Positions 1-64,000 are shown, numbered from the stretch's first letter. The stretch is DNA of 64,000 nt from Takakia lepidozioides (GCA_030704615.1 CM060731.1:32860001-32924000), one strand, 5' to 3'. The notes: generated by a model from the letters alone, not told the origin. Translations and numbers: made by a program.

Positions 1-962
1 CAATGTACAAGACCTGGAGGGATATGGGTATTTGTTTAATCTTTCCAATACCTTCATCAGCATATAAAGGCTTCTCCATCGTGTTTCCGTCCCCATCAAG
101 AGCTCCATCAATGCCATCACCGCCCGGTACCGTCGACGTCGCCCCCAGTTCCGGCTTCAGCGCCTTCCGACCGAAGAGGTCGACCCTGACGTCGTTCAAG
201 CTTTTTCTCCGCAGATGCCGCTCTTCTTCCCCAGCTGTCTGGCTTCTTTTGTGATTGAACTGGTATATCATCCATGTGAATACCAATGTCAACAGGGTGA
301 TGTGAACAATTCGTTTCCATTTCAGTCTCTTGGAATTTTTCTGGTGACGATGAGGTGCGGAGCGGACCATGATTGACCCCCGTATGAAGATCCCTTCTCC
401 CACGGAAGAATGTAATTTCCCCCTCCTCTAGTAGACCCTGCCCTCTTGATAGCCAAAGCTCCCGTCGTAGTTCTCCGAGACATGTTCAGCCCATGTTTGC
501 TTGCACGTTCAAGTCCAGGGCTCCATGCACTAGCATCAATCTACCATCAAACTGCTCCGACGCCTTGAGCCTCTCAGCGCGAGTTCAGCACCCTCACATA
601 AGCATGCCGCACTCTGCTGATACAAGCACACAATTCTCATGGATTTAGAATCACATCACCTCAACAATCATCTTACAAGTCTTCCAGTCCAAATGCAGAG
701 AGAAGAAGCAAGGTACGCTTTGACTTACCAATGTGGCACGACACACGATGGATTCCTCCACATTTTATACTCCATATTGCATTTGCAGCTCCGCCATTCC
801 TCCTCCCTGCAACGCCTGCATCAGATCACACCTCCGCCATGTCCTCCATCAAATCCTCGCCTGCACTGCTTTAGGGTTCGGTTCTCACACCTTCCCCACC
901 ACGTGTCACGGTTTCCCTCTGTCTAGTAGTATCCACTGATACCAGTGTTGGGCGGGTATTAC

Positions 963-3448
963 ATTTTATTTTATTTTTATTTATTTTTTGGAAGGATTTC
1001 TCATTTTATAACCAATTCGGGGAAAAAAATAAAACCCCAAGTGACACCATAAGGGTTACACACCGTAGGCAGTGTGGGGGGAACCAAAAACCCTGCATAA
1101 AACACAGTATTTGAACTGGTAAACCTAAGGAAGCCAAGCCTTAATAATGAGAGAGTCCTCCAAAAAGCAGCGTATGAAGCCGAGATTATCGAGGGGCTAA
1201 TCTACGAGAAATCATACTAGCGAAAGTTAAGCCTGGAGGTCGTGGCAGGGTGCTTGACGTGCTTCCAGTTGACGTCTCTCTCAAATTCTGGCGAGGCCAT
1301 GGAGTGGAGCTCGGAGGTTTCTCCAACGGTGAGGGGGCGGTGAGGGGGGAGAGTGTTCCAAACACAGAGATCTTTCTCGTCGCTTTGGCAAACGATGCCA
1401 TGGCAGGCCCACGTTGATCTGAAAGTGGCATGGATTGCAGGCGCTTGCCTGGGGCCTTCTCGCAATCTGCAACACATTTCGCCTAAGCTTTTTTTGATTC
1501 CGTACGCAGGTCACTGTAAACCAATGACAGTAAACCCAAGGTAGAGCTCGTTTCATCATTGAAAGTTTTCTTGCATCTAGCTCGCCACAAATGCCACAGG
1601 GTAGAAGCTCTGAGAGTTTCGAAGACTGGGCATGGGAAGGTTCTTGCCCTGGAGGACCTGTTGTAGTTTAGGAGGAGGTCTAGAGGGGAGATGTCGTTCA
1701 GGCTCCAATGCCTGTAAAAGACTTTGATTAAGGACCAAATTTTAGCCGGTGCAGTGCAGGTGAGTAGGCAGTGCTCATGGGTCTCGATGATTCCTGAGGA
1801 ACAACACGAGCACAAGAGTGCGTCATGGAATTGTAGCCATTCTCCTACCTTGATGTGCAACTGTGGTTACAATGATTTGCTTCCATCCCTTTTCCTGCAA
1901 GCTAAGGTTCCATTTTCCATTCCACTTAGCCGTGAAATTAGCGTTGCCCAGCAACAGTTTATAGCCAATCTTAACTTTGTACCCGAGGAGAGGTGTTTTC
2001 TTGACGTCCATCCAGGTCCATTCTCCCAGGTCAAGTTGAAGTCTGCTAAGGGGATAACGCAAGAACCATGTTAAGGGTGTCATTTCGGCCCAGCAGAACT
2101 CTCCTCCAGGGGGTGGCTTGGGATCTGGTAACCCAGTCATAGTTTCAAAAACTCTAATTCTTAAGGAGGATTCCTGGCACATGTGCCCTTGCCCGATATG
2201 CAGTAGGGTCCCTTCAGAGTCGGCTAGAAATCTTGGGCCTTCCCAGTGCAATGCAGAGCTGGAGATAGCTAGCAAGGCAAAGAATCTGTTGCCTTCATAG
2301 TTGCCGAACCAGCAGGGGAGGCTATTCTGCGAGTTGTCCCCCCCGGTCAGTAAAGGCAGAACGTATGACACTCCTTGCTTAATGTGCTCCCATCCGTGTC
2401 TGATAGAACTCACGGAGCATGGACAAGATGTTGGGAAGCAGAAAGCCTCCATTTTCCCAGATATCGGTTATGTGTGAGAGTCCTTTGGATTCCCAAGTAG
2501 CCCATTTTTTGTGAAGAGAGATTAGGGGGGCATAGTCCAGATTGTTGTTTCCGAACAATGGTTGGCGAATTGCCTCCTCAAAGCAAAGCGCCCTTCTTTG
2601 AAACAAGTGCGGTCTGATCGACAGCCTGGCAGCCCAGATAGACCTCCATGCGGCACTCCCCGTGCATCTAGAATTTGCTGAACCATGGGTCAACCACCTC
2701 AGAGAATGAGCCCAAAATGGGGAGGTAAGAGGAGTAGAATCCACCAAGTGGGCTCTCACCAAGTTGCACCAGGGACTATCACCATGCACAACAGCTCTTG
2801 GTATCCATTTGACAAGGAGGGCTTTAATATGTAGGGAGGGATCAATGATGCCTAACCCTCCTTCTTTTTTGGGCCTAGATAGCTGCGCCCAGGAGACCAG
2901 ACCCCTCTTAGTTGGTGCTTGAGAGGAGGCACCCCAGAGAAAATTACGCATCAGAGTTTTGATTTTACTAACCAGCTTACAGCCCGGGGACCAAACAGAG
3001 GTAGAGAACCAGATGGAAGCCATCAAGATTTGATTGAGAACTAAAGCTCTGCAAGCCAGGGAGAGCATGGCTGAACTCCAAAAGGCTAACTTTTTACGCA
3101 GCTTTTGTAGAATTGGCTCATACTTTTGATCCTCGGAGAGCCCGATTCCAACTTGGAAACCCAGGAGAGTATGCCCCATGCCTGGTGCAGGCGACGCCCT
3201 AGAGCCGAAGATGGCGTTGACAAGGGTGAAGCCTGCTCGCAGGACTGGCAAAACCTCATGCTGACGGGAAGACCCCAGAGGGAGCGTCCTTGCTGTTGGG
3301 GCGGGATCCCCCGGGTCCCTCTTCTAGAGACTGAAGCGTAGCCCAGGAGTAGAGCTTGCACTTAGGTCTGTCAGCGACAATGTCCTCCCATCGGAAAGCT
3401 AGCATAGTGTGCACCGTGGAGGCAGAGTCAAACTCATCTGTGTTCTCC
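963..3448 (-). mobile_element. L1/Tx1-like LINE remnant: 3' half of ORF2 (post-RT region and C-terminal Cys/His finger) joined to a short ORF1 piece
   Basis: ORFs 2379-3251 (LSLACRALVLNQIL...KKEGGLGIID), 1823-2452 and 1483-1860 (CSCC...ETHEHCLLTC...LWHLWRARC) are typical LINE ORF2 C-terminal sequence. T-rich tract at 963-988 would be the A-rich tail. 3184-3448 matches the ORF1 region of the LINE at 63388-63657. Confidence 0.85.
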
Positions 3449-3449
3449 T

Positions 3450-4952
3450 GCGGGTTTCCGGCAGGAAGTTTCCATCGCCCCTATAGTGGGTATGACCAGG
3501 GTCAGATCAGGGCTTCAACTTATTATCAATTCTATTCCACTACATTGGATTGCAGCTCTTCAGGCAGGGCCTCAAACCCCCTCCATGAACTTCTGGACTT
3601 TGGGTATCATAAATGGCCAGCTCACCATCATCATGGTCCTTCAAGTCACTGATTCACACTATCATGGGTTCGCTTTCCACATTCACCCTCATACTCTGAC
3701 CCTCCCATTCACAATCTCTCTTCCCTCGCTTAACTCATACCCCTGTTCGAATCTGCAACTGGTCCTCAAAATTCAAAGATTTTGATCCTCTCCCCCCCCT
3801 CACTACACCTATCCTCTCTTGGCTAGCTTCAAACACGTTTGTGTGGATCTCTGGTAGGTCCCTAGCTGACCTCAATCTAGACCCAAAAGAATGGGATTGG
3901 AATTTTGGCCGTTCCCCAACCCCGCTTCTCCCCTACACCCCCAAGAAAGCCTACAGGGCCCTCAACAATCCGCTTCCCCTTTCCTTCAAATGGAATGGCA
4001 AGTGGGCTCACTGGGGTTTCGCAAATGCAAACTGGACACCGATATGGTCTTCGATTTGGCTGAAGATTAGGCCAGCCAAAATCTCGGCTTTCTTTTGCCG
4101 GCTCCTGCCTTCACTGCACCTGCTGATGGCTGTTTGCAATGACACCCAAGCCTTACGCCCATTGGATCCGAATACAGTTTGCAGAGTATCAGTCTGATGC
4201 TGGGGCGTTTTCCCTCAAAGATCAAAACACATCTGACCTTCCATATTGCCCATAGCGTGTGTGCTCTAAGACAGGCCCAGATCGGGCATCCGTTCCAAGC
4301 AGCGCTTCTATGTAAACTAAGCAACAGGAGAGGAGCTGATAGGGGTGGGAGGGCCTGCCAATGGGAATAGAAGCCTGCCACTATAGTCTTGCGGATTTCG
4401 ACACCACCTGGGCCAAAGACGACATCCTCTGCTACAGAATCGATGACTCTCGAATTACATGGCACGACCACCTCCCCGTCTCTTGGCAAGTCACCGGCTG
4501 AGTCGGATGCACCAGACATCAACTGGAAGCACAGCAAGACCGACAGATCTAAATCTAAAGTGCATCTAGATTTCGGTCGTTGATAGTCTCTTTGTTTTCA
4601 GGACTTGTTATACTGTTACCCTTCCCCTGGGATTGGTAGCATACTACAGCCCTCTGCCCCTTCTTTTGGTTCTTATCATGACTTGGGGCTCCTTCATCAT
4701 CCTGGAGCTTCTTCTTTCAAGACTTTGGGCTCTTTCATCATCATCACTAAGGCACCATAGTTTAGCCACGATCCGGCTTGTTCCTGCTGTTCATCCCATT
4801 TCCTATTAGTGCCGGGTGTTCCCATGTGATACGCCTTTATGGCAACCCTGGAGGTTATTTTTTCCTCCGTTCTCTTGTTTTCCCCTATTTTCAATAAACT
4901 TGTCCAAGGCCTCTACCCCCTGTTCATCTTTTTTTTTTTTAAACAAAAAAAA
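3450..4952 (+). mobile_element. Second, diverged LINE 3' fragment with an internally inverted segment
   Basis: Plus ORF 3841-4197 (LDPKEWDW...KWNGKW) resembles ORF 1823-2452. The next part (LRAHTLWAIWKVRC...LYSD) lies on the minus strand at about 4110-4380. AATAAA and an A-rich end at about 4893-4952. Boundaries are approximate. Confidence 0.6.
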
Positions 4953-5042
4953 GGCCGTTCCCGGCTAGAAGAAGGTAAGAGAGATGTTGTGCCACAAGAG
5001 TTTGAATTGACTGAAACAGCTACCACACTGCCAACCAGGTCT

Positions 5043-7030
5043 TCACAACGGCGCCTTCGCCTTTCCCTTTCCCTTTCCCGGTCCCAATATTCCACGGCCA
5101 CCGCCACTGCCACCGCCACTGCCACTGCCACTGCCACGGCCGTCGCCTGCATTTGGTTTTCCTATAAGTGCGTGAAAGAAGAAGTTACTTCGATGATTGA
5201 CCGACATGCATTCAGAGAAGTACCTACTGCGTGGATGTCATTCTTAAGCTACACATGTGTCAATCTGTAGGGATCGAGTGCAGACCACGCGGACTTCACT
5301 CGTTACTCAGGCCCTTCTACTAAGTATTATTTAGCAAAGCTCTTCCAACCAGTATGTAGCGAAGCCAACACTCGGCTATGTGCAAACAAACAGTAAATTG
5401 AGTCACTGAACCCTCGACAGCTTCCACTCGGCTACAAGCCATGGAGCGAACTGTGAAGAGTCAAAATCAGCAGCACCCTCCCGTGCTAACAAGGCGTCAG
5501 AGAGGGATGAGAATTGCAAGCACGGATCCTACAAAAGAAAAAGTGGGCAAAGCAAGGTGAGACTGCTGCTGGAAACGGCACAACTGAGACAGATTGCCAA
5601 AGATCAGAGGGAGCAGGATAGGGCAAAACAAGATAGTAGAACTACAAACGAGGGAAATAGAAAAACATGAATATCTAGAGCTGTCCAGAGACCTCCACGA
5701 ACAGCCTTCTTTTTAGTATCATCGACCAGCAGTTTATCAAGATCCAAGGCCTCAGGCAGCTTGTAGTATCGGATACTGGAGCCACGAATGCAGAGAGGAC
5801 GTTTCACGTCCATAATCTCCTGGTCCTCTTTCACAAAGTGTGTGATGTCGTTTTGCAGATGAGTGTTCATGGTGCCTTCCACTTCTGCAAGAGGTTTTCC
5901 TTTTCCGAGTCAGATTCCCTACTGCATGTGAACTCAGATGAATACTTATGTCATACAGATCGAGTTAGAACTTAAAGAATGGAATCAAACTAGTTGAGAG
6001 GGACAGGAAACATACATGTTGCCAAAAGAAGACGAGTCTATGGAGATGTAAACATGCACATGTATGGCTCTTGTCTACTTCCAGAAATTCATCGGCCTCA
6101 TGCTATTTCTGAACCATAGTGACCAATGACACGCATCGACATGGACAGCCTCACAACAGCTATGTACAGATGACTTTAGAAGTCTGAAAAAGTTCTACTG
6201 AGATGTGGACAGATAGTTGGCAGCAAAACAGTAAGCTACAATTTATTGGTATCACGTGGTACATCCCTGCAGATTTGACAATCAGCAGCATACTAAAAAT
6301 ACCTCGATAGAATGTACTCATATGACGTTGTTTGCAGTAGCCTCTTTGAAACACTTCTCGGGTAGAGATGTTGTAATAGGGGAAACGTACTTTGGATGGT
6401 GCCCGTCACAATGTCGCCGTTCTTCAGATGTATTTCCACAACCTCATTGTTCAGCTTCTTCAAGAACCTGGCCCCACCATCCACGTAACAACGCATATTG
6501 CGTGTGTTATGCATGCAACACTTTGTAGTGAATCCAGTCACTCAGAGGAGCTGGACAAAGAAACCTTGACCACCTGCCCGTCAGACTGAAAGACGGAGTG
6601 CTGACTTCTCTTACAATCTAAGATTAAATCATGACATGATTTTGAATCCACAAGATGAGACTTCGATCGTAGGGAGGTGAATTTCCGATAACTTGTTCCT
6701 TCCACAGTTCAATTTCAATCTCAACACACTTTCTGGCGACCAACATTCTTCTGAGTACAAGGATTGTGTGCAGGAAGTTGGCTGAATCTGTGAACTTACT
6801 GCACCTATGTGTCACATTCAAAAGTTCCGAAATATCCTTACTGCGCAATTAAGGTAGGAATATGGTTTCCACTATGGCAACGATATTACATGTATGGATT
6901 CCCTTGATAGCAACCATTCACCGACATTCAGCATCCAAGACAAACACTGTAATGAAATTAATCTACTGAAACTAAGGAGTAGTCTTCAACACAAATATCA
7001 GAAGGCAGCAGCCAACCTGACCAAATTCAT
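5043..7030 (-). CDS. SmD1: Small nuclear ribonucleoprotein Sm D1-like protein (divergent paralog), 4 exons: 7030-7017, 6467-6391, 5884-5693, 5161-5043
   Basis: GT-AG introns and 402 nt in frame: [40 protein letters not shown]...IRGSSIRYYKLPEALDLDKLLVDD...GKPNAGDGRGSGSG...KAPL*. Matches SmD1 motifs (MKLVRFLMKL, ELKNGT, MNTHL, RGNNIRYYILP). Confidence 0.85.
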
Positions 7031-8736
7031 GACGCTCCCTTCTTGTAACGAGCTTCTAACACTCCGCTCAGCGTCCGGGAAATAATTTCAGTTGAACCAG
7101 CCAGTAGCCGCTCATTCCCAGCAGCAATCGGCTAAGTGGGTTGGGCAGTCGGTTGCTGCCCCTTAGTGGTAACTATACCCGGTCAATTTCCGAGATAATT
7201 TCTTTACAACCGGTAATATTCTTAATGATTTATTTTGTGTTCAACTAGAAAAACGGCCCTTATAAATATCAAACGGTTGACAACACAAGTGTCAAATGCA
7301 CAACAATAAGTAAATAATAATAATAATAAATAGTCACAACCAGTTTTAAGCAATTCAAACAAGTGAAGAACATTGTATCCTTATAGAAGTTGGACCTGTC
7401 AATGCCCTCAAACCACATGGAGGCCAAGAATTGAACCCGCGTGGACAGGTGAGCTGTGATAGCAGGCAGCGAGTGCAAGCAGGCGTGGGGCTGGGGCTGC
7501 GAGAGCAACGTCCAGACTTAGTAGGGTTTGCCCGCGGGCCCGCCCTCTTTGAGTTCAATATTTTTTCACCTAAACGCCCTTCCTTGGATGTAACCCGGCC
7601 TGGCACGTTGGATTTATGCCATGTGGTGGACTTCGACGGCCATTTCCATTTTTTGTAATATAAGAAGGGCCGGAATCCGTCCAGGCCTTGCCAACTAAGG
7701 CAGATTTCCTGTCTGTAATGAAATGGAAAGGCAAATATCCTTCCTAAAAGTAGGGCACCCGGTTGATTTCCACTTCGGCCATTTTTTCCCTCGGATCCAT
7801 TTCCTGAGGTTTCATATTTCATTCGGAAATTCTGGAATTCAGTCGGCTAGCATGTAACTGGCTGCCGGTTCTCCCCGGACGTTGGCTCCGCTCTCTCAGA
7901 TCTTCCTCTCCACGCCTGAATACAACGACTTCAAGAACAGCGGCGCGGGGTTTTAGCAGCCATTGGATGAACTCTGCATGGATGAAGACGAAGACATATG
8001 GATGTCTCTGTGACGTGACGCAGTTGCTTCGCACTCATGCTTCGCACTCCTGCTTCTGCACAACTTCATGTCTGATGAGCTAAGACTTGCAACCCCTTGA
8101 CATCAAAGACAATACTTGTAATATCGATTGTTACTTACACAAAGCTTCGAACCTATGAGCTGAGCTCTGGAAACGTGCGACAGACTAGTCTACTTATTCC
8201 TTGATTTTCAATTTGCTAGAATGCAAGGCATTTGGGATCATTACAGCTAAAGGCATCGGAGTGTCCCTAACAAGGACAGAGATATCTGCCCTGGATCTCA
8301 TAGGCTTCCATCCAGCTCCGGCTTTGCACAGGGCCTGAAAGATTATTTACTTTCTCAGTAGATCTATGGTATTCTCATTAGTCCGATGTTCTTGTATTTC
8401 CTGCTTTGTCCTTTGGGTCCTCTGCGCCTCCCACAGACATAATAGACTTCTTTCTTTCTCTGAGATTTGAACTTCCTTCTATTGCTTGATCGAAATTGAT
8501 CGAGCCCTTTTGAAACTCCAAGTCTTCAGATCCCCTTTACCTTGCCTAATTCGAACAGGCGAAAATGACCTAGCTTCCCTAAACAGGGATCTTGAGGAGT
8601 ACCTAGAATGAGGTCTTCCAGATTCTAATTATCAAAAATAGGGGGTAACCAGACTGTGCTTTGTGTGAGAGCACCATCCTCAATCCTTTGTTTCTGCTCA
8701 CGTGTTGTGTCCATGGTCACCCAGAACCAGAACTGC

Positions 8737-11700
8737 TTAAGGGATGTTGTGCGCCCTCACCAAAGCTTCTAGACTGGCTATGTCACCGGGGGTGTCAACA
8801 CCATGTGCATCGTGCTGGACCTTTATCACCTGCAGTCATCATGAACCTCCCTGAATTATACTCTATCTCTCTGCCATATTCAAACCATCAACACTCTCAT
8901 CTACCCTAATTAATCAACACGCAATCCCCTGAATCTAAATTGTCATTTGCTTGTTGGGCAAGTGCTCCAGGCCCAGTTTCACAGCCTCAGTTATTAAAAT
9001 CCCACAGGTAGGAATATCCACAAGAGCTACCCCACTTTGGATGTCATTTTCAAACATTGATGAGCACATCCATATCTCTATCTCTGTCTCTCTTTATTCT
9101 CACAAACAAGCAGACCCACACACCCCACTGGGCTACATGATTCTTATTGAATGATGTGATGTATTTTAACATCCTGGATATGCCACTCATCAAATTTGTG
9201 TTCCAGACCTAGCTACAGTAAGCATCTGTCAACTTTCTTCCAAAAACACTACTCAATATAAACCTATGCAGAAAAACCAAATACTAAGCATGGCAGCTCA
9301 GAGACTCTCTCCCACAATTCCACATATCCCTCAAATTTAGTGATCATTATTTGGACTTCATCTCACTTTCCCCATCTGCAACAGCAGAATCTTCCTATGA
9401 CCACCATTCTATTGATCTCTATATGCAACCCTAAACAATCCCACACCCTGATTGATGCCATAGCACAAAACTGCTTTGCCCAACAGTTACTCTCCCAGTC
9501 CAGAAAAACCAGGGTATCAAACAAGTAGCAAGACATACCTTCATTTTGTACCCATTTTGAAGCACTTTGAGCTGCTCCAAATCTTCCTCTAACTGCAAGG
9601 AAGTTGGCGCCATGGCAGGATACATTGCCAGAAACTTGGCATCATAGCACTGCCTCCCACGCACCGCCACGCCCACACACAACTCAGTAACCGGGATATT
9701 TCGGATACATGGGACTTTACAGGACCATGGCAGGGCCACGCACCTCGTATGATTATTGACTATGCCAAACACCAAACTGTAGTTGCCAAGAGATATTGGT
9801 TAATCATCTATTCCATACCATGACCAGGTTCACCCCCAACATGATGAATAAACAGAAATTTCAGCAAGAGAGACGAAACAAACCAGAATTCCAAGATGGA
9901 GAAGATAAGGGAACTTTGAATTTACGGTCCCTTTTCTGAAAAACCACACATCATACTCAAAATTCACAAAGGCGTGTAAGCTTTGAACAGAGGCAGGAAC
10001 AGAAGTTTGAGTGTCCAAGCGCAGAAAGGTGCCATATACATGAACTCATTGACCATTAGCTTTGAACTTCCTTGGACTCATCAAACTAGAGTGCTGGACA
10101 ACCATACCATATTTGACTAAAGTGACACACGACCACGATCACCAAAACTCAATGTACAGTCATGAATATGATGACGAGTGATGGTCATTTTATTGCCCTG
10201 AGAATTTTGTTGGCTTGCCAGGGACATTCCAGGCTCCAAGTAATAGATGACACACGTTATATTTGCATTCTGTTCAGGTGTTAAGCAAATGAGGAGCATG
10301 TTTCTACCAGAAATGCTTGGAACTAGCAAAATGCTCTGAAGATCATCAGCCAGCCCTGAACCCCAGCCTCCGCCCCAAGAACAAAAATTCTGGGCTGGGC
10401 CCAGCTGATAAGCACATACTTGTTGGAGGGAAGAAGGCCACGAGAGAAATAGATGGCATAGCCGTTCTTGTCCACAATGCATTTAACCCTATTTGGATCC
10501 ATGGCATCCTCAGGCTTCAGCGCTGTCACAGCCGTGCTACACATAGCATCTGGAGCACTCTGCCAAAACATCATGGATATCAACTCTGCCTTACCCTTAT
10601 TTCAGGCCATCGCACTGTAATGTTCATTCGGAAGAATGATAAATGCAAATTGTCAAGGAACATTCTACTAAAATCTGGAGAAAGGACATTGCCGCCCGAG
10701 TGTAATTTCATTTAGTCAGTCCTGATTAGGGTTAGGGCTTTATCTGGGACATGGCCCTTACACTCAGGCCTAAACTTGCCATAGCAGGCAACCCATGGCA
10801 ACAACAATCTGTTCACGGTAAATTGAGTATTGTATGATAACCAGGCGAATGCAAGCCCCTACCAAGCCATGGACAATACCTGCAGAGCCATAACAACACC
10901 ATCAATGATTTCAGGGTCGATCAGGGGCTCATCACCCTGTATGTTGACCACTATATCATATTTGGTCTGCAGCATTCCACATGCCTCGTTGCAGCGCTCC
11001 GTCCCTGTTCATACATATAACTGTGAATATTGCTGAGTCTAAACAACTCTCTAATCAGAGGACGGTCGTTTCAAGGAATGGCTTCTGGGCTCAAGAGAAT
11101 GAAGTGCCACCTTGGCATTGACATGAAAATGAAAAATGCATAACTTCAATATGATACAGAAGCATACCAACCAACACAGTAATAGAGATGCAGACAAAGA
11201 CAACAAGAGAGACAAAACACGTTTATCACCCCAAGGCAAGGCAATGTAGGCCATAATCAGAGCACGAGAGGTGGAAGGTGGATACCATTTTGGCAAGACT
11301 CTGATGTCATAACAACTTGGGCGCCAAATGCACGACAGCAGTCAGCAATCCTCTCATCATCCGTGGCCACCACTGCCTCTCCACCCCAAGTTGCACTTCA
11401 GATTACAAACACTCCCTTGGTTACATCCACTGGGTGGAGCATGGAAGCTTCACTTTTGACAAATAGTGACCTTAATATTCAAGATTCAGACAATTCATCA
11501 TGCAGATATATATTGTGTGCATCTGGAAACCTCTCTTACATCTTAATAACCATCAAAGTTGTGCAACTCATCGACGGCGCTGAAATGGCCAGGTGGGTTC
11601 CCTTCTGAATTGTCTCTGAATATAGATTCAAGCAGTGCCTATCATAGAGAGAAGAATGTACTAATGAGGCTAATGTCTTCTCACTGTACAGATGATGCAG

Positions 11701-12582
11701 CCTTGTGGGCAATGGCCCTCTGAGATAAAAGCCCTCCAGCCCTTGGTTGGGCCACAAAGCAGAACCAAACTGTTACCTTTGGTGAAATAGAACAGCAGCC
11801 AGGGCACCGAGAGAGAGCATCCTCTAACATAGTAAGCACCACGGGGTGAATATTGAGCCAATATGATTCCTTACAATGCCACCATGCCAATGTCCTTGCC
11901 ATTAAACCTCAACCTGAACTTTCAAATGCACAGTCAGGGTTTAAAGTTTACGGTTTCATATTGGTTGGAAGACAATCTGGACTAAGCAGGTGTGACCAAA
12001 AATCAGTGAGAATGGACTTACCCACAGCCTCCAAAGTGTCAGAGCGCATAGCTTGCTCCCATGTTCTCTACATTCATAGAAAGCCACATGTTGGAGTATA
12101 TCTGCTCTAATCGTCCTAGTCTAATTAGTTTTCTTTCTTCCTCCCACAACACGGGTGAAGGCAGCACTGAGCAGTGCATGTATTCAGAGAGGAGCAACAT
12201 GTCTGAACGGGACCACCTGTAGCGACAGAGTAGTACCTAGCTTGGCAGACATCAATGTGATTCGTTTCACAAAACCAACAGCAGTGGGTAAGGAATCTCA
12301 TCCTCAACTCTAAACCATAGTGAAGGCATGGAGAAGGGAAGGGGAAGAAGACGGCACCTGGATCATGGGCTTACCCAAGATTAGGGCAAGTGGCTTTCCT
12401 TCAAAGCGGGACGACTGATAGCGAGCTGGGATGATCCCAACCGCCCGCCTGCGCCCAGCTCCACTTAGCAACGCTTGCCTGTAGTAATTTGCTGCCACTG
12501 TTAAGGCTAAAGCTGCCCCCGCCACTGCGGCGTGCAGCAGCCATGGTGACCATGACCTCTGCTCAGACCCCTTGGAGTTCAT
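8737..12582 (-). CDS. KDSB: 3-deoxy-manno-octulosonate cytidylyltransferase (CMP-KDO synthetase), 8 exons: 12582-12358, 12067-12022, 11372-11286, 11004-10880, 10559-10420, 9935-9884, 9649-9539, 8829-8737
   Basis: 879 nt in frame (292 aa), all introns GT-AG. Motifs [63 protein letters not shown]. Hydrophobic N-terminal extension as in plant enzymes. Confidence 0.95.
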
Positions 12583-13241
12583 ATCCTTCCTGCTTGGCCT
12601 TGGTTCCCAAAGAGATAGAAGGGACAGAAGAAGCGCTGGCTGTGTACTTCACCAAGTAAATAAAATGTGGATGCAGACTGGAGGCTGGAACTGGAGCATC
12701 GCCCAGGGAGGATGTGCAGCCCAAACCCAGCTCCTTATCAATCACGTATAGGAAAACCATTTCATTCTGAGAGGAGACACCCAAAAGTAAAAATGCACAT
12801 GAGCTTCACATGCAAAAAAGCTTTGTTCACGTAATGCACAGAGATCACCGCACATCGCTAGGGTAGCTTGACGTCGACAACGATGGGGAGGCGTAAATGA
12901 CAAGGACAAAGAAAGAGAAAGCTAGCGTAAACAATCCCGGGAATAAGCCTTCCCCTGGCTCGGCATCCCATCTTAGTCTCACCTCCGTTCAAGCCCGATC
13001 ATCATTGAATTTCTTTGTTCTGTCATTTCAATCTTCTTGTAGGAGTAATCCCGTAGATGCCGAGCCAGAGTTTCGAGTGTGATTTCTCTAGAGCGGGACG
13101 AGATTTTGCAATGGTGGGGTCCTACAGGTGACCAGAGACCGACCAGGATCTGGTCGCCGGTTTCTTCCAGTGGTCACTGGTCAGGGATACCAGCATTAAA
13201 GTGCTCTAAGTTATGCCCAAGTTATGTAATTTTTTCTATAG

Positions 13242-13455
13242 TTTTTTTTTTTAATCTGGGAGCGACAGCTCACAAATCAGGCCCCTTAATTATAGTGAGA
13301 GGAGAAAATAACCTCTTTCACAGTAACCCGCCATGAGGCGTAGGAATGGGGGCACCACCCAGGAACCATACCACACCCGTCAGTAGCAAGATTTGACCCC
13401 AGAATCGTCTGGGTAGCACTCAGTGCACTTAACCAACTGAGCTACTGACTGTTGG
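13242..13455 (-). mobile_element. tRNA-derived SINE
   Basis: Minus strand starts with A-box TAGCTCAGTTGG and degenerate B-box GGGTCAAATC, and ends in poly(A) (T11 at 13242-13252 on plus). Possible TATAG duplication at 13237-13241 and 13456-13460. Confidence 0.7.
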
Positions 13456-14236
13456 TATAGCAAACCCCCTGTTGGTGGCAACCCCTCATCTGATTATGAC
13501 CCGAGAGAGAAAGATCAGAGAGCGGAATTTGCTTGCAGGCCGCATGCAGTGGAAAGCAAATACATTGCAGCCAAAGCTTCATCACCTTGATGGCGTTCTC
13601 AATCTTATTGGCCTCCATTCAATCATGTTTCTATCATAGTCCCAAGAGTGCACTTAATCAATCGGCATGTGCCTGTGGATTCAGCGCCGAAAATTGGAGG
13701 TTTGCTCACTGGACTATTTTCATTGAGTTTCGAGAAGAAGACCTTAATATAGATATCTACGTCGAGAGCTGTCGCTTACAGTGCTGGGTATTATTGTACG
13801 CTCTACAGTTCAAAGTCTCTGTGCAGTCATGGCGCTGTAATCAATTGCTTGCGAAGCTTGCAACTGATGAGTTCGCTGTGTAGTGGCAGAAGAGAAGGTG
13901 CCGTTAATGGCTCAGGTGGCTGGCTTGCGTTCCTCAACCTACTTAGAAGATAAGAAGGAGAGAGAAGAGAGAGATCAGTCTCCGGAGAAGGTTTGCGCTT
14001 CATGGTGAGTAGGTAGAAGAGCATTGTCAGCAAAATAATTAAGTTGAAGTTCTGATCTCCAGGAATTCGCCAAGGGACCGTGACCGCACAACCCATTGTG
14101 GGAGAGCCGTGGTACATATCGTTGGCACACACCCAGCAGCAGCAACTATTTGCAAAATGATACTCCCTCAAATATTCTTAGCCCTTGGGTACCCTTGGAA
14201 GGCCATTATTATGGTGGGTAAGGGGCCAGTGCAAAC

Positions 14237-14689
14237 CAGTGTTGGACTGGTATCAAGTTTTTTGCATACCAGTCTGGTCCTGGTACCAGACGTATCACAA
14301 AGTTTTCATACCAAGTCTGGTCTATATAATGGTGGATGTATATTTGTCCAAATACTGGTATGAGTATGAGTATCATGACCACAATACCAGCTGGTATGAG
14401 GTATCAACTCTGGTATCATCCTTTATGAATATTGTATTTATTTTCACTTGATATTTGCTATTTGATAAACTTGTAATTCAAGATGGCTTTAGAAGTAAAT
14501 ATACATAAATACAAATGTATAGGCAAATGTACACATAAATTAATATGGTACAAGTACTGGTATTGTGGCTGGTATGAAAAAATTGATACCAGCCTGGTCT
14601 GGTGTATGACCAAGTGGTCTGGTGTCTAATACCAGTGCATATACCAATACTTTATACGAGTCCTTCACCTATATACCAGTCCAACACTG
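14237..14689. mobile_element. hAT-superfamily MITE (453 bp)
   Basis: 17-bp TIR CAGTGTTGGACTGGTAT / ATACCAGTCCAACACTG, perfect 8-bp TSD GTGCAAAC (14229-14236, 14690-14697), many internal TGGTAT/ATACCA repeats. Confidence 0.9.
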
Positions 14690-15780
14690 GTGCAAACCAA
14701 CCATAACTTACATAGTGGCAGGCGTGGCCGCTCCAAATTGCACGTAAACAGCCTGTAAAGACGTACAGTCGACCCTGCCTTACTGTTACCTGCTTAACCC
14801 TTAAGTATCAAACCCAGTAGTTCTGGGTCGGTTGGGTTAGCTTAAGCAGCCATAACTTCCTGTGGTTAAGGCTGATTGGCTCTTTTTTGGGTCAATGGAC
14901 AGATAATCGGGCCCCCTTCATATGGCATTGGCCAATTGGTCAATGCCTGAAGGGGTAGGGGTCTGGACCAATTGTAAGGGGCCCAACTCAGCTTTTTGGG
15001 GCCATCTTGGCACCCCTAACCTGCCCAAGTTGCTGTCATGGCAACTGTGGTCAGGTTAGGGTGAATGAATGATACCCCATAAAGGGATGGACGGCACGCT
15101 TCCCTAAACCCATTGATTGCCCTGCAGGGGTATGGCGGTCCCAGGCCTGCGCCCTAACTTGAAATCGACCGCGATGGCAGCTCCGGCCAACACCATGGGC
15201 TCATAGCAGGGCGGTCTGGAGGGAGCTCGAGAAAATTCCCATGAGGAGTGGGCCAAACCTAGGGCGGGGTTTGATGGGGTTGAAGGTGGAGTGGGCCCCC
15301 ATGAAAGCAGGGCCAGAGGAGCTTCCGAACCCCCTGCCCGACTTCCAATATCCTAGGCCTGCAGGCTAAAACATAGGTGTTCCAATTGAAGTCTTGGGCA
15401 GGGAACCTAAAGATGCGAGGGCATTGCCTGATTGGCCTCAAAAGTTTTTGAGGACTTCATATGGATGCCCATTACATTTCCACTGGAGGGATTAGGAATT
15501 GAACGGCAGGATTGTTTTGTATGATTTTATGAAGAGAGATTTTGGCCTGCCCAAAAGAAAATGGCAGATTTTGACCCCCCAATTTGTCACTACAAATGAG
15601 CCCACTTGAGAACATTTCAGAAAAAACTGAAAATTTCTGAGAATGTGTGTTATCAGGTATGGAGCAACATTCTCGAGCCTCTCAAAAAGAAAAAAGAAAA
15701 ACTGCCCAGATACAAGCAAAAAATTGCTTTTTTTGGCACCTATTTCTTAGTGGAGATTTGGTTTTGTCCCCTGTGAAGTA

Positions 15781-16321
15781 TGATTCCAACGCTATGGGTT
15801 TGTTCCCCTTCCTCTACCGGACATAATCCTATCTGGGGAATGTAGTCAATAGATGGGCCTGGAAGAGAAGACGGAATCTCACGAAGAGGACGCAACAGAG
15901 TCGGACTTTCAAAACGCATTCATCCACACACTCAAGCACACTGTTACACCAAGCGTACACTCGCATAAGACCCAAAAGCCACCCCCTCACTACCACGGCA
16001 GTTGAGCTTAAATAGTAATAGGTCGTAATCTAATCTTAGTGCCACGTGGCACTTACATATAGGCCAGCCAGATGCCCTTCCAGCATAGCCATAGAAAGAA
16101 GTCAGATCACCCAGATCTATCCTAATCTAATCCTAAACTAGTTGTTAGAATAAAACAGCACCTAATAAAGTCATAAGATGTTGTCAACTCATCCTCATGC
16201 GCAAGGTGTAAGTTCATCCAGACTTCATCCTGGCTCCGTCCAGCCCTAAATCATCCGGGGCGCATCCCTAATCCGTTCATCCAAGTCGAAAAGGAAGGTG
16301 AGAAGGAATCCCAGCTCCACA
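15781..16321 (-). repeat. 3' LTR of Gypsy-1
   Basis: TG...CA, about 540 bp, colinear with 51022-51544. Confidence 0.9.
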
Positions 16322-16735
16322 TATGTAAAGTCTGCTAGGGCCACTAGAAACTGTGAGCTCCTGCGAGTAATGAGCTCAGGAAGAATAAAAACGAAGCCTA
16401 GCCAAAACAAACTACACACCCGGCACACAAGGGATGAAAAAACCTAGGGAAGGAAACCTCACCTTGCAAGTTGGGTGGAGGACAAAACATCCCATAGGAA
16501 AAACCCCAAGTGCTACAATTGGTGCAGAAAACTGTCACGAAATTCAAAACGACTATAAAGAAGAAGATGTCAGGGCCTGATCACGAGCAGTCCGAGCTGT
16601 GGGGGTGAAGATCACCTGACGGTTCTCAACATTCAAATAGGTTAGATCAAAAGTAAGAGTGCATGGAACAAGCAATGAAACATGAATGGAGCTAGCTAAG
16701 TGAGGAGTAGAAGCATGATGGGGGAGCAAGACATA

Positions 16736-19647
16736 CTATCTGCCAAGAAGAATATCAGAGATAAGGTAAGGGTCATCAATCCTACGTTTGGCCTTAGATA
16801 TCTGCTTATCAGGCTGGAGCTTGACACAAACAAATTGGTCTACCTTGAATGACTCAAAATACACAACACGTCTGTTGTAATTCTTGGCCTGAGCAGCTTG
16901 GGCAAACACAATGTTAGATTTAGCTGTTTCACGCAAACTACGTCTTCGAGCATCCATGGAAAGCAAAAAAACTTCTCAATTCGCAGGCTCAGATGCGGAT
17001 ACCTGCAGCCAGGAGATATGCAAAGGAGTTCTATATTTCCTACTATACAAAAGTTCAAAAGGTGAGATTTTGGTACTAGCATAGATAGAAGTCTTATAGA
17101 CAAAGAGCAGAATAGGCACGGCAATATCTCATTCATCAATTTGTGTTTCACTCTTCTCGAGCATCTGGCATATAGTTTTGTTAAATCGCTCTGTCAAACC
17201 ATTGCATTGGGGATTGCAGGGAGCAGTAACGGCATGCTTAGTGTTGAGATTAAATAAGACAATCTCCATAAGTTGGTTGCAAAACTCAGTACCTTGATCC
17301 GTGAGGATTTCATATGGCAACCATCTTTTGACAGTTTTAGTAGCCCCCAAATGGCCAGCATAAGTAGAAGCATGGTACAATTCGAGTAAAACAGGGACAG
17401 CGGACCTAGAAGGGACTTCCACAGCAAAGGTACCTTCCAAAGCAGTGACTCTGAACAATCTCCCTTCACTTTCCCGGTGGCTGGGTAAGTGATAGTTGAC
17501 TTGCCTCATGAGCAGCTTGGATATGCCACTAAGGTGGGTGTCGGTTTTGCACCTATGGAGAAGAGCATCATATAATGGATCATCCATGTCTACATCACTC
17601 ATGGCCACACAACAGCAGGTTATTGCAGGCGAAAAGAAAGTGACAGCCCCCGTTCTCTTCCTTTCGTGACCCTGACTTTATTTTCAGTTGGCTGCCTATG
17701 AGGAGACAAACAGGCTGTAAGGCGCAGCTCGGTCCCTCGGTCGGTAAACAAACCAAGGCAGGTGCAAGACAAGATGAACAGTCCTAAGATAAGGGAAAGT
17801 ACCAGACCCTACTGTAGGATACCAGACTAGAATTCATGCCAATACCAAAGGAAATTCAACCAACATCAAACTGAAGTAGATCCCAAGTGTCAAGCAGATC
17901 GGGAGGAACATAAAAATAGTCCAACAAATGACACAAGGAAAAGGGATCCGAAACAGGCACAACAGGTGGTGTAGAGCGTGCAGTATGAGGAACTAGGTCA
18001 TTTAAGGTAGTGTAAGGTTAAGGGATTTTGGGTTCGCCTCGAGTCTCAAAGCATCTGCATTAACATTATCCTTCCTACGCTTGTAAGTTATGGTGAAGTC
18101 ATAGCCTTGCAGTATGAGAGCCCACCGAGCTAATCTGCCAGTGAGTTCATGAGGAGTTAGCAAGGCTTTCAAAGGCAAATGATCAATCTCAATGGTAAAA
18201 TGACAACCATGTACATATTGCCTAAAATATTTGACTCCAAAGATAACTGCAATGCCTTCTTTGTCAGTGATAGAGTAATTATGCTCATGTTTATCAAGGC
18301 GGCGGGAGGCGTAGGCAATGGCATGCTCCTAACCATCCTGAATCTGGCTCAACACAGCAGAGATAGCTAAATCACTGGCATCAGTTTGCAAGATAAATTG
18401 CAAGGTAAAATCAGGATAAGCAAGCACAGGAGCAGAGGTTAGTGCAATTTTGAGCTTCTCAAAGGCGGATGTTTCAGCAGTACCCCACACAAAACAAGCA
18501 TCATTGGATAACAAGCGAGTGAGTGGAGGAGCTAATTTGGCAAATTGAAAAATGAAGCGACGATAGTAAGAACCCAAGCCCAAGAAGGCCTTAACACATG
18601 TTTTATCTCTAGGGGTTGGATAGTTCCACACAACCTGGATCTTAGTTGGGTCAAGACTGATGCCAACAGCAGAAAGCAGATGGCCCAAGAAATGGAGTTG
18701 TTCTATACAAAAATCACACTTCTTAGCTTTAACTTTAAGCCCGGCTGCACGAAGTCTGCACACAACCCGCTGTAAATCCAGTAGATGAGCATCAAACGTT
18801 GTAGAATAAATGTTGATATCATCAATGTAAACTAAAGCACACTCCCAACAAAGGTTTCCTAAAACAATGTCCATAAAGCGCTGAAATATAGCAGTGGCGT
18901 TGCAAAGGCCAAAAGGCATTGTTTCAAATTGGAAGAGGCCCATCCGGCAGGTGAAGGCAGTTTTCTCCTTAGCAGCAGCAGTTAAAGGAACTTGCCAAAA
19001 TCCAAAGGCTAAATCCAATGAGGAGAAGATAGTGGCCCCATTAAGTTGATCTAGCGTTTCGTTAATGCGTAGCAAAGGGTAGACATCTTTCTTTGTGATG
19101 GCATTTAAACTCCGAAAGTCTACGCAAAAACGCTTACCCAGTAAGACAATGGAACTGGCCCAAGGGGATATGGAGGGGTGATCACACCAGCATCAAGCAT
19201 CTTGGTAATCTCTTCATGAATGACTTTGCGTTCATGAACACTCTCCCTGAAACATTGTTTCGTAGGCTTACCATCCGTGATGATGTCATGATCCAGAAGG
19301 GTGGTGCGGCCTAAGTCATGGGGCCTTTTACTAAAGATGTCAAGATTGTCACGAAGAAACAGGTGCAGACGACTAATCTGCTAGGGAGTAAGGTGATCAC
19401 CCACTTTGATATCCTTTAAGACCTGCTGGAAATGTTGCTCATGTTCGGGAGTAAGCATGTCATTGCCAGTGGAGCCGGAGTGAGAGGCAAACACCTGGAG
19501 TTGGTCAACGGGGGAGTCCACCAGTCTAATATCATGAAGACTGAGGCCTTTCTGAACAGAGGCCAATTTAGACGAAGGAGAAGCAGTGAGCCTAGCAAGG
19601 ACCTGACCCTTGCGGACACTGATGCTGATACGTTCTGGATTAGCAAC
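16736..19647 (-). pseudogene. Gypsy-1 pol remnant (end of dUTPase-like domain, RT, RNaseH, integrase)
   Basis: 18329-19075: LDLAFGFWQ, MPFGLCNA, VYIDDI, LQTDASDLAISAVL. 17129-17608: ILTDQGTEF, PQCNGLTERFNKT. Stops, frameshifts and deletions. Confidence 0.9.
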
Positions 19648-22600
19648 TGTCAAGGACGAGAACATGATTGAACACAAACAAGAGATTAGACTAGAGGTAC
19701 AAGACTAGACAAGAAGTCAAGGTCGGCGTGGCTGTATGCACGATGAGTAAATAAGAATCAAGACGATCTTTATAACAATAAACAATAGTACAAGATATTG
19801 GAACACGACTTGAATACTGGAATGTTGGAAACTGGGCTACTGGGAACTGGAAACAATAGTAGCTTGAACTGGTGTTGGTCAGACTAAAGAGTGTCCAGTC
19901 TCGCCTCCTATATATACTGGCTACTAAGAAGTTTCCTAAGAAGCTTCCCCTGTGGAGGTTTCTTGATGGAGAAGCTTCCTCAAACAAATGAGGTATCTTG
20001 ATGGAGAAGTTTCCTCCAAAGGAAGCTTCTTGAGCAGTTTCCCAAGTTACTCTTGGTAATTTGATAAACTTCCGGTAACTTGGTAAATAATGATAAATCA
20101 TGGTAGATCATGGTAAATTATGATAAGTCATGATAACTTGGTAACTTCTGATATTTACTCATGGTAAGTTCATTTGGGCTATGTCCGTGACATCACCCCC
20201 TCCTCTAGCGCCGAGTTCCTCGAGGAGCGGTAAAATCTTGGACTTGCTTAGAGTTGGAGAAAATCCAAAATCCGACGAATGGTACTTGCCAAGTATTCGG
20301 CTCTTCGTTCTTGACTCAAATAATTTATAAGTCCCTGCAACCATCGATAATGTCCAACACCTTGAACCTGGGACCACGCAGATTTGAGCATTCTGATTTT
20401 CGAAGTTGCCTTCAAACATGATTTCGTTGCCCTCTAGGTCCGAAGCCTCAACCTCCAACAGAATTATCAGACTTCGAGTAGGCTTCACTTGCTGTCGTAC
20501 GGGGTCCAGACGAGGAAGTACGCGTTGCATTGGTGGCCTATCGTCTCGAGAGCGTCGGCGTGATGTTGAAGGTCGTGAGAGTCGAAACGGCTGATCTGGT
20601 AGTTGGATAAGCGACAGTTCCAATGTATCTGGTTCATATGACTCCATGCTGCCAATACAAGATGCAAGAATGCTGCAAGTATAGCTATATATACTGATGT
20701 GTGGTGTTCCTCCCTCCTTAGCGTGTATCAGATACATTGAATGTGGAGTCTTCACCTTGAAACTAACTTGGCTGACATCATCGTTGTGACGTTTTATTGA
20801 CGTGTAGCTTGGGGCTTAGCTGGATATCGTTAATGAAACTCTTCGACTTTGTCAGATGCATTGGCGAGGTTGGATGAAGGTTCTCACGTTCGTTTGCTGA
20901 TGTCGTAGCCTTTCCAATGTACGAAATACTCAAGACGTTTATACTTGATGCGAGAGTCTAGGACTTCGTCGACTTCATACTCAATTTCCTGATTGACTTC
21001 CATTGGTGGAGGTGGTACGGAGACTCCCCCTGGAATATTCGATGGATGATACAACTCCAATAATGAAACATGAAAGACTGGATGGATGCGAATACTTCAT
21101 GGAAGTTCAAGCCGAAAACTGACCGGATTTATTTGTCGAATAATTTTGAATGGTCCCAGGCGTTGATAATCCAACTTCCTTGATGGTCACGAAGTTTGTA
21201 TGCCATGTCGAAGAAGCCACACACGATCTCCGACCTTGAACTGGGGTTGGAATTGGCGACGTTGATCTGCATACTCCTTGTATTGTTTTTGAGCTTCTGC
21301 GAGGTGGAATGTAAGCTCCTTGTGAATCATAGCAAGATGAGTAGCAAGGTTTTCTACAGCATGGCTTCCAACAGTCTTCATGTGGAAAGGGTTTGCTCGA
21401 GGATGATAACCATAATTGGAGAAAAATGAAGTTTGTTTGGTCGAAGAATGTATAGTGTTGTTGTAGGCAAACTCAGCCAATGACAGAATGTCTGTCCAAT
21501 TATCTTGGTGATAATTTATCGTACAACGAAGATACTGCTCCAAAATCTGGTTTACACGTTCGGTTTGACCATCAGTCTGTGGATGATTAGCTGTAGAGAG
21601 GTTGATCTTAGTATCCAATATATGAAATAATCCCCTCCAGAAATTTGATATGAACTGTGGTCCTCGATCAGATACTATGTCCTTCGGGAGTCCATGAATA
21701 CGGTAGATATTATTGAGGAAAAGTCTTGCAGTTTCCTCGCCGGTAACCATCTTACATGGAATGAAATGTGTCATCTTCGTAAAACGATCTACAATAATAA
21801 AGATTGAATCGGTGGTCTTGGAAATTGGAAAGTCCATAATAAAATCCATAGACACGGACGACCATGAACCCTTGGGAATGGGTAATGGTTGAATAAGGCC
21901 GTAAGGTCGATATCATAGTCCCTTCGCTCTAGCACACATGTCGCAAGATTTTATAAATTCTTTCACGAGTTTCCACATCTGTGGCCACCAATAGTCCCTG
22001 GATATCAATTCCATTGTTTTGTTGAAGCCGAAATGTCCTGCAGCCGGAAGATCATGATATGTTTGAAGAATTCGAAGTCATGTAGGTCCTGGAGGTACAT
22101 AGAGAAGTCCCTTGAAATAAAGTAAACCATCTTTGAATTCGAAGTCGTTTGTAATATGCGGGTCGTCTCGAGGTCGATTTAGTTGACTTCATAGTGTCAT
22201 AGCAAATTGGTTGCTCTTCAGTGCTTCCTGAATCTCCTTTATGATCTCTACATCGTCATAGGTGAACGTGAATAGCGTATTCATTTGAAGATTTGCTGGT
22301 TTCAAGATGATGGAATTCTATTGGTCAAAAGCTGCATCCCCTTCTTTTGGCGCAAGGTACGATCGTCGAGAAAGAGCATCTGGTTTTCCTTGAAGATGTC
22401 TAGGACGGTAGGTAATAACAAAATCAAACCTTGCTAGTGACATACTCCATCTCGCTTGACGTCGATTCAAAACACGAGCACTCATAAAATACTCGAGGTT
22501 TTTGTGATCGGTATAGACTGTGACCTGATGTTTAGCTCCCTCCAATAGATGACGCCACTCCTCAAAAGCATCGATAATCGCTATAAGTTCTTTGTCATGG

Positions 22601-24459
22601 ATTTCATAATTGATCTCCGCAACGGAAAATTTGCGAGAACTAAAACCAACAGGGTGAAGTCGGCCATCTATACCGTATTGAGAGAGTACCGCGCCAAGTG
22701 CAAAGTCCGATGCATCTGCTTCCAAAAAGAATGGTTTAGATAGGTCTGCATGTACAAGTATTGGAGCCGTTGTAAATGTCTGCTTCAACCTTTCAAATGC
22801 TTCATCAGCATTCTCGACCCATACAAATTTGTCCTTCCATGTGAGTCGTGTCAATGGTGCAACAATTTTGGAGTAGTCCTTGATGAAGATTCTATAGAAA
22901 TTTGCAAATCCTAGAAAACATTGTACATCTTGGACCAAAGTTGGTTTAATCCACCCAATGATGGTTTGTATTTTCTTCTGATCCATAAAGACTCATTTGT
23001 CGGAAATAATGTAGCCCAAAAATTTGACTTCAGATTGGTGGAAAAGACATTTTTCCAACTTGGCATATAGTGTTTTTTCCCTCAATTTATCAAAGACAAG
23101 AGATACATGGCGACCATGTTCTTCTTCATTATGTGAAAATATTAAAATGTCGTCCAAATAGATGACTACAAAGTTATCTAAAAATTCTCGAAAGATGTCA
23201 TTCATCATATGTTGAAAAATTGCTGGAGCATTTGTAAGACCAAAAGGCATAACATTGTATTCGAAATGTCCGTACCTTGTGCGAAAAGCAGTCTTCCATT
23301 CGTCTCTTTCTTTTATTCGTATAAGGTTGTAAGTTCTTCTCAAGTCGATCTTTGTGAAAAAATTTGTTCGTCCAAGTTGTTTGAGGAGTCCAGAAATCAG
23401 CGGTAGTGGATAACGATTTTTTATAGTGACTTTGTTGAGCCCACGATAGTCCACACACATGCGTAACGGTCCGTCTTTCTTCTTCACAAATAAGATAGGT
23501 GCTCCCGCGGGTGATTTCGAATGTCGAATGAAATTCTTTGACAAATTTTCATCAATGTAGTCGCGTAAAGCAGCCAGCTCCGTCTGAGATAAATTGTAGA
23601 TCGAGCCGAATGGTGGTTGAGCTCCTTCTTGCAACTCAATTGCACAATCATAAGGTCGATGTTCTGGCAACATGTCTGCATTTTTCTTTTCAAAGACATC
23701 CTTGAAATCTTGATATTGAGTGGGTAATGTTGAAGTACCTTGGTCTGTTGTGGTTTTGATCGGAGTCGTATAAAGTGCAAATGTCGCGTCTTTCTTCGTA
23801 GCTCTCATGAAGGCTCTAGCTCCAAGAAACAAGGGTTGAATACCTTTGGTACTTTTGCATTTTTGTCTTACCGAAATTTTTCGTGATCGCCAGTCGATGT
23901 CAGGATTATGAAATACAAACCAGGGAAGTCGAAGGATCACAGGACTCGTTGGAGACTGGATGACATTGAAAACAATTTGTGATGCTTGATTTTTAAGCTT
24001 CACTTCAAGGGGTCGAGGTCAATATTTCCTGATGCTAACGGTCGTCCATCGATGACTTCAACAGGGGCCGAGAGTTTCTTTCTTACGAGCGTTAAATTGT
24101 GTTGCTTCGCAAAGTCTTTGTCAATAAAACACGCTGAAGTGAAGAGTGTCTCGCCTCCTATATATACTGGTTACTAAGAAGTTTCCTAAGAAGCTTCTCC
24201 TGCGGAGGTTTCTTGATGGAGAAGCTTCCTTAAACAAATGAGGTATCTTGATGGAGAAGTTTTCTCCAAAGGAAGCTTCCTGAGCAGTTTCCCAAGTTAC
24301 TCTTGGTAATTTGGTAAACTCTGATAACTTGGTAAGTAACTGTAAATCATGATAGATCATGGTAAATCACGGTAAGTCATGATAACTTCCGGTAACATGG
24401 TAATTTGGTAACTTCTGATATTTACTCCTGGTAAGTTCCTTTGGGCTATGTCTGTGACA
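19648..24459 (-). mobile_element. Chromovirus (Tcn1-like Ty3/Gypsy, Gypsy-2), gag-deleted, inserted in the Gypsy-1 dUTPase-like domain
   Basis: 3' LTR 19648-20192 (TGTCA...TGACA) with PPT AGAGGAGGGGGTGA next to it, partial 5' LTR about 24142-24459, 5-bp TSD GCAAC/ACAAC. Confidence 0.9.
20820..24136 (-). pseudogene. Gypsy-2 pol: protease remnant, RT, RNaseH, integrase, chromodomain
   Basis: YLDDILIF (22993-24003), EADASDFALG...YEIHDKEL...TDHKNL (22318-22986), SMDFI...SDRGPQF...QTDGQTERVNQ (21187-21855), chromodomain EYEVDEVLDSR...YFVHWKGY at about 20880-20990. Confidence 0.92.
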
Positions 24460-26539
24460 ACAACCAGTAATCTAACCTCTCCCTTAAATCCCCTGTCTAA
24501 AACCCCAGAAGTAATCACATAGTGCTTTTGGAGGGTAAGTTTTTTCCAGCCTTCAACCTCAAGAAAATGACTTGTAGGGCAAGCAAAAGCTAAGCCTGTA
24601 GGTACTATGCGCTGAGAAAAAGCTGGGATAATGAAGTCAACTAGAGAACGTAGCAACATGGTATTCTTTGCCACAGGCAAGGGAGGTCCAGACTTCTTAC
24701 CTGGCGGAGGGAAATGTCATTGGTACAGAGTATCACCAAGTGGTTGGAGTTGGCTAAATCTGGCCCAATTATAATGCAAACTCACATGCTCCTTCATCTG
24801 TTCAGCTTGAAGCTTGAGACGAGAATAGTTGGCCATAGAAGTCCCAGCGGCAATAGTAACATGGCTTAGACTCACTTTGTAAGGTTGCCCCTCACCATTG
24901 TGAAGGCACATAAGATTGTTCATGATGTCAATGCTGGCCTCTGCACCCTTCATCCAATCCAATCCCAGTCAAATTTGTTCACCCATGGTGACAATGCAGG
25001 TCAACAAGACAGTTTTCCCACTAATGCAGATAGGCAAGGTGACCAACCCTATGGGTTCATATGTCGTGCCATCAGCTATGGTAACTTCAAGGCCACGGCC
25101 AGGGTTAATTTTTAATCCAAGAATGCGAGCTATACTAAGTGGAATGGCAGACATGGTATATCCAGTATCAATAACACATGGAAAGCAAAAGGTGGCCCAC
25201 ATGACATTGTGTCATCAATGGGTGGATCTGGTCTCTGCTGATGCGCTTATAGGCCTCACAGTGCATGGGTTTGAAATCATGAGAAAGATCAACACTTGCC
25301 ATCGTTTTGGGGTTTTTACCATGGTCATCTGGCACCCTCACAGACGACCGGGTTCGTTTAAAGTACCCTTCTGTTTTTTGTCTCTTTGCAACTGTTCAAT
25401 CAGAGCAGGTAAGTCAGATTAGTAAGGGCACCACCTGGTGTAATGCTTAGTGGACTTGCAAATCATGCATGCCACCACAGAAGTCCTGGCTTCATGACGG
25501 ATGCCAGCATTGGTCTTACCTTGAGGCCCATATTTGGCAGTGACAGTAGAGTTCCAGCCTACCTCGGCTTTGAAGGCTTGAAGTTCTCCCTGGATTTCAT
25601 TACGAAAAGATGACAACTAATGCACAATGGAACGGACCAGATCTTCTGCAATACCTTTCACCCCAAGGTCCCCATCAGTATGCTCTACATAGTTACCATC
25701 ACTAGCCAGATGAGTGTGTTTTGTGTTGGTAACTTTAGACAGGCCTGCCTTGGCAGCTTTGAGACGTAACATTTCTTCAATCAATTCCACCATCTCACCT
25801 TCAGTGGTGTAAGCTATTTTTGTAGAAACACTTTCTCAGCAGGGGGCAAGCCCTTTACAAAATAATGTTTCGAAATAGCAGGTCTCTCTGAGGCAATTAG
25901 AACTGACTTATAGATTGCAGTTTGCAAGTCAGTGTAGTATTTCCACACACTGTCGCCATAATGAAATTTTAAGTCTGGTGTGGTGTAAGCTATGGGCTTT
26001 TCTTCACGAAAGAGCTTGCGAGCCAATTCTCTGGCTTCTACCAAAGTAAGATCATTTTTGTCCTTAATATTGGACTCAAACAGTTGCCTGGCCTCTCCCT
26101 TGAGACAGATCCGAAAAGACTTTACTTGGAACTGTGGGGGAACTCTATTCATTTCAGTATTGATTTCAAAAAATTCCAAGAAGGACTCAAAATCCTCCCC
26201 TAAGTTGTACTCAGGGTATTGTTGCTTATGCATTCGCTTCCCATGATCAGTTTTCTGTGGAGTGGTATCCGGAACTTCAGTTTGTTTCAGCAACATCTTC
26301 ATAAGCGGGAGGCAATTTGAAATCACCCCCATGGCTTCACACAGCTCGTCCAAATCAAATGTGGGTTGAGGCATAGTCGCCGGATCCTTGTGATCTCCAG
26401 ACGACTCTCCCCTTTCCGTATTATTTCTTTCATTAGTTGTTGTCTCTTCCCCCTCCTCCACTGCACGTTTTTCCAACTCACTTAGTCCCATCGTCTCTTC
26501 TACTTCTCTCTCTAGCATAGATCTTATAAATACAGGCAT
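24460..26539 (-). pseudogene. Gypsy-1 gag, zinc knuckle, aspartic protease and first part of the dUTPase-like domain
   Basis: Gag-like ORF 25814-26539, CMICKSTKHYTRWC knuckle (25419-25616), CVIDTG protease motif (24969-25202), IVPTGL...GVLDRGFKGEV (24460-24640). Confidence 0.8.
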
Positions 26540-26577
26540 GAGAAGAGGAGTACACGACTACCTGTCCGAAGGGGCAC

Positions 26578-26904
26578 TGTCAAGTTATTTTACCACTAGT
26601 GTGAAACTAGCTAGGAAATAGCTAGCTTTTACATATTGACATTTGGGATTGGCCCAAGTGTCAATCCAGGGGTCAAGGCAGATTTAGGCCCTGGAGTGGT
26701 TATCTTCACGGCAAGCGCGGGAGGCTCATCTTTCTCGAGTTGAGCCTCACCGCGCCTAGCTATGGCGCCGTAGTGTGGATTCCCCATGGCGTGGGGTGCA
26801 CTTGGCTTGACTTGTATTTGAGTGATGAGGTTATATATGCATGAGTTTATGCTTCAGCTTTGTGAGCTCGCATGAGCTTGTGCTTGTATTCTTCCTCTTT
26901 ATCA
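26578..26904 (+). repeat. D1 5' terminal repeat Y (downstream part of the LTR)
   Basis: Appears identical by eye to 49386-49712. Ends TTATCA and is followed by the self-complementary primer site. Confidence 0.92.
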
Positions 26905-28421
26905 CTCGAGAAAGATGAGCTCGTATCTATGAGTGTAGATACGAGTTAGTTGTAGCACTTGTGGTTTTTGCTTGAGAATGAGAGAAACCAAGTTGTTATG
27001 CAAGGAGCACCGTGGAGCTCTTGGTTGTTAGAAGCGGAGGCGATGTGGGTTACGAGGTGGTAAACCTTGGCATTCGATCTTCAGTTTCAGAGATGAAAGC
27101 ACCATACTGTAGGTAATTCCAGAGCACCTTGATGGTTTCAGATTGTGTACATGCATGAGCAAGCACGATTGGGAAGAGGACCAGTCAAGAGCAGGTTATA
27201 GTGGCTTTGGTGGCAAAGCTGAGAACTGGACTTGGGAATGCGAGCTGTCATTGTGTGAAGGATTGCAAGACCAAGCGAAAGGGCTGATTTGGCTTGGGGC
27301 AAATCAGTGCACTTTGTGGAGTATGGTGAGATTGGGTTTCAATCTCGAGCTTCAGCATTGAGAGGGCTCTTGTCATGGCGAGAGCAGGGCTGGAACAGGA
27401 GCTAAGAGGTGCGGCAAGGCCATGGAATGTGCACCTAGGGTTACAGAGCTTGGAAGAAGAGCTCTTGCACCACAAGAGCAGTGTCTTGTGGCTGGAAATG
27501 TAAGCCTTAGGGTTTCAGGAGCTTGGCAAAGGCTATGGAGTGCTTAGTCTTGTCTTAGAGAGCATCAAGGAGCCAAGGAGCCAAGATAGGGGGCTGATAT
27601 CTCTTGTGTGAAGAGGTTGCATGTGTGGAGCATGTATTCAGCTCATTGAAGCTTCCATCTTCAAGCTTGGAGGGCAAGCAAGGAAGAGGGAAGGGCTGAC
27701 TTCCCTTATGTGAGGGCAATGCATGTGTGGAGCATGCTATCAGCCTGGTGAAGGCTTGCACTTTCAAGTGTGGGAGTGCAAGAAAGGAAGGAAGGGGCTG
27801 GTTTCCCTGTAGGGCATGTGGAGCATGCTGAAGCTTGTATTTTCAGGTTTGTGGGTGCAAGAAATGAAGCAAAGGAGCTGATTCTTTTATGGTGAGAGTG
27901 GGGCATGTGTGGAGCATGCCTTCAGCCCATTGAGGCTCTTGTTTTCAAGCTTTAGAGAGCTAGAACGGAAGGTCTAGGGCTGGTTTCCACTTGGAGTGAA
28001 AGAAAAGCACTTGTAGGGCCTATGTGAGTTGGGGTTTCAACTTCAAGCTTGAAGGGAGCGCAACTCTTGAAGCAGCAGGTGTAGGGGGCTGGAAGAGGCT
28101 CTAAGACAGATGCTATGGCCAAGGAGAGAGCTTGAATGAGTGCTCACAAGGGCTGGGAACCAGCAGGGCTTGGTTGTTTGCCATTGAGTTTAGTGGCGTG
28201 TTTGGGTAGGCTAAGTGAGAAAGAAGGCTTGGTTTGTGGCAACCACCTCATGGCTTAGGGCTACTATGGTGGTGTGTGGGAGCCGAAAGAGCAAGGATAC
28301 CTTGCTGATTTCCTCACAGCCACCATAGCTCGGTGGAAAGAAGCCTAGAGTCCAAGAGACACAAACCCTAGCTTGGCGTGGCTAAACCCCTTGGAGAAAT
28401 GGCTAAACTGCCAGAGCGGCC

Positions 28422-29520
28422 ATGTGTGGGGCTGTGACGGGCTGTGACAGGCTGTGCCCATGGCCTTTGGGGCTGTGATGGGCTGTGAGGGGCTGTGACA
28501 GGCCGTGCCTGAGGCCTTTGAGGCTGTGATGGGCTGTGATGGGCTGTGATGGGCTGTGATAGGCTGTGCCCTGTGCCCTGTGGGGCTGTGACGGGCTGTG
28601 TCAGGCTGTGACAGGCTGTGCCCAGTGGCCTTTGGAGCTGTGACGGGCTGTGCGGGGCTGTGACAGGCTGTGCCCTGAGGCCTGTGGGGCTGTGATGGGC
28701 TGTGACAGGCTGTGCCCATGGCCTTTGGGGCTGTGATGGGCTGTGAGGGGCTGTGACAGGCCGTGCCTGAGGCCTTTGCGGCTGTGATGGGCTGTGACGG
28801 GCTGTGACAGGCTGTGGCAAGCTGTGACAGGCTGTGATGGGCTGTGACAGGCTGTGCCCTGTGCCCTGTGGGGCTGTGACGGGCTGTGTCAGGCTGTGAC
28901 AGGCTGTGCCCAATGGCCTTTTGGGGCTGTGACGGGCTGTGCGGGGCTGTGACAGGCTGTGCCCTGAGGCCTGTGGGGCTGTGACGGGCTGTGACAGGCT
29001 GTGCCCATGGCCTTTGGGGCTGTGATGGGCTGTGAGGGGCTGTGACAGGCCGTGCCTGAGGCCTTTGAGGCTGTGATGGGCTGTGACAGGCTGTGCCCTG
29101 TGCCCTGTGGGGCTGTGACGGGCTGTGTCAGGCTGTGACAGGCTGTGCCCAGTGGCCTTTGGGGCTGTGACGGGCTGTGCGGGGCTGTGACAGGCTGTGC
29201 CCATGGCCTTTGGGGCTGTGATGGGTTGTGAGGGGCTGTGACAGGCCGTGCCTGAGGCCTTTGCGGCTGTGACGGGCTGTGACGGGCTGTGACAGGCCGT
29301 GCCCATGGCCTTTGTGGCTGTGACGGGCTGTGAGGGGCTGTGACAGGCCGTGCCCGAGGCCTTTGGGGCTGTGACGGGCTGAGAGGTGCTGTGACAGGCC
29401 GTGCCTGAGGCCTTTGGGGCTGTGATGGGCTGTGGGCCTGTGGAGGCTGAGGTGTGACCTGTGACAGGCTGTGCCAGTGGCATGTGTGTGACGGCTGTGT
29501 GACCAGTGAGCTGTGTGGGC
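28422..29520. repeat. Higher-order minisatellite built from about 10-bp (G/A)GGCTGTGA(C/T/G) units, in the D1 leader
   Basis: Dozens of GGCTGTG units arranged in about 40-60 bp blocks punctuated by GGCCTTT and GTGCCC. Confidence 0.95.
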
Positions 29521-29782
29521 CTGTGCTGGTCTGTGGTGGCCCGTGTTGACCTGTGGATGGCCTGTGCTGACTCGTGGAGGCACTGGTGGACTAAGGACTG
29601 GCATGTGGTCTGGAAGGCCGAATTTTGAAGCTCGTGGAGGGCGGTTTGAGGAGTATCTTCATGATATTCCCATGGTCATGCAAGTTCAGGTGTAGGCTAT
29701 GTTAGGAACTTAGTATTCCAAACCATAAGCCGCAACAGGTTCTCTACCCGGTTACCTTGTGGAGAGGGGGTTAGGGACATGT

Positions 29783-32700
29783 TCATGACCGGTTGAGTGT
29801 CAACACGGAGGTGCCACTAGTTGCTGGGGACAGTGCCGGTTCGAGCACTAGCGATACTAGTGGGTACACGAGACGAGGTGTGCGGTTTAGGCCACCTTCA
29901 CCTCCTGTGTCTTCTACGGAAGGTTCTGATTCGGATTGTGAATCAGGAGGACTCATACCGGCGGTGCAAGTTGTTTTCTTTGCCATTTGTGGGACACAAT
30001 GGAGGAGATGTATGGAGCTACCAAGGGGCCACGAAGGTACTCTGGGGCGGTGGGCACCATCGAGTTGGATGATTTTATCCAAGAGTTTGATAGTTGGTGT
30101 GATTTGCAGCAAATGCGCAATCCACAACTATTTACGCCTTTCATGGCATGGAAAGGGCTGTTTCAGCACCTTGAGGGGCCGCCTATGGATGATTACCATG
30201 AGTTCAGGCGGGGGCATGAGGTTGAGATCGAGGAGTGGAGGATGTACTGGTCACCCGACTATGTCTCCATCACTAGGGGCACTAGAGCCACGAGGCAGTG
30301 GCTACACCTGCCGCTGCACCGGCAGCTTCAGCAAGCAGCAGTGGGACTGGTGGTACAGTAGCTACGACGTCCACCCAAGCCACTACCGCACCAGCACTAG
30401 CACCCGTGCCTGCCTTCAACCCTGTTGTGGAGTTCTTCGAAGAGTTGAGAGGGAACTACCAAGGGGTGAGGACAGAGAAGTTGCGGAGCTTGCAAGAGTT
30501 CCAACGGAAGCCAACCGAGAGCTTGAGGGAGGCTTTCACTCGCATGAGGCGCTTGATAAATGTAACCCAAGGGGTTACGGAAGCTCAGGCAGTCCAATTC
30601 TGGTATGGGATATTGGACAAGGAGCTGAGGAGAAGGGTGCGGGATGCAACTCTCCTACAAGCGGCCCAACCCACCTTAGCAAATGTGTTTTTGCTGGCAG
30701 AGCGGATAGAGCTCAACATGGTGGAGGAACGAGTGGTCATGGTGGGATTTGCTAAGGAGACACCACGGGGTAGTGGTGCTCCTAGCCAACCACTACCTCA
30801 ACGTGCTCAAGGCAACAAGGGGGCTCAGGTGAAGCTCAGAAGGGCAGAGAGGACCTCAAATGCAGGGGTCTCTCCCTTCATTTGCTGGCCAACAACGGGC
30901 GGATGTGGTGTGCTGGACATGTGGAGGACCCCATGTCAAGAAGGATTGCCCAGAGGGAGGCAAAGGGTCGGCACATGCACAGCCTGCACAGTTGCAGTGT
31001 GGGCATTGTGGCAAGCACGGGCATGGAGAGGCCCAGTGTTATGGTTTGCATCCTGAGTTGCGCCCAGGCCAGTTCCAAGGGAACAATGGTGGCCGGGGCG
31101 AGGTGGAGCAGCCCAGAGAGGACGAGGTGGCCAGCCACGAGGTGCAGGCCAAGGGCAAGCTCAACATGGCCAAGGACGCGAGGTCAGGGTGTTGACCAAG
31201 GCATGGCCAACCGGCTTCAGCAGCTAGAGCAGAGGCTCGCTGCCATGGCTACAGCTCAGGTGGTACCGGCTCTAAGGCCGGATGGTCCACCTCCTGCTCC
31301 TGAGGGAGGAGATATGGGAGGCATGGGATTCATGTGGGAGCAGCACTACCACTAGTGCAGGTGGAGTCTGCTGCAGCCGTGACTCGAGGAGCAGCACGAG
31401 TTCCTGAGCCACGAGGTGCAGAGGTGGAGTTGGATCCACAGCGTGGGGAGGCAAGCCGTCAGGCTAGGCTTCCTCAGTCATTCACATTGGCGGAGACAGT
31501 GTCGACGCCATCCATGCACCTAGTTCTCGCCCGACTGTTACCGAGGCGGAGGTACTATGCCATGGGAGAGCTACACGGGTAGCACCACTACCTAGTGTTG
31601 CCAAGGCTACGGCAGCTAGTGTGCTGCTAGGAGCGGCCACATCTGTGTGCCAGGCTCCATTGTTCTCGGCTACCATGATTGCGACGCCGGGGGTCAAGAC
31701 CAGCTGAGGAGTTCAGGCTGGCAGCTACACTCTGTGAGAGTGGGGAGGTTTACTCATCTTCTGCGGAGATAGTGGGAGGTGTAGTGCCGGAGGGATCCTC
31801 GGATTGAGGGTCAAGACTGCCACGGCGGCGCCATGGCAAGCTGCATCTGCCAGGTTGATGGAGCTGCCAGCTAGGCCAGCCATTTTGAGCGCGCCATGGT
31901 GACACGTGGAGTTGTCATGTTAGACAACCAGGATGGCATTTTCTGTTTTGAGTGACCGGCAGGCAAGAGGTACCGGCCACTGCGAGTCTTGTTGGACTCG
32001 GGAGCTCAGCCACTGATGCTGGGCAGAGCTGCTATTGCAGGCTTGGGCCTCAACGGAGGCGGATATGAGCCTTGTCCTTTCCAGATCAGACGTCTCTGGG
32101 AGGATCGGAGCAGGCTCGGGGCATGACACGGCATGAGTTGGCTATCAGACTACGGCCGGATCACCCTACAGATGGCTCAGTGATGCGAGCCAAGGCCATT
32201 GTGACAGACGTAGTCTCATACGATGTCCTGGTTGGTGGGGCCAGTGTTGTACCCCATGGGCTTCACCCTGGATTTTGGGAGGAGTCAGCTTTCCTATAGC
32301 CTGCATGGCAGTCAGGGGAGGGCCCGGCATGCGCAGCTCCCTGTGACGTTCATAGGAGGAGTTGCGGTTGCCCAGCGAGGCAAGATGCCGACACTAGCAG
32401 CATTCACAGCGGCAGTGAGTTGGCCTAGAGAGTTGCTTGAGGGCAATGCTCATTCAGAGGATGTACCACCTCCGGGAGAGCAGGATGACATGTATGGTAT
32501 GGCGGAGTTGCCTACCATGGTTGCTCAGACTCCATTTGGGGCACGAGCAAGATTTGCAGCGGGATGCTGATCGACGGGTGCACAAGCCTGGGTGGAGGCT
32601 TTTGTACCGTCAGGAGAGGAGGAGAGGTGTGGGATTGCACCAGGACCACCTCAATTGTCCCCATTGGACACACCACCTATTGTGTGGGCAGTCTCCGGAT

Positions 32701-33002
32701 GAAGGCATTTGTCTTCTAGACTTGTTTGGCGGGATCAGCACCGGATTGGCTGCTGTGTTTACAGGCAGGTGTACGAGTTCGGCGTTACCTGTATGTGGAG
32801 AGGGATGAGACTGCACTTACGCGTTTCACTTCGCCATGTTGCTCAGTTGGTGCAGCAGCGGTACCCTGAGTTGTTGTCGGTGTCTGCATTCGTGGATATC
32901 AGCAGGCCTTGCCAGCAGACATTTCGTTGCTGGGGGCGCAGGATTTGGAGCGGGTTGGCTCCATTGATCTGGTAGTGGCAGGTTGGCCCTGCCAAAGGCA
33001 TT
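29783..33002 (+). pseudogene. D1 gag, two zinc knuckles, protease and N-terminal part of the C5-cytosine methyltransferase (frameshifted)
   Basis: Gag ORFs 29987-30361 and 30298-31056. CWTCGGPHVKKDC and CGHCGKHGHGEAQC (30860-31195). LLDSGAQ at about 31990. MTase motif I ICLLDLFGGISTG at about 32705-32750. Motif IV GWPCQ at about 32980-32998. Confidence 0.9.
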
Positions 33003-33783
33003 TGTCGTGCGCATACATATCGCTACACACAACTACATCGCTGTCCAAACCACACCACACATATATGCACAATAAAGTAGTCTAACACAATGATAATGAA
33101 ACTTGAAAGGACACACTCCCAAACAAAGAAATATAAAATCCATCGCTATCACTCTTGAAACTGAAGTCGAGCCAGGGCACCCCAAGCTATGGGGACTCCA
33201 CCCCACAACAACCTATCCCTACATAAGCACACTAAAACTAAACACATGCAGAAGCTCGGTCGCGCAGGCTCAACTCGAGAGAGATGAGCCGCGCGACTGC
33301 CGCTCTCGTGAAGATAAGACGGACCAGGTGTCAAACTAAACTTGACACCTGATTTAACACTTGACCTAAATCCAAGTGTTAAATACAAATAACTAGTTTT
33401 ATGCTAGCTGTTTTCACACTGTGCTTATTTAACTGACAGCTGTCGTGCGCATACATATCGCTACACAACTACATCGCTGTCCAAACGTCCACCATATATA
33501 TGCACAATAAAGTAGTCTACCACAATCGCCCCCCTAGCTGGTGGATAGGTCCCTCTACCTCCAGATAGCTACAAGATGTAATAGCCACAGCCGTACTAAG
33601 TCCTCTATCACTGTCCCTATCGTACTCAAACTCTATAGACCAAGAGGCCGGGTACAAGAGTAGCCCATCGTTAGTCGCCGTCTTGCAATCTGTGAACTTG
33701 AGCCAGGACTTCGTGTATTCAAGGTCTCCTAGTAGCTGGGCCTTGCGTTGCTTGTTAGCCCTCCATGGTTGTATCCACTCCCA

Positions 33784-36700
33784 CTATCCAATGCATTGTG
33801 GACATAACCAATCCCCATCCGGAACCATCTCAAGAGGTGGAGTCAAGCATCCCATATGCCAACCTCTAGAGCATCGATCACACACCCAGCATGGTGGCTG
33901 CCCCTTTAGCAGACCCACACAACATGCACCTCAAACCTGCAGATACCACTGCCAGGTTTGGGTCAATCCTGCCATCGACATTCGGAAGGTGACATGGCGC
34001 ACAATTACGCACATGGTCCTTCCAAGTTATGCCATCCCGACCCTCCAAGACCAAGACGCCTGAGGGCAAGACTCTCGAACCCTCAAAATAACACGTCCTG
34101 CAGTCACATCCAGGGTCGTAGGAGCAGTCTGCTGCAGATAGACATAGTCACCAGGGTTGAATCTCCGAACCCCAGGACGATAGCCCCCACCCACGTATGG
34201 TAGCATACCTCAACGTATCACGGTGTTGTGCAATGGCAAGGTTCTCGAAAGCCATGGGCATGACTCTCTTGAACAACTCTGCACGCTGCTCACATGCACG
34301 TGCCCACACGTCCGGATCGTCAAGGTTAAGAACTGTAGCAGCTTCTCTGCGAATGGATGTAGGCAAATCCGGCTCTCTCGGCCAAAGAGAAGAAAGTATG
34401 GTGAGAAGGAGGCAAGTGATGCTTGCTTGCTGAACCTGTAGCCCATGGCTAACCAGGGTAACTGAAGGTCCCAATCTCCTAGGTGTCCCTTCTGCAAGCC
34501 ATACTTGCGCAAACCCCTCTTTACTGTCTGAACAACTCTCTCTGCCAAGCCATCGGCTCAGGATGATCCCGAGAAGTGGTGCGGTGGTCTATCAAGGCCT
34601 TGTCACACAAAGCCTGAAACTCCCCCAAGAACTCTCTCCCTTGGTCCGTGAGTACCTCAGCTGGAGCACCGAATCGGCTAAGCACACAATCCAGAATGCA
34701 TACGCAGCTCCCTCACTAGCCTTATCAAATCCACTTGGAGAAGTGCTCCACCATCACCAACACGTACTTGTTGTGGCGCATGGTCAGTGGCAACGGCCCT
34801 GCGAAGTCAAGACTCCACCTGTAGCCCAATCCCATGATCGGAAGAGGGTGCAATTGTGGAGTAGGGGCGTTGAATGAAGCACGCACCCTGTCACACACCA
34901 TGCACCTAGCCACAAATTGTTGCACCTCTGTGTGCATACCACGCCACCAATACTGCCCCTGCAGTAGACTATGAGTGCGTCGCACCCCAAAATGCCCCAA
35001 CTCCTCATGGGCATGCCGCACTAACCGTGCCCGCTGTGTTGGGTGAGGCACAATCCTCACTCGACCATCCCCACACTCGGAGCAGGTGTGTCCCCTCCCA
35101 CCTGAACCTCTTGGCTCGTTGTAGATCCGATCCCTCTCCTTGGCAGTCATAGTGGCTGCCGTGTCTCCACTGCGGAGGTAGTCCAACACAACTGAATCCT
35201 CATGTATATCTTTGGCGCACCCTGCTCATTGCTGGCCTCAGGGTCCTCAGACACTTGATCTACAGTCATCCCTGTTGTAGGTCCAACCTGGCCTTCCGCT
35301 GCCAAGATACACAGAAATGCAGATGCATGCCATCCGGGCACCATCTCCTCGTCCGTCTCACCATGCCACCGAGCTCCAGTGTCATCCTGCTGGCTCGTGC
35401 ATGGATTGCGACTCAACCCATCTGCATTTCGATTGACCAAACCCGGTCGATGCACCACCTGAAAGTCATACTCTTGAAGGATGAGTGCCCACCGTGCAAG
35501 CTTCCCCGTAAGCTTGTCTGACTCCATCAACCACTTGAGTGGTTGGTGATCCGTGACAAGGGTGAAGAGATTGCCGTATAATAGCACCTGAAGTGTGCCA
35601 CGGCCCACACTGCAGCTAAGCATTCTCCCTCATATGAGCTATACTTAGACTCTGCAGCATTGTTCGAGCGGCTAGCATAAGCCACTACGAACTCTCTTCC
35701 CTCATCATCCACCTGTGTGAGCACCGCTCCAAGCCCCAGCATGCTCCAATCTGTATGCAGCTGAAAAGGACCCCCCTGATAGGTCGTCTCAAGATGGGCG
35801 CCGAGGTCAACCTCGCCTTGAGCTCTTGAAAAGCTTGTTCTTGCTCATCTTCCCACTGCCACTCCTGGTCCACCTTGGTCAGCTTGGTTAGAGCCTTTGC
35901 AATGGCACTAAATCCCTTAACAAACCGTCTGTAATAGTTTGCTAACCCCATGAAAGCTCGAACTCGGCTCACATCCGTGGGGCGTGGAACCTGTGCAATG
36001 GACTCTACCTTAGTCTGCTGTACCCCCAATCCTCCAGGATATATCATGTGACCCAGATACTCAATCTGGTTGTGGAAAAACTTGCACTTGCCCGGATGTA
36101 ACTTCAATCCGTGCGTCCTCAAGCGCTCAAATACCCCCTGAAGGTGTCTCTCATGCTCCTCCACCGTAGCACTAAAGATGATGATGTCATCTATGTAGCA
36201 CCGAGCAAACTCCACCCCTGCTAGAATCCTGTCCATGACTCTTTGAAACTCAGCGGGAGCGTTTTTAAGCCCAAATGGTAAGAACCGCCACTGGTATAGG
36301 CAATCCTTCCCGTGCTCATTGATCCCCCAGAATGCCGTCTTTTGCTTATCCGCCTCCTTGATCGGCAACTGGTGATATCCGGATCGTAAATCCAACGTGC
36401 TAAAGACCTTGGAATGCCCAATGGCATCAAAGATCTCCTCTGGTGTTGGCATGGCATACCTATCGGACTTGGTCTGACGATTTACAGGCCGGTAATCACC
36501 GCACATACGTCTCCGTCCAATTGCCATAGACATCCTTCTTAGCTGGCATCACTGTGGCTGAAGCATACTCTCCACCAGAGAGCTCCACCAAACCTGCCTC
36601 CCAGAGATCTTGAGTCCTCATCTGAATCAAAGACCTCTCCATGTCACTGTATCTATAGGGTCTCCGAAAGATTGGCGTGTCAGTGGCCAACTCAATACGG

Positions 36701-36895
36701 ATCTCTTGACCCTTCAGTGCTCCCAAGTCCTTCAAACTGAAGGCAAAGCAATTCCTAAAGCCCTCAGGAACCGCCGTATACGTCGTCTCTCTCTCCTCCG
36801 GTGACAATGGGTCCAATGTCAGGCTCCCAATTGTCCTCCGTAACTGCAACCTTAAGTCCAGTGGGCTTAGAGGTAGAGGACGCGTCCCGTGGTTG
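33784..36895 (-). pseudogene. D2 RT-RNaseH-integrase-PHD finger (frameshifted)
   Basis: CYIDDIII (35685-36533), TDHQPL (35147-35623), HEELGHFG...CMVC...SLDFAGP (34725-35189), PHD region about 33790-33930. Confidence 0.92.
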
Positions 36896-39800
36896 CTATG
36901 CTGCAACCTCTTGAGCAGTACCCCCTTCCTGCTCAGTCAATGACAAGCCTCATCATCCTGCCCCATCATCTCATCATTGAGAACCTCCTCATCCCGAGAA
37001 GAATCCCCAACCTCATCCATCACAGCTGCCTTCGCTGCCAACTCCCTCTGAACCTCGAGCACCTCCCACATGTGCCATGGATGTCTACACCTCGTGGTCC
37101 TCACCGCTCGCCCCCACTCGCTGCCTGTACCGTCTCGGTAGGCAGAGAGACCGTCAAGGGAAGTGCACTCCGCACTCTACGTTGCTCAGCCATAGCCAAG
37201 CTGACAATCCAGGTCAAGCAATTGAGATCCATTGCTTGCCCCAACACCTGACGACGTGATGCCTCAGAAAAGAGAAGGCACCGCCGTGGTCCCAGTGGAA
37301 AACCCCCATAGCCCGCTCTCGCTCGTCGGCATTAGGCTCCACTAACTGCTGCAACTGAGCATCCCACAGGAGGCCAGGTCCACCATCCCGAAAAGCATGG
37401 GATCCTGGGAAGCTGAGCAGTGTAGGTAATGCTGCTCGTGTTGACCCACCCTGTTGACCACTGCCAAAGGCGAACGGTCATCGTGTCTCACACGTTGAGA
37501 CTGCCTTCCTGTGTCCAAAATGCCATCCACGGTGAGGTGTGCTGGCCGCTGCACCCCATCAAATGCACGCTTGAGCAGTGCGGGTGGCATCAAGTTAGTC
37601 CACCATAGTCGTGGACGATGAGCCCGTGACCCCACTGCAGCTGCATCCAGCAACACTGCTGACCCAAGCCACGACCGGACTTGATGCACACTGGCCATCA
37701 CCCTGGCCCGAGAATCACCCATCAGTGGTACATTCTCCAAGATGTATGCTGGAGATACAGCTTGATGAAGCTGCAAGCAGCGCGCAAAATCCGCACCATC
37801 TCCCAAAACAGACCCGTCCTCGAGTCTCGCAATCCATTGCCATGCCCGGCTGATGAATGCCCTTGGCAGGGCCAACCTGCCACTATCAGATCAATGGAGC
37901 CAACCTGCTCCAAATCTTGCGCCCCAACAAGGAAATGTCTGCTGGCAAGGCTGTTGGTATCCACGAACTGCAGACACAGGCAACAAGTCAGGGTACTGCT
38001 GTACCAACTGAGCCACATGGCGCAGTGAGACGCGTCGTGCAGTCTCATCCCTCTCCACATACAGTCGCCTTACCCGCACACCTGCTGTAGCACAGCAGCC
38101 AATCCGGTGCTGATCCGCCAAACAAGTCCAGAAGGCAAATGCCTTCATCCGGCCGCTGCCACACAAGAGGTGTGGTGTCCAATGGCGACAACTGAGGTGG
38201 CCCTGGTGCAATCACCGCACTCTCCTCCTCTCCTGACGGTACAAAAGCTTCTACCCAAGCTTGTTGCACCCGTCCATCAGCAGCTTGCTGCAAATCCTTG
38301 CTCGTACCCCACAACGGAGTGTGAGCAACCATGGCAGGCAACTCCGCCGTACCATGCATGTCATCCTGCTCTGCTGGAGGTGGCACATCCTCTGCATGGG
38401 CATTGCCTTCCAGCAACTCTCCAGGCCAACTAACTGCAGCTGTAAGGCGGCTAGTGTTGGCATCTTGCCCCGCTGGGCAGCTGCAATACCCCCATGAATG
38501 TCACAGGGAGCTGTGCACGGCGACCATCCCCTGACTGCCATCCAGGCCTGTAGGATGCTGACTCCTCCCAGAAATCCAGGGTGAAGCCCATGGGGTATAA
38601 CACTGCCCCACCAACGAGGACATCGTAAGAGACCGCGTCTGTCACAATGGCCTTGGCTCGCATCACTGAGCCATCTACAGGATGATCCGGCTGCAGTCTA
38701 ATAGCCAACTGATGCCGTGTCATGCCGCGAGCCTGCTCTGATCCTCCCAGAGATGTCTGTATCTGGAAAGGACAAGGCTCCATATCCGCCTCCATGAGGC
38801 CCAAACCTGCAATAGCAGCTCTGCCCAACATCAGTGGCTGAGCTCCTGAGTCCAACAAGACCCGCAGTGGCCGGTACTTCTTGCCTGCCGGTCCACTCAA
38901 AGTGAAAATGCCTCCCTGGTTGTCTAACAAGACAACTCCAGGTGTCACCATGGCGCGCTCAATGGCTGGCCTAGCTGGCAGCTCCGTCAATCTGGCAGCT
39001 GCAGCTTGCCAGGGCGCTGCCGTGGCAGTCTTGACCCTCAAATCCGAGGATCCCTCTGCCACTACACCTTCCACTAACTCCGCAGAAGATGAAGTGACCT
39101 CTCCACTCTCGCAGAGTGTTGCTGCTAGTCTGAACACTGCAGCTGGTCTCACTCCCGGCGTCGCAATCATGGTCGCCGAGAACAGTGGGGCTTGACACAC
39201 AGAGGTGGCTGCTCCCAATAACACACCGGCTGCACTAGCCTTGGTAGTAGCAGTGCTGCACGGTAGCTCTCCCAATGGCATAGTAACCTCCGCCTCGGTA
39301 ACAGTCGGGCGAGAACTAGGTGCCATGGATGGCGTTGACACTGTCTCCGCCAAGGTGAATGACTGAGGCAGCCTTGCCTGACGGCTTGCCTCCCCACGTT
39401 GTGGATCCAACTCCACCTCTGCACCTCGTGGCTCAGGAACTCGTGTGCTCCTCGAGTCACGGCTGCAGCAGACTCCACCTGCTCTAATGGTAGTGCTGCT
39501 CCGCACATGAATCCCATTCCGCCCATATCTCCTCCCTCAGGAGCAGGAGGTGGGCCATCCCGCCTGGGAGCCGGTACCGCCTGAGCTATAGCCATGGCAG
39601 CGAGCCTCTGCTCTAGCTGCTGAAGCCGATTGGCCATGCCTTGGTCAACACCCTGACCTCCGCGTCCTTGGCCATGTGGAGGTTGCCCTTGGCCTGCACC
39701 TCGTGCCCGACCACCTCGTCCTCTTTGGGCTGGTCCACCTCGCCCCCGGCCACCATTGTTCCCTTGGAACTGGCCTGGGCGCAACTCAGGATGCAAGTCA

Positions 39801-41081
39801 TAACACTGGGCATCTCCATGCCCATACTTGCCACAATGCCCAACTGCAACTGTGCAGGCTGTGCTTGTGCCGGCCTTCTGCCACTCTCTGGGCAATCTCT
39901 CTTGACATGGGGTCCTCCACATGTCCAACATATCACCCCTGGTTGCTGTTGGCCTGCAAAAGATGCCACGGGCCTCTGCACCTGAGGTCCCCTGTAAGCT
40001 CCATGGAACTTGGGCTGGGCAACCTTGCCCCCTGACCACGCTGTTGGGCAGTCCCTTGTGCTGTGGGCTGACAGCTGTGCCCCGTACAGGCATGTCCTTA
40101 CCAAATCCAATTGTAACAACTCGCTCGCTCCTCCACCATGTTGAGCTCAATCCGCTCAGCCAGCAGAAACACATCTGCTAATGTGGGTTGGGCTGCTTGT
40201 AACAGGGTTGCATCTCGCACCCTTCTCTTGAGCTCCTTGTCCAGAATTCCATACCAAAACTGGATTGCCTGAGCTTCAGTAACCCCTTGGGTCACACTTA
40301 TCAAGCGCCTCATACGAGTGTACGCCTCTCGCAGGCTCTCACTGGGTTTGCGCTGGAAGTCTTGCAAACTTCGCAGCTTCTCTGTCCGTACACCTTGGTA
40401 GTTCCTCCGCAACTCCTGGAAGAACTCCACCACCGGGTTGAATCTTGGCAAATGTGTTGTAGTCGTGGCAGGAGAAGCACCTTTTGAACTGGTACCACCT
40501 TCAGAAGTACCAGCACTACTTGCTCCACTACTAGTGCTGGCAGTGGGAGCTATTGGTACTGATGCTACTGGTCGCGTCGTGCCTCGAGTAATGGAGACGT
40601 AGTCAGGTGACCAATACATCCTCCACTCCACTCCTCAATCTGCTTCATGTCCTCGCCTGAACTCGTGGTAATCGTCCATAGGCGGGCCTTCCAAATGCTG
40701 GAACAGTCCCTTCCACGCCATGAATGGGGTGAATAGCTGTGGATTGCGCATCTGCTGCAAATCACACCAGCTGTCGAACTCCTGGATAAAGTCATCCAAC
40801 TCGATTGTGCCCACAGCTCCAGAGTACCTACGAGGCCCCCTTGGTAGCTCATACATCTCCTCCATGTCGTCCCACAACAATGGCGAATGAAAGTGCACAC
40901 CTGTTGATGAAGCCTCCGAGTCTGTGTCTGACGCTACAGTAGTTGAGGGTGGCGGTGAAGGTGGTCTGAACCGAATACCTCGTCTTGTGAACCCACTCTC
41001 ACTGTCACTGCTTGTAGCCGTACTCCCCTCAAAACCCTTGGGTAACTCCGTAATGACACTCACAATGTGCACCTCCTCCAC
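36896..41081 (-). pseudogene. D2 gag-protease-DNMT3-like methyltransferase (frameshifted, all motifs present)
   Basis: Gag 40098-41081, RVLLDSGAQ (38451-39506), LLDLFGG (38045-38416), DLIVAGWPCQGHS (37722-38060), YILENV and AHRPRLWWTN (37342-37875). Confidence 0.92.
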
Positions 41082-41596
41082 GTGACACTATAAGGCTCTA
41101 GTACTAATCTAATAGTGACACGGTGGGCACCTGTTGCAGTCTAAGGGTCATATCCCAATGGCTCAGGGCACCTGCACCTGCATCCACCGCAAGAACTCCT
41201 ATGGTTGGCTGGTCATCAACCCAGCCTCACCATAGAAGAAACACTGGTGGTCTTGCTGGTCATCACTCCAGCCTCACCACCGACAGCATACTCTAGGATT
41301 GACCGGTGATCAAATCCGGCCTAATCCCTATGAAAGCAAGCGCCCACACAAAACCAACATGGCGCACAGTCAAGCATGCAGGTGTTGGGGGGGATCCAAA
41401 CACAAGAAATCAAAATCAACACCCCCACACCAAAATCCAGCTGCAATGTTGATCCTGCAGAATATCCCAGCCCAAAACCCCGACTGACTGGCCTCCACCA
41501 AGAGAGGCTTTGGCAACTACAAGTACAAGGTAATGAAAATAGTACAGAGATGGAGGGGAAGAATAGAAGCCCGCCCAAGCAAGATCTAATCCTGAT

Positions 41597-42319
41597 CTAT
41601 GCTATCAACTTCCAGACTTCTCTCAAAGTGCCTCGCTCTGCTTGATGGTAAGGTGTAGGAGGTATAACAATGTCCAGAAACCTGCCACTAACCTTGTCCC
41701 AAACTACAGTAGCTCGCTCTAACCAACCCTCCTCCTCTTTCTGCCAGGTAGAGACAAAGCAGTACTCCCCTATCTCCCGCTCACTGAACACTAAAGAAAA
41801 CAAAGGTAGGGTCTGATAGTCTCTCAACTCGAAAGCTTTGAGACGGTTGCGGGTGTCCTTCATTGCGATGACTGCATCGCCTTCAAACAGAACAAACTTG
41901 TCCTCGCTAATGAACCCCCGTTCGTGGTTGCCTTGTGCAGAGCGTGTCCGTCTGCAACACTGTCTAATTGCACAAACTTGTGTAGCTCCTGCTCCTCTGC
42001 TCCAGTACACCACGGCCTTGTGACTGAACACCTTGGTCCCCGGGGCTGTCTTTGGCTGTGTTCCAAGCCTAGCTTTCACCCACTTTGGTATTTCACCTAC
42101 AGCTGCAGAACTGCTGGCTCCAACAGAGTTCTGACTGTCCAAGGCGATATTGAGGCCCTCAATGCCAACTACAGCAGTCTGTTGTCTACTGCTAATGCCT
42201 GACTCCCAGTATGCAATCAACTCGTCCAACTGTTCTCCACTCAAATCAGTCTGAGTTCCTTGGGAAACATAAATCGTCCCCTTGTGTGCACAGACTAAGA
42301 GAAGAGACCTGCCCTTCAA
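41597..42319 (-). CDS. Uncharacterised 240-codon open frame in the D2 leader, upstream of gag
   Basis: Stop-free with globular-protein-like composition. No family recognised and the start codon is uncertain. Confidence 0.4.
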   Translation of the reverse strand: MKGRSLLLVCAHKGTIYVSQGTQTDLSGEQLDELIAYWESGISSRQQTAVVGIEGLNIALDSQNSVGASSSAAVGEIPKWVKARLGTQPKTAPGTKVFSHKAVVYWSRGAGATQVCAIRQCCRRTRSAQGNHERGFISEDKFVLFEGDAVIAMKDTRNRLKAFELRDYQTLPLFSLVFSEREIGEYCFVSTWQKEEEGWLERATVVWDKVSGRFLDIVIPPTPYHQAERGTLREVWKLIA

Positions 42320-42596
42320 TTACGTCCTCATTTCCCCCAGCCATGCAAGGAGTACATCCACCAATTTGTCTCTCATATAGACCAGCACAGGTTCTAGAGA
42401 CAGGATTGTGGATCTTTCATGGCACACTCACACTCTAAAAATTCCATAGATTTTTAGTAGAGTCCCAAAAACAGAAACCAGGTCTAGATAGGTAGATTTC
42501 CCCTTTCTGCAGCTATCCCCTCAAAAACTGAGTCAAACGGAGCTCATTTGACAAAGATATGACCAACCAGGCTCTTAAACATTTAAATTAGATCAA

Positions 42597-42635
<39 letters not shown>

Positions 42636-42954
42636 CCAAAACGCTTTTGCCATTACAACCTGTTCCCAGGTTATCTACGAGTTCCCGAGGTCGTTCATGT
42701 AGTTCTCACAGGTTCCCTTACCAATGTCCACAGAGCTTGAGCTGCCAAAAAAAAAAACGGGATCTTTGCACCACGGCCAAGGAAGGGGCCGCAGCAAGCC
42801 GCGTGCATGCCATTGCTGTCGCCATCTCTTTCCCGCTTCCTCACCTAGCCCAAGCTTGCAAACTCTGAGTGGGCTCTATTGCGAGTTTCTCCTCGCCGAG
42901 CAGATGCCAGCACAGCGACGACAGATCGAACGGACGGCCAATCTTCGAACCTAA

Positions 42955-43239
<285 letters not shown>

Positions 43240-43639
43240 TGATTTGGTGTCCGCCAGACTTATGCTTCCTGGCCCCCAGCCGAATAGAGAGAACGCTGCC
43301 CCAACAATTGTAGATTCCGCTTCGCTTATTTGAAGACGATGCTTGGCAAAATCTTATCTCAGTAAGTGATATTAAGAAACTTGGCCATGGCTTCCACGGC
43401 ACCTGGTGGCCACTGCAGCTCTACACCAATCCACCTGATATTGATGTACTGCGGTTCCCGAGCAGTGGTCTCAGAGAACCGTTCCCTGCCCGGCTGCGGT
43501 CACCTTCTCCACAGCACTGCCGCTAGAGCTGCATGAGCCTCAGTGTAATTTGGATACTTCCGGACAAGGCCTTGTATCAGTTTCTTGGCCTCCCCCAATC
43601 TGTCGAGCTGAAAGAGAACCAGAGCTTACTTGAGTCGGT

Positions 43640-43905
43640 ATCTGAAATCCTGGGCCGCCTCCTCAAACTTCAGAAGGGAGACCCTCACACTCCCCCGGTT
43701 GGACCAGACACTGGCATTTGCGGAATCCTCATCTATCAAAGCTGAAAACAATTCTTCAGCAGTTTCCAGGTTTCCAGCAACCGCCGCCCTGAGAGCACCC
43801 TGCAGCTTGGGATTTTCAACGTCTTTGAGCTTTACTCTCGTTGAAACTGCTGCTTTTGCAGGAAGATCAACATTGCCCAACCTTAGTGCTCCAAGTGCCA
43901 CAGAA
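43640..43905 (-). pseudogene. Fragment of a plant TPR-repeat protein captured in D2
   Basis: AEELFSALIDEDSANASVWSNRGSVRVSLLKFEEAAQDF fits a TPR consensus. Confidence 0.7.
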
Positions 43906-44856
43906 GGCTGAATAACAGCTGGCGTCAGGCAGTTACTGACGAGTGCCCTGCGATACCGGCATTACCATCTCTTCCTTCTCTGCCTAGCCGCTCCTCAGCT
44001 ACAGACCTCAGGCTTCGTTGAAACTTGAGCTGGGTAATACCCTGATTCTTGGGCTCTCCATAAGCGGTACCCTTGCTCACAGGCCTCTTCAATCCAAAAA
44101 AACGGGCTGGCTTGGAGTCACCCACGGCAAGCCCTTCATTTCCACTCCACGGCAGCCCAGAGACGATGACAGGATCGCTGCAGAAGAATCTAGGCACGAA
44201 AAAGAGCTAACCTCTAACCCGTCGTTACTTGATGAATCAATCAGGCAGCATTCATCTCCAGTAGCCTGAGCAAGATCTCTACTAAACGCGTGACTCCAGC
44301 AAGATCCGCTAGCAGTAACTGCAAGTGAAGTATCCACCGCAAGCTTAATAGCTTTCTGCCGCTCCGGAATGGTTAAACACTCAGTTGAATCATTCACAGA
44401 CCTGTGTCACACCAAGGTATATTATAATAGTGCTAAAACAAACATTATATCTAGCTTAGCACTAGAAAACTAGATGGCTGATCTCTCTCGAGTGATAATG
44501 AAGCTTGAAAGGACATACACTCCCAACACAAGAAATATATATAAAATCCATCGCTATCACTCATTGATTGAAACTGAAGTCGAGCCAGGGGCACCCCAAG
44601 CTATGGGGACTCCACCCCACACAACCCTGTATCCCTACATAAGCACACTAAAACCTAAACACATGCAGGAGCTCGGTCGCGCAGGCTCAACTCGAGAGAG
44701 ATGAGCCGCGCGACTGCCGCTCTCGTGAAGATAAGACGGACCAGGTGTCAAACTAAACTTGACACCTGATTTAACACTTGACCTAAATCCAAGTGTTAAA
44801 TACAAACAACTAGTTTTATGCTAGCTGTTTTCACACTGTGCTTATTTAACTTGACA

Positions 44857-45815
44857 CATTCATCAGCCGGGCATGGCAATGGATTGCGAGACTCGAGGTC
44901 GGGTCTGTTTTGGGAGATGGTGCGGGTTTTGCGCCACTTGCAGCTTCATCAAGCTGTATCTCCAGCATACATCTTGGAGAATGTGCCACTGATGGGCGAT
45001 TCTCGGGCCAGGGTGATGGCCAGTGTGCATCAAGTCCGGTCGTGGCTTGGGTCAGCAGTGTTGCTGGATGCAGCTACAGTGGGGTCACGGGCTCATCGTC
45101 CACGGCTATGGTGGACTAACATGATGCCACCCGCACTGCTCAAGCGTGCATTTGATGGGGTGCAGCGGCCAGCACATCTCACAGTGGATAACATTCTGGA
45201 CACAGGGAGGCAGTCTCAACGTGTGAGACACGATGACCGTTCGCCTTTGGCAGTGGTCAACAAGGTGGGTCAACCACGAGCAGCATTACCTACACTGCTC
45301 AGCTTCCCAGGATCGCATGCTTTCCGGATAGTGGACCTGGCCTCCTATGGGATGCTCAGTTGCAGCAGTTAGTGGAGCCTAATGCTGACGAGCGTGAGCG
45401 GGCAATGGGTTTTACCACTGGTACCACGGCGGTGTCGTCTCTTTCTGAGGCATCACGTCGTCAAGTGTTGGGGCAAGCAATGGATCTCAATTGCTTGACC
45501 TGGATTATCAGCTTGGCTCTAGCTGAGCAACGCAGAGTGCGGAATACACTTCCCTCAATGGTCTCTCTGCCTACCGAGACGGTACAGGCAGTGAGTGGGG
45601 GCGAGCATATGAGGACCACGGGGTGCATGCATCCATGGCACACGTGGGAGGTGCTCGAGGTTCAGAGGGAGTTGGCAGCCAAGGCGGCTGTGATGGATGA
45701 GGTTGGGGATTCTTCTCGAGTTGAGGAGGTCCTCAAGGATGAGATGATGGGGCAGGATGATGCCTTGTCATTGACTGAGCAGGTAGGGAGTACTGCTCAA
45801 GAGGTTGCAGCATAG
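44857..45815 (+). pseudogene. D1 methyltransferase C-terminal part (motifs VI, VIII, IX, X), ending at TAG 45813-45815
   Basis: HSSAG...SGLFWE...YILENV...LDAATVGSRAHRPRLWWTN...ERERAMGF...RRQVLGQAMD parallels DNMT3 (LFENV, AHRARYFWGN, EMERVFGF, RQRLLGRSW). Confidence 0.92.
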
Positions 45816-48800
45816 CAACCACGGGACGCGTCCTCTACCTCTAAGCCCACTGGACTTAAGGTTGTAGTTACGGAGGACAATTGGGAGCCTGACATTGGAC
45901 CCATTGTCACCGGAGGAGAGAGACGACGTATACGGTGGTTCTTGAGGGCTTACAGAAATTGCTTTGCCTTCAGTTTGAAGGACTTGGGAGCACTGAAGGG
46001 TCAAGAGATCCGTATTGAGTTGGCCACTGACACGCCAATCTTTCGGAGACCCTATAGATACAGTGACATGGAGAGGTCTTTGATTCAGATGAGGACTCAA
46101 GATCTCTGGGAGGCAGGTTTGGTGGAGCTCTCTGGTGGAGAGTATGCTTCAGCCACAGTGATGCCAGCCAAGAAGGATGTCTATGGCAATTGGACGGAGA
46201 GACGTATGTGCGGTGATTACCGGCCTGTAAATCGTCAGACCAAGTCCGATAAGTATGCCATGCCAACACCAGAGGAGATCTTTGATGCCATCGGGCATGC
46301 TAAGGCCTTTAGCACTTTGGATTTACGATCCGGATATCACCAGTTGCCAATCAAGGAGGCGGACAAGTAGAAGACGGCATTCTGGGGGATCAATGAGCAC
46401 GGCAAGGATTGCCTATATCAGTGGCGGTTCTTACCATTTGGGCTTAAGAATGCTCCTGCAGAGTTTCAGAGAGTCATGGATAGGATTCTAGCAGGGGTGG
46501 ACTTTGCTTGGTGCTACATAGATGAGCATCATCATCTTTAGTGTTACGATGGAGGAGCATGAGAGACACCTTCAGGTGGTATTGGAGCGCTTGAGAGCGC
46601 ACGGATTGAAGTTGCATCCGGGGAAGTGCAAGTTTTTCCACAACCAGATTGAGTATCTGGGTCACATGATATATCCTGGAGGATTGGGGGTACAGCAGAC
46701 TAAGGTAGAGGCCATTGCACAAATTCCACGCCCCACGGATGTGAGCCGAGTTCGAGCTTTCATGGGGTTGGCAAACTATTATAGACGGTTTGTCAAGGGA
46801 TTTAGTACCATTGCAAAGGCTCTAACCAAGCTGACCAAGGTGGACCAGGAGTGGCAGTGGGAAGATGAGCAGGAACGAGCTTTTCAAGAGCTCAAGGCGA
46901 GGTTGACCTCGGCGCCTATCTTGAGACGACCTATCAGGGGGCGTCCCTTTCAGCTGCATACGGATTGGAGCATGCTGGGGCTTGGAGCGGTGCTCACACA
47001 GGTGGATGATGAGGGAAAGAGTTCGTAGTGGCTTACGCTAGCCGCTCGAACAACGCTGCAGAGGCTAAGTACAGCTCATATGAGGGAGAGTGCTTAGCTG
47101 CAGTGTGGGCCGTGGCACACTTCAGGTGCTATCTATACGGCAATCTTATCACCCTTGTCACGGATCACCAGCCACTCAAGTGGTTGATGGAGTCAGACAA
47201 GCTTACGGAGAAGCTTGCACGGTGGGCACTTATACTCCAGGAGTATGACTTTCAGGTTGTGCATCGACCGGGTTTGGTCAATCGGGATGCGGATGGATTG
47301 AGTCGCAATCCATGCATGAGCCAGCAGGATGACACTGGAGCTTGGTGGCATGGTGAGACGGACGAGGAGATGGTGCCGGGATGGCACGCATCTGCATTTT
47401 TGTGTATCTTGGCATCGGGAGGTCAGATTGGACCTACAACAGGGATGACTGTAGACGGAGTGTCTGAGGACCCTGAGACTAGTGATGAGCTAGGTGGTGC
47501 CAGAGATATACATGGAGGATTGGCTGTGTTGGACTACCTCCGCACGGGAGACACGGCAGCCATTGTGACTGCCAGGGAGAGGGATCGGATCCTGCAACGA
47601 GCCAAGAGGTTCAAGTGGGAGGGGATACACCTACTTCGAGCGTGGGAGGATGGTCGGGTGAGGATTGTGCCTCACCCCACACAGCGTGCACGGTTAGTGC
47701 GGCATGCCCATGAGGAGTTGGGGCATTTTGGAGTGCGACGCACTCACAGTTTACTGCAGGGGCAGTATTGGTGGCGTGGTATGCATACAGAGGTGCAACA
47801 GTTTGTGGCTAGGTGCATGGTGTGTGACAGGGTGCGTGCTTCATTCAACGCCCCTACACCACAGTTGCATCCTTTACCTATCATGGGATTGGGCTACAGG
47901 TGGAGTCTTGACTTCGCAGGACCGTTGCCACTGACTATGCGCCACCACAGATATGTGTTGGTGATGGTGGAGCACTTCTCCAAGTGGATTGAGTTGGTTC
48001 CATTGCCTGACAAGGCTAGTGAGGGGGCTGCGTATGCATTCTTGGATCGTGTGCTTAGCCGATTTGGTGCTCCAGCTGAGGTACTCACGGACCAAGGGAG
48101 AGAGTTCTTGGGGGAGTTTCAGGCTTTGTGTGATAAAGCCTTGATACCACCGCACCACTTCTCGGGATCATCCTGAGGCCGATGGCTTAGCAGAGAGAGT
48201 TGTTCAGACGGTGAAGAGGGGTTTGCGCAAGTATGGCTTGCAGAAGGGACACCTAGGAGATTGGGATCTTCAGGTTCCTTGGTTAGCCATGGGCTACAGG
48301 TTCAGCAAACAAGCATCACTTGCCTCCTTCTCACCATATTTCCTTCTCTTTGGCCGAGAGCCGGATTTGCCTGCAGCCATTCGTAGGGACACTGCTCAAG
48401 TCCTTAACCTTGACGATCCGGACGTGTGGGTACGTGCATGTGATCAGCGTGCAGAGTTGTTCAAGAAAGTCATGCCCATGGCTTTTGAGAACCTTGCCAT
48501 TGCACAGCACCGTGATACGTTGAGGTATGCCACTATACGTGGTAGAGGATATCGTCCTGGGGTTCGGAGGTTTAGCCCTGGTGACTATGTTTATTTGCAG
48601 CAGACTGCTCCTACGACTCTGGATGTTACTGCAGGGCGTGTTATTCTGAGGGTTCGAGAGGTGTTGCCCTCAGGGGTCCTGATCTTGGAGGGTCGGGATG
48701 GCATGACTTGGAAGGACCATGTGCGTAATTGTGCGCCATGTCACCTTCCCAATGTCGATGGCAGAGTTGACCCAAACTTGGCAGTGGTACCTGCAGGTTT

Positions 48801-48948
48801 GAGGTGCATGCTCTGTGGGTCTGCCAAAGGGGCAGCCACCATGCTGGTGTGTGATCGATGCTCAAGGGGTTGGCATATGGGATGCTTGACACCACCTCTT
48901 GAGAAGGTTCCTGACGGAGATTGGTTGTGTCCACACTGCTTGGGATAG
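45816..48948 (+). pseudogene. D1 RT-RNaseH-integrase-PHD finger (few disruptions)
   Basis: RT 45942-47028, RNaseH and integrase HHCC/DDE 47028-48176, C-terminal CMLC...CDRC...WHMGC...WLCPHC (C4HC3 PHD) in 48211-48948. Confidence 0.93.
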
Positions 48949-49207
48949 TGGCAGTGGACATGACTGGAGGCAGCTAACAAGACATGGGAGGCCAAGCTCA
49001 TAGGAGTCAATACATGAGATCCCAAGCTCAAGTTCACAGGTTGCAAGACGGCGACTAACGATGGGGCAACTCTTGCACCCGGCCTCTTGATCTATCGAGT
49101 TTGAGTGTAGTAGGGATAGTGGTGGAGGACTTAGTGAGGCTATGGTCACTATCACATCTTGTGGCTACCTGGACTTAGAGGGACCTAAGCACCAGCTAGG
49201 GGGCGAT

Positions 49208-49890
49208 TGTGGACTAGTGACTGCCATAGTGGGCAGCGTAGTGGCAGCCTAGTGACTGACTAGTTGTAGCCTAGTGGTTGGACTAGTGGCTGGACTAGTG
49301 GTATACTAGTGTGTGGTGTGCACATGTGTTGTGTGGGTTTTGGACAACGATGTAGTTGTGTAGCGATATGTATGCGCACGACAGCTGTCAAGTTATTTTA
49401 CCACTAGTGTGAAACTAGCTAGGAAATAGCTAGCTTTTACATATTGACATTTGGGATTGGCCCAAGTGTCAATCCAGGGGTCAAGGCAGATTTAGGCCCT
49501 GGAGTGGTTATCTTCACGGCAAGCGCGGGAGGCTCATCTTTCTCGAGTTGAGCCTCACCGCGCCTAGCTATGGCGCCGTAGTGTGGATTCCCCATGGCGT
49601 GGGGTGCACTTGGCTTGACTTGTATTTGAGTGATGAGGTTATATATGCATGAGTTTATGCTTCAGCTTTGTGAGCTCGCATGAGCTTGTGCTTGTATTCT
49701 TCCTCTTTATCATTGTGTGGACTAGTGACTGCCATAGTGGGCAGCGTAGTGGCAACCTAGTGACTGACTAGTTGTAGCCTAGTGGTTGGACTAGTGGCTG
49801 GACTAGTGGTATACTAGTGTGTGGTGTGCACATGTGTTGTGTGTTTTTGGACAACGATGTAGTTGTGTAGCGATATGTATGCGCACGACA
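49208..49890 (+). repeat. D1 3' terminal array X-gc-Y-t-X (one complete LTR 49208-49712 plus an extra X)
   Basis: Direct repeats read from the sequence. X/Y junction is the palindrome GACAGCTGTC (49380-49389). Confidence 0.92.
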
Positions 49891-49894
49891 GCAC

Positions 49895-50794
49895 TGAGCT
49901 TCGAATCCCACCCAGACACACAGTGAGATGTGATGAAGCAATGCTTGTGCAGCAGGTACACTTCTTCTCCCAAGAAAGCCCACAGTTCATCTTCACCCTT
50001 GAACCAAGAAGTCACACGCACGATGTTGCGTACCACCTTTTCCTTCACCAACAGCGTATGGGCAGGATATGCCTTGGCTGCTTCGGCCTTGTAGAGACCT
50101 ACTATTTCACGCCGAAAATAATCCCCGGAAAGATCAACACATCACCGGGACAAAAAAGTAACTCAGAGTCGGAAATACCAGTGATGAGCTCTTCCCAAGT
50201 TGGGATCACAGGTAGGGGCTGGCGGAACTCGAGGCCTTAAATTAGCAAGTAGAATTGATGTACCTCCTTTAACTAGTTCCCACAATCGTAGAGGGCTCGG
50301 CTTGTCAGGAGGCAGGAAGCTCAAGCTCTCAGCTCTACACCCAATTCTCGACTCACAGAGAATTGTGGAATGTCCAAGACAGCCCAACTAAGTTTCTCAC
50401 CAATCTCCAACTGCTCCTTCGCACTAGCAAGGGGAATCTGTAGAGTGACTTCCCTGGAATGGAGCTTGAGGAGAAGGTGTGCGGCGTAGGCTCCCTGAAG
50501 AGACTCGCGAATGCACCGGCTCTGCTCCCTCTGCTCCTCTTTAGTGTGTATGGGCTTGCAAGCTTCTTTGCATGCAGTTTCCTCAAAGGTCTTGGCCCAG
50601 AACTCTGAGGGCGTGTCCAGCGGGAGCTCAGGCCGTGGAATAGGTTCTCCCTCCGGATAATCGACAAGCACCAGAGGTAACAGGTTGCGTGCAAGCTCAC
50701 AAATGTAGCGAGATTCCAACGCCTGGGTCTGTCTCAAGCGCGGGACCTCGAATTGATCAAGCTCAAACCAACCACGCTCAAAACTGGAAGCCAT
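49895..50794 (-). pseudogene. Extra ORF upstream of gag in Gypsy-1 (unknown function, disrupted)
   Basis: MASSFERGWFELDQF... from ATG 50794, between PBS and gag. Degenerate continuation up to the D1 insertion site. Confidence 0.45.
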
Positions 50795-50839
50795 AGTGCT
50801 CACTTGCGAAACTCTCAAAACACAGAAAAGCTCGAGTGG

Positions 50840-50880
<41 letters not shown>

Positions 50881-51003
50881 GCATGACATACAAGCCGCCA
50901 TTTTGCCACTACCTCTCCCCTCAATCATGCAGGATCCCCCGTACACAATCTACTGCTCTCAGGTGTTTCGTACGAGCCAAATTCTTTGTTAACGATTTTT
51001 AGT

Positions 51004-51021
51004 TACCCCGCATCTCCACCA
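51004..51021 (-). promoter_or_regulatory. Primer binding site complementary to the tRNA-Ala 3' end
   Basis: TGGTGGAGATGCGGGGTA immediately after the 5' LTR. It complements the plant tRNA-Ala(AGC) 3' end TACCCCGCATCTCCA-CCA (recalled, not searched). Confidence 0.85.
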
Positions 51022-51544
51022 TGATTCCGGTGCTATGGGTTTGTTCCCCTTCTTCTACCGGACTTAATCCTATCTAGGGAATGTAGTCGATAGATGGGTC
51101 TGGCAGAGAAGACGGAATCTCACGAAGAGGACGCAATAGAGTCAGACTTCCAAAACGCATTCATCCACACACTCAAGCACACTGTTAGACCAAGCGTACA
51201 CTCGAGTAAGACCCAAAAGCCACCCCCTCACTGCCACGACAGTCGAGCTTAAATAGTATTAGGTCGTAATCTAATCTTAGTGCCGTGTGGCACTTATATA
51301 TAGGCCAGCCAGATGCCCTTCAGCATAGCCATAGCAGATCCATCCTAATCTAATCCTAAACTAGCTGTTAGAATAAGATAGCACCTAATAAAGTCATAAG
51401 CTGTTGCTAGCTCATCCTCATGCGCAAGGTATAAGTTCATCCAGACTTCATCCTGGCTCCGTCCATCCCTAAATCATCCGGGGCGCATCCCTCCTCCGTT
51501 CATCCAAGTCGAAAAGGAAGGTGAGAAGGAATCCCAGCTCCACA
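51022..51544 (-). repeat. 5' LTR of Gypsy-1
   Basis: TG...CA, colinear with 15781-16321, followed by the PBS. Confidence 0.9.
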
Positions 51545-51864
51545 CCCCACTCTACACTACATAATCTTCAGATCTGGTGGTTGGATTTGGATGAAATTTT
51601 TTGTGGTAGGAGGTGAGGTAGGTGGGAAGTAATTCCAACGGACAGCTTTACAGGGACACATAGATTCTCCAGATAATTGTCTTTTTGTGGGCCAGGGTCA
51701 TGTTTTTCCACGAGAGGGTGAAAATGAGTTTTGACACTTAAGGGTTAAGTTATGTGTTATTTCACTGTAAATGTTATGGTTTTGATACTCTGAAAAAAAA
51801 ATACACTAGAAACCATGTCAAGAGTGTTAAGTGGTTAATTGTTAGTTTATCCTACTCTTAAAAA

Positions 51865-52140
51865 AAGGTATGACGCCTCCCGAAGGAAGCGTAACTTATG
51901 GTGTCACTTCACCACAAGGGCTACTGCCTTCCAGCTGAAAGGTGGACACCTTCATAACACCACCACCGTGGTTTGAACCGACACCACATCCAACGTGGTA
52001 TGTGCCCATTACCACTGGGCTACATTTGGTTACTCTTCTCTTCATGTAGGAGACAACGAACCGACAACCAACATGTAGCCCAGTGGTAATGGGCACATAC
52101 CTCCACTAGAAGCATTCGTGTCATTTACCACTGGGGTAAC
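51865..52140 (-). mobile_element. SINE-like repeat (rearranged copy), homologous to 58142-58325
   Basis: Shares GACACGAATGCTTCTAGTG and an about 80-bp block (...AAGTGACACCATAAGTTACGCTT...) with the 58 kb copy in opposite orientation. A-box-like CCCAGTGGTAA. Confidence 0.5.
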
Positions 52141-52984
52141 GACTCATTTTGAGTCGTAAAAGTCAAAAAACTGGGATCGACTGGAAGTTACAAACGACTA
52201 ATGACAACAGACGTGGTAGTTGGGTTGACATCCAATGATTGGAGTGGTAAAGGATGCAGACGCGCGAACAACTACTCAACGATTAATGCGATTAATGCTG
52301 AAGAACCACATGGCGTAACCAGGCGGGCCGCCCGTGTGTCTGACCTTTTGGGCTGACTTTGACTTTTCCCACCGGATGAGTGGACCGACTCACCGGAGCA
52401 CGGTGACACATGGACACATGGACGCGGACGTGGACGTGGACGACGATGTGGACGCCGACGTGGCGGCGCCACGACGAGCAGCACTGTTGCCATGTGGCCA
52501 CGGGCCCGGGGCGCCACGTGGTAGTAGACCACATAACTTGCAGTGCTACATGCCCAGTGGCAATTGCGACTGCGGAAGTTGGCGCAACCACTGCTTTACT
52601 ACTTTAAATGAAGTGCTCGAAATTACTTGAACAATCATTCATAGTGATTCATGCTTTGAAGTTTTGGTGTTTGTAGTGAGTCGACTAGTACATACGCATG
52701 TAATGCCATACAAGAGAACTAATCATGCATTAGAAATGCACAAACGATGAAAGACATGCCATGAAACAAAATGAAATGAAAATGAATGAAATGAAACAAA
52801 ATGGTACTTTATTACATCTGCGGAAAGTTCAAAGAGCTTATGGGACAAAATGAAAAAAACAAAGTAAAAAAGCAACCCAAAAGCTACTACTACTCTGGGG
52901 ATTGCCTAAGGGTCAAGGCCTCGTGCAAGTAAGCTGCCAAGCAGTTCTGATCCTCATTATGCAAGACTTCAGTGAATTCCACGG

Positions 52985-55030
52985 AACAGACCATCTACCC
53001 ATGGAGGTTTCTTGTAGTTATTGATCCACAGGGAATCATAGGTAATCTTGTGCTTGAAATTTGGCCCTCTAGGATGAATCTGGACCCACACTCTATCCCT
53101 GCTCCTTCAGCTATCCATGCCCTTGCACAAATCATGCATTCATCCTTGCCTTGCTACTAGGAGCTAACAATGACAGCCTAGATTTGTTCAGCTAGGAAAC
53201 ACCCAACTGAGCTTATCACACTAGTTCCTATGCTCAATTGCGTCTGCTACTCTCTGAAATGTAGCAGGCATCCACCTTTTTGCCTCGGTTGTCCCATCAT
53301 TGACTGGGGGCAGAAAAGTATTCATTCCACAGGTTCTCCTCATGTCTGTTACTTGTTTTTTGATACTTTCCTGTTGTCACATAGCAGTATCATGTCAAAG
53401 TCACTCCAAACTAGATTCACTCAACCAACTAACTTGCAGAATTCAACATGGAAATTTTGGGCCGATTCTAATAAGAGGGAAAAACAAGGTGAAATGTGCT
53501 GAAGAAGATGCCTTCATTAACAATGTCTAATTTTATCAATTGTGCCGTTGCTGCCAGTTGACCATCTACCCATGCAGGTTCCTTGTAGCTGCATAGTTAA
53601 TCTGGAGCTTGAAGTCCGGCCCTCTTGGGTGAATCTGCACCCACACTCTATCCCTGCTCCTTCAGCTATCCATGCCTCGCACGAATCATGCATACAACCT
53701 TGCCTTGTTGCTAGCAGTTGACGATGACAGCCTAGACTTGTTCTAGGAAGCACCCAACTCAACTTATCACACTAGTTCCTACGCTCAATTGCATTTGCTA
53801 CTCTCTATAATCCAACAAACATTCACCTTCTTGCCTCGATTGTCCCACCATTGACTGGGGTTAGAAAGTATTCATTCCACAACTTTTCCTCGTCTGTGTT
53901 ACCTGTTTCTGATACTTTCCTGTTGACACATTGGCAGAATCATGTCAAAGTCACTCCAAACTATCAAAGCTTCACTCAACCAGCTAACTTGCAGAATTCA
54001 GACATGAATAATTAGGGGCGATTCTGATAAGAGGGGAAAACAAGGTGAAATTGAAGAAGGTGCCTTCATTAGCAGTCATTAGTACATAACTATGAAAGCT
54101 ATCAAAACATAACTGTTCTAAAGCCAGACATTTTAATACATGTTTATGGATGAAACTCATGAAAAGCACTTTGCAAAACTACAAAACTTACAAAACACCT
54201 CTCAAACCAACCCAGTTCCAAACAACAAGAACCATTCTAGATGATACACACTTTGTTTGCCATATCCAACGCATCATAATTAGTTGTCAGCCTTACATAA
54301 GCCTTCTCCAGTCCATCAGGCCTGTTGCACAAAATTGCAAGCCTAGAGGTAAGAATACATGTAATAAGCACCCAAAGGGGAATAGTCCCTGCTCTACCAA
54401 GCCAGCCTTGAGGTTCCATTCTAAGCTTGAGATTGCGACTTGACACAGCTAACAACAATCATGTCAGTTGATTGAGTGTTCCTGAAGATCTTGAAAATAA
54501 TCAATCATGGTAATCTCAGGTTGTCGCCCACACAATAAGAGAGGGTGTGATGGTAACTTAGGCAGGGCTACTCCAACCCTACATGACAAGTGGATTCTGT
54601 TTCAGAGTGAAAAAGATAGCGTAGTATTCTGGCAGGCAAAGAATTGGTATGCTCTTGAGAAAACGAGCGGTATACTTTGTGAGGGGACTGCTTCTCATCC
54701 AAAGGCACTACAGCTTGTGGATGTACCATCATGCCTACCATGACAAAGAGGTGAGAATCTGTGAAAAGCCTCACGTCAGCCATGAAGACAACATATTCAG
54801 TCCAGATCATACTTTATCAAAGTGTTAATATTCTTTGTCTGGATGTCAATCGTACATCTTCTTCACTTGAAATCCGGCCCTCTTACGAATCTAGACCCAC
54901 ACTCTATCCCTGGTCCTTCAGCTATCCATGCCTGTGTAGAAACCATGAATACATCTTCAGCCTTGCTGCTAGCAGCTGAAGCAGCTGACACTAACGGGGT
55001 GAAGTTCTTCGAGGAAACACCCCAACCCTA
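52985..55030. repeat. Duplicated about 0.55-kb blocks (about 52985-53520, 53560-54070, partial 54865-55030)
   Basis: Shared core CCCACACTCTATCCCTG(C/G)TCCTTCAGCTATCCATGCC in three direct copies. Inverted copies at 59830-60590. Confidence 0.8.
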
Positions 55031-55499
55031 CCTACAGTAACATCAAAATCACTACAAAACCACCATAGATTCACCAATGAGCTTCTCCACATCTACGTTA
55101 TCTGTTTTTGGATAATTCATGCTGCTACATTGGCAATAACTCCAGGTTAGGCTTCAGGGCAGTGTTCAGGCTGACATCTAGTACATTTCCAGCTTAGACT
55201 ATGTCACCGTGAACCAGTAAACAGATGCAAAGAGCAAAGGAGAATGCAATTGCCCGATGTCTAAGCATCGCAGCTCCATGCATGCAAGCCCCCAAGCATT
55301 TCTGATCCTCATAATGGGAGTAGACCTAGAGGGGATTGTGTCCAAAACTGTAGAGGTTTGGTGCCCAAAGACTGTCCTTGAAAATGAGGTTAGACAAAAA
55401 CTACCCTAGACTTGTTTTCAATCTATGACAAGAGCAAAGACCCGATCTCATGATCTCAGCAAACACCCCTTTATAATGTCACCATGGACCTTATAATTG

Positions 55500-57330
55500 T
55501 CCTTTCCTAGGGCTGCCAAGCTTGCACATACAATGTGCATTGCAAACACAAAGAAACCTGATGTGGTCAATGGGCTAAACACACCTTAATTCATGCACCA
55601 TTTGCTTAGAGGTCTTCAAGGACTCCATCCCACTGTACATATCCTGCAATCATGGGCTCCATGATCATACCACATTTCGTTCAGCCATATTGTTGAACAC
55701 TCCCTTTGCCTCCTCGATGCAGCCACATTTGGCATACATGTACACGACATTGAGTTCATCAAATCCTACAACAGCCCACCATCGCTGCCCATTGCTTACA
55801 AACTCCCACAAAAACAGTTTCACAGGACTAACAGATGATTGGTGGAAGGCAAGGCCCCTCGCCATGGGCCAGATTAATTGTATGTTGCAGCCCAGAACAA
55901 CGACGGGAAGTCATCTAGGGCAGCAAACCCCATCTTGGCAGCGTCTTTTGTGTGAGAGAAGTCAAGCTGAACCTACTCATCATATCGAGTGGGATCGACC
56001 AGATGTAAAGTTGCCAAGCCAACCACACTCATATTCGCACTCAAGCAACATAAGTTGGAGCCATTTTCAGATTATGAGTACCCGTGTTTTAAGGATACTC
56101 CTTCTTCAACTTGCGGTGAACGGGCAGAAAACTTCACAATGTGCAGCAGATTAATGGACCAAGATACGGAGTTGAATTGGGTATCTTGTTGGGCAATGCT
56201 GGTTTCAAATCCCTGCGTTTCGAAGATCTGGCTTGAATGGGCATACTCCGGCAGTGGAAGGCTCACGAAGTAATGAGTTTGGGCTGATATGCATGCTGAC
56301 ATGCCATGTCGGTGCAAAGAACAACGCTCTGAGTGGTGATTGTGATCTCAAAATCTGCCCCTGCATTCAAGCTGATTTCTCTCTCGAGCAGAGCCACCTT
56401 GTGGATGTTCCAGCCAGTGTCCAAAAACAGCTCAAGTGCAAGACAACAACATCAGCAAGGCATGGTTAGCTAAGCAAGGTCATGGTGGAGAGGTATTTGA
56501 ACTCTCTGAACGTAATGTGGTCGGACTTCACCCCCTCCCACATCAACTGCTCATAGGTCTCCAAAACCTGCAATCCCCGCCCCTGTTGTGCATTTCCTGC
56601 GATCATCACTTTCCACGACACCACATTTCGCTCAGCCATTTTGTTGCACACTCTCTATCCAGAAGGGTATTGTTCAGAATGACATCTACCACAATTCCAG
56701 CTTTGACGATGCAACCATGGACCTCTTTGCCCTTCTCTAGCAGGCTTGCACATGCACTACAAACACAAACAAACGTAATGTGCTTGGGCTTCACCCCCTA
56801 GACCGACATCAATTGCTCATAGGTCTCCAAAACCCGCAATTCCTGCCCATGTTGTGCATGTCCTGCGATCAGCACGTTCCACCACACCACATTTCGCTCA
56901 GCCATATTGTTGAACACTCCTTGTCCACAAAGGAATGCTCCCACGTTTGGCATACATGTCGACGAGATATTGTTACATCTGGTACAGTTCCAGCTTTGAC
57001 GATGTCACGATGGACCTCTTTGCCCTTTACCAAGTCTCCAAGTCTCCAGGGCTGCCAGGTTTGCACATGCATTGCAAACACAAATGAACGTGATCCGGTC
57101 AGGCTGCACCCTTTCTCGCAACATTTGCTCATACGTCTCCAATGCCCTCATTCCGCACACATGTTGGCCATATCTTGCGAGATTCAGCGTGTTCCATGAT
57201 ACAACATCTCGTTCAGCCATGTTATCAAACTCTCCCTTCACAACTTCATAGGTCTCCAAAGCCTCCATCCCACGTCCTTGCTGTGCATACCCTGCAAGCA
57301 TCGCACTCCACGACACTACATCTCGGGAAA
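55500..57330 (-). pseudogene. Degenerate PLS-class pentatricopeptide repeat gene fragments
   Basis: MYAKCGCIEEAKGVFNNMAERNVV, ERNVVSWKVMIAG, RDVVSWSAMLAGYAQQG, PDRITFICVCNACA, GKEVH, with many frameshifts. Confidence 0.85.
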
Positions 57331-58141
57331 ACAGGCTGAAATAGGTCGAAGAAGAAGGTGCCCTCACCACATTGTCCTCTACCTTGTGTCATGACTCATT
57401 GCGGATTAGATTGACCATGAACCCAAGAAGACCTCTTGTGCGTGCTGCTTGTATCTGTAGTCAGGTAATGTGGGATTGGTCCGTAAGAACCACCACGGTG
57501 CAGCTGAACGGGCAGAGATTAAAGTATGGGCTGCTAAGACCAAGCTGATTCCCCCAAGAACCTTGTGATCATCAGGAAGAATACCAAATCATGGTACAAA
57601 GGGGAGCCAAGAGCCCACATTTGCACATAATGCGCCCCTGACGCCATAAATGCTTGCAACAACAGGACATGGGCCTCGATTTGGTTTTCGTCCTTCTCAC
57701 ATCACTTGCTCGTCTCTCTCCAAGCCTCCATCCCTCTCCCAACACTTGGACAAATTCAGGCAAAGGACAAAGTTACTCTTCCACCCTTAGATCATTTTAC
57801 ATCCGACGATTAGAACAATCTCTATGAGCCACACAAGCCCTAAAATACATTAAAATATTCCACATCATGAGCCATGTGGAGCACTTATAAAAATTTCATT
57901 TTTGAATAGGGTGTGCAATGAATGCCTAGTTGTTAAGAGTTGTTCTCTAGTGCTTAAAACCAATTGTAATTGTTGTTTTTAACAAAAAACAATTTACGTA
58001 ATTGAATTAAATTGCCGCGAATATTGCGCCAACTGCGGAGTCATTGATGCAACTTCTATCCGCCATTAGAAATGCGAATTTATCCGTTATGACTGTGCAG
58101 TAGTAACAAACATCTCAAAGTTGTTCCCTCAGTGGTTTTGG

Positions 58142-58325
58142 ACATGTAGTCGATTCGGAAAAGACACGAATGCTTCTAGTGCCCGGTCTCACGAATGGTT
58201 GTGGATTCAATCCACCTGTTGGAAGTCATTACTGTGTCCACCTTCCCACCGGAAGGCAGTAGCCCTATGGGGTCAAGTGACACCATAAGTTACGCTTGCT
58301 TCGGCAACGCGTCCACCTTTGTTAA
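58142..58325 (+). mobile_element. tRNA-related SINE-like repeat
   Basis: Degenerate A-box (GTAGTCGATTCGG) and B-box (GGATTCAATCC). Homologous to 51865-52140. Confidence 0.45.
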
Positions 58326-59577
58326 CGAACCTCTATAGTAGTTAGATTCCATAGAGAGACGTCTCCAAAATAGAGCATCCATTCATGCTCATCCAAAGTA
58401 GAGCATCCATTCATCCATTCATGGGGTTCAAGTTGCCATCCACACTTTACATTTATATCTTACGCAACAAGACACTGATATTAGGGCTTGTCTTGTGAAG
58501 TGTTTAGCAATACAGAAGGAAGTGATTTTAACTAGGCTTTCGACTTCTCGACAAACCGAGATTCTTTCATATTTCCAACCTAGTTAATGATTAAACGTTA
58601 TCTTTCATTGGCATAACCTGGTTTACTGTGCCTCTTGTAAATGTTAATTTACGAAAATTTGCCCTACTTTCTGGGTATATGTGATATATTTTAGAAATGA
58701 AAAGTGAAAAGAAGTGTGAAGTGTGAACTTTTACAATTAATTAGTCCATACTTAGTCAATCTTTGCGGGTTCAGTGACTTAGACTATGTTGCTAACCCTT
58801 GAAGAATCCCTTGATCATGCGCACCACACGAATGAAAGGGCATATTGCTCGGGGTCACAATGGGTCCAATAGATCGCGGAGGGGCTTGGACGACCACTCT
58901 TTGCATGTAGGCGAGGCTCTAAATAGCTGCATCCCTACTTAGGCCGTTGTGACCTTAACACTACAAGAGACGAGCGTTTTTAGGACTACGGCTTTGGCGG
59001 AGTCATAAAAACTGCACTAGGCAAACGACTACAGAGCGCTGAAATGCGTTGCAGTCATAGTTTTATGACTCTATAGTAATGGATATCACTACATGACTCC
59101 GGAAAGTTAGGGAGCATTGGTCAAACATTGTTGACCATGATGACATGGATGGTTTATATGACTAGTGTGATATGTTTGACTATACGTGGACGACGTTTCA
59201 TGGAATCTTATGACTCCATGACTGAAGATGGTTTCACAGCTCTATTTATACGACTACATCACTACACGTGTCATTTTGAAGGCACATATAATGCTAATAA
59301 GGTTGCCCATTAGGTTTAAAAAGTTAAAAAGTTGCTAATAAGGTTGTCCATTAGGGTAATCGTGAACAGAGAGGAGGGCTGGGACTTGGCATTTTTTTGT
59401 CTCATGCGCCACACCACCTAGCCGAGGGATGGAACGCGATGATAGCAGGATATGCAGGGGCGTGGGATGGAGGCGTTCAGCAAATGATACAGGAAAGAGA
59501 AGAGGAGGAGGAGACGAGACGAGGAGAAGCAAGCTCGCCGTTCTTGGGAGAGAGACAAGACGAGGAGAAGCTCGCCG

Positions 59578-60590
59578 TTCTTGGGAGAGTCAGCTTGGTC
59601 TTAGCAGACGTGTTTCAATCTCTACCTACTCAGCTACACCGTAGTGGTTCGATCTCATAGACCAATCCGACATTACCTGACTACAGACACAAACAGCACA
59701 CACAAGAGGTCATTTTGGGTTGATGGTCGGTCAAATCCTCCATGGGTCAGGACACGAGGTCAAGGTCAATGTGGTGAGGGCACCTTCTTCTTCAACCTAT
59801 TTCAGCCTGTGTTGCCCTCTCATCAGACTCGGCCGCAAGATGCATATTGAATTCTGTAAGTTAGGTTGTTGGGTAGATCTGTGGTGGTTTGGAGTGACTT
59901 TGGCAAGTTACTGCCAGTCTGGCAGCAGGGAAGTATCCAAAAACATATAATAGAGGTGAGGAGAAGCTTTGGCGTGAACACTTTCCGACCCCAGTCAATG
60001 GTGGGACAATGGAGACAAAAAGGTGAATGCCTGTTGGATTACAGAGAGAAGCAGATTCATTTCGGATTGTGATAAGTAGGGTTGGGGTGTTTTGGGGAAG
60101 AACTCCACACCAGTATGGTTGGGGTGTTTGCTGGTAGAATTCTAGGCTGTCAAAGGCATGGATAGCTGAAGGAGCAGGGCTAGAGTGTGGGTCCAGATTC
60201 ATCCAAGAGGGCTGGATTTCAAGCTCCACATTACCAGCTATGATTCCCTGTGGAAGGATAGCTACAAGAAACCTACATGGGTAGATGGTCAATTGGAAGC
60301 GGCAGCAGCAGCAGCAGCGGCGGCACAATTGATAAAGTCAAGCACTTCTACTGTGATAAAGTCAGGCACTTTCACCCTGTTTTCCCCTCTTATCAGAATC
60401 GGCCCTAAATTTCCATGTTGAATTCTGCAAGTTAGTTGGTTGAGTGAATATAGTTTGGAGTGAGTTTGACATGATACTGCCAATGTGACAACAGGAAAGT
60501 ATGTAATAGAGATGAGGAGAAGCTATGGAATGGATACTTTTGTGACCCCAGTCAATGGTGAGACAATCGAGGCAAAAAGGTGAATGCCTG
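59578..60590. repeat. Inverted duplicates of 57325-57560 and of the 53-55 kb blocks
   Basis: 59578-59812 is a diverged reverse complement of 57325-57560. 60156-60215 and 60370-60590 are reverse complements of parts of the 53 kb unit. Confidence 0.8.
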
Positions 60591-63500
60591 TTAGATTATA
60601 AAGAGTAGCAGACGCAATTCAGCATAGGAACTAGGATCTTCAACTGCTCTGATATTATTGGAGGCATCCTCGTTACTCAGCAAGAGGGTAGTGTTGTCTG
60701 CATACATAGACAGCTTAACAGGCGGGCCCTGCAGTAGATTCATGCCTACAATATCTTGCCTAGCAGTTAGGTAGTGCCCAAGAGCATCTGCTGCTATCAA
60801 AAAGAGGTATGGGGCCAATGGGCAACCCTGCCTGACGGATCTGTGAAGAGGGAAGGATTTAGATAGGGTGCCATCAATCGTCACTTTGCTAGAGGTAGAT
60901 GTAAGGAGCAACTTCACCCATCTAGGACCCATCTAGAAAAGGAGGCTGGCAGGCCCATCTTTTCCATGACTCTATGTAGGAAGGTCCAATCAATATTATC
61001 AAACGCTTTCTCAAAGTCCAACATGAGGATAACCAGGGGCTGCTCAAACCTCTTGGCTTCATGCATAACCTCGTTTATAAGAAGCAGGTTGTCGAGAATC
61101 ATTCTACCTTTAAGAAAACCTGTCTGTTCCGGTCTGATGACCCGGGATAGGATAGGGTGAAGTCTCGATGCCAATGCTTCGGCAATAATTTTGTAGGTGG
61201 TATTAAGAAGCGTGATAGGGCGGTAATTGGATATCAGGCTCTTGTCTCCTTTCTTAAAGATTAGCGTAATGAGACCTTCAGAGAGCTGAGAGGGCATGAT
61301 TCCCTTGGAGAGGATGTCCTTAGTTAATGCCACGAAATCATCCACTGTCGCAGACCATAAGGCTTTGAATAGTTTTACTGGCATACCGTCCAATCCTGGC
61401 ATTTTGTCTGCCTTGAGATATTGCAGGGCCTCTGCTAATTCCGTGTCCTTGAGGGGGGCATCTAGGTCATCTTTTTTTTTTGCAGAGAGGAGAGCCGGGA
61501 CATGCATGAGAATGATCTCAGAGGCTCGATCTACCTCGGCAGAGGGGAGTCTCTTGGAGAAGAGAGCGGCGTAATGCTTTTCAGCAATGGTAGCCATTTC
61601 TTTTGGAGAAGAGCAAGAAATCCCTTCTGGATTTTTAAGAGTGGCAATTGCCGAGGCCATTCTTCTCTGCTTGGCCTTAACGAAAAAATACTTAGACATC
61701 TTTTTTCCTTTTAAGGGACCAGTTAATCCCCGCTTTGAGCTTCAAGGCCTTCTTTTTTTCCTACCTAAAGAGGTTGTCTTTGCTCTGTTGTAGTTCAACA
61801 TTGTGCAAGGACCTTCATTATTGTGCTCCAAAAGTGCTGCAGAATGAAGGCATTTAGTAGGGATTTTTTCTCTCTTTGGGTTCTGGCAAGGGCATAGGCC
61901 TAGCTCTTGAGACTTAGCCCGGACAGCTTCTAGCTTAAAAGGAATCTAAGAGTTGGGGGACTCATAATCATTACCAGAGGAAGACCACTCCTGCACTAGA
62001 GCATTAACCATAGCCTGAGATTTAAAGGAGAGCAGGGTTTAGCTTAAACACCTGCGCCCCTTACTTGAGCCTGGGATGACAAAATTCTGATCTCAGCATG
62101 GTCATAATCTGGCAGCAGTACAGGGCCCAACGAGCACGGTTGTGCCCACGGAATTATGCCACTGGTGCAGTAGATGCGTTTTAGCCTAGCCATGACTAGA
62201 TCCGGGGGGTTTCTGCAGTTAGACCAAGAGAAGCGCAGGTTCCGCTTCAGGAATGGAGATATCAATGAAACCAACGAAAGACATAGAATTTCCCAGGCGT
62301 TAAGCTCATCCGGGGTGAGGGAGAAAGAGCCAGGATCTAGCCTATCCTGCATTCTATCCGTCATATTGAAATCTCCTGCTAAAATCTATTGATCAACATC
62401 AGATCGCTGAAGAATCTTTGAATGCAAAAACTGCCAGAAGGAGATTCTTTCAGCAATAGAGTTAGGAACATAAACATTAATAAAGCCAATTTTGCACCCA
62501 GGGGTAGGCAAAGAAAGGATGCCGAATTGTGCCCTGCCGACCATCCAAGTGCACACTTCTGAGACTTGACTGGCAAGGGTAGGAGAGACCAAAACTGCGC
62601 CCCCCTCTGGAATCCATTACAGTTATGTTCCACCAAGCCACGTTAGCAGGCCAGAGCAGTTGTCCAAGGGATGCAATTTCGGAGTCATTTAGTTTGTGCT
62701 CCTGTAAGAAGATGATAGAGTTATCCGATAACAAGGAGGCAACCCATCTTTTAAGTCTAGATTTCTTAGGGGTAGTAGCATCTGATCCTATGCCCCTAAT
62801 ATTCCATGACCTAGTGTTAAAGGACATCAAAGTGGGTGCAAGGCCCGAGAGAACCTCTCAAAATGATGGCCCAGGAGAAGTGTGGAGAGTGATAAGTCCC
62901 TTATCTCTGGGAGAGGAGGAGAGGGTCCAACTTATTCCATTGGGGGGAGGAGCGGTAGAGAGGGTAAAAACCCGGGAGGGAGTTACGCTGGTCTGGTGGA
63001 CTTTAGCGTTACGCAACCAAGCATGCAAGAGACACAATAATCTGCGACTAAGCACAAAAAATAGACAGATCTGAGAAGGATGTAGATTAACTTTCTGTAG
63101 GCAAGGAAGAAAACCGCGTGGCATAGCCAGAGCAGGTTTAAAGGAGGGGGCTGAAGGGGGTTTGCCTAGAGGGATCCACCAACTTGAAACATGCCACCTA
63201 CAGGGTATGGGCAGGCAGAGGGATGGAGCGATGGGGAAGCTTGCAGAGTAAGCGAGGCTTACCAGAGAAGGCAGACCTGCGAAGGTTGTGGGCGAGGGAG
63301 CAGAGGGGGATCCGAGAGGAGCCTTCTTTCCTGTGCTAGTGTATGGCTGAAAGCCAACATCCATAGACTTGCATGCAGCTGGTGATGGTGCAGGCGACGC
63401 CCCAGAGCCGAAGATGGCGTTGACAAGGGTGAAGCCTGCTCGCAGGACCTTGACGCTTCTGGCAAAACCTCATGCTGACGGGAAGACCCCAGAGGGAGCG

Positions 63501-64000
63501 TCCTTGCTGTTGGGGCAGGATCCCCCGGGTCCCTCTTCTAGAGACTGAAGCGTAGGAGTAGAGCTTGCACTTAGGTCTGTCAGCTACAATGTCCTCCCAT
63601 CGGAAAGCTAGCATAGTGTGCACCGTGGAGGCAGAGTCAAACTCATCTGTGTTCTCCCAGAAGGCACCAAAGTGCACAATAGTCTCGTTTGACAGATGGA
63701 ATTGGAAAGGCTCCTCGGCGAAAATATTTCCCACCAATTTGAGAGAAAGCTCAACAGCCTTGTTGTCTTTGTTATATGTGGCGTGGTGGGTGGTCACCCA
63801 AGATCCTGCCAGTCCTTCAGAGCCATTGGTCAGCATAATGGATGGGGGCTGATTGGGGCCATCCAGAAGAGCGTAAATGATAGGAGTGACCTTGATGGCC
63901 GCAGAGTTCCTTCTTACTGCATTCTCGGGAGACCATTCGCAGAGCTTTAGATTATCAAAAGATCTGACAACGTAAAAATTGCAAGAGTGACGCATTGAAG
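60591..64000 (-). mobile_element. L1/Tx1-like LINE fragment: ORF1 part, APE endonuclease, N-terminal RT; 3'-truncated
   Basis: SWNIRG...FLQEHK (62477-62830), INVYVPN, DHAEI, NYRPITLLN...LDFEKAFD (60914-61699), VRQGCPLAPYLF...YADN (60591-60932). Confidence 0.92.

Follow-up and report, generated by a model that had tools for sequence, protein, structure and literature searches.

The closest described system is KnitGypsy-Dnmt3 of the alga Klebsormidium nitens (de Mendoza et al. 2018, PMC5890265), in which, according to the sections of that paper that treat it, Gypsy domains are combined with an intronless, non-permuted DNMT3-like domain that the authors place in the ORF of the RT. This sole assayed member of its kind yielded no methylation in yeast, a result that its authors called inconclusive, and the same sections report de novo CG methylation in yeast for the DNMT3 domains of dinoflagellate retrotransposons (SymbioDIRS-Dnmt3). 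Other Gypsy-like elements with their own DNA methyltransferases, the EpiLTRs and DAM-LTRs, combine a DNMT sister to DNMT4 with an adenine methylase and a chromodomain, and the excerpted preprint calls this DNMT distinct from Gypsy-DNMT3 (bioRxiv 10.64898/2026.05.21.726589). Since 2018 it has been a standing question why a transposon should carry an enzyme by which hosts silence it; the sole earlier Gypsy case was an algal family of low copy number that tested negative in yeast. Our literature search, which covered few subscription papers, returned no description of a DNMT3-carrying Gypsy element from a land plant; the print record is of a green alga only, and two later papers citing or naming the 2018 work speak, in the excerpts available, of "streptophytes".

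The stretch of Takakia lepidozioides DNA analysed here (the window; 64,000 nt) holds two Ty3/Gypsy elements, copy A and copy B, with the domain order gag-protease-DNMT-(TAG CAACCA)-RT-RNaseH-integrase-PHD. Copy B (11.85 kb) is inserted in the methyltransferase of copy A, directly past the catalytic Cys, with a 4-bp duplication. We regard the family as the land-plant branch of the KnitGypsy-Dnmt3 kind, a link that rests on architecture because no Klebsormidium sequence was identified among the matches. The features are as follows, with the strand where one was assigned.

26574..26577, 4 bp: copy A left target-site duplication, matched by sequence (partner 49891-49894)
26578..49890, plus: copy A, entire element including nested copy B
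26578..26904, plus: copy A repeat A1 (TG...CA)
26724..26740, plus, 17 bp: copy A likely self-primer in A1, exact reverse complement of the primer-site position
26904..26920, plus: copy A non-tRNA primer-binding site, likely self-priming
28423..29535, plus: copy A tandem-repeat array, 5' leader
29999..32345, plus: copy A gag, zinc knuckle and protease, frameshift-broken as assembled
32698..33002, plus: copy A DNMT3-like domain, motifs I-IV, up to the copy B insertion
32999..33002, 4 bp: copy B target-site duplication, in the copy A DNMT past the catalytic Cys (partner 44857-44860)
33003..44856, minus: copy B, entire element
33003..33090, minus: copy B repeat B2, element 3' end
33091..33438, minus: copy B repeat A2
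33435..33444, 10 bp: copy B palindrome at the B1/A2 boundary (CA, two bases, TG), where the integrase may cut
33441..33525, minus: copy B repeat B1, directly after a purine-rich tract (about 33526-33540)
33793..36895, minus: copy B RT, RNase H, DDE integrase and PHD region
36890..36898, minus: copy B in-frame TAG then CAACCA (type I readthrough motif as defined in PMC5382211)
37180..38150, minus: copy B DNMT3-like domain, motifs I-X, 8 frameshifts as assembled
38490..40865, minus: copy B gag, zinc knuckle and protease
41597..42319, minus: copy B 240-codon open frame in the multi-copy leader, no homologue found
42670..44400: copy B low-copy captured host-gene region
42849-43240, plus: captured kinesin motor piece in copy B
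43362-43961, minus: captured TPR-gene coding piece in copy B, uninterrupted, without 79 codons
44477..44493, minus: copy B primer-binding site, complementary to the A1 stretch from 44702 downward
44493..44856, minus: copy B repeat A1, element 5' end
44861..45540, plus: copy A DNMT3-like domain, motifs VI-X
45813..45821, plus: copy A in-frame TAG then CAACCA, end of ORF1 (gag-PR-DNMT), pol in the same frame
45816..48948, plus: copy A RT, RNase H, integrase (HHCC, rve core) and C-terminal PHD finger (48805-48939)
49194..49206, plus: copy A purine-rich tract immediately ahead of B1, probably priming the plus strand
49207..49383, plus: copy A repeat B1, equal to B2 at 172/174 aligned bases
49380..49389: copy A 10-bp palindrome at the B1/A2 junction
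49386..49712, plus: copy A repeat A2
49713..49890, plus: copy A repeat B2, 3' end (...CA)

The ORF domain scan returned the gag-PR-RT-RH-INT order with a DDE integrase that defines Ty3/Gypsy elements, and TG...CA ends, target duplications (4 bp, in 2/2 copies), a non-tRNA primer site and a purine tract were all present; two complete identical terminal LTRs were absent, the ends being A and B-A-B. Split-direct-repeat retrotransposons of the PAT/Ngaro type share this A...B-A-B layout and are thought to pass through a circle. Unlike them, the present elements have the purine tract, primer site and 4-bp duplications of LTR elements and no tyrosine recombinase in the 29 ORFs scanned, out of 61; on the last two grounds, membership in the DIRS order was rejected. 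SymbioDIRS-Dnmt3 likewise pairs a DNMT3 domain with A-coding-B-A-B repeats, and the sections describing it assign it a tyrosine recombinase, in contrast to the DDE integrase, target duplications and Gypsy RT found here (PMC5890265).

Both copies (2/2) have these split repeats, and a DIRS-like arrangement is also given for KnitGypsy-Dnmt3 in the legend of Fig. 4c of PMC5890265. In copy A, repeats A1 and A2 are identical (328/328 aligned bases, the alignment taking in one flanking base). No tRNA genes were found within the window, and the primer site is complementary to the element's own A1 repeat over a perfect 17 bp in copy A (maximum of 12 in 2000 shuffles) and over 13 bp in copy B (shuffle maximum 10), where the pairing shows a compensatory change relative to copy A. 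Priming from the element's own RNA, which is likely here, is described for the Tf1/Sushi group and the plant Tcn1 clade in the part of PMC6317226 drawn on; unlike the present elements, with their split repeats, PHD finger and DNMT, those have ordinary LTR pairs and a chromodomain. The 10-bp palindrome occurs in the 64 kb solely at the two B/A junctions. From the repeat layout we infer that circular cDNA is integrated after a cut at this built-in palindrome; foamy-virus integrase has been reported, in the portion of PMC1180852 available, to cleave palindromic 2-LTR junctions. A DDE integrase combined with split repeats suggests integration by way of a circle, long a matter of debate for retroviruses. 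Against this model we counted that it predicts further integrated forms, both copies in the window having the A...B-A-B form. The accessible KnitGypsy-Dnmt3 text makes no mention of a self-priming site, 4-bp duplication or junction palindrome (PMC5890265). Tools requiring two full LTRs would miss such elements, which may explain the absence of land-plant descriptions.

The initial annotation had proposed a retrotransposon-borne, DNMT3-like methyltransferase between protease and RT in a land plant; the domain scan confirmed the position, and sequence comparison supported the host. The span it had given, 32700..45815, does contain the domain, but the elements extend well outside it and the copy A domain is split by copy B. 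C5-MTase motifs I, II, IV (Cys), VI (ENV), VIII, IX and X occur in canonical order in both copies, that annotation having read all of them but motif II: LDLFGGI 32716, VERD 32795, GWPCQ 32981, ENV 44977, RAHRPRLWWTN 45088, ERERAMGF 45390 and RRQVLGQAM 45456 in copy A (plus strand), and LDLFGG 38131, VERD 38058, GWPCQG 37877, ENV 37737, RAHRPRLWWTN 37626, ERERA-break-GF 37324 and RRQVLGQAM 37256 in copy B (minus strand). Its wording needed correction in two places, since motif IV of copy A is GWPCQR rather than GWPCQG and motif IX of copy B is broken as assembled. The PF00145 search that it had suggested placed 2 of the 29 ORFs scanned above the curated cut-off (E 3.5e-11 and 2.4e-5).

The assembled sequence encodes no intact enzyme in either copy: the DNMT domain of copy B has 8 frameshifts and that of copy A has 5, so neither is a single open frame, and the copy A domain is physically split. 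Short-read contigs (four runs from four studies, among the 12 matches listed) are gapped at 6 of the 8 copy B breaks, and the remaining two are spanned by contigs with two gaps and no other letter difference. Because the contigs differ by gaps at the breaks, we suggest that these are assembly errors, although the contigs do not establish that copies A and B themselves are unbroken. The A repeats of copy B similarly differ by 10 gap events versus only 3 substitutions.

A profile of 78 relatives scored DNMT3A highest (98 bits), followed by DNMT3B/C (75-88), DRM (49-60), M.HhaI (39) and DNMT2 (at most 27), and the motif order I to X is that of an unpermuted domain, not DRM. A structure model of a natural relative with 68% identity (P0005; pLDDT 94.7) returned solely DNMT3A/B/C among the 30 Foldseek matches listed (best E 2e-19), with about 20-23% identity to DNMT3A/B in the structural alignment. 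By profile and model, in keeping with the initial reading, the domain is DNMT3-type, nearer DNMT3A/B than DRM, DNMT1/CMT, DNMT2 or bacterial enzymes, and its predicted fold, judged on P0005, is a complete DNMT3 catalytic domain. Catalytic family and motif order are shared with animal DNMT3A/B and with plant DNMT3 (PpDNMT3b), whose host genes, in the sections of PMC6453930 used here, are exon-rich with accessory domains; the element DNMT is an intronless polyprotein module.

Close relatives were found in Marchantia, Calypogeia, Riccia and Sphagnum and more distant ones in Closterium and Scenedesmus; because they occur in the latter two, we suggest that the capture goes back far beyond a single algal lineage. 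In a DNMT tree composed of element and prokaryote-like sequences only, the window sequences clustered with those of bryophytes (1.0), nested in a PR-DNMT group that also takes in Closterium (0.88). The RT tree differed: with a thin outgroup of two window Gypsy RTs, it tentatively placed the window and Marchantia RTs next to a chlorophyte-type group (0.98), not Closterium. Metagenome contigs contributed 12 loci (34-51% identity), used as outgroups only, at which no RT or integrase match was found; a search of viral contigs gave no matches. The Marchantia relatives are apparently intact and annotated as ordinary genes.

The DNMT is followed in both copies by an in-frame stop that matches perfectly the type I readthrough motif (UAG then CARYYA; PMC5382211), with the downstream gene in frame, unlike the single ORF described in the KnitGypsy-Dnmt3 text (PMC5890265). 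The stop is likely to be leaky, a candidate readthrough site that would give Gag-level enzyme. In a comparison of protein ends only, which includes some partial gene models, 7/16 relatives stop 94-98 residues past motif X (113 for the window ORF1), 2/16 continue into RT, another 4 terminate at different distances and motif X was not detected in 3; the stop context was read in the window alone. The initial annotation had passed over this stop, the split repeats, the self-priming site and the KnitGypsy-Dnmt3 kinship.

We consider it reasonably probable that, in this Ty3/Gypsy family of a non-flowering land plant, the DNMT3-type enzyme of ORF1 acts on newly made cDNA of the element itself, which it methylates inside the particle or close by. 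Ribosomes would mostly halt at the TAG, and the DNMT would therefore be made at Gag level; occasional readthrough would supply RT, RNase H and integrase-PHD. The protease would release the DNMT within the particle, the 5' end of the transcript would itself prime the minus strand, and the purine tract before B would prime the plus strand, giving cDNA with B-A at both ends. Once these ends had been joined at the A2|B2 junction, the B/A palindrome would be cut by the DDE integrase to leave CA ends with a 2-base overhang, the integrated product having the A...B-A-B form with a 4-bp duplication. Through methylation, the new copy might enter chromatin pre-marked like host repeat DNA, or unintegrated cDNA might be shielded.

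It is rather unlikely that the enzyme instead works after integration or in trans, on the insertion site, nearby chromatin or other copies, tuning silencing of the family perhaps with help from the integrase PHD finger. The integrase does end in such a finger (E 4e-11), host DNMT3b is credited in the relevant part of PMC6453930 with de novo and CHH methylation of moss heterochromatin, and Gag-level expression would leave surplus enzyme. Yet the DNMT is encoded in the Gag frame ahead of the stop, so the bulk of it would be made without an attached PHD finger, and a location flanked by protease and RT would favour its release in the particle. More doubtful still is a non-catalytic or non-DNA role, such as nucleic acid binding in the particle, a decoy for host DNMT3 partners or RNA methylation: the algal domain was inactive in yeast (PMC5890265, passages cited above) and many distant relatives have EC, not PC, at motif IV (72 EC and 68 PC among 200 proteins), but conservation across the 78 relatives is 90% or more at the catalytic Cys, at the Glu of ENV and at the two Arg of motif VIII, the modelled fold is complete and DNMT2 scores far lower in the profile ranking.

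That the domain is a passenger, a chance-captured retrocopy of host DNMT3 in neutral decay, is very improbable and largely refuted, although copy B does hold captured host-gene pieces (kinesin, TPR) and the assembled DNMT domains are both interrupted. For the DNMT, dN/dS between copies A and B was 0.205 (95% bootstrap 0.10-0.40, 238 codons), an estimate from a single pair of mosaic copies (dS is 1.3 in gag and 0.1 in the C-half of the DNMT); values elsewhere were 0.17 for RT, 0.07 for RNase H and 0.15 for integrase. Common DNMT variants of the family were 14 synonymous versus 10 non-synonymous (p=0.0007), scored on 24/33 after 9 near breaks were left out. The domain is thus under purifying selection, as in KnitGypsy-Dnmt3 (Ka/Ks <0.2 there, 0.21 here; PMC5890265, relevant section). 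In liverwort, Sphagnum and Closterium relatives the DNMT is found at an identical position, and its short-read contig depth in the present family is similar to that of RT and integrase, the captured genes being low-copy; a neutral passenger was rejected on these grounds. Neither neutral evolution, absence of the domain from most copies nor loss of the catalytic residues, which the initial annotation had set against its own proposal, was therefore seen. Equally improbable is that the inverted pair is an assembly artefact (a fold-back read or mis-join) in an assembly that appears rich in indel errors, and we rejected it because the copies have diverged (gag 83% protein identity, A repeats about 70-78% DNA identity, differing leaders), each has its own target duplication and the copy A domain resumes exactly past that of copy B.

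Summed contig depth in one run (X1), which is not a copy number, was 5,600-37,000 over the element versus 4-9 over the captured genes, suggesting a family in many copies, apparently abundant and in a land-plant host, unlike KnitGypsy-Dnmt3 as characterised in the text cited (PMC5890265). CpG and CHG depletion in the window revealed no element-specific methylation footprint, because CpG depletion of the element (0.49-0.55) did not exceed that of two out of the three mobile elements nearby (0.41 and 0.42), the third being at 0.91. We offer tentatively, as possible but short of an even chance, a wider history: an ancient green-lineage Gypsy clade (chlorophytes, Zygnematophyceae, bryophytes and the present host) may have kept its own DNMT3 throughout plant evolution, with a young land-plant branch of hundreds to thousands of copies that would make methyltransferase at Gag stoichiometry through a leaky stop, methylate cDNA before insertion and have its DDE integrase cut a 2-LTR circle at the built-in palindrome. 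With a young, abundant land-plant family and apparently intact Marchantia relatives, the question of why a transposon carries this enzyme becomes testable.

Copy B also carries leader and host-derived sequence of its own. The 240-codon leader frame had no Pfam, atlas or homologue match at the lengths searched (132-420). The captured TPR fragment shares 58-63% identity with every named land-plant group and 46% with Closterium, and in a tree it fell outside the moss, liverwort, fern and gymnosperm clades, its own position being weakly supported.

Self-comparison of the window revealed two related Ty3/Gypsy elements in opposite orientation, nested one within the other. Domain order was the same in both: gag, zinc knuckle, protease, C5 methyltransferase (DNMT), RT, RNase H, HHCC/DDE integrase and PHD finger. 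The insertion point of the inner element lies a few bases past the catalytic Cys codon of the outer one.

Nested elements and captured host sequence in the window
26578-49890, plus strand: copy A, with a 4-bp target duplication on both sides
44856-33003, minus strand: copy B, inserted in the copy A methyltransferase, with its own 4-bp target duplication
42670-44400: low-copy host fragments captured by copy B (kinesin motor piece, plus strand; TPR coding piece, minus strand), lying after its first repeat and ahead of its leader

Two ordinary terminal LTRs were absent from the ends of both copies, and the layout was A, internal region, purine tract, B, two bases, A and B, where A and B denote split terminal repeats. 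In copy A, the A repeats were identical (328/328 aligned bases) and the B repeats agreed at 172 of 174 bases, so this copy is probably young, with the proviso that assembly polishing could have evened the repeats out. Summed contig depth in one short-read run, which is not a copy number, was 5,600–37,000 across the element vs 4–9 across the captured host fragments, and suggests that the family exists in hundreds to thousands of copies. The leaders of the two copies differed: that of copy A holds a GC-rich tandem array (28423-29535, units of ~10 and ~52 bases) that is missing in copy B, while a 240-codon open frame (41597-42319, minus strand) belongs to the multi-copy leader of the copy B subfamily, had about half the depth of the element core, and yielded no homologue in homology searches.

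The initial annotation had described an ordered set of C5-MTase motifs in both copies. All named motifs were indeed present in order, except that copy A reads GWPCQR and not GWPCQG; the domain likewise occurs in both copies, although copy B interrupts that of copy A and the frames are broken as assembled, with eight frameshifts inside the domain in copy B and five in copy A. Short-read contigs (four runs from four studies) had a gap relative to the window at six of the eight copy B breaks, among the 12 alignments listed of 19; over the stretches with the other two breaks, contigs that otherwise agreed letter for letter showed two gaps. The A repeats of copy B differed by 10 gap events vs 3 substitutions. 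From these gap-rich differences and the contig gaps we infer that long-read errors account for most of the frameshifts, or that these are at any rate not common to the family; the contigs report on the family, and the intactness of copies A and B themselves is beyond their proof.

A search with a 155-residue open piece of the window domain retrieved 40 proteins from 840 candidates. The 20 with species names were bryophyte throughout (15 Marchantia polymorpha, three Calypogeia fissa, one Sphagnum troendelagicum and one Riccia sorocarpa), and several relatives carried gag, protease and the complete motif set within a single frame. In an alignment of relatives, the catalytic Cys, the ENV Glu and the motif-VIII arginines were at least 90% conserved. 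The proposed likeness to DNMT3 held by two routes: a profile of 78 relatives scored DNMT3A highest (98 bits), above DNMT3B/C, DRM (49–60), M.HhaI (39) and DNMT2, and a confident structure model of a 68%-identical relative had DNMT3A/B/C structures as its top matches among those listed. In a FastTree phylogeny of DNMT domains drawn only from element and prokaryote-like sequences (159 sequences, 321 columns, excluding sequences with <80% profile coverage and five near-duplicates), both window copies grouped with bryophyte sequences (support 1.0) within a protease-DNMT group (0.88).

With a natural relative as query, 269 clusters were recovered at E ≤1e-30. The domain followed gag or protease, or preceded RT, in ~40 of 200 domain-bearing proteins, five named ones of this group being from Closterium; 42 of the 200 had the order RT-DNMT-integrase, with Scenedesmus the only named source. 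The latter arrangement, in which the DNMT3-like domain sits between RNase H and integrase, forms a large set of Gypsy polyproteins (named member, Scenedesmus sp. PABB004), of which we found no description in the literature searched. The catalytic motif was EC instead of PC in 72 of the 200.

KnitGypsy-Dnmt3, a Klebsormidium nitens family, is described as having the domains of a Gypsy element together with DIRS-like repeats and a DNMT3 that lacks introns and evolves under purifying selection (PMC5890265). The window family works the same way, with Gypsy domains, DNMT3 and split repeats, but differs in that a stop separates DNMT and RT, going by the authors' statement on the algal ORF. It is most likely a land-plant branch of KnitGypsy-Dnmt3. 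No land-plant member of this kind was found described in the literature searched, and two later papers speak only of "streptophytes"; new here are complete, probably young and abundant copies, a likely self-priming site and a likely readthrough stop.

In both copies, the gag-protease-DNMT frame ends at TAG followed by CAACCA, and pol continues in the same frame. UAG-CARYYA is reported as the type I readthrough motif of tobamoviruses (PMC5382211) and is also cited for LTR-element gag-pol junctions (PMC3441728). Occasional readthrough at this TAG would place the methyltransferase at Gag level. Seven of 16 relatives ended 94–98 residues past motif X, compared with 113 for the window frame; among the rest, two gene models continue into RT, four stop at other distances and three were not placeable.

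After codons close to breaks had been masked, comparison of the two copies gave a dN/dS of 0.205 for the DNMT (238 codons; bootstrap 0.10–0.40), comparable to RT (0.17); the value was 0.07 for RNase H, 0.15 for integrase and 0.37–0.55 for linkers and protease. These values come from one pair of mosaic copies, with dS of 1.3 in gag vs 0.1 in the DNMT C-half. Common DNMT variants in family contigs were 14 synonymous vs 10 non-synonymous (p = 0.0007; 24 scored of 33 taken, among the 40 listed of 61).

The DNMT is most likely released by the protease within the particle and would then methylate the element's new cDNA, in line with the proposal of de Mendoza et al. for dinoflagellate DIRS elements (PMC5890265). 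Against this stand the inactivity, reported as inconclusive, of the Klebsormidium domain in yeast (PMC5890265) and the lack of any special CpG loss in the element in a comparison within the window. Alternatively, the enzyme might act on the insertion site, or the domain might be kept for a non-catalytic role. That it is a neutral passenger is largely excluded. The feature is genuine, and an artefactual origin of the nested pair is largely excluded.

The bases that directly follow the first A repeat match a stretch within that repeat as its reverse complement, over 17 bp in copy A and over 13 bp in copy B, where shuffled sequences reached at most 12 and 10, respectively; the pairing includes a compensatory change between the copies. 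Judged from sequence, this complementarity between repeat and primer site is a self-priming signature; members of the Tf1/Sushi group and the Tcn1 elements of plants are known to self-prime (PMC6317226). At 26718-26746, and at the corresponding place in the first A repeat of copy B, short inverted arms border the self-primer stretch, so that it may alternate between folding into a local hairpin and pairing with the primer site. Ordinary LTR reverse transcription, with the purine tract ahead of B, would yield cDNA with B-A at both ends; were these ends joined and cut by integrase between B and A, the integrated A...B-A-B form would result. B and A meet in a 10-bp palindrome (CA, two bases, TG), which the window contains only at the two B/A junctions. 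A staggered cut there would leave the usual processed ends, and foamy-virus integrase is reported to cleave palindromic 2-LTR junctions (PMC1180852).

The kinesin/TPR capture in copy B looks like mRNA capture, and a 772-base short-read contig covering the kinesin fragment together with part of its TPR neighbour shows that it is genomic. The TPR piece is uninterrupted, with 79 codons lost in frame; its identity was 58–63% with named proteins from lycophytes, ferns, mosses, liverworts and gymnosperms and 46% with Closterium, and in a tree it fell outside the well-supported moss, liverwort, fern and gymnosperm clades. There is good support for a host among the non-flowering land plants; a hornwort or lycophyte would be a guess, reached by eliminating other groups with this single pseudogene. 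Copy A itself lies in a deep nest: an older LTR pair (15780-16321 and 51021-51544, 90% alike) surrounds not only copy A but also a region with Gypsy RT and integrase and another Gypsy element, whose repeats are at 19898-20198 and 24148-24465. Between 52989 and 60634 there are dispersed repeats, both direct and inverted; one ORF of these (57005-57388, minus strand) matches PPR repeats, and the region may be a mobile element that contains PPR fragments. LINE fragments lie at both window ends (1823-4197 and 60914-63657) and have a 277-base stretch in common (93%).
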